From NCBI GenBank assembly GCA_012295275.1, contig CM022665.1, positions 34,410,001 to 34,474,000 of the forward strand: a DNA stretch of 64,000 nt. The letters run 5' to 3'. The stretch is from Chrysomallon squamiferum. Lineage: Eukaryota > Animalia > Mollusca. A program made the translations under genes and the position numbers. Every line of letters starts with the position of its first letter. The first letter of the stretch is position 1. Positions 1 through 64,000 of this stretch are shown here, one piece after another. The notes below the pieces were generated by a model. That model worked only from the letters and a program-made list of their open reading frames with translations. It searched no databases and was not told where the DNA came from.

Positions 1-875
1 GAAAAAATATATGTTTATATAACACGAATACGAAATGATAATTGTGAGTCGAGGTTCAGATGTATGCGTCATTCCGGATCATGTCTAACCATAATTTACT
101 TGCTTCGAGGAACGGATGTCATACATCCGAGATCCTACCTTAACCGGAGATGCTGATAATTGTCACTCCATATAAACATCACCACTCGTGATACAGTCTA
201 CTTGTCCCAAGAGGTCACGTGGTTTAACAGCATCAGTACAAAATATTATCACAGATTTCACATCCTGCCATAGATGTTGCGTAATTTATCTATCACAGTA
301 ATTAAATAAAAGTTCAAAGTTTAAAACAAATAAATGAGATTTTCCTCTTTTTTTTTTTCCTTTTTAAAAAAAACCCAGCATGAAATCATTAAGAAATGTT
401 TATTATTACTGAATCACATAGGATATTAAACAGGAGTTTAATAATGACTTAATACATGTCTAAACATTAGACAGATTGTAGAAACGTATACAGTGGTAAC
501 GCTATCAAACGGTTCATTTGGAATGAGTTATATGTTGTTGTTTTTTTAATGCCTCAACCCTGTTACAAATAGGAAAGAAATTCTGACCAGCTTTCACTAA
601 TCAGTCAAAAATCAATTAAAAAGTCAATCGAACACGTCAGTTCTGACAGTCTTGACCCGAAAAATGGGAGATAAACTGACGCCTGTAAGTTCGAATGATG
701 ATCATCATTAAATCTCTGAGCACCCGCTGTTGTCAGAATGAACTGGGAAACCTTCTCTGGCAATCCCATTAAACAAAAAGTAGGTATTCACTTTTTTCTT
801 TTAACAGCTGAAATGTTACACGCGCAAATAGATTCCTTTTCTTTTTCTCTCTCATGTTTTCTTTTTTATTATCTC

Positions 876-1265
876 TCAGACAATCTCACAAGAGCAACAT
901 GATGTGTCTTTTGGTTTGTGTGAATTCAAACCGGCGTTCACTGCAGCTTCTTTGAGTCGACTGATGCCGACTTCAGTGAGTGAAGAACATTCAACATAGT
1001 CTGCTCCGATCTTCGCTGCCAGATTTAGACCTTCTTTGGTTGAAACGAAGTTATGTCTTACAACATTCGACGTCGATTCCTCATCGTCCCTTCTATCTAT
1101 GTGAGTGCCAACAAGAATGATTTCCGAGTCTGGGGAGTACTGAGTAACTTCTGGAATCCATATTGTTAAGACGTTCTGCGCAGACTCTGGTCTGGCGACA
1201 GAGAAGCAGACGAAAAACACGTCACATTTTAAATAAGCCATTGCTCTGAGACGGTCAAATTCTTC
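876..1265 (-). CDS. Rho GTPase exon 3 (switch II to CAAX)
   Basis: ttgcag|GAA GAA TTT GAC...; ends CEIV TGA. Confidence 0.93.
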   Translation of the reverse strand, partial: EEFDRLRAMAYLKCDVFFVCFSVARPESAQNVLTIWIPEVTQYSPDSEIILVGTHIDRRDDEESTSNVVRHNFVSTKEGLNLAAKIGADYVECSSLTEVGISRLKEAAVNAGLNSHKPKDTSCCSCEIV

Positions 1266-1557
1266 CTGCAATAATAATAATAAAAGTAATGGCAACAACA
1301 ACTTTAAATTCGTTTCAAATTATAATAAAAATCATTATAATAAAAAAATGAATAAACAGTTTAATCGTTAAAAGTTGAATGATCGCATTAGTCCTCAGTG
1401 ACATTATTTGACTAATTTTTGTTCCAGTCAGAGAACATCAACTGGTTTATCGATGAGTGTGGTTATGTATTACTTGTCAGTGGGAATTCATATATGAAAG
1501 ATCCCATGCTGAACAATAAGCAAAATTCATGATATTACATATATAGGATTTGTATAA

Positions 1558-1616
<59 letters not shown>

Positions 1617-4394
1617 TAAGTTTGACATCTTATAACTTTCATAACCAATATGTCCAACTAATGTAAACATTCTTCCTGTCATTATTTTATTCCTCCCTTT
1701 TAAATACGGATTTTAATTACCATTAACAACATATAAAGACAACAATTTTATTTTATTTTATTTTATTTAATTTTTTTAAATGACGACATTAAAGTCAAGA
1801 ATTTATTAGCATCTTTCCTACACAAGCATCGTACTTAAAACTAAGGACATCCTTAAGGAAGGGGAGTCAACCTGGACGCGACTGATTTGAACTAAACTGA
1901 AGGAAATAGGTGCTGTAATATCTGCGGTTTCATCTTTATTTATTATACTGGCTTAAATCTGGCAGGAAAAAACATTAGCGTTTGGCCTAAAGTTACAGCA
2001 TCCTAGGCGGCAGATGTTTGAGTCGGCCGTTGCTGAAGTGATCTTCAAACACGTGAGAACGATTTCTCAGTGTTCCAGAAGACAAATGGGGCGCCGGTTT
2101 CGTATTTAACTGTTATTTCATCATACCCAGATTCATAATGATTAAAATTCGAAATAATTTCTTATATCAGAATATTTTATTATTTATTAATTACTTTATA
2201 TATATATACATACATACTTATATATATATATACATACATACTTATATATATATTAACATAACCTTCTTTTCGATTATCGAGTTCTTGTCCATAAAAATGT
2301 ATGCCCGAAATCAGACATTTTTATCGATTATTTCTTGATATCAAGGAATACTGATTAAACGTAAACCAGCACCCCATAAAGATGCTGATAAAGCTTGGTA
2401 ACCATGATAATTTGCTTTTCTGATACAGCGCAACTGAAATGATTCAAATATCACGTTAGGTCCTGAAACAATTTATAATCCTAATATAATCTAAGTACAT
2501 AACTTGTGTTACGTGTAACAACAGTTCGAGAGCTTTAACAATTGCCGACGCATTTTGGTAACAAATAGTACAATGGGCAGCAGGAAATAATTTGTTGATT
2601 TTGAAACCCGAGTTATCTCCCGGTCTTCCGGGCTCTCTACGTCGGTCATCAAATTACGCGTGAATAATGACGTATTTTACAGTCGATGAAATAATATTCT
2701 CAAATATCTGCAACATATTTTGTTTGTTTGTTGTTGATTTTTACATATGGTTTTAATTCGGATTTATTTTAATAATTAACAATGTGTGAAACATCTAAAC
2801 GATGTATTTTTCAAGTATATCTGCTTGTGGTAGTGATATTACGATAAAATATGTTGGAGATGAAGTACAGTTTACACCAAAACAGATCACAGCCAGAGAT
2901 ACACAATTTTTTTTCTTCTGTGAAATGAACCTACCTGACCAGATGTGTCGAAAATACTGAGAATGTAGGGTTTCCCATCAACGGTTGTAGTGGCTGTAGA
3001 TAAATAATAAAATAACATTAATATTGTAAAAAAAAAAAATAATAATAATAATTAAAAAAAGAGAAGATAATAATAATAAATAAATAAATTAAAAACATAT
3101 AATAAACCGAAATATGAGAGAGATTCATATATACTTTAGTACTGACCTGAAATAAGAAATTTAATATTTTTTTTTTAAAGATGTGTTTATTTATTTTAAA
3201 TTGAAAACAAAGAATGAATCATGTGTTTTAATTGTAGCTAACGTATTAATACTTTAATATTAAGCACTTTAGATAATTTAACTCTAATACGAATTAAAAC
3301 CTTTCAGTTTCGATTTTTGACATGAGTTATGTAATAGTAATTGTGAAAGTCTAAACGCCAAATTTATTCACCGGTCTCTAATACAGCCATCGTAACCTAC
3401 AAGCCTGTCAAAAACAAAAGCTCTCTGTATAACAATTGACCAACTCTACAAATACTGGTATCACGAAATCTTCAAGTTGAATAATAGTCGCTTTGTGGTT
3501 TACCATGGGGGGGGGATTAAAAATAGCTAGAAAAGGATTTCGTGTTGGTTTAATAACAGAGATCAATTCCGATTAACCGAGAAGTCGCTGTCGAAGAAGT
3601 GTTATGCCAGTTGGTTGCTCTTTTGTCAACAAACCAAATTCATGTGAAGTATCTCCGTACAAAAAGGGGTTCGGGCGAAGTTCGGGAACAAAGAAATACA
3701 TAGGGTGGAGTTATTCAAATATCCATTTTTTAAATCTGATGATGATGTGGGTTTAGTCTGAATGGCCATAAATATGTTAGTGTGTCAGTTTTCAGAACCT
3801 TTATCATTTTAGTTTGTAGGTTATTAATTTCTTTCTTTTCTCTACATTTTTGCAAATTTTAAAATATAATTATTATTATTATTATTTTTTTATTCTTTTA
3901 ATTTTCCCCCTCACAGGAGCCTTAGCTCTCTTTAAATCAAACAAAAACGATTATTTAAAAGACATTCAAAGCTTTCAGCATAATTTCCACGCGCTAAGTG
4001 CTAATACCTTCCAAAGACAACAGGTGTTAATTAATGTTCTTTTCAATAATACTAAATCAATAATAAACGTTCTTTGAAAATGAATCCATTTAACATCTAC
4101 AAATAATCGGTGTTCAATTCGTACCTCAAGTGTTAAACTATAAAATAATAATAAAAATAGATGTGTGTGTATGTGTGTGTGTGTGTGTTCAGCATTTTAC
4201 AGTAAACATTAAAGTAAATGAAATTTATTTTACTTGGCAAATACTAAATATCATATATTTGGCATCTCGTTAAACAGTCTTAATTTTAAATAGTAATAAT
4301 AATAATAATAAAATTTTACAAAATATGTATCATTATGTTCTAGGAGTCCAAAAAGTGTTATTATGTATATATTTTGTATCTACTAAAATGTCAC

Positions 4395-4471
<77 letters not shown>

Positions 4472-5373
4472 AAATCATTTTCACGTTTAATAATAATTTG
4501 TTTGAAAGAATTGACAGAGTATGTAATACTATTTTATTAAATCAAATAATAGTATTTTTAATGATGTCCATTACGATGAGCATGCATATTAAAGCAATGT
4601 AAGATGGTAGTCTGGGAGATAAGCTTATTAACAACAGATTTAATGGACTGCTGTAAGGCTAAAAATGAATAATAACAGAATCACTTGCTTGTGTTACATA
4701 ATATCCTAATTAACTCTGTAAATAAATTGTGAGAAAATATCAAATAAATCCTGTCCTGTAACCACTCTGACTCCAGACAGTTCAGTTGATTCTACGCTGC
4801 CGTTCCAGGTGCCTATTTAAATAACACTTATAACTTAGACAAAGGTCTGAAGTCGCTTTTAAGTGACCATTAAATCTACTTGTTAACGTACAATCCAATT
4901 ACTACCATACAGACTTAAGTATAATAAAGTGTACTCATGTTACACAACTCAGCGATATGGCGACTGTGACGTTAAACTAGCTTAGTGGTAAACGAAATGG
5001 ACGAGTAAACGAAATAATTAACGTGTTTGACATGCGACAAGCAAACTGAGGTCGTAAACTGCTGTTGGGTTAATCTGCTTCAAACTACTGAAGGAATGGT
5101 GATACAAATAAGTCAGACAACGGAAAAAGACAATTTTCTTTTCAAGTGCAAGATTCCGTCACGTATAACGAAATGATGATGTCATGACTTCACCATTTTA
5201 GAGAAAATAGTGGCCCATTAAGAGAAAGGCGTTAAGAAATTTGAAACGAAAATGTAATCTTGATTTTACAAGTTCTTATATAAAAGATACATTCAGTTCT
5301 AGTTTGCACATATTGATGCCATGCCTTTGTCGCTTTCATCAGTCCGTTGAAATAAAGAAAAAGAAGAAGACAA

Positions 5374-5422
<49 letters not shown>

Positions 5423-6573
5423 AATATATATATATATATATATATATATTTAAAATATTTAAAATGACGTCTGTTAATGTTTCTGTTAGTGTATTAACAG
5501 AACCGAATAATGTTATAACATACTATTGTACTTTATATTCTTTTATCTTTTCAGTTAGTTATTAAATGTAGCAAACAAGTAAAAGACTTAATGAGAGACA
5601 AACAGATTGACAAACAGAGAGAGAAAGATAGACACACAGACTGAAACAAAAACATCTGGTATTGTTTCTGAAAATTAAGTTAATGAAACTCGTTTTAAAT
5701 CACAGATTCGTTAATTTAAGCATACATTAAGTCTATTTATAAGTTTTTAATGTGAAACTAATTAACCGAATTACAAATGATTTATGGACGTTAAAATATG
5801 GTCAATTAATTTTTCTTATTCTGTGTAATGGGAAATAAATGTTGTTTCCCGAAAAAGAAAATACTTATGATAAACGAAGTTTCGAAATGACACTTCCTTA
5901 ACATTAAAGAAAATACATTTACACAATTATATATAGAGAGAGAGATTTTAAATTGTCTAAAATAATAATAATAATATTTGTTATTATTATTATTGTTGTT
6001 ATTGTTGTTGGTATTATAATAAAGAATAATAATAACAATAAGAACAACAAGAACAACAAGGAGCATTATAATGACATAACCGTATTAATGAAAATGATCT
6101 CAGCTTAAGGGGTGGGGAAACGCAGTAGTAACGTTAAGAACTGTTTATCTATGAAGAAAAACATTTTATTGCAAAAATAATAAAAGTATAGAGTAAAAAG
6201 AAAATAATTTTCTATAGATAGGTCTCCTGTTTCAACATCATTTCGTTAATCACTCTGTGTGTCATCAGTTTCAGTTACTTTAGTAAATACTGGGTAAATT
6301 AGTAATCGTGACATACCAATATCGATTATCTATAAAACATGTTATATAATTTATGTTAAGTCTAGATCACTCAAATGTTTCACAGTTTATGAATACCGTA
6401 GTTTATAGAACAGTTAAACTGATATAGAAAAAACGACATATATACACGCACAAAACACACATACATTCATACAAAATACATACATACGTGTGTGTGTGTA
6501 TACACACACACACACAAGGAACATTGGCAAGGAACATTGTATTATATATATTTTTAAAAAAATTCCATAACTA

Positions 6574-6610
<37 letters not shown>

Positions 6611-6835
6611 TTAGTATTACGAATTAATTATATAGTAGTAATAGTAATAATAGTAATAACAGCAGTAATAATAGTAACACTCGTAGTAGTAATAAAGAGT
6701 TTGTCAAGAGAAACAATATATGCTTAAATAATTTCAAAATATAATATTAAGAAAATATTGTTATTATAAAATAATACAGGAATTCTGAAAGACATCCTAC
6801 TACATGATTGTAATATGTTTATGTGTCTGTGTGCT

Positions 6836-6870
<35 letters not shown>

Positions 6871-7236
6871 TAACACTAACATATAAACACACTTAATTTA
6901 CGATTTTCACATTCCAGACTTGGTGTATTAATAGAAATCTGCCTGGTAGCAGACAGTCTGAAATACTAGAAAAACAGCAGAAGGCACGCGATGTTGCCAG
7001 CTGCTGTGTGAAGACGATTAAACGAATAAAGAAAGAAAAGAAGAAAGAAAAAAAATCTTCCTTTTCTATCTTAACTCACCGGCATAATTGTCGAACATTG
7101 TTGGTGTATATTCTTCAGTAAAGCCGTGCAAAGCCATTCTGTGAGCAAGACATGATTTTCCAACAGTAGTATCCCCAACCAGAACACATTTGATGTTACT
7201 TTTGTCGAAAGATCTGTATATTTTACTTTTTCCCAT
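876..7236 (-). CDS. Atypical Rho-family small GTPase (Cdc42/Rac/TC10-like), 201 aa; join(7236..7080, 2993..2935, 1265..876)
   Basis: Spliced protein MGKSKIYRSFDKSNIKCVLVGDTTVGKS...EYTPTMFDNYA-ATTTVDGKPYILSIFDTSGQ-EEFDRLRAMAY...LVGTHID...YVECSSL...CCSCEIV* has G1-G5 boxes, a Rho insert and a CAAX box. All introns are GT-AG and phase-consistent. Confidence 0.93.
1381..1512 (+). mobile_element. Degenerate MESC-type molluscan SINE fragment
   Basis: ttccagtcag...actggtttatc...gtggttatgt...tgtcagtggga...catatatgaaagatcccatgctg resembles the MESC core as I recall it, and resembles the second copy at 36.4 kb. Confidence 0.55.
1560..1615. repeat. (AAT)n microsatellite
   Basis: Perfect AAT run. Confidence 0.95.
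2935..2993 (-). CDS. Rho GTPase exon 2 (TTTVDGKPYILSIFDTSGQ)
   Basis: 59 nt, ctacag|...CAG|gtagg; absent from the ORF track; supplies the G3 box. Confidence 0.92.
4398..4468. repeat. (GA)n microsatellite
   Basis: Perfect GA run. Confidence 0.95.
7080..7236 (-). CDS. Rho GTPase exon 1 (P-loop, switch I)
   Basis: ATG at 7236; ends GCC G|gtgagt. Confidence 0.9.
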
Positions 7237-7278
7237 TGTGTACAGTATGGAGATTCTTCCAAAAGCGTACAAGTCTTG

Positions 7279-7389
7279 AATGAAACGGGTGACTGATACA
7301 GAACGGCGTGTTTATTCTCTGAAGTGGAACACACCTCACAGCTGACGTCACTGCCCATGGCATTTGTCGGCCAATTAAAATGCGCGAAA
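7279..7389 (-). promoter_or_regulatory. Proximal promoter of the Rho gene: CRE, CCAAT and E2F-type sites
   Basis: TGACGTCA at 7343-7350, CCAAT at 7371-7375, TTTCGCGC (minus strand) at 7382-7389, all in CpG-containing sequence within about 150 bp of the ATG. Confidence 0.5.
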
Positions 7390-7852
7390 CTGGGACAGTC
7401 ATCTCGTGAAAGGAATTTTAACGTGAAAAAACAATGCGGATCATTTTTTGAGTAGTACACCCATTTCCGATGACCTTACAATATATTTTGAAGAGCTATT
7501 GTGCTCGTGTTGTTTACTGACACTCCTGAGTTACACAATCATCATAAGAAAACATAGTTTAATTTAGTGTGGGCAAATTTAATACTACTAGTATAACAAA
7601 AACGCCTGAGGGGCAGACTTAAATAATCTCTAAGTGACAGATACCTGACAATCAGTCTAAGAAAACAGCGCTAATTAACAGACTGATTTGTTTTTCAAAT
7701 GATAATCTGTGAAATGAAGACAAATCATAGACAAGCTAAAAGAAAAAATACGTCTCTTTGATTAGAGGAAGAAAGATTATGATTAACGGCACAGACATTT
7801 TTATATTCGGTACACGTTTTCAGATAGTGTGGCTTTTGTGTGTGCGAATGTA

Positions 7853-7887
<35 letters not shown>

Positions 7888-9113
7888 ACTGACATATCAA
7901 CAAATTATACATGCATACATACACAGATAAACTACACCGCATGTGCACCTTCCTATTAAGTGCCAATTACATACCACGACTTCTGATAAAGCAGCATGCA
8001 CAGAGAAAACCAGCAAATACCGACCTGTTCAAAATCAGATTAAGAATTACATTACTATTTAAACACACAAAACATTTCATTTTATAAATTTCTCCTTTTA
8101 AATTACCTTTTTCTCTGGTAAAATATAGTAAGCAGTAAGGAATTTATATTTCATTACTATTATTTTGTTATTAGAAGCATCATTAAAAATGTTAAAGCTA
8201 CTTAAAATCGACGAATTCTACGTATTTATATAAAGAGGGAATTGTTATCTATCTTAATTTCATGAAATAAAAAAAAATATTGTAACAGTGGTAAATATAA
8301 TTATGGCTTCGAACAGGATGGCAGTTACTTAGTTAATTCTACACTGTTTATTTTTTCTTTTTATTTTGTTTTCTTTATTTCTATATTTTTTTTTTTCATC
8401 TTATTTCATCATAATACATTATATTATATTATATTATTTTAAAACGCGCAATTTATTTCCAGCTTAAAATCTGTAATTATTTTATTGTAGATGTGTTATA
8501 AAATGAAAATCTGGTTTCATACGATATGTAAATGAATATAATTATTAACGTAAGAATGTTTTCCTGTTTTCTAATCACAAGTAACGACGATACGTGTCTC
8601 GCCTTTCACAAGTGATACACGAAGTAAGCACTACAACTGGCGGCAGCATCCAAGCCGTCAGCAACACTCTTCTCGCGAAGGGTCAGATTAAAACTGATAA
8701 TTATTACTATTAACATTCGTTTTAACAGACTACTAATGTTACTAAATTTCATAAAATACCAAGGAGTGATTTAATATTTAACAGTATCTCAAAACATTTT
8801 AATATTAATGGTTATTAAGTGTCAGACATAAGGATTTTATGTTTAATGAGTGGAAGCCTGTCGCCATTCATGATTCAACTCTTTTCGATTCTGAGTGTGG
8901 ATGTGGGCGATTTATTACATGTTTCCTTCAGATAATTGTTCAGCCATTCTGTCCTGAACATAATTACATATTTTACTTTACTATAGTTCCGCCAAAGAGC
9001 CCATTAATATCAACAGAACGATATTTTGTTCTATATCTTTTCCCCATAATTAGGAGATCACACACTATTTATTTATGAACATCAGTAATGATACACTAGT
9101 TGGGCAGACATAT

Positions 9114-9144
<31 letters not shown>

Positions 9145-11035
9145 TCCATTAATTCCAATTTAGTATTTACTTCTAAACATACTTCTGTTGCCGAAGTACT
9201 AAATTGAAATAGTAAATTAAGTAACACGAAATAAATAGATCTACACAGAAATCATCAAAAATAATTCAAGTTGCAATGTGTGTGTGTGTGTAAGTTTTTA
9301 TATATATATATATGGAGATACACATATCTTATTTAAATTAATTGTATTGGTGAAAATTAACACCCAGTAAATACGGTCACACCATTATTAAATGACTAAA
9401 TTCCAAATGTATGTCACAAAAGAGTACATGTATGAAAACTAAAAATAAAATCCGCTTGTTTACATACTTAGGAATCCGTGAAGCGGATAATATAAGGTGA
9501 GACATAGTATCATCTGAGAATTAAAGACATATAAGGTGTATCTGTCACCTTTATCACGCCACCAGGTAAATGTGACCATTGATAAATGTGTCACACAGAA
9601 TTAAAGCATTACAAATTATTTCTAATGATGACGCCTGTCATTTATATAGATAGCTGAAATCGTGTCGACATGGACTGTTTCCTAACTAATAAAACATATA
9701 TACGTTAATATTCGACTGTTACGTAAAAAGAAGATTGCTTTGTTTATTTATGAACTTTCAACAGGATATTACTCTAACTTTTACGTAGTAATAAATTCAA
9801 TTTACAAACAATGCGTTTGGTTAGTGTGAGTCAAAAATATTTCTGGTTTATAATAAAAATCCGTATAATTTTTTTCTTCAGAGACGTGATAAGTATCTCT
9901 AGGTTCCTGTCAGTGTGTTTGCGTTTTCAAGACAAAAATTAAATTTCTCTATATAAAATGCATAAAAATATCCTAAATTATTTAACTTATTCTATCCCGT
10001 GAATAAACTGTCTTCTAAAATATTATTTTCTGAATTGTTCTTTTTAATCGATTTCTCTTCCTAAATATTCATTTTTTTAAAAACAATTTTGAAATTGTGA
10101 ATATGATAATCTATGAATGTCTGTTAACATTCTTACATGACAGATGTGAAAAACGACCGATTATTTCAATCTTTTACAACCAATAGTTAGTGTGTTATCT
10201 TATTCATCTAAAATATTAAAATATTAACAATGTTTAGTGGGTTATATTGAGAATAATGAGACAACGAAAAAGATTATTCAGTAAAGTTAAAAACCAGTTC
10301 CAATGTTAAAGTAAATCGCTATGGGCATTAATTGAAAGTCTTGTAATTATCAAGATAAATGAACAATATTTATCAACGTGTTACACTAATTGGCTTAAGC
10401 TGTTTACTGTGCCAGAAAGATTTGCACAAAATTTGCACAAAAGAAGAAGAAGAATAACGACAGTGAAAGAAAGGATAAAATACATTAGATTTGCGTCGGG
10501 TTAAATTAAACTGAAATAAAATTGTTAGTGCAGAATATATATCTGACGAAAACATTAGGAACTGCAAGACATTCAAGTAAGTTCGTATTAACTTAAATAA
10601 TGAAATAGTAGAAGTTATTGTAGCAGTTATGGTGATACTGCATGCAATACATCGCAGATGAGAGTAATTGTAAAAACAGCAATGGTTCTTGTAGTAACAA
10701 CAGTAGAGGTAGTTGTAGTGGCGATACTCATAGTAATATACAAATGCACAGACAAGCACACATACAAATATAAACAACAATAACTTGCCTGATATAACAG
10801 TCATAATTAACAGAACAAATATATAAAAGAAACGGCAGTAACAGCAATGTATTATTTTTTTTTTTTGACTTAAATGCTAATAACCTCAGAAAAAAATCCG
10901 TATTATTCTGTCTGAAATCGTCCATTTGTATTTAAAATCTAAATAAATTTATTTGCATTTTAATTTCGGAAGAGCAAGTCTATTTTCAAAGATCTAAACG
11001 AAGTTGAAAAACTGCAGATTTATATATGGCTTAAA

Positions 11036-11689
11036 GATGACTGGAAAAAAGTATATGAAACAAAATCACAGAAAAAAAGTCACAATTTAGTATAGGAAAC
11101 AAATCACTGGAAAAAAGTCACAAAAATATATAGGTTTGTGAAGTACTGATATATGCATGAGGTAGTTGTTAAGCTTATTGATTAGACTAGATTAAAGAAA
11201 GGGGCTTCATACTGTGCAAGGGTGGTGACTTGTTACACTTATTAATTAGGATCAGTTCGGCAGGATTAGGTCTAGCTTAGATTTAAACTAAGGGCTTTCT
11301 TTTGTAAAAGATTTATAAAATGTCCCAGGTTAAAATGTGTTTCACTATATCTTCTCCAGCTTGATGTAGTATCAGAAGTATGTTTAATATGAAAGTTATT
11401 CACAGCAATAAGGGTGGTAACAAAATCTGTTATGAGGGGTTCATGTATACCAAACATGCAACTCGAAAAACAAATGCGACAAAAGATCTATTTGTAATTT
11501 GAAGAATTTCTTCGTGATATTGGGTGGAACATCCGCCTAAACCAATTAACATGAAAATCAAAAATCATTAACAAAATGTGTTTAATCTATCTTTCATTTC
11601 TAATATATTTCTTAAGCTTAATTAAAAATTGTGACTTTTTTCCCTGTGTTTTTTTTCTTTTTTTTTCTTTGACTTTTCCCCCTAGAATC
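11036..11689. mobile_element. Non-autonomous Mutator-like (MULE) DNA element
   Basis: Imperfect terminal inverted repeats built on GGAAAAAAGTCACA(ATTT) at about 11036-11125 and TGTGACTTTTTTCC at about 11627-11689. Flanks ggcttaaa/ggctcaaa suggest a target-site duplication. Internal minus-strand peptide HFNLGHFINLLQKKALSLN resembles a MULE transposase C-terminus. Confidence 0.6.
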
Positions 11690-13855
11690 GGCTCAAAAAC
11701 TGTGAATTTCCTATTTTCTTTCTGTGGCATATAGCATACATTTATCTTAACACTCTCGCGGAAATTTCTAAAGCTCCTTTCCAATATACTGGGTTACAAT
11801 CTGTTACAGAGGTGAAAGATGAAAAATCCACTTCTTGATTAATAATTTATTTATTATTAATACTATGAATGATGACGACTGTATCGACTGGCAAATTACT
11901 AGACCAAAACACATGGCTACTTTGTTTCACCGAATTACCGAAAATACGAAAACAATTCTTCTGAGAAAACTAAGTTATGTAGTGTTAGCAGTTCTGGCTA
12001 CAAAAGATAATGTCTGGTAGATCTATTGTATTCTGCTGACAGCACACTGAGAAACACGGAAATTATTTCTCTGGCAGTCTCCGACATTTGCAAGTCACGT
12101 GTGACAAACTTTTAACATAGCACCAGACATTCTTACATTGATTTAACATTGCGGTTAAATATCACTAACGAAATTATGGAATTATGGATAAAAAAAAAAT
12201 TATGATAATAAATTTTTTTTATTTTCTTTATACATATATAAATAATCATGTAATCACGACTTGCACGAATATATACACAAATATACACATACAAGTCGTA
12301 ATTATCTATACTTAAGTCTTTTGAACATCATATGACATCTAGTAACTTTCCTCACTGAATAGAAATAACAGAAAACATACCAATGATATTTAAATTTAAT
12401 ATTACAAATATTATAAAAGAATGTTTTTAAGTATTAATTTTCAGCATAAACATTTAAATCTGGTTTACTTACACAAACACAAAAGACGCACATACTAATC
12501 TCATATCTGAAATGTTTATAATTCTGAAAATTAAAATATCCATAATTATACCCTCATTTTTAAAATTCTAAATGTTCCATTCATTATATTTCTGAATCCT
12601 TTGTATTATAAATGACAATTAATGATCTGGATTTTATAAAAAAAAAACATAATTGTCAGAAGAGAAAACTATTTCGCGTTATAAATATTAAAGAGAAATA
12701 ATGTTTTTTTTTTAATATTTGTTTTTGCACATTAAGCAACTTTTCATATGCAAAAAAAGCAACCGTGTACAAGTCAGTTTGGAATAAATATTAAATAAAC
12801 AAACCAAACAAACAAAATGGGATAATTTCATTTTGTATTTATCCTCAGGCATAATGAAGAAAACCTATATAATGCTTTGATTAACAATAAAAAATCATAA
12901 AGATAAATAAAACATGTTGGTAATGTCAATAATGATAATGTATGAAAATTTAATATTTACTTTAATATTGTTTACAACACAAAATAACATTATTGTGTAG
13001 CCAGTTCTTTGTAGAATACATATAAAATATATTATGTACATTTACATTTTATGTACAAATATCACAATTTTATCACAAGAGAAGTGTTATTTTAGTGATT
13101 AACAGCTCTAATTTACTTTTTCTAATTCTGGTGCTGATTTTTATTTATTTATATTTTTTAAACTATATTTCATATCCTTTAAACACTAAGATATTTTCAG
13201 CTGTTATTTATATATTATGTATAAATATTATTACATAATTTTTTTTTATCTTACTTTTGGAATATTAAAATTAAAGCAAAGACCGTAACAGTTTAATACC
13301 TGGAATTGTCTTATTAACATTATTTCTAAAGTGACATAAAAGTTTCATAGAATTATTTTTTGTATAATAAAACTTTGATTAGAATTAATTTAATCTGTAA
13401 CCAAAATGTAATAATATTATTGATATGTCACAAATGTATTTTCAATTACAAAACAAACCTTTAACACTTAACAATAATTTCAGGGTCCATAGTTAACAAA
13501 TATAACATATAAAAACTTAAAGAGAATAAAAACAAATAAATTTAATTTAAAAAATGACAAAAATCAAGAACAATCAATCATTACATTAAAAAGCTTAATT
13601 ATCACATGATATATTCTGGTAATACAATAAAAGGAATAAATCTTTGTTGTTAATATAACAACTTTCTAAACAAAGAAAAAAAAGATATGTACATCCTATT
13701 TTTATAATGATAATAAATATGAAATAATAACAAGAGTTCCCAAATGAAACTATAAAATATTGTCAGTCATAGACTGCATATAAAGGTAAGATTAAAAGGT
13801 CAGTGTATTTTGATTTTCCTTAATTTGATTTTGATAAATTTCATTTTAGTACATG

Positions 13856-16800
13856 CTATCCATCTGAAAAAAAAAAAAAGAAAAAAGAAAATGAAATTAA
13901 CATTAAAAATTAATAAATGAAATAAAATAAAAATAAGTTCCTATAATAATTGTTTACTGCAAGTTCTATCTTTTGAATAATTTACTGAAACCTTTCTTTC
14001 CATTAGACTTTTAAAAAAAATAATAAAAAAAAGTTTAAAAAAATATTTTTAAAGATTTGTTTTTGCTTTTTCTTTTTTTGTTATTGTTTAATATTTTAAT
14101 ATATAATTAGTGTATGAATGTATGCATGTATACATGTGTGAATAATAATAAACAAAGAATATTTTTAAAAAGCTGAGGAATAACTGTTGTAAAGTACCAA
14201 AGAATTATCTCCCTTATAAAAATATATTACACTTTAATGAAAGTTTTATTTAACACTACTAAATAGCACAATTTTAGATTACAACATAATTTTTATTATA
14301 AAGACCAGTATGGATTTATATTAACTCACTTGATGACTGTGACATGTTTGTAGGCCATGCTATATTAGCAGCAGTTCTTTTGTAAGCAAACACAACATCT
14401 GCACCTGATGCAATGTATTCTCCTTTGATCATTTGTGGGCACAATCCTTCTGCTAATTGGCATTCTGAAGAAGAAAATAAATATAAGTATTATATTTTCT
14501 AAAAAAAACAAACAAATGTTAACAAATGGTTGAGTAAAATACCAATATATTAGATTACTGCAATGATTTAAAAAAATTTCAAAATAACATTTAATTTAGG
14601 TTAGAGCTGATCTTTCACAATTAAGATTTTTTCCTCACTTGTATTTTGTTTTTAGTAAGGCATTCATTTAAAAATTCAAATTTAATATAAGATTAAGCTG
14701 CTACCAAAACATAAATAAACTTCAGATAAAACTTCAGTTTTATTTAGTTGATAATTGATTGCAAATGAAAATTACACTAAATATTAATATTTTACTTACA
14801 ACACATCAAATAATCAAATGATTTTGAAAATGCAGTTACCTTCTCCATTAACCAGAAGAAACAGACTGTAGTCTTGTGAATTTATGATTTTCAGCTTGTG
14901 AGCAATCATTGTACCTAAACAAAGGAACAAATGCAATTTTTAATATTGTTTTTAACTTGGCAATTTAATGGAGCAAAATAATTCAGTTAAAACTGTAACT
15001 TTAATCACATCAAACTGACATTAAATAATTCTACAAAAAGCTGTTTTACAAAGCTAGTAACCCTTTTCAGCTGGATAATGACCAGTACTAAATCAATATA
15101 TCAGCAGTTTGCACATTCCTTATATAAAATGCCTGGTGCTGGAATTATCATGGATTAAAGAGAATGCTTATGAATGCAATCTGTGTTAAAAAGACAAAAA
15201 TCAAATATATATTTAATTTACCTGCAACTTATATTTCTAGTTCAAAGTTTTATGCATTATTTTTAATAATTTTGTACGTGCAGCCAAATATTCTTTTATG
15301 AGACATCAAAAAGGTAAACTGATTTTTTTGAGTGCAAGAAAAAAGCTTTGGATTTTCAAGTTTAATACAAAGGATGCTTAACCCATATCACACCACATCT
15401 ATTTGTTTATGATCTGCATTTAATTCATATGTAAATTTATTATCATGTTTTAGTACGATAAAAACACCTTACAGACATCTTTTGTTGTCATATTTGGACG
15501 GACAGGAAGTGTTTTCCAAATGATAGTGTCTTTCAGCTCATCAGGGATTGCAATTTTTAAGAAGCCTTGTATATCACCAACTGAAGGAAGTCGACTCTTA
15601 GAAAGCAAAGTACAGTATTTATTTTATTTCAGATTTCTTAAATATGATTTTTATATATAAATTCTACTCAGCATTTAAAAATTTATTTCTGAAGAATGCC
15701 TCATACATAAAATACTTTGAAAGTAAATAATTAATGACAAAAATAATAGTTACTAAGAAACATTATCTTCACACAAATTCAGATATATATATACATAAAC
15801 TCTACATAAACACTTATACAAACACATACAATTATACACACGATACTCCAACAACACCCTCTCTCTCTCTCATCCACATCAATATAAATATATAAGCACA
15901 CAAACACTCCTAGATGGACATATGCACACTTCCCTAAAACCATAATTCACTAACTTTGTGTTGTGAAGCCTTTGTCTGTTGTGTCTCTTGAAAGTGTTTT
16001 AATACTAGTACAGCACTGCTGAGTGTTGTCAGATAGTAGCCACCTTCTCCTGTCAGTAGTGTAGGGTGAAGCAGACCCCACATATAGTCAGCTTCAATCT
16101 CAGCTGACACAATACCACAGTGAACCAGAACATAGATTAACATTGGCAGAAAGTCTGATAATGAAAAATAATAAAAATAATAAAGTTTTAAACATATGTG
16201 TAAATAATTCAAATTCTTATTATGACAAATATATATGTTAAAATACCAGTAAAATTACTCATGTCATATTAAAATTTAATTCAGGTAAAGTAAAATTAGA
16301 CCACTGAAAAACCAAAAAAGCCCACAAAAAACATCACCTGATGTCTTCCTGCTGAAAACGTCCTCAACATAATAAAAGGAATGAAATGAAAATAATACTG
16401 AAATATGTGTTTTTCAAAGAAATTCATCCACTTACTTTAATAGTAAAGAATAAAAAGAAATATAAATTTTCAAGTTACTGATTAAAATTTTTTACATAAA
16501 ACTAAAAATACCATCAGCTCCTAAAGATGCAGGACCTCTGTTTGACATGTGACGTTTCTCTTGTCCCTGGAACAACAAAACAACATTTAGTTTTAAATTA
16601 CTGTATATATTTATATGATCTGATCAGATATGTTACAGTTAACCAAAATTTTCAAAATCAAATATTCATTTATTTGATCTTATGTGATCTACATCTTAGG
16701 ACATATGCATATATTTATAACTTAAACTACAAAGAAATAAAATAATGTGATTCAAGAAAATTAAATTTATGTTAAGTTGTACTCACACATTTGTAAATGA

Positions 16801-19800
16801 TAGCTGTAGCTGCTAGGAGATTTTCTAGTTTTTTCAGCGGTGAGTATGCCCTCTGCATTTTATCCAAATTATGTTTAATGAGCTCCAAGTCAGATCCATG
16901 TGGTGGTGTAACACCTGGCTAAAATCAAACAAATTATTGTGTTCAATCAAATAAATAGTCCTAAAAATATAGAAATGTGAAAGAAACTTTGAAAAATTCT
17001 CAAACTTTTAAATTAAAGTAATATTTTATATTAATTATATAATTTTTTTTTGGTGATTAACAGCATACACAATATTTAGTTGTCTTTATAATATTTTTCT
17101 TTTCCTTCTTTTCTTTTAAAAGATCTGGAATTTGAATAAGAATAAAATAATTATTTTCAAAATAAAACCAAAGATACTTTTGCTGCTAACAACTAATAAT
17201 TAGGAAAATCATTCTAAATTTTTTTATTTAATAATATATATTTGTCCTTGTACATTGAAATCCAACCTTTATTCCAATTTCTTGTGCAGTTTTTGATCGT
17301 GCGTATTTGATATTTCTCGCCATCAAATGCAAGTTGCCATTTCTAAAATAGAAGAACATTAAGCAAAAATATAAATTTCAATGAAAACTACGTTAATTAA
17401 CAGATATTCTGATATTTTCCAGTAAATAAAGGCTTTTTAAAAAGAAAATAATTTGTACACTATGGAGCTTCTAGATTTAACTGCTATATACTTAACATAA
17501 ATTTACTAACTAATTAAAAAGGAGAAACCTCTTTAAAAGAACCTCTTTAATTTCAACACAGTTATTCTTAAAAAGGTATTAAAAGTAATTTTTAATAAAC
17601 AATCTACTAAATTTAATTTTAATACTTTAAAATATTTTCTTTGAATATTAATACAAAATAAAATTGTACTTGACAAACATTTACTTATTATTTGTTGACC
17701 AACTATCTCCTTTATGTGTGTAAAATTGAAATATTAATAATAATAATAACACTTTTTTTTTGGTGAAATTTGGATATTTTTAATTAATTGGGTTTTTTTT
17801 CCAGAGGAAAGTCAATGCTGTATTTAATGTTCTAAAACTCAAAATTCCTCTGGAGAATTTAATTTATTTTAAATAAAGATTTTTTTTCTTCTCTTTTTAA
17901 CTTGCCTGTTATGAGCTTCCACAAAAAGTCTATATATGTGGTGTTTGACAGGGCGTATAACACACACATGTAAAGCTCCTTCAATAAGTGCATCAATATT
18001 GAGAATTTCACTAGCACCAAGCTATAAGAAATAAAACATTGACAGTATCAGAATAAAAGTCAAGCAATATGTATCTCATGGTATAAATTGAAACTGAGGT
18101 TCACTAGGCATATACATCATATTTTATTTGCACAGTAGTTTACTGAAATATTGATGAATAGTCATCTCAGTTATGAGCTTGCTACCAAATATTATGAAAT
18201 GCTGAACTATATATTTTCTATTTAAGTTTGAATTATAGTATATGTTTATTGAGAACAAACTTTTTGCTGATTTTTAATATTTTAAATCTAAGTTGTTAGT
18301 ACCTCTTAAAAAACTTACTTTTTTCCTTTCTCTTTCAATGATGTCTTCTAACTCCCCTTCTCCATGCTTTACCAAATAATTTTTAATTCCTGTCATGAAC
18401 TGTCGAACCTGAAAGAAAGAAATATTACACGTAGAAATATGAATATCAATTTAATTTTTAAGAAAACTAACAACAACAACAACAACAAAATGCTACAAAA
18501 CAAAACCAGAAAACATTATAGAGACAACATAACAATGAAATAACACAAAATACAGAAGAAAACCTCTACTTAAAGTAAACATATTAAAAAACAAGTAGAT
18601 ATGCCAGAAGAGAAAAAATCTCAGTAGAAAAAAAACCCAAGGATAAATAAACAGTGGATATGGAACTGTTTATCATCATAAAGACAGAGAGAAATACTCA
18701 CATTTCTCATAACATTATGTGGATTGGTTTCCTGACTTTCCAAAGTACACTGAATAAAGTTCTCAATTGTGCTGCCAAATGTTGTGCTGTGATCTTGTGA
18801 CAACCTTTAAATAAAGATAACTAGTGGTTGACAGCCTTATCTTGTTCATTAAATAAAAAATGAGATAATAATAAATAAATGAATAAACTGTCAAATACAT
18901 TTTTTTACTGAATTATAAACAATTGAAATTGTTTCTGAATTATAACAATTATCCATTTTCATTTTTTGAAGATATGCTTAATTAATTCCAGGGTAGATAC
19001 ATGTGGTAATATCATATAAAACTGAAATTCAACAAATAATTCAATTTGATCAAATAAATAATACAAACATATAAAATAACAGACAAAATTATTTTTTAAA
19101 CTAGAAAACAATGTAAAAAAAAAACCCAACTATTTAACAATGACTGTCATAAACATGATTAGTTTCAATTCATGTTAACTGTATTTATAATAATAAAGCA
19201 GTCTTACAAATGTTTTACACACAGATTATATTTAAACTAAATATATAAGTTTTTAACCTAAAAATATAGTCCCTGATTTTAGCTCCAGGACTGTTGGTGG
19301 CATGGGGTAATGTTGATGATATTGCTGGAAAAAAAGAAAAAAAGAAGAGAAAAACTAAGATTATCTCTCATTTTTATCAGCCAGCCAGTGATAAAATAAT
19401 TCTATTTTAAATAAAAGTTTAGCCTATGGTTGTAACTGAATTCATTTTCGATTTAATAACTTTTCTTATTTGTAAAATTAACATTTGTTCATTAATTCTA
19501 ACAACAATTCCTAAGTTATAAACATTAGAATTATTTTTAGACTGAATGTGATTAGTTACACTATATCTCTTTTTTAATTGCTTTAGTAGTGCATGTGTGT
19601 GTATCTGTATGTATTGTTTTAAAGATACTAACACACAATAGGCCTCATTCTGTCTTTTAACTCAGCATTCATTATCAAACTCGATTCATCACAAAATACT
19701 GCTCCTTCCAACTCTTCACTTTCATGTTGTTGCAGATCAGTTCTGTTGTCCAAGCAGTTTAGATCTGTTGTACAGTCAGGAACACTGCACTGACTATTAT

Positions 19801-22800
19801 GAGATGTACCATTTGAATGAAAATCTTGAATCTGCTGAGAAATTCTATTAATTAATTGAGTGTTTGGTCTGGAATGATAAATGGACGAGTCTTCATTATG
19901 ATTAAGACTATGAAAATCTTGAGCACCATCTGAATCATCTGCAACAAGAGAATTTCTAACAGCCTCTCCATCAAGTTCTGAATGGAGAGACATACAGTCT
20001 TGTTGTTCAATTTTTGCAGTCTTCCACATCTGTACTCGGTCATTAGCACTCATGTCTGCTTGCAGTTCTGTTTGTTCTGGAGGAAGGAGTTTTGCCCATG
20101 GCTGGTGATCCCATGGTTTGCAAAATACTGTTCCAGCACTGCTGGCAGCAGAGGGTGGAGCATAGAGGTTTAGAAGATTGTCATACTCTGAAACACGCTT
20201 CACATTTGACAATGTCAATGGGATAATTGGTCTAATGGTCAGATCTGGAAGAGCACACGATATCATGTCTTGTACAGTAGAAGACTCAGAGAAGCAAGAT
20301 GTCCGGTTTCCAGCTGAGTCTGTTGGAAGTTTTTTTTTGTAAACTGGAAACTTATTTAATGTTGGGCTTTGAACATTTTCACCGTTCTTCTCCAGATCTT
20401 CCAGAGAAAACAAAACATCATCTAATTTATTTATTTCTTGTAAATTTAAATCTTGAACTATTTTATGGTGACTGCTATGCTCACTTCTTTGATTCTGAGA
20501 ATCAACCAACTTAAGTTTTGAAAACTTTTCTCGCCAACTATTTTGTCGAGTGATTTTTGCTTTTTTCTCACTTGCTACTTTCAAACTTTGACTTCTCTGC
20601 AGATTTTTTTTCTGTGCAGAAGATTCAGCTAATGAAGGACGATTTTCAAGTCTTTCTGATGCAAATGAGAATACTTTATTATGTTCATTTTCTGACATGT
20701 GTTCCTGTTCATCTCTAGGTGAAAATATAGTATCCAGTGTTGTTTTTTGTGAAACTCTGAACTCTGTTTTTTGAAACTTTTGACTATTCCATTCTTCTGG
20801 AAGATTAGAAGGGGCCGATGGTGCAGAACATCTTCTGATCCTCACACTAATGGACTGACCTTTAGATCCTTTAAGATGAACAGCATCAGCTGGTTCTGCA
20901 TATACTGGAGATGCTGTTGTTGACAATGAAGACGTCGAAGAAGATTTAATTCGTGACAATCTTGGCAGTGGTGGTGGTTTAGTTTTGGGAGCAGAGTTTA
21001 AATTTTGGGAAAGTGGACTTGAATTGGAATAAACTCTTACTGGATTGATTTCCACTGTTGAAGTATGTTCGTGGCTTTGTAATATCCTGTTTTCACTGGA
21101 GGTTGTCACTGAAGTTGTGCTCAAGTCTTTTTGAGCTTCTGCTTTCTCCACAAGTACTCTACTACCTTCTCTTTGTTCTGTCTCTTTAACCATATTTTGT
21201 TTTTCGTCACTTTGTGCTCTCACTGTTCCCATGGCTATTGCTTTGTGAATATTGCATTTTGGAAGATTTTCCTCTTCTAGAGGAAAAAGAGATGAATGTC
21301 TTATGTCATTATGTACAGTTGGAACAAATGGCCCAGGACTGTTAGTTGTCTGGGTTGACATATTGCACTTGATGTTATTAATATTATTGCTCTCATTTTC
21401 ACTCAAATTATTTTTCCAAATGTCCTCATAGTCACTCATTTTGTCAGAGAGATCACTTCGAAAGTAACTCTGGTCTGGGATATGCAACCAGTCCAATGAT
21501 GTGGTGAAATGAAGTGAAGATTTGCCTCTTTCAGATACTCTAGGATGAGTCTGAGATCTTAAATCAACTTGTTGTTTGTACCCTTTTAATGTGTGTTGTG
21601 AACAACTTTCTCTATTGCCTTCAGATTGCTGCTGATCTCCATTTAAATGAACTGTGGGTATAACATGTCTCTTCTGATCAACTTCATCAAAGTTATGAGA
21701 AACAATGTTAGCATTATCACTCTGAATGACTTTAATTTGAGCTGCTTTTCTCTGATATCGCTGAGGAGAATCCTGTGCAGGTTGTTGAAGAGGGTTTTTG
21801 TTTTTCAAAAACTTAGAAAAATCACCAACAGAATGAGAAATGACAGTATTGACTGTTTCAAGAGGAGGATGTTTGTCATGAGATGGAACTGTTATGTTTA
21901 TTGGTTCGCTAGATGATTTATGTAAAGGAGATGCACAAGGCAGATTATCTGAATTAGCACTCTGTGATATTTTGGATAGCCAGAAATCTGCAATAAGAAA
22001 ATAAAAAATTACAAATAACAATTCAACTAATAAATCCATTTTTACTCCTCACTGGCTTTTTGGTCAAACAAAATAATTTCTGTAGATGGAAAATTTAAAT
22101 GACTCTCTTTTTCTTTTAAAGCTATAATAATTCAAATATAAATAACTTACCTTGTCCCAGCATATCAAGAGCAGACAATTCTTGAGCAGACTTTGCCTGT
22201 AAAATAGCTGCTGGCAACAGCAACAGACTAGGCAACTCATCTCTGAAATATAATCATACATAAATCCATTTTATAAAAAAAATATAATTAAAATAAATAC
22301 AACAAGAAACAATTTACTGGGATATATTCATATTTTGCTTGTTTAAAGATGTTCATTATTCACAAAATAATTGATGCCTTAGGCATATCAGATATCGATT
22401 ATCACATCTGGATTTTAATTTTATTGTATAGTTGTTCAAATTTTTTTTCTTTTGAACTGTGTCTGAATGTCAGATATATAAATTTGATTGATAGCTACTT
22501 ATTAAGTACTTATAAGTAATATTTTAAAAAATATATTCTGAAACTAATCAGGCTTATACATGTTACAGAAACTGTTTAATAGGGTGCCTGATTTTACCTG
22601 CAGATTCATTTTGTAGCCTTTAAAAAAATGTGCACCTTAAATTGTGTTTACAAAAAATTCATTAAAACATAAAATAAAAGTAAAAATTTAAAAAGAAAAT
22701 AATACTAAACAAACAAAAAATATTTATTTAGATTTCACCAGTGGCTTGCTTTAGGTATCTGAAATTAGCAGCTTTATAATTTTTTTATTTTTTTTTAAAA

Positions 22801-24631
22801 GCTTCCTTATCAGATCCAGAAAATATTTTACAACACATTGTTAGTATACGTACAAGGTGTGACTGAATTTTAACTGACATAAGCAAAAAACATTCATATT
22901 GCTAAAATTAACAATTATACTTAATGATTTTTCACTGTTTGAAAAAAAGTAACAACCCCACTCACTTGTGTAAAACATAATATTCAATGAGATAAGGTAT
23001 GGATGTAAAAACATGATTGGAACCCTGTAACGTTATGCCATACTCTGTGTTCTCAATAAGGTAATGGTCGACAGTAGATTTGTCTGCATGATGATGCTGA
23101 ACAGATAAAGCCAGAGAATCCTTCTGACTTGATTTACGTACAATGAAAGTCTGAAACAAAACTATGTACATTAAACAAAACAAAGATAATTAAATATTTT
23201 TAAACAATATTATCCTAAAAACAATATTTAAATAAAAAATGTTATAATTAACCAGCCTTGAGCTTAAACCTAAAAAACATGAGACATATTGCAAGCATGG
23301 ACTAGTTTATTGACACATTTCATAAAAAGGAAAAGTGTTGATGTCACTAAAAAGAAACTCCAACTGCTTGTGATTACATTAAATTAACCAAAACATTTAA
23401 AATAATTTATATAAACATGATATTATTATTATTATAAAAATATTTGTGTAAAAACATTTTCATTATTCTGCTAATTTCATACCCCAGTCTCTCTGTCCTT
23501 GAGAATATGAACGGCACCAGTCCGACCAATTTCTGGCAGTAGCCAAATTGAATGAGTCTTAGATATTCTTTCTAATAGGGTAATTGGACGGAGATCAGAG
23601 TCACTACTTTCAGGTGAGCTTCTGTGCTTTTGGTGAAGCTGGTAAAAGTAAAACACAGTGATTAAAAGCTTTATTCACTAGATTCACTACACAAACAGCT
23701 GGATAAAACAAAACAAATTCACCAAAAAAACAAATAATAAAAAATAAAAAATAATATTCTTTTAATTTTTTATTTTATTCTTGTTGTTTATTTTAAGTCA
23801 AAGGAGGAATAAAAATAAAAACATAACTAAAAAAGAAAATATGATTTAATCCTCTAATATGTTACCTTTGAGCAACAATATGTTTTGTTCTTTTTACATA
23901 GAGACGACAATATCTAAGGAATTAGGTTTATCTTCTTATCATAAAAAATTGCACTTTCAAATACATTTTGTTAAATACTGTAACAACTTACTAATCACAC
24001 TGGAAAATATAATTACTTCATTTAGACAAAGGTGTACTGAATTTACCTTTGTAATGTCTTCCACATGATAAAGGGAAGTCTCAGGTGAGAGACTGTCATG
24101 TGTTCGTTCTTCATGGCCACTGTCTGATGTCAAAGTCTGGTCACTGCTGCTTTCACTCTCAATACTTGACTTGCTATTTCTGTAATTTACACACACATAC
24201 AAAACAATAATGATGAAATAAATAAAGAAAGAAATAAAAAAATAAAGTGAAGTAAACTAAAGTAACACAAAAACAAAACAAAACAAAACAAAGAAATATA
24301 AATGTAAATTAAGTTAAATTAAATTAAACATATAAAATAAAATAAAATAAAATAAAATAAAATAAGAAGAATCAAAAACATAAAATAAATAAAGAAAAAA
24401 AGAAATACAAAAAGAAGACAAGCTCTGAATACTCAGTAATTTAAACAATTCATACATTTACCCTAAACTACTTTTCTTTTTGTTTTTATTAACACTGCTT
24501 TTGGTTAATTGTTCTGAATCTTGGGAATCCTTCAAGTTGGGCTTCATGGATGAGGCTATCCCAGGGTAGGGATACAGCTGGCACAAGTCAGTCAGGAGTA
24601 GGTCTAAGTCATTGGCAATATTACTGAGCAA
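13856..24631 (-). CDS. Ras and Rab interactor (RIN1/2/3, Drosophila sprint-like) Rab5 GEF with SH2, VPS9 and RA domains; at least 1423 aa plus an N-terminal exon upstream
   Basis: 18 phase-consistent exons: 24631-24462, 24179-24047, 23638-23483, 23150-22966, 22242-22151, 21987-19633, 19324-19258, 18804-18702, 18408-18319, 18021-17906, 17342-17267, 16918-16787, 16566-16512, 16154-15955, 15596-15473, 14914-14840, 14464-14330, 13863-13856. SH2 (LLERISKTHSIWL...GTFIVRKS), VPS9 (YSPLKKL...LGADDFLPMLIYVL...GEGGYYLTTL), RA (KTLPVRPNMTTKDVC...DYSLFLLVNGEE). Confidence 0.93.
14330..14464 (-). CDS. RIN exon, end of RA
   Basis: CQLAEGLCPQMIK...FAYKRTAANIAWP; either splices at A|gtgagt or reads through to TAA at 14316. 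Confidence 0.9.
14840..14914 (-). CDS. RIN exon, RA
   Basis: MIAHKLKIINSQDYSLFLLVNGE. Confidence 0.92.
15473..15596 (-). CDS. RIN exon, start of RA
   Basis: QGFLKIAIPDE...KTLPVRPNMTTKDV. Confidence 0.92.
15955..16154 (-). CDS. RIN exon, VPS9 core
   Basis: DFLPMLIYVL...GEGGYYLTTLSSA. Confidence 0.94.
16512..16566 (-). CDS. RIN exon supplying LGAD of the VPS9 catalytic motif
   Basis: GQEKRHMSNRGPASLGAD; ccag|...G|gtattt. Confidence 0.9.
16787..16918 (-). CDS. RIN exon, start of VPS9
   Basis: MQRAYSPLKKLENLL; TGT|gtgagt. Confidence 0.92.
17267..17342 (-). CDS. RIN exon
   Basis: NGNLHLMARNIKYARSKTAQEIGIK. Confidence 0.9.
17906..18021 (-). CDS. RIN exon ending at a GC donor
   Basis: LNIDALIEGALHVCVIRPVKHHIY; AG|gcaagt. 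Confidence 0.88.
18319..18408 (-). CDS. RIN exon
   Basis: VRQFMTGIKNYLVKHGEGEL...; AAA|gtaagt. Confidence 0.92.
18702..18804 (-). CDS. RIN exon (RIN-homology region)
   Basis: LSQDHSTTFGSTIENFIQCT...; AAT|gtgagt. Confidence 0.92.
19258..19324 (-). CDS. RIN exon
   Basis: ISSTLPHATNSPGAKIRDYIF; ccag|...AG|gttaaa. Confidence 0.85.
19633..21987 (-). CDS. RIN large exon (2355 nt), low-complexity Pro/Ser-rich linker
   Basis: Lies inside the 803-aa ORF; ttgcag|AT TTC TGG ... GTG T|gttagt. Confidence 0.9.
22151..22242 (-). CDS. RIN exon, end of SH2 (DELPSLLLLP...LGQ)
   Basis: ttcag|...G|gtaagt; continues as D-F-W, typical of the RIN family. Confidence 0.92.
22966..23150 (-). CDS. RIN exon, SH2 core
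   Basis: TFIVRKS...FTSIPYLIEYY; AA|gtgagt. Confidence 0.93.
23483..23638 (-). CDS. RIN exon, start of SH2
   Basis: LLERISKTHSIWLLPEIGRTGAVHIL; ccag|...GGG|gtatg. Confidence 0.92.
24047..24179 (-). CDS. RIN exon, Ser/acidic-rich
   Basis: acag|A AAT...AAG|gtaaat. Confidence 0.82.
24462..24631 (-). CDS. RIN exon (LLSNIANDLDLLLTDL...)
   Basis: ttcag| phase 0; ends GG|gtaaat. Confidence 0.8.
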
Positions 24632-27600
24632 CTGAAAAAGTAAAAGAGTGAAATATATAAATATCAAAAGAATGTTCAGAAGAATGTCTATTTACATATA
24701 AATATTTAAATAATATCCAGAACATCTCCAAATCTATTACATGCATTTTTCATAAACTGTGTCATACAAATAGCTTATTTTATAGCATATCACAACTTTA
24801 ATGAATCATGTTTAATTATGGATGAGGCAGCCGCCAGGCAAATGATTTAATGCATATGCATATATTTATTTTTTTCATGCTGCTGAGAAAATTATGCCAT
24901 ATAACAAAAAAAAAAAAAAAAAAAATGTTCTGTCTTATTTTCCAAAATCATTCAGTATTATCTATTTGTATTTACAAAGGAATTGTTAAATTGTTATTAT
25001 GTTTTCAAAAGAAGGAATGCATACAAATCTTATATTGGTATACTGTAAATAATTATAATATATATATAAGAAGAAGTCAGTTTATCACAGAAATATTCAA
25101 TAATGTCATCTTTTATAACAGTTGTTAAGAACATTTGCAAAAATATAAATTAGAAAATAACATCAGTCATATGTATTAATTTAACAACTACACATTTGTA
25201 TCTGTACCTGGCAGTAAAAATGATGTATAATTGACAACTTTATCAATATACAAAATGTTTATACTAAATGATAGAAGATTATAAAATGCCTTAAACTAAA
25301 TCAAAACAACAAATAAATAAGTGATAAAATAAATAAATGGTAAAATAAATAATAATGATAAACAAAAAATCCAAACCTGACAAACACACTATAATAAAAA
25401 AGTACCTCAAACATTTCATACTAACAGCCTCAAACAAAATATACCTTAAGATTCTAAAATAATAATAAAGGAGGATATTGTGAAGAATCTTTAAATGACT
25501 GTGACAGTGGTTATGTCTAAGTAAAATCAAGTTACATTCTTTCAGCATACTTCTTTTTCTTCTTCTTTTAAAAAAAGAAACAAAAAACAAAAATCTCCAG
25601 TTAAAGGTTTTTTAATATTTTGTGTAGGTATGTGTAATCTATATCAGAACTGTGTTAACAAATACATGTAATTAATATAAATGGGCAATCCATGTTACTG
25701 TTGACAAACATTATTTCTTATACTATTTTTATAATTTAAAACAAAAGAAAAAAAAAGGCATATTTTATATCTAATGCTTCATAAAACAGGGACAAGGAAC
25801 ATGATTTGGTTAATCCTATCAATTTATGTTTATTATCTGCAATAGAATCCTTACTTTATTGCAGAATTGTGTGCTCTGCACTAAAAAGAGGAGTTTCATT
25901 CACTGAACAGCATGTATGGTAATTCTAAACATACTATCCTGCTGGCTTTCCAGTCTAAATAAGTACACATCTAATCTGCAGCTGAAATAGAATGATGCTA
26001 TTTAACAATAGGTGAGATGCAAATCCCACCTGTCAAATGTAGTTTCTGCATAACAAAACTAGAACAAAACACAGCTGCATCTGCTATCTGCATACATGCA
26101 CACATCTTGAACATCTCTTAGCTGTGTCATGCAAGTTGAAAAAGAAGTTGTAAACCAGTGTTACTTAAGATAGTAATGGCTTTATTCTTGTTTTATTAAT
26201 ATGTGTGTGTAATAATAATAATAAAAATAATAATAATAATAGTAACAATAAGGAAACAAAAATAAACAAAAATGTAAATTAATTAAAAATTTAGCCTAAC
26301 ATGCACATTCATAAATTTGTTTTATGGATTTTAAAATTTTAAAAAAATTAATAAATAAAATAAAATTTTAAAATTTTAAAAAAAGAAATAAGAAAAGCAA
26401 TACATTATCATTTAATAATAAATAAATAAATAAATAAATAAAAATAAAAAAATAAAAAAGTAAGAAAGAAAGAAAAAAAAAGAATGGAAAAGAAAGATAA
26501 TTTTGCTTAAAAATTTAGTGCAAGTTTATACTGTTTATAAAAATAACTGATGATGTTTACATTGCAAAAATTATTATGTAGTGAAGTACTGAACAGTGAT
26601 GACAAGCAGTAAACAGTGTAAGCAGCAAAATAAACATGAATGATCAGTGAATGATGTGATAAGATGTTTACAATGGCTCTGATTACTAATGTGTATAATC
26701 AGGGTGGTATAGCAAAGTCAACATTTAACTTACTCAGCTGTTACCAACATAATTAAACAAAAATAAAGAAGTAGCTAGCTGCAGTTTATAGAAGAAAAAG
26801 GAAGCAAATAAGAAGGAAAAAGGTAAAAATATCAAAGGTTCTTTTAAGTACTGTTTATTAATAAAATGATTCTTTTATGTGTTCTTCACCTACAAATTAA
26901 ATTTCATGTGGTACAAATATTTTGTTTAAGCCTCTTGTTAAAATTAAAAAGTTCTTTCTTGAGCATTTTTTCTAAATAATGGAAACAAATATATCTGATC
27001 ACAAATAATTTTAAATATACTTGTCAGCTTGTAGCCAGACAGATACATTTGTTCTCACTGTGGTATTCATTTCATTATTGTCTAAACAGCTCACTGCTAC
27101 TCCTGGGAGGCACTGCCAATGTTAGTTATTCTGATAATAAATAGACATGCATGTGTTAACAAATGTCAGAAGGCATCAAGATGCCTACACACTTGAGGCA
27201 GCATTCAAAATTTCTGAGTGATTTTTGAATGGGAAAACCTTAAAAATTTCAACTTCAAAGATATGCAACAACATCACTGAGTGGTAAAATACTCTCCTTG
27301 ATTTGTTAGGTAAACTTTACATATAAACTCTTAAGTCAAGGTACCACTGTATATATTATGTATGCGTGTGTGTGTGTGTGTTCTCAGTTGGAAAAGTACA
27401 TTATTTGCACACATCAAAATTAAATGAAATAAACAATATCTCATTACACTATACTAGTAATGATCAATAAGGTATCAGTAACACTTTTCCATCTTGAAAA
27501 ATAATATAATAAAGAAGACCTCATAACAGCAAGGAATCTTTTATATATACGCACCTTCCCACAATAAAGGAAAGTACACCTCATATGAATCAGTTTAGCA

Positions 27601-30600
27601 TAATTGTGTACCTTTAAAAGCAGAATCATATGAAATGCTGATAAAATCATGATATTAAATACACCAAAAGCAACTTCTTAATATACTGCTGCAGTGTACC
27701 AAAATAGAACCATTATGATTAAATCACAAGCTAAGAATCTGAATAAAAAACAAAACTTGGAAGAGATATGTAGTTTATTTTTAAACAGCTATTTTTTCCC
27801 CCCATTATATATAATTATAGATTTATCATCAAAAGAGAAATGAAAAGAAAAATAAAAATCCTTAAATGCAATTTTTGGAAGCCAGATTTTGTAACTCATA
27901 AATATTAAAATAAAAATTTGATAAGCTGTTAATCCTAACAACAATAATGACATTATTTTTAAATGGAAAATAGTAATTAAGAAATTATATTTAATTCAAG
28001 ACTGAGTGTATTGTGCTAATTTTTTCATAAACATATGGAAAAATAGTGAAAAATGTCATATTTCTGCACTGAATAATTTACTTGTCAATCTGTTTAGTTT
28101 ACAAGAACCATTAAAATGAGAAACAATGAAGAAAAAATGTTCATTTAAAAACCTTCATTTGAAAATGTCAGTACAACACATTTACATTTATGTAATTATC
28201 ACACACACACACACACACATTTAGTAGAAAAAATTTAAATTAAAGTTTATAATGAATATATATATTTATACATGTATATATAATTGTGGGTTGTTTTTTA
28301 CATGTAGACCTATCTGTTACATAATTAATAAATTTTGTTGGCTAAGAAATCAAGCTTGTCTGAAAACAACAACAGGAAATTTGTGATAACATGCTCAGAA
28401 CAATGACCCCACATGTTGACAGAACTGACCAACAGTCCAGTCAAAGTAATTGTCACAGCATTTCTCTGTAACAGGTATTTGTTTTGTCACATTTACTGTG
28501 AAGTCTGCTTCATACATAACTGTCATAAATGGCTTGCCAGTATGAGAACAATTTATTTTTTAATGAAATGTAGATGGTATGCAAGAAGAATGAATTGAAA
28601 CACTTTGAAAAGAATGATATATGTGTGTATGTGTGCATTTGAGGGTTTGTAAATAAATGAAAGGATTTTCAAATTAAAATTTTTAACTTATAAACATATT
28701 TGAAAATGAAAACATAATAGCTGAACAAAATATGTAGATATATACTCTAATGACCAAGAATTAAACACTGAAACAAATAAAATATTAGCAAAAATTAAAT
28801 TAGATAACAGGCTTTTCAAATGAATAGTTTTAATTTAAAAAAAAAAAATAATAATAAAAAAAGTTAAATAAATTATTTTCTGTAATACTTAGCCAGTAAT
28901 TTTAATATATAATAAATATATAAGTTTACAGAAAATCAAAACATTATGTTGCCAATTCTCCCTTATCTTTGAAAACACCTACCAAATTTGCTTGGACCAA
29001 TGCTTAGAAAAAAAATATAATATTAATACAACAAATACTGTCAACAAAAAATAATAAATATGCTTGTACAGCTGTCAAGCTGAATCAAACATATATCTGT
29101 ATCCAACAGTGTAAATAAAAGTGAGGTCAATGAAAGACCACTATGTGTTTTCATGGAACAGAGTTAGAAAAATTCAACAGCAGAACAAATTGGAAGGAAA
29201 ATAGAATTTTGGTACAGAAATCATGGATACAGAAAATATTTTTTTTTAAAGAAAATTTATTAATTTAATAGTAATTAGAAATTAAATTTGGATATACAGA
29301 AAAAAACTAAACGAATAAAAGCTCAACAAAAATAATTAAATCATCAGAAGTAATGACTTGAAATAAATTTTATGAAGTAAGATGTAATAGTTCAGTGTTT
29401 TTGATAATAATTAAGTGAATCAAAATAATCTTCTTCTTTTTTTCTCTATGTCATGGGGCCCACACCTTTAAACATCTTGTATGTTTTATTAAGGCTCAGT
29501 CTAGGGTAACAAGGTGCTTTAAGGGCCACCTAACAAGGAATATAAATGCTAAATTGACAGCAATCTATATAAATCAGTAAGTCTATCCATCCACTAGAGA
29601 AATAAACACAACACCAGTTAAGGTTTATGTTAATTATTTAATTATGATATACAGGTGACTTGATAATAATACATTATACAATCATAAAACATATGTTTAA
29701 GTAATTTTGATTAATGATACGAGTAAGGTCATACGGGGAACCAAGACAAAATAAGAATCTGCATGGAGGACAGATTAAAACATTAAAATTTCAGGTATAA
29801 TAAATGTTACTGACACAGTTTAATTGCACATTACACCCTATCAAAATAAGAATAGGCAATTGCTTAACATACTCGTCTGTAAAGACAATGTCATTCAAAA
29901 ACATTGGTTTCCCTGCCTGACTGAGCTTTCGCCTTAATTTTTTCCTTCACTGCTTAATTACCAAATGCCAACCTTTTTATAACAATGCCATGGAGTTGAA
30001 AAATTGGCAGAAATAATAAAAAGTGTGGATGTGATTGAGGTTACAATTAAAGTTATGCAATTTCAATTCCATCGCATAAAAATAAAAAAAGCAAATGTGA
30101 TTGAAGTAACAATCTGAATTCTGCGACACTCTAATATACCAGAAAGCTTTTAAACAATAATTATTTAAAAATAATTAATTACAAGTAAGTCATATACTAC
30201 TGTATCAAACAGCAGTCTATCAGATCAGGAATTATTACCACTGAAAACGGTCCTTTAAGTTATAAAGAATAAATAATTTTCTTTCAGAGTTAATGTAAAA
30301 CAGAGATAACCAAGAGACTGTCTTTGTGAAAAAAGTAAAATTCATGACAACTGTGCAGTCAGAGTACTGACCTTGTTATTAACAACATAAATTGTCAAGC
30401 CAGATATGTTACCTTCACTGACTTGTCTGTGCCAATAGTAGTATCTCCTGTTTTATCTCTTGTTATTGTTTAACACTCTGTCTCACAGACAAAGTATAAA
30501 TCAGTCCACCTAGTGTGATAGTTCATCTCTGATGTGACAAAAGAATGATAAATGTAATGTTATTGTGTATGTAAAACTAATTTGGGGTCTGTGTGTATTT

Positions 30601-30983
30601 TTCTATCTGGTCTGTTGGGCACAAATTTGATAAAATCTATATCCTTTTTCCTTTATCTATTTATAATGACTGCACCAAAAATGGGGGTGGGGAAATTAAA
30701 AAAAAAAAAAAATTAAAAAAACAATTAAAGAACAGAATTCATGGGATAAATGAAAATGTGCAATAACAATGTTATATAATTTTAGACAATATAAATTTAA
30801 AATGACCAAAAAACATACATGCAATCATTTTTGATTAATAAAAATATTATTTTTAAAATAGCCCTATCATTTACAACATTATTATGAATAATAATTATGT
30901 TTCATTATTTTCCTTATGATAGTCTCAGCTGGATCCTTATTACCAGTTAAGGACATAATGAAATTTGAGAACAGTCAGAAATG

Positions 30984-31015
<32 letters not shown>

Positions 31016-33693
31016 GAAGATAATAAATAAAAGAAAAGAAAAGAAATTAAAAGAATAAGAAGAATATTTAAACACAAAATAATATTTTTTTTTTTTTTTT
31101 TTTTAAATTTAACAAAATAAAAAAATAATAATATAAATTATGCAGAGAATCCTATAATTTAAAATAATTTCATGAATAGTAATAGGTTTCATTATTATCC
31201 CTATGGCATTCTCAACTGGAAACTTATTAAGGCACACTATGGTTAGATATTTTATTCAGTGTTTATATCTGAACCAGACCTGGCAGATGAACAAATTATA
31301 AATGACCCACTTTTTGTTATCAGTGTTGAGTCACATGTCATAAAGGCAGAGATCATTTGCTCCATTAAACTGCAAAACCCATTTAACTTGTACATCTTTG
31401 TGGAAAATTCTAAGATTATACAAAATGAAAACACAATTACTTGCATGAACAGCTAAATACCACCTCACCAAATGTCAAGTGAAAAATACACTAACAGTTT
31501 CAATAAAGGAAAGTTCTATTTGTTGTTATATCAAATTTTGTCATTATTATTCACAAATAATGACACAAAAGATGTTTTATATTGGTGTATAGTCATATTA
31601 AAAAGAAAATACAGTGAAGAGTCAAAAAGGAAAATACATTGTATGGTCAGTACTAGGATCAGAAATTAGCTGTGATTTTCCTCTTTATTATTTTGGTTCA
31701 AACATTCCTAATCCTTTCAGACAAAAAAAAGAAAAAAGAGAGAAAAAAAACAAGGAAGCTTTTTATATTTTTTCATTAGCAAAGAATCTTTTTATATACA
31801 CTTTCCCATGAACAGCAAAGGGAAAGAGACCATCACTGTAACAAAATGAACATTAGCCTGATAAAGCTTTTTATTAAGTCACACAACACATGCAACCTCA
31901 TACACATGCACATACAAGTACACACAATATTCATATTCATATTTACAAGAATAAATATTATAATAATTCTTAAAAATTAATAAACAAATGGTGGACTTAA
32001 CTGTTTGAAAACTAGACATCTGAATGAAAGTATTGTTAAGTGAAAAAATAATCAGTAGCTGAATACAACACAATCATTGAACACATTAAAATGAATGACA
32101 AGAAATTTTCTAAAATAAGTTATCAAATTAAATTATAACAACCGATGCAGCAACATCACCAGCAACATGTTTATTAAAAAATAAATTGAAATTATATATT
32201 TATCATGCATAATGGTATGTAATTTCTATTACTTAACATTTTCATGTCATTATGTATAAGAAAGGCTTCGTCTGTAATATATATGGGTATTTTTATGTGT
32301 ATTTAATTATATATATATTTTTTTATAAATCTGTTTGTTATGAAAAGGGAAGTGTATGTTTAATTTTTTGAATGTCCTTGATCTACCTTAGGTTGTGTGT
32401 ACCTTAAACCTTTTAACAAACATCTGTTGCTCTAGGGATGATGCTTAACAAAGTGTACAGCCACTTTGTATCAGTCCAGTGAGAACACCCATGCTGAGAG
32501 CTTGTAATGGAAACTGGCAACATCTGTACATACAGATTATTCCATTGTGACATAATTTATCACTAATGAAAAATTTCTAATCATTTAAAACAATTAGGAT
32601 GTTCTTTTGGAATAATAAATACATTCAGCTTTGTTTTAATTTTCAGTAATAAATTATTAAGTAATGGATTAACAAAAACATGGATACATTATGATGGGTT
32701 TATAGTAATACATTATTATATATTTTATCCTCACTCTCTCAACTCCCTCCCTTCCCTGCTGTCCCCCACTTTCTCTGAAACTGTGTCTACCCATTTGACT
32801 ATATTCCTCTTTAAATAATCTCCAAGTTCTTATATATATACCTGTATATCTACATAAGTAATACACCAATATCACTAAAGATCAGTTAATAACAAATAAC
32901 ACACTTCCCAAAATTAACATAAAAAGTATGATACAGTAATATACAAATGATTAACTATTTTGGAAATATATTCCTATAAAATAAACATATCATTCAGGAA
33001 AACTCTTACATTATATTACTTTACCTGAATGGGACTTAGCTATAATATGTCATCAACAGGTGTTTTTCACTTGTGACATGATAATCCACAGAGTATATAC
33101 AATGTATGTCCAAATAAAAACAAACCTCACTGTACTTAAAATACAGTCAGATGGCTTGATACAACAGTGTAGTGACACTTTTATTTTCAAAACTACACAA
33201 ACTAAATGAACATGCCTCCATGTACACGGACATGTTAAACTGTCGTTGTATACTAAAGCAGATAATTGAAGAGTCTCTCCAGTAATAGACTGGTTGGCAA
33301 TGTGCCAGGTACTTCCTTAGCCATTCAAAGTCACAGCAGCTCAGAAATGTTAATGTTGTTTTCCCTTCACTGAACAGGAGATGACTGAACATTCAGTAGT
33401 TTTGTAAAACACACATTGTTTAAAATTTACATTTTTCACAGAAAAAAATATTTTTAAAATATATAAAATATGACCTAATTAAATACAGTTACAGTAATAC
33501 ATAATTATAATTATATATAAATTTTCTTTCTCTGGGATAATGATCAGCATTTCCCTGTTTGAATGTACTGTAATAATCATCATTTTCTATTATTACTTAA
33601 TTATATTATTACAAAATAACTACAATAATAACATATATGAAATACAGTCATATATAATATATGTCTCTGTTTTTAGTTTAATTTTATCTCATA

Positions 33694-33724
<31 letters not shown>

Positions 33725-36398
33725 ATAGTATTAAAAAACCCACATAAAATTGCCCAGTTAAATCTGAAAATACTCATTAGTAATTAATTTACATAAAAAT
33801 AAAAAGCTTTTGGGATTTTTAAAACACAAAAAGTAAAAGCAACATACATCACTTAAACATAACATCTCTTAGTGATTAACAACATGTCCTGTTGTTTATG
33901 CCTCTGGGGTCAACTGTTGCTCACAGCTTCATCATATCAATTTCCTTCCCACTGACAACAGGTGACCCTGTCTGAACCCTAGTTAATAAATAGATTTAAA
34001 CTTTCTAATTCTGGACAAGAAAACTAGTTTACAAAAAAGTAAACTAAATTAGTATAACTACTTTTCTGAAATTGATAAATATTGATATCCATAAGTATTT
34101 CATAAAATTTTAAAATTTACAGTATTGAGATTAAAGGAAACATCTCTCTCTCTCTCTCTTATACACACACACATTAAAAATATATTGAAATATTATAAAA
34201 AAATATATATATATTATAAAATTAAAATCCATTAAAATTTCTGAATAATATTTATCATTCAGTTGAAAGATATTTTGATGGTGAACTGATTTTTTACAAA
34301 ATAATAAAATATAAAAAATAACTGAATTAAACCCACTGAACTGATAAATATCAGCAATTTATAAAAAAAAAAAAAAAATTAACTTCTAGAAAAACATAAA
34401 ATTACACCATTTCTCTCATTAACAACAGAATATTATCTTTCACTAGTATGATAATAATAATAACAATAATACATGTAATTAGTTTAACAGCTCAAAGAGC
34501 ATAAGCCTGCCAGTTGCAAACATAGCCATTCATCACCACTGTCATAATTATTTAACTAGTGGCTTGTTGAAAATGGTGCACCCAAGTAACCTATTAAAGG
34601 TTGGGCAAAATCTATTAATTATTGTGTACATAATAGTGTTTATCTCTGTGCTGTATAGATGTGCTATGATGTGCATGCATGTAAATCACAGATACTTTTT
34701 ATTTTCATATTAAGACATTATTATAATTTTGTAAAAAAAAATTAACATGTGACTCATACATTTCACACTTCACAGACACACTTTTAAAAGAAAAGTCTAG
34801 AAGAAGACAAGGTGTCTGTAGATTTAAAATTCACAATAAAACATAAATAAAATAATAGGGTTGTCTTAGTATCGTGCTGCTGTAAATCAAGTTACAGTGC
34901 ACGTGGTTCAGCAACTTTTTTCCACTTCACTAAGCATCATCAAATTTCTCTGCCCTATGGGGTAAGTTAATTAATTGATATGTGCTGCATGTATTCAGTA
35001 AATAAGTCATTATGAAGACATGCTATTTGTAAGTATTATTCATATTTCCTTAGGCAGCTGGGACAGTTTACTATGATTTCCCAAATATTTTGTAAGTAAA
35101 ATAATAAACATATTTCATAATAAAAATAATAAACATAGCATTTTTTATTTGTTTTCTTACATGTGAATAAATTCTATGGATTTTTCAGTTTATCAACATT
35201 CATCATCAAGTTTGTAAATGTTCATTAACAACAAAATCTACAGTTAACACTTTATTTTTATTGCTGACTGTTCCGTTTTTGAGGTAAGGTAACATTTGCT
35301 TTAGTACTGAAATGTTAATAATCATTCAAAGAACAAATACATTTTACCTAGCAATATGGTTTCAGTTTAGTATTTTATGTTAAATAAGGCTTATTACAAA
35401 GAAAAGCTTATGAAACACCAGCAAAAGAAAATACCATATAAAATGGATTTTAATCAATATAAAAATTTAAACAAAGGAATAAAATAATAATGATAATAAT
35501 AATAAAAAATTCTTACAAACAATAAAGAATAAAATTAAAAAATTAAATACTTAAAATATTTAGAAATATAAATATAAAACTATTATTTACTCATTACTTT
35601 AGTCTTTATCAAACAGATAAGTCTCAATGTTTGCCAAAAACAATTGGTATCAAATGGACTTGTCCATTTATGATTAAAACAAATTACATGCACTCAAAAG
35701 CACATTACAATGTCTTTAACATTCTAAATTATTCAGGTAATGTTGATACCATACTTAATTGCAAAGTTGTATGGGACTGATGAAAATGGAAGGTAGAAAT
35801 GTTTTTGGCAAACAAGTTTTCATTTTTCTCTTCATCTGTTCCATGTTAGTAGGATAAAGATATTTTCTGCTGAAAACCTCTACTAATTTACAGAACAACT
35901 ATTTAATACTATTTGAAAGTGCCTCCCTGAAATACTATGGAATTTCAGTTTTATGAGAAAAATTTCTACTAATGTTTGTTATCATGGCAGTTATCTATGG
36001 TGCCAACATCTTGTGATTCCACATTAATAATTATAAAGAAGGACTGCACACATAAGGGACTGTGCTAAGTGTTATTACTGCATGGATGATTTTTGTTTAT
36101 CATCATAATTAATAGTTGTTGTAGTATTATAAACTACTAGAGTTTCTGTATAAAATTATTTTCTTTTTTAATATTTAACTCATTTGAATAGATCATTATA
36201 TATTAAAACAAAATTAAAATCTTAACAATTCCATTAAACGTAATGATAAAATAAATTGCCAAATTTATTTATTATTATTATTATTAATTTCTTTCTTTAA
36301 TTTTTTATTTCTAAAATGTATTAAAGATATCTTCAAGATTATTCTCTATAACAAAACAAAAATCTAAATAATCAAACTGTTTCCACAATATATTTGTA

Positions 36399-36532
36399 TT
36401 CCACAACTGGCATATGAAAGAACATGGTATATCTTTTCCTCCTTGTGGAAAAGTACATATAAAAAATGATTTGCTGATAATAAAAAAAGTTAGCTTACTG
36501 AGTAGCTGTGGTGGTTTTCCTCTCTAGAATAT
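36399..36532 (+). mobile_element. Degenerate MESC-type SINE fragment
   Basis: ccacaactggcatatgaaag...atggtatat...tgtggaaaagtacatataaaaa...ttgctgataat...gttagc...ggttttcctctct follows the recalled MESC core and tail. Confidence 0.6.
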
Positions 36533-37459
36533 CATCATTAAAATAATAATTTAAAAAAACGGCGGACCGCATATTGCCATCTAATCAAAGTTAAAACATG
36601 TTTTAAAATGTATTGAGATTATGTAAAAAAAAAAAAAAAAATTTTATTTTGATGGTACAAGGAAATATTTCTTTAAATAATTGGAAAATGTCATTATTGA
36701 ATACATATAGCTATCTGAATGTCTGTATTGTTTCTTAGATCTTATATATATATATATATATATTTATATGTAATAGCTTATGTATCAAAGTAAACTGAGT
36801 ATTTTTGACAGAAGTAATAACAATAAGGAAAGAGGAAGAGGTAGATTAAGGTTGAAAAAGAGAGAAAATGTGGGCAGAAAATAGTGAAATAAAGAAAGAA
36901 AGAGTGATAAGGGGAATGTTGTAATAATTAATTTACCTCCATATCTGGAACAATTCCATAATCCAAAACATTTTTTGCATAATGAATCCTGTCTTCCACT
37001 GCACCATTTGAAATATTAAACTGGCAAAACATTACACTGTTCAACATTTACACGAAGGATTTATCCCTATTAAAGATTATTGCTTAAATGTGTAAGTTAA
37101 ATTATTTCTGTTTGAATACAAATTGAAAACTGATCTGTGATTAACACAGTTGAAAACATTTTAACAAAGGATTATGAACAAATGAAATAACTTTTGTCAC
37201 TATTCACACTCTCTGATGGTTATCATAATGTATTTTGATCGAGGATCTTGGATTTATCAGTTATGTTTTCAGAACGAATGGTAAAACATATCAACATATT
37301 AAAAAGTAGAGAACTGAAATATTTACACTTAAAATGATAACAGAAAGTCCTTTTTTTTCAAATGTGCTAATTCACAAGGACAGACACTGTTATTAAAAAA
37401 TTCCATCTAATGACCACTTTGATTATAAATAAAAGATAATTTTTTTAAGGATATTAAAA

Positions 37460-38022
37460 CGGTGGAACCTCAGGTTAGAACTTAATTCATTCCAGAACTC
37501 AGTTCATAAACAGAATTGTACATAAACCGAAGCAATGTCAGACACACGAATGCCACTCTCATGTTTTGCAATTCTTTCTTTCTTAACCTCTACTGTGATA
37601 CATTTATACTTTCCACCAGCATTATTGCTTTCACTTTCTGTTTTCTTGGGTGCCATATTGAATAGGGCATAATACAAAAATACACAAAAAGGCATAAACA
37701 CTTTAAAAAATGTGAATGCACAATCTCATTGCAAAAGCTGTTGAACTGCAACTGTGTACCAAAGACTAAAGGCCCTAATTCATGATACATATTTGCTGTA
37801 GGGCATGACTATAATCCTTACTTTGACTTGGTTTTGACATAAGTATTTATTCTTATCTTTACAAGATGTTGACATCAAAACCAGTGTCAAAAGAAAGCTT
37901 GTCCTGGCTGTAGTTTGTAACTCGGGACATTATTTGTAAACCAAGGCAAAAATTGCCCAAGATCATGGTATATAATCCGATTTGTTCATATTTTGAGGTG
38001 TTCATAACCTGAGGTTCCACTG
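37460..38022 (-). mobile_element. Internally deleted Tigger/pogo DNA transposon
   Basis: Terminal inverted repeats cggtggaacctcaggttagaac and gttcataacctgaggttccactg, followed by TA. Minus-strand peptide MAPKK...KCITVEVKKERIAKHESGIRVSDIASVY matches the CENP-B/psq HTH N-terminus of Tigger transposases. Confidence 0.88.
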
Positions 38023-38625
38023 TATAAGATTCTCTTACTGATCATGTTATGACAGTCTGTACGAACTTACATAACTACTAAGTGAAAGATCATTGCAATT
38101 ACTTATGATGTCCAGACTAAATTACTTTGAAGTTGCCTGGACATTTATGCATTATTATTTAATTTGAAGATAATTCTATCAGGAAAACTAATTCATCTGA
38201 TAAGAAGAAATCTGTGTTATTTAAAGAGGTCATATGAACAAAAAATAATTGCACATTCTGAGCAAAGAGCAGAAAACCAAACATGAATATGGTAATTATA
38301 TTCTACTGTTATTTAGACTCAGATTTTTTTTTATTAGCTATAGTAGTGGCAAAGAAATGAGGTTAGTTTTATATATTATCTTACTAATAATACAACACAC
38401 ACTATTATAACCACTATTATATCAGATTCAGTATATCTTCAAAAACATTTTATAATTAATGCAAACTGTATAATGAAAACAAATGATCTCATTTCTGTTT
38501 TAAAAAAACCCAACATAATAATAATTTACATCTCAAATATCAAAGAAGCAAAAGAAAAAGAAAAGAACCTCTGAAATAAATACAATTATAAAACTTACAA
38601 CTACCAAACAAACAAAAAAACAACT

Positions 38626-38657
<32 letters not shown>

Positions 38658-39107
38658 TAAAAATGCACTAAATTAACCCCCCAAAACAAAACAAATTATA
38701 TTGATGCCTTTTTCTTTAATTTAAAAACAGTTTTGCTCATTTTATGTTCATTTCATGTTCGAAAACATATAAAATACTTTTTCTCATTAATATGTACACC
38801 CTAAGCCCACCTATTTAATTTACTTTCTTTATATTTTCTTTCCCAAATAATCTAGAACAGATCTTTAAGATGTATAAAAGGATAAAAAGAAATACTAGAA
38901 TTTCAAAGATGCTATCAGAACAATTTGGTAGTGATGGATACAAATCTGCAGTTAGTTAATTAAAAATACAGTAACCTAAAAACAATGGATAACAGCATTC
39001 TTAAATTAAATTAAGAATTATAACATTAACTGGAAAAAGAAAAAAAAAGAAAAAAACAAATATATATATATTTACAAATCCTACAAAAATAGAAAAACAA
39101 TAAACAA

Positions 39108-39150
<43 letters not shown>

Positions 39151-40971
39151 AATAAAATTAAATAAATAAGATGCTATATTAAATATATAATTTTCTCTTA
39201 TGAAATATTAATTAAAATTTATAAAATTAATATACTGTGAAAAGACTAATTTTCCACAATCCAGCAAACAACTAAAACAGCTGATACTGAGCTTAGGACA
39301 CAGATCTATTAAAACATTACTAGAAAAATAAAAATACAACTGTTCCCTCTTAAATGAGACATTTAGTACCATGTTATCACAAGATAGACAAAACATTGGA
39401 AGAAAGCCCTCATCTGGGCTCTGAATGCTACCAGACAAGGAAAATACTTGCATACAAGTTAACAGGTTACGCCGAGTAGTTAAAATTTAACTTAGTGCAC
39501 AAAGAACCTCCCTAAAGTTTTGTTTCAAGAACAAAAAGATTCTTTAAAAACATTATCATTGCTATTGAAGACAAATGGCTTCAAACATGCATGAACCCTT
39601 TAGCAAATAGCAGTCATAAAAAATATTTCTTCCACTATCTCCTCGTAACAATGTAAAACTGACAGACATTATGTAACTACTCATCAGATACTGTAAGTTC
39701 AGAGCTAGTGGGGATAAGAGGATATATCTTCTTACCAACTGCAGATAATGTTTTATTCATTTCAAGAGTACAGCCATGATGACCAATTATATAAATTTAG
39801 CTTACATATATTAGATAGAAAATATCAAATGGATGAAAAACAACATATGAAAAAGAAAAATGTTATAATTCATGAATTTGATACATAGAACAAAAAGTCC
39901 TGAAACATACTTTTCTACATTTTATTTTTAAACAAAGAGCATAATATTTAAATTCATATTATTATGTTACTAGTAAATAAACAGTGATGTATCTTTAAAA
40001 AAGAAACTGAAAGGTTAATGACCCAACCTGTAATTAAAAATCTGTGTGAAACCTCTTTAACCAATGTTATTTAGAAAACATTCAACAAATGCTTTGGCTT
40101 CCTGATGGACCATGAAAGAGCAATATATATACGCACTTTGTTGCTGGTGAAGACCAAAATAAACCTTGATGTTCTAAAATGATATGTTGTTTTCTTAGTT
40201 CTTTGTTAACTCACTCTATTGGTTCTTGAATTAGATTATTTCTGAACACACATACAAATAAAAAACATTTAAAACTATGGAACTTGAAATAAAAACAGCA
40301 CTTCAAAAATGGTATTGTCTTGTTTTTCCTGCTGAAGTGCTCATTTGCTAGTAGTGAAACAGTGTATGGCTGTGTGGTTAATGGATTTGTGTGAATGTTT
40401 GGCAAAACTGAACACAACAGCAAAATAAAAGAAAAAAAGAAAAGAAAAGCACACATATTTGTCAAATGATACACAGACTTCAATTTTAGATTCCAAAACA
40501 AGCTACTTTACTTCATAATGGAAATTTATTTACTCAGATACTTGAGAAAAATAATCACAAACCTGATGAAAACAAAGCCTTGTTTAGTATTTATAACCTT
40601 AAACACAACATAAAAGAAAAAGTTAAGGTTTTATTTTCCTTGTATATAGTAATTTCTGTGTCAAGAAATGTTTGTGTCAGGACTATTAAATTGATGTTAA
40701 CTGGGTTTTCTTCCTGATTTGTCACATTTTCTTTTACCTTTAACTGATATTCATTATCATTATTATGTAACAAACACACATTTAATAGTTTTCATAATCA
40801 GCAACTGCTTGACTAATAAATAAAACAGAAAATATTAAATAATTTTTAAAAGCTTTTTCTAGAGAAATCCTATAGATTATGTTAGTGGATTAACTTTAAT
40901 CTGTCAATTTGATAAGAAACATAAAATTTGACCTAAATATATCTGTTTACAAACATGCAACGTAAAGTTAC

Positions 40972-40992
40972 CTTTCTGGAATCTAAGTACTC
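40972..40992 (-). CDS. Candidate 21-nt RIN microexon (EYLDSRK)
   Basis: gtctgtag|GAG...AAG|gtaact, phase 0-0, TGCATG just downstream. Confidence 0.35.
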
Positions 40993-42232
40993 CTACAGAC
41001 AACTGATAAAACTGTCCTTCTAGTTCATTTTAAAAAGTTATATTTGTTTAGCTGAATGTTATTATTTTTTAAAAATACCATTTATTTATTTTCTTAATTA
41101 CTTTATTACTTATGTCGATTTATTTAAAAAAACATTGAAAAATAACATCCTTATCCCTAAGTTATTATAAATATAATGATATATTTATAAAGCATGAAAA
41201 CATTTTTTAATAATAATAATAACAATTATAAATAAATAAAAACATCAGTGTAATAATTTACAGATAATATTAAAAATATAATTAAGAAATGAAAACTCAA
41301 ACATTAAAATTTTTTCTTTTTAAACATTCTTTCTAATTAAATTTTATAAATATTAAATCACACCCTCACATTTTATCTTTCAACCACACTCATACCCACA
41401 TGTATTACTTATGGTATAATTTTAGATGACATTTTATTCTGGTTCTTCTGACCCTAACTGCAGGTCAGTATTCCCATCCTGTGTATATCACACTATGTTT
41501 AAACTTTGGCTTGATTAGATAAAATACTGTTCTGCCTTTCTTGAAATGCAACTGATTTTGCAGAGTGGCCTAATGTTAAATATTACACTTATAAGTTTTG
41601 AAAATATATGTTTAAAAAATAGCTCCAGGTTAAATATATCAAGCCATTAATTTATATAAACTTTGTTAATGGTATTTTGCATACTAAAATGTTGGATTAG
41701 CCATTTGTTAACATTTTAAGAAGTACTATATGTGATCTGGCTGATTGATTGATTTACTTTAATTTTGATTTATTAATTAGAAAAAAAGCATTAATGAAAC
41801 TGTTGTTGCTACTATTATTTAGATAAAGCAAGAGAGAAATTTAATACGATTAGCATTAAAATAAAAATGTTTTCAAAAGTATCCAGTTTTAATAAATGAA
41901 CTTTCATAAATTGAAGAAGCATAATTAATTTGACAGATTGTATTCAGAATAATAAATTTGCAAAAAATTTACCATTAGTTTCTTAGGAATAGAAATTTAT
42001 ATATATAAATCTTTCTTAATTTACACATTAAATAATTCCTTTGAAGATAATAAATAAATAAATGAAAAGCTCAAAGTAGTTATAGCTAATTTTGAAAATG
42101 CTTCTTTTTTTTAATTTAAATTTTAAAGGTGAAAAAAAAAAAAATAATAAAAAAAGTCTAAAACCACAATACCAAAGTGCATATATAAATTTTGACTTTA
42201 TCTGCAGCAGACATCAAAATAAAAGCACTCAC

Positions 42233-42265
42233 CTGATGAAATTTCCTAGTCCTTGTTTGCTGCAT
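42233..42265 (-). CDS. Candidate RIN first coding exon (MQQTRTRKFHQ)
   Basis: atcATG...CAG|gtgagt; phase 0 matches the acceptor at 24631. Confidence 0.5.
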
Positions 42266-43337
42266 GATGGAGACAAAGATATTGTAATAAGTTTCAGGTA
42301 ACCAATTAGTTTACTGAATGAATGTCAGACTTTGAAAAATGGTGTTATATCATATGCACGAGTACAGTTATTCAAAACAGCAGATGGGGTGGGAAGTTTT
42401 TAAGTAAAAAGGGAGTATTTTCTTTTTATTTAAAATGAAAATATTTTTCAGGATTATCCGACCTCTTCCACAGTACATACGACAACGTAATGATCACATT
42501 TTGTCAAGACAAGATGTTAAGAATGTTAATTCTCCTGACAAAAGTAAAGTCACATTCTTTTGCATGTCAAGTGAGCCATTCCTTAAGGCGCACCTGTCCT
42601 ATTTTGTATGTATGACCCTAAATGTGTATTGACAGCCAATGCAACAGACTTATTCAACAAGTGATTTAAGATGATAAAACCCCATTTCAGTGTATACAGT
42701 ATTTCATTAACTACTCAATGCTTTTGAGAGTGTAATTCTATATAAAGGAAGTTTCAGTCCTATAATTTAGTTTGTACAGAAGGTGATTAAAAGTGAAGTG
42801 ACTGGAAATAAAGGAAATTAGAAACTATTAACTGTTAACAAAATTATCTTCCTTTTCATTCATTTTTGCATTACTGACTCCGAATTATACTATTGTAAAA
42901 ATATCACAGAAAGAAGTTTTGTCACGTAATCATTAATTTGATCAAACTGTCTTCAATGTCTAATTTATCTTTCAAATAGGTATTCACAATGTCAAATTTA
43001 GATAATCATTTTGTAACTAATCTCTCTGGAGTAAAAAGTGAAATAAAAATGTTATATTCTTTTCAGTTTTATGATATTTAATAAAGTAATCTTTAAAAAT
43101 GTAATAATAATAATAATGGTAATAATAGTTGTAACTGTAATGAAAATTATCAACTTAATACAGAACAGAATTAATAAAATTTACTGTATTTACAACCACT
43201 GGTTGAAATCATGTAGGAAATAAATGATCTAATCTGTATGTCAGACAGAAATACTGTTTTACCACTTCTCCATGCACAAAAAACATATTCTATTAATGAA
43301 ATTTTAATACTAGTATAATTTAAAAATTAAAACTAAC

Positions 43338-43415
43338 CTTTACATAACTTGAATGTTCTTTGTCAGAATTGGGACCAGCACAGACAGATCCAACATTTTG
43401 AATTGTAGGTAACAT
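43338..43415 (-). CDS. Candidate alternative RIN first coding exon (MLPTIQNVGSVCAGPNSDKEHSSYVK)
   Basis: aaaATG...AAG|gttagt; phase 0; local CpGs upstream. Confidence 0.42.
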
Positions 43416-46400
43416 TTTAGCCTTAATTAACGCTCTGTTTAATCCAAATGAGTTGTAAATCCCATGCCTGTAATCGATATTACTACAGGTAAATCCATAA
43501 ACTCATGTGGCTGCAGAATGTACTACGTGGTCTGACTACTCCTCCAGCTGGCTGCTCTGAAATTATGAGTGTATAACATGGCTGTCAGACACGGCATCAG
43601 ATTCCAAACAAAATTCTAGTACATTTAGCCAGGGGGTGAGTAACAACCTGTTACAAGGACCACCATTTGGACCGTGCTTCTATGATTGATTTCATTTGTT
43701 AAAATGTATTTCATTGAAGGAAACTGGACATATGGTTTACCCAAACACTAAAGCTTACTATTCCCATGTGTTCCTAATGAATCTGGCTATATAATTCAAA
43801 GTATTTAAACTGAAATAATCAGAATGTACCCAGTTACACATACCATTTAAATCTGCAGTCTTTCAACTGTTTAACAGAGCCCCTGTGATGAGGATAGTTG
43901 CCCGAAATTCCTACCTTTCAGTAACATTATAATTCATTCTTATCTAAATTTGCGGAATAGAAACTGAAAATGTATTAGTCAAGATAAATAGTTTATAGAA
44001 TGACTTAAGTAAATTCTGCAGTATAAGCAAACATAAATAATTCATTTCTGAAGTATATTTTTTTATCTAATACCACATATAGGCATATATAGTTAAAGAG
44101 CTGAAATAAAATGAAACATTATCTGGACACCATGGTAAAGAAATTTCATTTTCATGTTAATTTGGAATAGAGAAGAAATTTTTCTTTTAAAATTCTTAAC
44201 TTCATATACTGAACAAACAAAAATATATTATTTTTTTAATTTTTAAAAGAAAAAGTATATCATTTTATAATTCTAGATCTAGGTCCACAAACATAAATTA
44301 ACCCAGAAAAGGAAATTCACAAATGAAGAAAGTAAGTCAAGCAGCAGCCTAATAATATATCTGTAAGTAGCAAACAACCTGTTATATAAGCGATCAGCTT
44401 ACCCTTATACACAGCATTAAGAGTGTAACCTGTGAAATAAAACAGTACAAAAGATTTTACATAGCTGGGCCACAATGACCTAAAATAGTTCAACTTGAGG
44501 CTTGAGGCTGAGAGATCTATCCTCTCATAAAAAACAGGTGGCTCAAAACTGTCACATAACAACAAAGAAGCATTCAGTTATTGTGCACCCCATTGTTTTT
44601 TGTTCGTCCAAACTTTTCCATTTTTAGAAATGTCATTAAATATATTCTGAATTAATAGAGCACTTAATTCTGATTCTAACACATACTGAAACTGTGTGAA
44701 GTGTATATTCAACATAGAAGCAAATTATATATTTCTAATTACTAATAAAGTTTGCTTCTTTCTACATATAATTTTAACAAGTTCAGTTGCATATAACCCA
44801 GTGAATATTGTATGACTAAATGAATGTTTTTAAATACCTTAATATATTTTAATATTTAATAAACATTAGTAGCTACATATATACATATGTACATTAAAGG
44901 CATTTTTTAAAATTTTACTGGAAGTGACATAGTCCTTGGCAAGACTTTTGAAGTGATCTGACAGTCAGTTAAAGGATTAATACAAGATTAATAAAATATA
45001 ATTGTACTATGTTATTTAATGATTCATTTTTTTTTTTTGGAATGGATCAAGTTATACTGATTAATTTATGGGAAATGATAGCTTATAATTTCAGCATGAA
45101 TGTAAAATGATAATCAATACACAATTTAATTTGATATCAGAAAATAAAAAACACTATGTAGCTTGACACATTATGAAAAAAAAAAAAAAATAATAATAAT
45201 AATAATAATAAAGATAAAATAAAATCACATTTTTCTTCTTTTTGTTATTCTTTGTTTTTCAAAGTAAAGCAATATATTTGCCAACTCTACAAACTGTATG
45301 TAATCTGTAAAAACAACAAATATGATATAAAATAAAAAAGGCATTAAATGCTGACATACAACTCATGAAGTATGATGGTTTTATCACTTTAGAAAACCCC
45401 ATATACCTAAACAATAAACAGAAGAACAGGAAAAAATATAAAACAGAAACAAGTAAAGAAAGGAATATAATAAAGTCTTGTTGTTTTTTTTGTGTTTTCT
45501 TTTACAAAATCTAATTAAAATAATATGTATGTATGTAACTGTATGTGACTATATGTATGTATGTATATAAAACACAATTAAAATTCCTTTTTAAAAATTA
45601 AAATAACACAAAATAAACATTCATATATAAATAAAAGCAAACCATTCCTATCACCAACTAAAAAATATAACAATAACATAAACAACAAAGATTTTGTTAC
45701 CAACCAGATAATTACATTTTTATTTTATTCATTTGACTGAAAATGTGGCCATTTAATCCACTGCTGGTTCACCATGGCAAATAATGCTACAAAATATATG
45801 TACATTTTTTTTCATTACTGTAACCTTAACTAGGAATAGAAAGCTTTGACTGCATTAATAGTATTAGGATAAAACTTTTTTTTTTAACCATTATAGATTA
45901 AAAGTATTTAATATGATACACAAGTTAATTCCATAGAACATATATATAGCCAACCTTTTCAAAATGTTACATGTTGCTGTTAGTAATCACATATTTTTTC
46001 ACAAACTGAACATTATAGCTGAATAAAAAAGAAAAAATTAATTTAATTTTCTTCCTGATGAACTTAAAAGAAAAGAAGTGACCTGAAAACTAAAATGTGA
46101 GCTAAGACTACACATAAATCAATTCTTGTTGCTTAAACAGACTGTGTAGGTAAGAATAAATCAGCCAGCCACCTGGAGCAGTTTAATTGGCCACCGTAAC
46201 AAAAAACTTGAAGAAAAAAAAAGAATTATCAAGTCCTTGAAAGTCTTATAACCAGATAATTTAATCATCTTTCAGATTAAAAAGGTGCCCATAAACTACT
46301 TTAACCTTTTTCAAGATAAACTGATGAGTATATCATAACATTTTTTTATCAAAATCCCACATTATAATTTTCCCCTGCTACATTTGTGCTAATTGATTTT

Positions 46401-47357
46401 ATAAATTATTTAATAAATGCTTAACTGTTGGACTGAAACTAAAAGATAATATTAAATCATGATTATTGGACACTGATGAATAATCTATTTCAAAACCAAT
46501 TATTTTATTAAACTAGAAAAAGACAACCTATAAATCAAAATTGGTCTATGTTTTCTTCAAACAAATAAAGAGTAACTGGATACACTAAGTTTATAGATAA
46601 CACAATATATATGCAAGCATGCAAACACACCTGCAAAATTTGGTACCTTAACTGTTTTATAAAAACAACATAAGCCAATATCCTTTTGAACATAAAACAT
46701 CCATCTATATTGATCAAGCTATGTCACACAAAACTAGCATTAATCCTGACCAGAGCTAAACTCTGATGTTATAAAATATAATGCAGGTGGCTGGAGGCTA
46801 CAGAATTACTCCCATTCTTTTACAACTAAAAATATCATGATTCACCTTTGACAGTAAAACTATTCACATTAACTGAAGGTTTTCTAAGCTGATTATCTTC
46901 AAGTTTATTTTCACAGTGACCCCCACTACTAGCATTTAAAAGAGGAGATATTTTATTATGTTGAAAATCAATGTTCTCTGTTCCATAAAGAAGGTCATGT
47001 AAAATAACATGAATATAACATGTAAATATTGCAATAATAATGTAACACAAATATGTTTCTTTAGAAATGTATTACAAAAAAAATAAAATAATAATAACAA
47101 CCTTAGTAGCTAAGCTAATATGTATTAAAGTACACTTCTCTTTTCCTCTGTCAAAAAATAAATAACAGGAATATAATATTTTTGTTTTGTTTATAAATGA
47201 ATCATTAACATATTCATAAATTTCTTTTAATAATTTTTTTTTTTTTTCTCCTGCCTATTATAACAAAGGATAATAAAATATAAAATAAAAATACTTATAT
47301 GTCTCATAAAATTCTATGTTCATAAGAAAAATGAAATTGGTTCATAAAACCTTTGTA

Positions 47358-48915
47358 TTAAGCAAATATTTCATTATTTTCATCACCAAATAAGTCAAAA
47401 CATTTTATATTATTGGACAGCTTTTCTGAAACAGGTGAAATACCAGAAACGCTTCTACTTGGAAACTTCTTAAGTCTAGATCTTTGTAATATTTGTCTCT
47501 TAGAAAATTTACAAAGTCTGTTGCCATTGTTTCTTAACCTTTTATGACACACATCATCTTTCAAACCTGGAACAACTTGCTCAAGTAAGCAATTCACTGA
47601 AATTAAATAAAGAATGATTGAAAGCTTTGGTCAAAATATTTTTTATTTAATTATTATTATTAAGACACAAAAAAATAAGAATAAAAAAAAAAATTAAAAA
47701 AAAAAAAAAAAAAATAAAAAATAATAAAAAATATCAAGAGAATTTTGTTTCTAAACTTTAACATTAAATTATTTTTCCTTAATTAGCTATTAGAAATTTA
47801 AGTTCTTTATGATAAAAGTTGGTATGAATTAGATGTCATTTTTAAGCTATTTTCATTTATTTGCTTTATTTCCAAACATTTAAAAAAATTTAAAATAATT
47901 AAATAATAATATCAAATACTATCAGCCTTCAAGTATCTTCATAATTTTGTTACGATACTGTCATTCTCTAATATTATTTATCATGTGGATACAAGTAAAT
48001 GTGTTGCATTTTTGTTCACTGGCACTTTATCCTAAACATTTGTTATTTCATATATACTTCACATTTTTTCCATTAATTTCAAGCCCTCATAAAGTTATTG
48101 AATTTTATTTTTTTATTTTTATTTTTTTGCAAAGAACCAGTTTTATATTATATGAATATAGATGGACATTAAACTAAAATAGAAAGAAAAAAAAAGAAAA
48201 AAGAAAGAAAGAAAAAAATATATATATAATTATATTTCTTAATAACCAGTTTCAGTGAATAAATTTTTCAGAATGTTCTTACTTGGAGACACTGAAGCAA
48301 TCTCAGATGTTTGTGGGGATAAACAGTGTACTAATCTCTTTAAGCCTAATGCAATATCTGGTGATTTCTTTGTTGAATTTCTTTCTGTTGTAAACGAAAA
48401 TGTTATATGAGGTGTTGTGGGCACTCTGTTATCTGAGGTGACATCTAAAAACAATATTGTAATTATATTTCTTATAATTACTTTTGTTCAAATTAATAAT
48501 CAATTAATATTCACTGATAGAGAGAAAATAAAAATAAAAACAATGTTTAAAAAAAATCAAATCAAATAAATAATGGTTTTCAATGATGTTTTGGTAATCA
48601 ACTGCATTCTTTGATGAATTTGTTTTCTGGCATTTGGTATAATTTATATTTTTTAAGAAATGGTTTCATTCATAGTAATAAAATAACAACTTGATTTAAA
48701 TAATAATAATTTATTTTTCTAATTTTATCTAAGAAATAAATGTTATGATACTTCAAATATTTGTCTATCTACATTATTTAAAACACTATACCTTCACCTT
48801 CTGTTTGGAATTGTGGAACTTCTGCTTCAGGTGATTTCCACTGACACTGGTAAAAACAGCAGGGAGTAGAAGGTACATGCTGGTAGGGTGAATCAGTGCT
48901 TGAGAAAGATGCCAT
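47358..48915 (-). CDS. Uncharacterised Ser/Thr-Pro-rich protein, about 174 aa; join(48915..48792, 48444..48283, 47596..47358)
   Basis: acaaATGG start; phase-1 junctions GAA G|gtatag, ttag|AT, CCA A|gtaaga (alternative donor at 48247) and ttcag|TG. Gives MASFSSTDSP...KCFDLFGDENNEIFA*. Probable 5' UTR exon ends at 50905 (CAG|gtac). Confidence 0.65.
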
Positions 48916-49045
48916 TTGTTTAATTTAATCTGCTGAATATTACAAAGTTCCTGTGTAATAATAAAATTAAGAACAGTTGCATTACCATTTATAATATGAA
49001 GACTCATAAATTATCCAGTTCTATGAGGTGCAAAACAGAATAGAA

Positions 49046-49047
<2 letters not shown>

Positions 49048-49094
<47 letters not shown>
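49048..49094. repeat. Poly(A) run (poly-T on the minus strand, before an acceptor at 49020)
   Basis: 47 consecutive A. Confidence 0.9.
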
Positions 49095-49096
<2 letters not shown>

Positions 49097-50399
49097 TTTT
49101 ACATATCATTACTTAAATTATAATTATATCCAAGTATTTGAATCATTCAAAAAAAAATTATGATAATAAAAGTAAATCTGAATAAAAACTATCAGAAAAT
49201 ATGAAACACATTCTCATCAGAATGGATAAAGAGAACTGACCTTGTTCTTTTTTTAAAAAGATTTTAGAAAATAATCCTCTTCCATAACGTAAAGTGAAAG
49301 GTATAATAAAGTGCAATGCTAGAACCATTCAGGATAACTTCATAGGATATTGCACACATTAATCGAGTAATCTAATAATATCTTTTTCTATAGCAGTTTT
49401 CTGTTGTAATAGTTCTTTAGTTACCACTCAAACAAGGACCAGCTTAGTTGCTGGAGCACAACACCCAAGAGTTTTACTTTAATGTTTTTGACTTTGTAAC
49501 AAATATCTCTCTGAGGTCCTGTAGAACTAGTTGTTATAGGCCCTATAGAAATCTATTTCCAATATTTTAGTATTCCTGTTATTATTTATATTTGTCTTTC
49601 ATAGATTTCTTTCTTTTTTTAAATTTCATATTACAATATCAAATATTTGTTCATTGATTTACTGACTGTAATACACAATTCCTATTTCATTGGTATGGGA
49701 ATACTTAAGAATTTACCGTTTTCTTTTCTTTTTTGACAGGCAAAAGTTATGCTTATACATATTGAATATATTTATCGCTATTTGTGAATAACTGTAAAAC
49801 TGACACAGTATACCAAATAATTTTATTACCAAGAAAAATAATAATAAATGAATAATAATTAGAATAATTCAACTGCAGTAAACACTGCATATAATTACTG
49901 GACTCAACAACAATGGATGGAATGAAAAGACCTGATTTTTCTGTAATGTTATTCCAATAAATTATCATCATCAGTAATGGATTTTGTAGATCAGATAATC
50001 ATGTATTTTGGACATAATATCTGTGTCCCATTTGAGTTTATTTCCATTAAAATAGTATAGTGGATAATCAGGACTTGTATTAGATGATCACTGAGCTTTG
50101 AAAGGGATTTGGAAATGATACACATTTGCTGAATGTTTAGTTGGCAGGTAGATTACAGCTCATGCCATTTCATAAGCGGCATTGAGAACCCTACTACAAA
50201 AAATGTTGGGCACAGATAAACATGTATCATCAAATTTGGTGAAGAGCATTGTCACAAATAATGAGTAACATTCTTTGTAATAAGGTTCAGATAATCCTTG
50301 TCATCAAAAATCCAGATAGAGCTGCATACAGTCCAAGCAGATTTCTAACAAAAACATGGATGATGCCATCTTACTGTGATTGTGTCACTTTGCAATTCA

Positions 50400-50690
50400 T
50401 TAGGCAAAAAGTGCATGGCTGAAAAGTGTCAAAAGTTAGGGTAACTGTATGGCCAATGCCAATATGAATGGCTTGGACAAACTGACTTTGTTTATCATTA
50501 GGAAAAGTCAGAACCCACATGCTTTCGAAGACGAACAGTGTCTACCAACATATTACATAACATGGCTATAACAATAAAGCTTTGATGATGAATGTTCTAT
50601 TTGAGGACTGGCATAAAAACCTTGATTTTCAAGTGGGGTTGGTAAATCAGAAGATATGCATGATCATTAACAACTGTAATCATATATCTG
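50400..50690 (+). mobile_element. Decayed pogo/Tigger (TIGD4/6-like) DDE transposase fragment
   Basis: Frameshifted translation KCH..KVSKVRVTV..ANMNGLDKLTLFIIRKSQNPHAF...LPTYY...NKALMMNVLFEDWHKNLD...QKICMIINNCNH follows the DDE_1 pattern KSKERLTV..ANMDGSEKL..IGK..NPRCF..KAWMT..F..W..LD..KILL.VDNC.AH. Confidence 0.8.
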
Positions 50691-50904
50691 ATAAGCCCTT
50701 TGTTCCAAAAGCCCCTTCCTGTTGATGATCAGGAGGTACCACCGCAATCATTTCTGCTCACAATACATAAATATTTATAAATGTTTTATTTCATACATTT
50801 TATTCTAATATACAGTAATATATATATATGTGTGTGTTTGTTTTCAAGCTGTATTAATTTTAATGTTCAAAATAAGATTTCATTTATTCTATGAAATAAT
50901 GTAC

Positions 50905-51610
50905 CTGATCCTATCACTTGTGCTACTCTGTAGATGTTACCAATGCAGCTGACGAAGGCTGCGTCTAAGTATACATCGGATAACGTCCGTTTTGCATGCT
51001 AGTCGGATTTTATCTGGGCTATACATGTCTAGGTACATATCGGACATCGATGTCCACTTGAATTCGATATATGCGAGGTTTATTGTACAATATTTAATAA
51101 CAATAACACTACAACAAGAAGAATATATTTTTAAGCTGTTACACTCAAATAATTTGTTCTCTGACTCTTTATCATCTGTGGCATTCAGAACCCGCCTACA
51201 AAACAAAGACAAAACTCGCACTCACTCAATTCATCCTTTATCCTCGTGTAATAAAATCATGTATCTTTACTAACTGGAATAATTATGTATAGAATCCAGA
51301 TTAAATTTATGGTGACAGATATGGATTGTTTCTGTGCATAATATAAAATTAATTTTAAGAACTGAAATTTTCTTACAGCGATCTTGCATTGTTACTTTTT
51401 TTTATCTTTACTCTTAAGGTCAATACATCAAAGTTAACATAGCGCTAAAACAGATACGTCTGCACATTGACCAATCAGTTATTTCGATACAAATTATGCA
51501 TCCAGTCTCTTGTGAAAAATAATCACCGATGCCAATAAAGAAAAGATTACTCTGCCAAGATGTAGTAGGAAGGCGTTTGTGTAAACAATGATGTCAAAGG
51601 CAAGATATCT
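50905..51610. promoter_or_regulatory. CpG-rich bidirectional promoter region
   Basis: CpGs reappear locally between two divergent genes; CCAAT at 51471 and 51532; MYB-type TAACTG at 51271 and on the minus strand at 51476-51481. Confidence 0.6.
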
Positions 51611-51978
51611 AAATTAAAATGTTTAGGATATTAAAAACACTAACATCAACAAATAGCATTAGTATTTAACATTTTGACTATTTCTGTTAGTCATAAAAAA
51701 ATAATAATGCGTTTCAATAAAAAATTAAGTTTTTATAAGAATTTTATATAACTGTCAAATCATTATAAGGATATTTCATTAAGAAAATAATTAAAAGTAA
51801 TTTTGTTTTAAACAAATCAGAAATATCCGAAGTAAATATACAAACTGTTGTAATAAAAAAACGGTAGAACATATTTTAATATTTCTAGCATCAAGATAAT
51901 TATTAATTATCGAGTGCAGTCATTTAAATAACTTTATTTATTTTTTATTTTATTTTATTTTTTTAAAATTTATTTATA

Positions 51979-51982
<4 letters not shown>

Positions 51983-52040
<58 letters not shown>
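51983..52040. repeat. (ATT)n microsatellite
   Basis: Perfect ATT run. Confidence 0.95.
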
Positions 52041-52043
<3 letters not shown>

Positions 52044-52290
52044 TATGATCAACTAATCATTGCTTGTAAATAACATTATAAATATTGTTTTGTAAACGTT
52101 ATAGAACATAAACAACAGAGAAATTCATTTTCTATATTGATTTATTGTTTTAAAATAAAATTTCTATACTTATTTTGTGTGTAGTGGGGGGTGGGGTTTG
52201 TTTAAAAATTGTTTTATCTTAATTTTATTATTACAAGCCTTTGATAATAATCATGTTTTTTTTTTTAATTTTCATGTTTCAGGTTTAGAA

Positions 52291-55200
52291 ATGCAAACAT
52301 ATTCCAGCAGAAAACCAAAATTTTGGAAAAACAAATATGATGATATTTTTGATTCAGTTGCTGGTTTGCTTTGGCTTTTATTTTTATTTATAAATCTTTT
52401 TTTTTTTCCTTCTTCATTTCTTTGCAGATATCACCAAAATTTACTAATTTTATTACACTGAGAAAGAATTATAAAAACTAAGGTGTGAACAGATTTTAAC
52501 TGAAATATTTGGTTGTTTTCACTATTAAAACAATGTGTTTTGCTTTCATTTTTGCCTTAATTTGAAATTGATAGGTGTTAAATAATTTTGCAGGTTTTAA
52601 GTTAGGTTTTAAGATAAATGTTTTTAATTCAACCTTTTGTTTAAATAGCTCCTAAAGCAAAGCAGCTGTTTGTGGAATCCTGGTTGAGACAGCTTCCTGA
52701 CAGAATGGAACCAAACATTGAAATCTTGCGAGATGATGTATGCAAGTCACGTAAGGCATTGTATTTTGGAGAATGTTTTTTTTTTATCAAGTAGCCTATA
52801 CACATTACATTAATAAATACAGTTAATCTTGAATAAGAATAAAATACAGTTAATGAAGAAGGAAACATTTTGATGTTTTCTTGCACAATTTGAATATTAA
52901 AAAAGACAAAGCAAATAATTTGTTTTCAAATACTAAACATTTAAACATAAAATGAAAGTTGAAGTGATAATATTTTTAGAAAATATTTTTGAATGTGAGT
53001 TTAGTCAAATCATGCTAGGTTGGTATTCAGCAGAAATATAATTGAGGTAAAAAGTTTTAAAAGAAATATTATGTCTGATATCTTCCTAAGGAAAAATGTT
53101 AAAGACATTATCTATGCCGAATAAAGATAATGAAAAAAAATCAAAAAAGAATAAGTGATAATTTAACTGAAAACTAAAATACACCATATGACATTCTTAT
53201 TTTTTACAAACTGTTTAAACTGAAAATAATATTTATGAAAAATTAAAGTATATCTTAATGTATAAAACAAATCTAATAATCATTTCACAGAATACATAAA
53301 GTACTTAACACCTTAATTGGTAGAAACCTAGCAAATTGTAGTTAGTAAATATCTGCTTAGTATGAAAAAAAAAAGGTATATAAAAAAACAACTCATCTGT
53401 AAAAGGAGGAATAGGTATATAACACACATATCCATGTCTATTCTTCAATTTTATTTACTGTTAGAAATGCAAATGAACCTTTATAATTTCAGTAAAAAGG
53501 TTCATTTTATCTATTTTGTTTGGCTATTTATTTAGGACTTGATAGGAAACCTTCAGGCAGCTCCATTACAGATGTTATTGATGTTAATTCCATACTTCCA
53601 GGAAAGGAATACAGAAAATTTAATAAACCAGATATTTGTAAGTATAACATTGCTGTTGAAGATAACTGCTAAAGGAAGATTTGTATTTTTCATTTCTATA
53701 ATTCTGTGTAAAACAGTAATGTGTGATAAGCACTTGAAAAAGCATTATTAATTAATATCTGATATCTTGTAATGAAAGATGACAAATACATGACAGACTG
53801 ATGGATATAACATATTTGCTGTTGATCAACTGACTGATAGTGAAAATAAATACATTTACATTAGGTTTTCTGTTTTAATATTGTAAATTGTATGAATTAA
53901 TTGTTATGCTTATTAAAAAAGATGAAGTATTTTTAAATTGTTGAATTTGGGTTAATCATTAACCTGAATAATTCCAGTAATTATAGCTAAAATTTAATTA
54001 TGTTTTTAGATAAAACTGTTATAAGCAAACCAAGACTTCCAACACCAATACCAAATATATCAATTAGTCAAACAGCTGAAAACAACACAACTGAGGGTAA
54101 AACAGAAATATCAGACTTAATAAGCACACAGATAACTGAATCTGTGATCAGTGATGACAAGCATGACACATCTGATGAAACTGATGATGTTGAAATCTCA
54201 CATATATACACATGGACCACAGCATCAACCACACCATCTTCTGAAAGTGAGTTTATTATGTCTCAGTCACAGCTTCATAAAAAGAAAATAAACTAAACAG
54301 CATCAAAACTACCTCAAAAAATATTTCTAAAATGAAAAATAAACTAAAGAAGTCAAACTAAATTGTATTGTTCAGTTTGTTGATTGATTGAACATCTCTG
54401 TTTACAATTATTTAATCACTAATAAGAAGTATTTTGTACATTAAATTATAGCATATGAAGAAATATTAAATATTACAAACTTAATATGATATCAATATTG
54501 TATGAATTAATTGTTGTTGCTTATTAAAAAAGATGAAATATCAGTACTGAAAGGAGATGTGAAACTATTTTATATTAATTTTATTGTTTTAAAGCAAGAC
54601 TGTCATCTATTATTTTTCTGTTGCATTCCTAAGTGGAATTCTAATTTATTTTTGTGGTCACAAATTTTTAAATATATACTTTACCATGATTGGAATAAAC
54701 TGATAAATTGTATAGGAAATATGTGATGTATATTTCATTGTTTTATGGTTAAATACATTTTACTGAAACTGTTAGGTAAAATACATGAAGAATCATCAAA
54801 AGAGAAAAAACATTTTGGGAAAGTGTCAACAACAAGTATTCACTGGAAAACACTGAGGAAAAAAGTGTTGAATTCCACAGCAAAGAATGATGCAAAAAAT
54901 ATAGAATCTGTGAACTTCTCTCAAAATTTTTCTTATATTCAGAATCATGATACTGAGTGTGGTAATAACATATAAATTGTTTTTCTATTTACATATGAAT
55001 AGTTTCATTTTAAAAATTACTTAAAATTACTGTTTAAATTACAATTTAAATTTAACCTATCTTTTAAATAAATATTGTATCAAATATTGGATAGAGATTG
55101 TGAAACTGTTTCATATTAATTTTATTGTTTTAAATTAAGACTGTCATCTGATATTCATCTGTTTCATTTCTCAGTTGAATTCTTATTTATTTTTGTGGTC

Positions 55201-58200
55201 AAAAATATTAAAATAAATATTTCACAATGACTGCAAAAACTGATAAATGGTATAAGAAATATATGATATACATTTCACTTTTTTATAGTTAAATACTCTT
55301 TACTTAAAATGTTTAGGTAAAATACATGAAGAATCATCAAAAGAGAAAAACGATTTTGGGAAAGTGTCAACACCGAGTATTCAGTGGAAAACACTGAAGA
55401 AAAAAGTGTTGAATTCCACAGCAAAGAATGATGCCAAAAATATAGAATCTGTGAACTTCTCTCAAAATTTTTCTTATATTCAGAATCATGGTACTGTGTA
55501 TGGTAATAAAATGTTAATAGTTTTATTCTTTACATACAAATAGTTGCATGTCAAAAATTATTTGTAATAACAGTTTAAATTGAACCCATCTGTATAATAA
55601 ATATGACAAATTTAATATGATATAAAGTCCTGGAAGGCGACTGTGAAATTGTTTCGTATTCATTTTATTGTTTTAAATTAAGACTGTCATCTGATATTCA
55701 TCTGTTTCATTTCTCATTGGATTTCTTATTTATTTTTGTGGTCAAAAATATTTAAATAAACACTTCACAATGACTGCAAAAACTGATATATGATGTATAT
55801 TTCTCTGTTTTATAGTTAAAAACTATTTACTAAACTGTTTAGGTAAAATACCTGGAGCATTGTCAAAAGAAAAGAAAAAATACAGGAAAATGTCAGCACC
55901 CTGTATTTGTTGGAAAACACTGAGGAAAAAGGTGTTGAATTCCACAGCAAAGAATGATACAAAAAATATAGACTCTGTGAACTTCTCTCAAAATATTTCA
56001 TCTATACAGAATTATGATTCTGTGTATGGTAAAAAATATTAATAATTTTACTCTTTACATACAAATAGTTGTATTTTAAAAACATCGTTTAAAAATAGCT
56101 TAAATTACAATTTAAATTTAATCTATCTATTTAATAAATATTACAAATTTAATATCATATCAAGTCCAGGAAGGAGACTGAACAACTGTTTCACATTCAT
56201 TTTATTGTTTTAAAGCAAGAGTATCATCTGCTACTCTTGTGGTGAATTTCTCAGTAGAATTCTTATTTATTTTTATGTTGCTTATTATATCTAGACAGGA
56301 TCTTCTTTTTATTTTCTATTATTATAACTTTTTTGTGGTCAAAAATATTTAAATATATATAATTTACAATGACTGGAAATATGTGATATACATTTCATTG
56401 TTTTATAGTTAAATACTATTTACTGAAACTGTTTAGGTGAAATACATGGAGAATCATCAAAAGAGAAAAACGATTTTGTGAAAGTGTCTAAACCCACTAT
56501 TTGTTGGAAAACACTGAGGAAAAAAGTGTTGAATTCCACAGCAAAGAATGATGCAAAAAATATAGAATCTGTGAACTTCTCTCAAAATTTTTCTTCTATA
56601 CAGAATCATGACACTGAGTGTGGTAATAAAAAAATCATAGTTTTACTCTTTACATACATATTTTAAAAATTACATATAATTACAATTTAAATTACAAGTT
56701 TAATCCATATTTTTAAGTTTCAATAATTACTGTTTATTATTGGTAATATTTATTTAGTATAAGTATTAGCTGTTGATAGAAATTAATCAGTGTGCTCTAG
56801 TAGCTTCCTTAAACAAACCAAACAAAAAAAAATTGATTCATTTAACTCTATCATTTAAAAATGAATATCCTTTTTTAATTTACAGGTGCATCAAGACAGC
56901 AGCAATTGGAAGAGTCAACACCATTTAGACACAGAGATAATTCAGTTCACAAGTTGGTATATGTGTATTACATTCAGTGAATTAAATTCATTTTGCAATT
57001 AAATATGATAACATTTATTTTTTACGTCTTATTAACATATGCTTAACTGGAATTCTTTGACCTGAAGTACAAACTATTTTCCATTTGGCACTAGCCTGAA
57101 ATGCTAAAACATACATGGCATTTTATGACTAGCAAAAAGTATTGGGCTGCCTGCATTCACATTTATTTCATAAATAATTAAGAAGAAAAATGTTTTTGAT
57201 TTTTTATCTTATATCCCAACATGCATGTAACTTCAGTAGCTAGAAGTCAGATCTGTTAGTAGTACTTGTGTTTGAATTTACTTCCTGTTCCATTATTTTA
57301 AAAATAATATTACAGAAGTAGTAGTTTACTGAGACTCCACCAAGATGATTTTTAGGCAAGATTCTAGTACTCAAAGAATTGAATTCCATTAGCTACTGCC
57401 AATCGTTACACCTATTATTAGTACCTTATTAGAAGCATTTTATCAGACAAAGTTATAGTATGTTGGTTATTACAGAACTTTAGTGTTTTGGGGTTGTTAC
57501 ACAATATTTTTATTATAAATGTTGATTACTTGTAATAATTATTTGCAAATGTTTGGTTATGAAAATTGAATTTTGTTTTGCTCTGACTTTTGCTTATAAC
57601 TTTATTTATTTTAAAATATTTTATTTTTGCTTGGGGCTTGCTGTCAGAAATATTTAGACATTAACGTATTTTGTGGTCATCCATTTACAATAATTAATAT
57701 TTTAAAATATCAAAAGATATAAATGTAATTAATGTGGTCTTACAAACAAAGTGAACAAAATATAAACAGGATGTTTTTGTTCTTTTTTTTTCCTTTTTGT
57801 TTTCTTTTTTTTCTTTTTTCTTTTATAAAATTTAATACTTTTTAAATTCTGTAATATTAATTAGAGAATAATTATTATTTGCCTAAAGTACATGTTCCAC
57901 AATATCATTTTTGTACAGTTTACTTCAATTAAAACTGCACATTTTTCAGTGGTGAAAGCCAGAAAAAACTGCAAAAAAAAGCTAAGAAACATTTGATCTC
58001 CACAGTTTTGTATCAGTCGGGTACAAATATTGAAGAAACATTTAATGTTACATCATCAATTTTTACCAAAGGTAAGCCATACAACACGACTATCTTATTT
58101 GCATTTTATATTTTTTTTTTTCTTCAAAAGGATTTTGGAAACAGTTTAGAATGAAAAATAATTGAACATAGTGAAAACTTTCCATCTGCTTGAGAAAGAT

Positions 58201-61200
58201 TACAGTCATACATAGAAAAATGAAAACACATGTAACATTCTTCACCATAGTAAAGTGGCAGAAATGAAAATCAGATTGGTAGGTCTATAGATGCTGACTC
58301 TGTTGCTTTTCATCTTTCAGATGCAATAACATTAATGCTTGTTTCATAATCTTTAGAAATTATTTATTTTGGTGGGAATCTGTTTTATATTTATTTATTT
58401 ATTTTTTCAAAAATTTTATTCTTGAAGTGATTTTAATTCTCAAGTTAAAGTTTTCTCAGAAAACACATTTATTTGAACATTATTTTATAGGATGTAATGT
58501 TACAGATGGATCAGATAAAACTTTGAAAAAGAAATCTGAAGAAGTCACAACAGAGTCACTAGGTGATAAAACAGTGACACCTTATAAAAAGGTAATTCTT
58601 TAAAAATTTAATGCATAAACAAACTAATTCATGTTCTTTAATTATTTCCCTTTTTTTTCATGTAATTTTAATCAATGCATGCTCAATAACTAAATTAGAG
58701 GTGATTGGTCTCAGTTCATGAATATTTTTTCTTTTTACTGAACACTTTAAAAACTATTTTGTTACTACTTTTTCTTATTTTTTGGAGTAAAATTTTAATG
58801 TGTAATGAAAATTAATATTAAAAAACAAAATTAAAAAATATATATTCAAATTATTTATCATAACAAAATTCTTTAATAAATTTTTGATTCCATACTGCTT
58901 TGAGGATGATAATTTTGTAAAGCTAGCTACTGTTTGTTTTTGTTTTTCTTACTATTATATTTTGTATTTACTTGATCTTTTTTTTCACTAATTATTCTGA
59001 CACTGAATATAGTTCATTTTGGTAATGCTTAAATAGTTATTTTTATCACATAAATAAATGCATTGATTAAAATAATATAAGCAGTTATAATTTATTATGC
59101 AGGTGCAAATTCCTAAGTGTGCATTAACCAGTACTCCCATCATGGACACTGCAAAGAACCACCTTCCAGCACTGCATGTAATGAATAAACTGATGTTTAT
59201 TTTATTTTAACATAGTTTTAATAAAATTGTTTTGGTTTCAATATTCTGTAAAGTTTAGATATGTAAAACATTTCTTTTTAATAGAAATCAAAATTATGTT
59301 TTATTTGGATCTTTTCTTACAGAAATTAAAATGATATAAATTTCAAATTTAAATAATTGATTTCAAAATATATATATCTTATCAGCCATTTATTATTTTA
59401 TTTTACATTTCTTCATATTATGATTTATGTGCTTTTAACTCTGCATTTAAAAATTACAAATAAAGACATTATGTTAAGTATATAAAAATTAACAGTGAAT
59501 CAACTGATGCATAAATTAATAGAGATTCTAAATAAATAAAAAAATAATTTTGACTGTACACTTAGTCTTTGGTTTATATAACTGTTTATATAATTTTTGA
59601 GGAGTCACTTAAAGTGGTATAAAATCACTACTATCTAATGTTATTAAATGCATGTGTACTATTTATAAATATAATCCCTATTTTGTTGGTAAAATACACA
59701 TTTTGGCTCTAATTTCATTTTGTTCTTACTTTTTCATATATGCTTGCTATAAAAGCTTATTTTCTTCTGTTTATTTGATGCCAAAGTATTTTTAATTATT
59801 TTTCAGGTTTTCATTTAATTGCTATAGATAATTCAAACTGGGGTATAATATTTGCTTACTGTAACTGATTAACGAGATAATTAAAACAACAGACAGTTTT
59901 ACAGAAATTTGACATTTATAGAATGCTGTTACTTTTATAGTTATTTAAAAAACCCAACAAAAACAAAGCAATCATTTGGAAACATACAAAAATATTTTAA
60001 GGGTATTTGTTCATACCATTGCTGCACTTTAAATTTTTTTTTCTTTTTTCTGTAAACATTATTAATTTCTTTGGGTGAATTACCATGATCCCATTAAACA
60101 TTTTAATGTTTGTCAGTAGCTTAGAAAAAACTTCTTGAAATATTATTTAAAACATAGATTGATGTGTCCTCTCTGGGACCACCAAGCTCAGACTCGAATG
60201 ACATTATCTTCCTAAGGCAGTCTGAGAGTATGGTTAATTCAGAGGAGATAGTGGCTGAAAGTTTTGATGAGGATGTAGAATTTCCAGATGTGAAGGTTTG
60301 TTATTTGTCTCACAGAATACTAACTTGAAGTGTACCTTTTACAGATCTGTGGAAGTATAATGCAATATAACCAGTTAAAAAATAAATAAAAAAATAAAAA
60401 TGTGTATGTTGTTAAATAAAACTTTTTTTCTTTAATAGGATAATGTGAAAGAGGTAAAATAATTTTTTTCTTTTAAATAATTTTTTTTTGTAATTTTGAA
60501 AACACTTTTTCTATAATCTTTATTTTTATATCATTGTGAAAATAATTAATCTTTATTTACTTCTTCCAGGACATATGTTTTGAAATGTCCAGCTCAAAAG
60601 TAGATGTTAGAAATGAACATCTTGGATTATGTGTTCAAGTGAAAACTAATAATGCAGCATCAGAGAAAGCACGACAGAAAGTTAATAGAAATGGCCTTAA
60701 AAACATTTTTGGGGAAAAAAAGATGAAAAATGTGCATTTTCCTTCAAGATGCAGAAATAAATATATTATTAATAAAAAGAATAGGCAAAAGTCAGTGAGA
60801 AAGTCAGAAGTCACTGAAAGATATCAAATTAAAAGCCAAACCAGTCTAAATGTCTGTTCTGCCTCCATTGTGCCAATTGGACCCATAACAAAACCCACAG
60901 AGATCATACATATCAAATCACCTAGCAAGCAGTTCTGGGAAAGAATCAAAACCTTTCCTTTTGGTAAGTAAAGTAATAATAATAATAATAACAATAAAAC
61001 TCATTAGTATCAGTGGTTAAAATGTATAGGCTGAATTTATGTGTAACTATCAAATTTCATGCATGTAAACAACTGCACTAAGATATTTAAAATAGACTGA
61101 CATACTTAAGATATTTAAAATAGACTGACATACTTAAATACATGAAAGGTATTATTTAATTTCAAGTAATTGACACTTTGCTACAGAAAACTGTTCTGAA

Positions 61201-62221
61201 GATTGCTAATAGATGCATTATGAATTCTTGAAATTGCCCAGGTATAGGTTGAACAGACAGAAATTATGTCCATAAAAGAGCATTATAGACTTTTGTAGAG
61301 AGGTGTTTCTTTGACACCTGAGATATCACTGTCCTGTTTGTTGTGGTACTGCCATAGATCTCCAACAACTGATTTTGCACCTGTTTCAAGTATGTTAAAT
61401 GTTTTGGCCCTGACTACTCTGTTGGCTTTAGTTTTCACAGCTAACTCCTTCAAATTGTTGGTGGTGCATTTAGGCCTGTCTGGAAATTGGACTACCATTT
61501 GATTGGTAATGCTTTGCCATGCATCCTGATTCCTTAAGTTTAATTTAATGTTATTATGCCATTCAGTTTATGCCATTCTTTGAAAAATAGTAAACTCACA
61601 TCTCGGATTTATGAAATATTTGCCTGAAATGATGTAATCATATGAACAATATAAAGTTACAAGTTACACGTTTTGATAAAACATGATAAAAGCAGGTGTT
61701 TGGCCACATGTGTACAAGTGTAATTTTAGTCTGTGTTTAAAGCTTGTCTACATACAAGATAAATGTGTGATAATCACCTTTCATAAATTTGGCCTTATTT
61801 GTTTTATAATAATTTATAACAATTCACTGGACATGGCCTCATGGGTCTCAAAAAAGTCCATTTCAGTGTGCATTCTAAAGATTTCTTTTACCAGGACAAT
61901 GATATATTCTTTCTTATTTATGAAAAGGTCTTTTTAAAAATCCTTTGTTGGTAAGGGAAAAATAGTGCATACTTATTCCTAAAGATAATAACTGTGTTAA
62001 ATATAATTAAATATGCAACATCAAATAACCAATGACAGAAATTAATATGTTGTAATGATGATGCAATACATAATCAAATTTTTAATAATATTTTTGTTTT
62101 GTTTTGCCTCCTGTAAATTTATTTTTTATTATTTATTTATTTATTTTATTTTTTTTAAGATCCTTTAACAACCATAATGAAAAGAAAAGCTAAACTGAAG
62201 ATTACATCTACAGCTTCTTGA
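52291..62221 (+). CDS. Multi-exon protein, about 743 aa, putatively MEIKIN (meiosis-specific kinetochore protein)-like
   Basis: Phase-consistent exons: 52291-52363, 52649-52750, 53536-53637, 54010-54246, 54776-54961, 55317-55502, 55843-56028, 56437-56622, 56886-56952, 57950-58071, 58491-58591, 59103-59177, 60158-60295, 60439-60453, 60570-60963, 62160-62221 (last exon least certain). Total 2232 nt, open throughout. Motifs LTSTP, IDVSSL, VNSEEIV and EIIHIKSP are collinear with recalled MEIKIN blocks. The gene model is better supported than the product name. Confidence 0.7.
54460..56710 (+). repeat. Four tandem exon+intron units (period 541, 526, 594 bp), each with a 186-nt exon
   Basis: WKTL(R/K)KKVLNSTAKND(A/T)KNI(E/D)SVNFSQN recurs four times with homologous intron flanks (tttattgttttaaa..aaga.t.tcatct). 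Confidence 0.95.
60570..60963 (+). CDS. Large basic exon of the MEIKIN-like gene
   Basis: cttccag|GAC...TTT G|gtaagt; overlaps the 128-aa ORF. Confidence 0.82.
61079..61137. repeat. 28-bp perfect tandem duplication
   Basis: taagatatttaaaatagactgacatact twice. Confidence 0.9.
61283..61567 (-). mobile_element. Myb/SANT-like DNA-binding domain relic (PIF/Harbinger ORF2-type)
   Basis: NLRNQDAWQSITNQMVVQFPDRPKCTTNNLKEL..KTKA...ETGA follows the K..AW..I...........RT..QLK..W..LK..AK...TGGG pattern; intronic and antisense. Confidence 0.55.
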
Positions 62222-62536
62222 TCAAGTGTATCTATCAAAATGAAAAGTGTTACTCTGCTTATTATTTGTTTTTATATGGCAGGCTCCATTATTTTCATAC
62301 AGAACAATTGTATTTGTTTATCAGAATATTGTTCAGTGTTATATTAATTTGTTTTCAAATACACAGTTTGTGTGTTATATCATTTCAGATGAAATAGTTT
62401 GAATATTAAATAATATTTATTAAATATATTATTGTGCAGTGTATTTTCTTAACTATTACTTAGTAATCATCGGTGGGTTTTATAATAATTTTGTGATACC
62501 AGTCTAAATTACTGGAAGATGTTATAAACACCATAA

Positions 62537-62695
62537 TTGTTGAACTTTTAAGCTAATATTAATGTTTTCAATTCTTTAGTGTTTAATGACTTGTATTTTA
62601 TAAACAGCTTATTTGTTGAACTTTTAAACTAATATTAATATTTTCAGTTCTCTAATATTTCACTGACTTGTGCATTTTAAAAGCAGGTTGGTTAT
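62537..62695. repeat. Diverged tandem duplication, unit about 77 bp
   Basis: ttgttgaacttttaa(g/a)ctaatattaat...tgacttgt twice. Confidence 0.8.
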
Positions 62696-64000
62696 TTCAG
62701 AAGAGCATTTAATGATCAATTATTAATGTATTCAGCTGGTCCTGCATGTTAATGTCATTTTCAGTTTAATTCAGATTACCACTGATTTGATTTGTTTTGA
62801 CTTATTTTATTGATAAAATATATTATTGATTAATTAATAGATCTTCAATGGTTACTGAAATTCAGATAAATGTTAATAAAAATAACTGAAAATTATTCAT
62901 GTCAGTTAAAAATGCAGTAATTTGCATTTTGGTGTACAAAAATGTGGTACTAAAATGTTTTGTTAACAACATTCACATGTAACCTTATCACCCAATCTCT
63001 CAAAATATTAGTAAATTGGATTTTCATTCTTAAATTTTCTACTAAGAATTAACCTTTTAATCTTAGCACAGAGACCTTGAGGTGACAAACTACTCCCGTT
63101 AGCCTTCTGTTTATTTCCAGATATTCACAGAAACATTTAAATGACAAATAAAACAAGGGATCTCTTGAACTAAGTAATGTCAGTGTGATCTGTAACACAA
63201 TTCTCTGACTACTGGAAAATGGAACAATTGTATTTAATCACAATTTTGTTGCATATTTATATGCCCAGACCACAGTTCTCATTTGGCATCTTATCCCTCC
63301 CATGAAATGTGGGACATATCAAGAATCTACTGACAGACCTCGACGGGACAGCCATTATCACTTCAGAAAAAAATATCTTATTAACTGAAGCAGTTTCTTT
63401 TACTTACCTTATGGTATATAAATCATGGTACATGTTCTTTCTGATAAGCATTAGTATAACACATTGTTTTCTCCTGGAACATCATTCTTTTTGCAGTAGT
63501 CATTATTATTTTTTCAAAATGTAAGTTTAAGAACTAAGTTGTATATATAATTGATCACATTACATACATAAATATGTTAGCCTTGTAAACATTTTATCCA
63601 CTGTTACATTTACTGAAATGATGGATATGTTGTAGATACACAGTGAAATTGTTACTATCACCAAGTATTTAATTATTTTATTAGTCATATATTTTCAAAT
63701 GATATAAATCATTTGGTTGGAGTTTTTTGTCTTGTTAAATTACTTTGTTGCCTCTTATTGTGGGCTGTGATCTAATTCATTGTCATATATTTTGTAAAAA
63801 GCAAACTGTCAGTGCTGTTTCAATAAAGACTGTTGTATACCATAATTTTTTTTGATCTTCTGTCACTAGTAAGTAAACTACTTTGAGTCACTCATATGAC
63901 ATAAAGATTGTTTTACTTCTGTCAGTTCATGCAGTATTCCACAACAGACTTTTCAGCTCTCATGAACAATTTGTCACTTCTTGAAAGCTGAAATATGAAC

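What the first reader, a model, noticed from the sequence alone, without database searches (positions are those of the whole stretch)
52291..62221. Probable invertebrate MEIKIN-like gene hidden in 16 small exons
Seen in the sequence: a phase-consistent ORF of about 743 aa that the ORF track shows only as fragments. Compared with human MEIKIN as I recall it, these blocks occur in the same order: QTYSSRK ~ RVYTRKK; LEESTPFRH ~ EESFPSPELFRK; ISTVLYQSGTNIEETFNVTSSIF ~ NSTLLDTSKAVAIEKAPQFSNVSAIF; KTVTPYKK ~ KTCPSTPEKTKK; ALTSTP...IDVSSL ~ LLTSTP...IDLSSV; MVNSEEIV ~ YVNSNEIV; EIIHIKSP ~ EICCIIRTSP. Established: MEIKIN recruits PLK1 through an S-pT-P motif and binds CENP-C through its C-terminus. 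It is usually described as the vertebrate member of the MOKIR group, whose other members (Spo13, Moa1, Matrimony) are not alignable to it. Inference: a true sequence homologue in a probable mollusc would date this meiosis-I mono-orientation system back to the bilaterian ancestor.
Basis: partly seen in the sequence, partly recalled or inferred. Interest (0 to 1): 0.85.

Follow-up and report, generated by a model that had tools for sequence, protein, structure and literature searches.

The report
Snail Polo-docking gene, possible MEIKIN
This snail gene is real, partly confirmed as spliced in RNA and shared end to end with a related vent snail; its predicted unfolded protein likely docks the cell-division kinase Polo much as the vertebrate meiosis protein MEIKIN does, but true kinship with MEIKIN could not be tested directly and stays about a one-in-three guess.

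Summary
The gene is real: 16 GT-AG exons splice to 743 aa. RNA contigs support six junctions but skip exon 5, implying 681 aa. One homologue was found: Gigantopelta aegis LOC121372323, 'uncharacterized', 45% identical, collinear from Met1 to the last exon. It has no kinase, so Haspin is rejected. Both snails keep three S-T-P sites, one separase-type IEILR, an N-terminal TYS[ST]RK and two C-terminal hydrophobic motifs, with no predicted folded domain. That layout resembles MEIKIN. Homology is unproven. No MEIKIN sequence or profile was available and the Atlas showed none. Only the tight LTSTP / IDxSS / NSxEIV trio stands out (1 of 5147 shuffles), which is too weak once a whole proteome is searched. 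Verdict: a likely Polo-docking chromosome protein; MEIKIN orthology about 30%.

The parts
52291..52363 (+). Exon 1 (coding part): MQTYSSRK, a near match to Pds5-binding YSR-type motifs, and KYDDIFD
   Evidence: 17 of 24 aa identical in G. aegis
52649..52750 (+). Exon 2: VESWLRQLPD (10 of 10 conserved, predicted short helix) and separase-type NIEILR at 52714-52731
   Evidence: RNA contig length fits exons 2-3
53536..53637 (+). Exon 3
   Evidence: RNA loose end equals its last 30 nt
54010..54246 (+). Exon 4, acidic S/T-rich, with conserved YTW.TAST
   Evidence: RNA covers 54010-54246 exactly
54776..54961 (+). Exon 5, repeat copy 1 (STT in place of STP); skipped in the RNA seen
55317..55502 (+). 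Exon 6, repeat copy 2, the only copy keeping the S-T-P found in G. aegis (55367-55375); LNSTAKND core
   Evidence: RNA joints 54246>55317 and 55501>55842
55843..56028 (+). Exon 7, repeat copy 3
   Evidence: RNA joints in X1, and 7>8 also in X2
56437..56622 (+). Exon 8, repeat copy 4
   Evidence: RNA joint 56621>56885
56886..56952 (+). Exon 9: RQQQLEESTP (10 of 10 conserved), S-T-P at 56915-56923
   Evidence: RNA ends at 56952 and continues with the first 30 nt of exon 10
57950..58071 (+). Exon 10: QKKLQKKAKK (10 of 10 conserved) and the ST..Y.SG.NIEE.F...SSI block
58491..58591 (+). Exon 11, poorly conserved (10 of 34); holds KTVTPYKK
59103..59177 (+). Exon 12: conserved C.LTSTP, best predicted polo-box docking site (59121-59138)
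60158..60295 (+). Exon 13: ID[VL]SSLG, DII.LR, [VI]NSEEIVA.SF (31 of 46 conserved)
60439..60453 (+). Exon 14, predicted 15-nt micro-exon; absent from G. aegis, untested in RNA
60570..60963 (+). Exon 15: basic stretch, then conserved PIGPI.KPTEI[IV][HY]I and FW helix
62160..62221 (+). Exon 16: DPLTT[IL]M, stop TGA 62219-62221
   Evidence: G. aegis ends on the same motif

Best explanation
This is a spliced snail gene, conserved end to end in Gigantopelta aegis, whose predicted disordered protein likely works as a Polo-kinase docking scaffold on chromosomes in the manner of MEIKIN. Inferred mechanism: CDK1 would phosphorylate the conserved S-T-P sites (exons 6, 9, 12) so that the polo-box domain binds. 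Polo would then phosphorylate nearby non-proline sites (LNSTA, ID[VL]SSL) and neighbouring substrates such as cohesin. The two C-terminal hydrophobic helical motifs would anchor it to a kinetochore or chromosome partner. Separase would cut at IEILR and release the short N-terminal piece with its YSR-like motif. Shown: gene, splicing at six junctions, conservation, absence of a kinase. Inferred: every binding, phosphorylation and cleavage step, and any meiotic role. Descent from MEIKIN is left open (about 0.3).
For: The orthologue is collinear at 45% identity over 509 aa, E 1e-105. Conservation is patchy, in short motif islands. G. aegis has three S-T-P sites, all with counterparts in the window (146 of 5000 shuffles, 2.9%, reach three). 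Its only ExxR is conserved, fits the separase consensus [D/E/S]-hydrophobic-ExxR and lies upstream of all S-T-P sites, as MEIKIN's does. AlphaFold2 on the single G. aegis sequence gives pLDDT 37.5 with short helices only at the conserved VESW and C-terminal motifs; the Atlas model agrees (pTM 0.13). The LTSTP/IDxSS/NSxEIV trio scored against the two-snail profile is reached by 1 of 5147 shuffles; a five-block version by 0 of 2566. The repeat core is more conserved among copies than their introns (9 of 102 against 56 of 196 variable columns, p 5e-5).
Against: Motif counts in the window protein are mostly at shuffle level: Plk consensus 7 against 7.3, ExxR 2 against 1.7, [ST]P 7 against 6.2; S-T-P 3 against 0.8, p 0.04. 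A consensus separase site arises in 10.8% of shuffles, and the window copy has Asn at P6. The N-terminal motif fails the strict Pds5 consensus (Gln for Lys/Arg). No family, PDB or Atlas hit points to chromosome segregation. Only two species are in hand, so conserved islands may reflect recent shared ancestry. Tissue of expression is unknown.
Confidence: 0.5

Rival explanations
1. It is the true orthologue of vertebrate MEIKIN: a meiosis-specific, CENP-C-bound Polo adaptor inherited from the bilaterian ancestor. This is a stronger form of the best explanation.
For: Tight three-block core conserved in both snails, 1 of 5147 shuffles; G. aegis improves the middle block (IDLSSL). Three S-T-P sites, as in human MEIKIN. 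Two C-terminal hydrophobic motifs start 32 and 11 residues from the G. aegis end, against ICCII at 333 and DIII at 367 of 373. No folded domain.
Against: Eight-block chain beaten by 1000 of 1000 shuffles. About 6-12 trio-level matches expected across a human proteome (my estimate). No ExxR at the aligned separase block; S-T-P sites spread over 150 aa rather than 25; DIII not matched; KTVTPYKK lost. No MEIKIN cluster among the Atlas rows shown. The one human intron found in print (after c.638, phase 2) has no counterpart at the aligned place. Polo-docking motifs recur in unrelated proteins such as CENP-U, BUB1 and M18BP1.
Confidence: 0.3
2. It is an unrelated, fast-evolving disordered nuclear protein (for example a DNA-repair or chromatin adaptor) whose MEIKIN-like motifs are chance.
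For: Motif counts near shuffle level. Best named Atlas row is a BRCA1 serine-rich fragment at 0.75, a score below what shuffled proteins often reach. No relative found beyond one snail.
Against: All three S-T-P sites and the single ExxR of G. aegis have counterparts in the window at 46% overall identity; the trio beats shuffles.
Confidence: 0.3
3. It is a Pds5-binding cohesin regulator of the Wapl, Sororin or Haspin-tail type, acting through its N-terminal TYS[ST]RK motif.
For: The motif is conserved at the extreme N-terminus (17 of 24 aa) and resembles KTYSR and [R/K]TYG[R/K].
Against: Fails the strict consensus at one position; no FGF motif, Sororin box or Wapl HEAT domain; exon 1 finds nothing in the PDB at E up to 10.
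Confidence: 0.12
4. It is the N-terminal tail of Haspin, or a CENP-U-like kinetochore subunit, with its folded domain in exons beyond the model.
For: S-T-P sites, a basic stretch and a TY motif resemble Haspin's tail; PLSSTAVY in G. aegis recalls the CENP-U T78 site (recalled).
Against: The annotated G. aegis isoforms X1 and X2 end on the same DPLTT exon with no kinase or long helical region; I saw no kinase-like frame in 60900-64000 (by eye).
Confidence: 0.03

Closest known systems
Gigantopelta aegis LOC121372323 (XP_041354551.1 X1 556 aa, XP_041354552.1 X2 515 aa, XP_041354553.1 X3 420 aa), 'uncharacterized protein'
   Same: Orthologue: same start, motif order and terminal exon; 259 of 557 residues identical to X1.
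   Different: One copy of the exon that is fourfold here; no micro-exon 14; X2 lacks the PIGPI-EIVYI-FW segment and X3 stops after exon 13.
Vertebrate MEIKIN (human 373 aa; Maier et al., bioRxiv 10.1101/2020.11.29.402537)
   Different: Longer (556-743 aa); separase-type site near the N-terminus and without the S-P; S-T-P sites widely spaced; no ICCII or DIII as such; a basic insertion of about 120 aa before the C-terminal motif; no demonstrated sequence homology.
MOKIRs (Spo13, Moa1, Matrimony)
   Same: Polo-box motif in an otherwise unconserved protein; these are described as not conserved except at that motif (PMC7614391).
   Different: Meiosis-specific expression and function are untested here.
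Pds5-binding YSR-motif proteins (Wapl, Haspin, Sororin, ATRX)
   Same: A TY-S-basic motif at the N-terminus.
   Different: Imperfect consensus; none of their folded or box domains.

Membership tests
MEIKIN | Significant match to a vertebrate MEIKIN profile, with reciprocal hit | not testable with these tools
MEIKIN | Look-alike by language-model features (Atlas, Pfam 38.1) | tested here: inconclusive
   No MEIKIN among the rows shown for P0001 whole (3 rows, best 0.82) or P0002 200-556 (1 row, 0.75); only clusters of 50 or more members are searched and low scores are hidden.
MEIKIN | S-pT-P polo-box docking motifs | tested here: met
   Three in each snail, at corresponding places; binding untested.
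MEIKIN | Three S-T-P motifs clustered within 25 residues (T251, T264, T276) | tested here: not met
   G. aegis T206, T261, T355; window T252, T431, T527.
   EESTPFR has no ExxR and the Arg is Lys in G. aegis. A different conserved site, IEILR at aa 48-52, exists.
MEIKIN | C-terminal isoleucine-rich motifs ICCII and DIII that bind CENP-C | tested here: inconclusive
   EI[IV][HY]I and DPLTT[IL]M are conserved near the end, but no D-III pattern.
MEIKIN | Shared intron positions | tested here: inconclusive
   One human intron found in print (after c.638, phase 2); none at the aligned place, in a poorly conserved region.
MEIKIN / MOKIR | Germ-line-restricted expression; kinetochore localisation via CENP-C; Polo binding | not testable with these tools
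   RNA contigs in 2 of 3 RNA runs of one study, tissues coded; no snail PLK1 or CENP-C sequence was in hand.
Haspin | C-terminal Haspin kinase domain | tested here: not met
   Orthologue ends on the same short exon; no Pfam hit.
Sororin / Wapl | Sororin box and FGF motif, or Wapl HEAT domain | tested here: not met
   No FGF, no Pfam hit, no folded domain predicted; Sororin-box consensus absent by inspection.
Pds5-binding YSR motif | [R/K]-[S/T]-Y-[K/S/T/G/A]-[Q/R/K/A] (PMC12264150) | tested here: not met
   QTYSS in the window and QTYST in G. aegis miss the first and last positions.
CENP-U | C-terminal helical region of about 165 residues | tested here: not met
   Only helices of 4-9 residues predicted, from a single sequence.

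The most novel reading that the evidence does not exclude
The gene is a protostome orthologue of MEIKIN: a separase-cleaved, CENP-C-anchored Polo adaptor for meiosis I that dates to the bilaterian ancestor, here with one conserved Polo-site exon amplified fourfold and alternatively spliced to tune kinase docking.
Probability: 0.3. Interest if true: 0.75.

Novelty: new member of a known kind. Interest (0 to 1): 0.42.

Why it matters
MEIKIN is called a vertebrate factor and its yeast and fly counterparts are said to share only the polo-box motif. An alignable snail orthologue would move this meiosis-I system back to the bilaterian ancestor and give a handle for finding it in other invertebrates. 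Even without orthology, an uncharacterised gene now has a verified structure, a named orthologue and testable Polo-docking and separase sites. As it stands it is a candidate, not a demonstration.

Tried and rejected
No whole genome is held. Pfam on 11 of the 16 exons and on P0001: nothing near a cut-off; a CENP-C_mid hit (E 0.033, 14.4 bits against 27) on the lysine-rich exon 15 was dismissed. Word-based homologue searches with exon 15 (0 of 46 candidates) and exon 13 (0 of 7) failed although an orthologue exists. phmmer of exon 15 on 1.84 billion representatives found 0, yet G. aegis X1 would score 64 bits, E 1.5e-12, and X2 only 17 bits, so that blank says little about other molluscs. Simulation shows the successful pooled-exon search is reliable only from about 60% identity. 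PDB searches with exon 1, exon 13 and P0002 gave 0, 0 and 1 chance hit. Two metagenome scans found no relative. The Atlas could not read new sequences. Earlier-findings look-ups by place, relatives and sequence were empty. RNA run X4 laid nothing (no proof of absence). The 'goes back 592' joint in the DNA run is explained by a 45-bp duplicate just outside the laid stretch, not a rearrangement. Synteny is uninformative: upstream neighbours are an orphan, a RIN-like gene and a Rho GTPase; the downstream side is outside the window. No complex was folded because no PLK1, CENP-C or Pds5 sequence was in hand.
Full report
1. The observation. The snail-side peptides named in the finding are on the + strand in order. 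Sixteen exons with AG/GT ends splice in phase to 743 aa from ATG 52291 to TGA 62221. The protein is 20% Ser+Thr and 16% Lys+Arg. Exons 5-8 are four 186-nt phase 1-1 copies, 83-95% identical, duplicated together with their upstream introns; the introns carry indels, the exons none. A 34-codon core is more constant among copies than the introns (9 of 102 against 56 of 196 variable columns, Fisher p 5e-5), whereas the whole exon is not (41 of 186, p 0.16). Selection or gene conversion could each give that.

2. RNA. The run search listed 4 runs; 3 are RNA from one study, and 2 of these hold part of the gene. Contigs laid on 53950-57000 show GT-AG joints exon 4>6, 6>7, 7>8 (two runs) and 8>9, and loose ends identical to the end of exon 3 and the start of exon 10. 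Exon 5 has no RNA cover and one contig joins across it, so the sampled mRNA would have 15 exons and 681 aa. Depth is low (about 4-9), contigs drop rare forms, and tissue is coded.

3. Orthologue. A profile pooling three exons found 1 protein among 260 candidates: Gigantopelta aegis LOC121372323, 'uncharacterized', E 5.7e-15, with no precomputed Pfam domain; its cluster holds three isoforms. With one repeat kept, the model aligns at 45% over 509 aa, E 1e-105, and 259 of 557 residues match isoform X1. tblastn recovers 14 of 16 exons. Both genes start with the same motif, and the window model and isoforms X1 and X2 end on the DPLTT exon, so there is no kinase and the Haspin alternative falls. The window therefore comes from a related snail, as earlier notes on this genome also guessed (unchecked). 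No other relative was found, but the searches reach only close ones.

4. Anatomy. AlphaFold2 on X1 alone gives pLDDT 37.5, no residue above 70, and helices only at 30-37, 494-497, 534-542 and 547-555; a single-sequence model is weak evidence, but the Atlas model agrees. Conserved islands: MQTYS[ST]RK and KYDD.FD; VESWLRQLPD; IEILR; YTW.TAST; KTL.KKVLNSTAKNDAKN; RQQQLEESTP; QKKLQKKAKK; C.LTSTP; HID[VL]SSLG; NSEEIVA.SF; PIGPI.KPTEI..I; FW; DPLTT.M. G. aegis has three S-T-P sites and one ExxR, all with counterparts here. Of the four repeat copies only exon 6 keeps the S-T-P; the skipped exon 5 has lost it.

5. Testing the MEIKIN claim. Best ungapped scores are 15, 19, 19, 15, 25, 20, 27 and 11, sum 151. 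Ordered chains of eight blocks of up to 8 residues against 373-residue shuffles score 160 or more in 1000 of 1000 trials (mean 176), so the list as given is no evidence. The comparison favours the null, since the hand sum is not optimised. The tight trio LTSTP, ID[VL]SSL, [VI]NSEEIV scores 72 for the window (24 of 1000 shuffles) and 73 for the two-snail profile (1 of 5147; 24 reversed or unrelated real windows scored 52-61). Five blocks score 112 (0 of 2566, maximum 110.5). I read this as p of about 2-4 in 10,000 for one comparison, with spacing limits chosen after the fact. Across about 30,000 such windows of a human proteome (my estimate) 6-12 chance matches are expected, and more among Polo ligands, which share such motifs (PMC13161223, abstract and passages). 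Against homology: KTVTPYKK is lost in G. aegis, the block aligned to the separase site has no ExxR, DIII is unmatched, the Atlas rows show no MEIKIN, and the single human intron in print (PMC13218795, passages) has no counterpart. For it: the trio is conserved in both snails, and the overall order of separase site, three S-T-P sites and two terminal hydrophobic motifs matches.

6. Mechanism. Most likely (0.5) the protein is a disordered Polo-docking scaffold: CDK priming at S-T-P, polo-box binding, secondary Polo sites, a C-terminal helical anchor, and removal of the N-terminal 52 residues by separase at IEILR, which fits [D/E/S]-hydrophobic-ExxR in G. aegis (PMC12609080, passages) but has Asn at P6 here and occurs in 10.8% of shuffles. 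All of this is inferred from motifs whose counts are mostly at shuffle level. The N-terminal motif resembles Pds5-binding YSR motifs but misses the consensus (PMC12264150 and PMC10656103, passages). It works like a MOKIR on paper; it is not filed as MEIKIN, because two defining features were not met and the key ones could not be tested.

7. Literature. Reviews name MOKIRs in yeasts, flies and mammals and say they share only the polo-box motif (PMC7617577 and PMC7614391, passages). Searches for meikin with invertebrate (5 papers, listing; passages of PMC13101349), with mollusc (1 paper on plant securin, listing only), with vertebrates, Moa1 and Matrimony (1, listing), with zebrafish, Xenopus and homolog (2, listing) and for LOC121372323 (0) showed no title, abstract start or passage reporting an invertebrate MEIKIN. 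Kim et al. 2015, Galander and Marston 2020 and the journal version of Maier et al. were not available (for the last two), and their alignments and supplements could bear on the range of MEIKIN.

8. Verdict. Observation confirmed with corrections; interpretation partly supported. A real, uncharacterised gene with a credible Polo-docking layout and about a 30% chance of being a protostome MEIKIN. Interest 0.42; 0.75 if orthology is shown.

Noticed in passing
window 54776-56622 (+): Fourfold tandem duplication of one exon with its upstream intron; single in G. aegis; three copies are spliced in series and the first is skipped in the RNA seen; only copy 2 keeps the S-T-P.
   Followed up: yes
window 53885-53930 and 54495-54540: A roughly 45-bp near-identical stretch on either side of exon 4, next to the first repeat unit; possibly a relic of the duplications.
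   Followed up: partly
window 48915-47358 (-): Head-to-head neighbour: a tentative three-exon gene of 186 aa rich in S/T-P sites, with no Pfam hit on its exons; the second donor is weak and the model is unverified.
   Followed up: partly
window 51047-50940 (-): A short ATG-started open frame (36 codons) upstream of that neighbour that reads like coding sequence; no Pfam hit; possibly an upstream ORF or a separate exon.
   Followed up: partly
window about 14400-24700 (-): RIN-like gene: SH2 and VPS9 exons above Pfam cut-offs flanking one 806-codon disordered frame.
   Followed up: partly
window 876-7311 (-): Rho-family GTPase in two exons separated by a long intron; nearest solved structures are TC10, Cdc42 and Rac1 at about 90 bits.
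   Followed up: partly
window 61283-61567 (-): A 94-codon open frame with higher G+C inside the last intron, on the opposite strand; no Pfam hit; perhaps a mobile-element remnant.
   Followed up: partly
P0001, P0003 (G. aegis isoforms X2, X3): Annotated isoforms drop one or both conserved C-terminal motifs, which would remove the predicted anchor while keeping the S-T-P sites.
   Followed up: no
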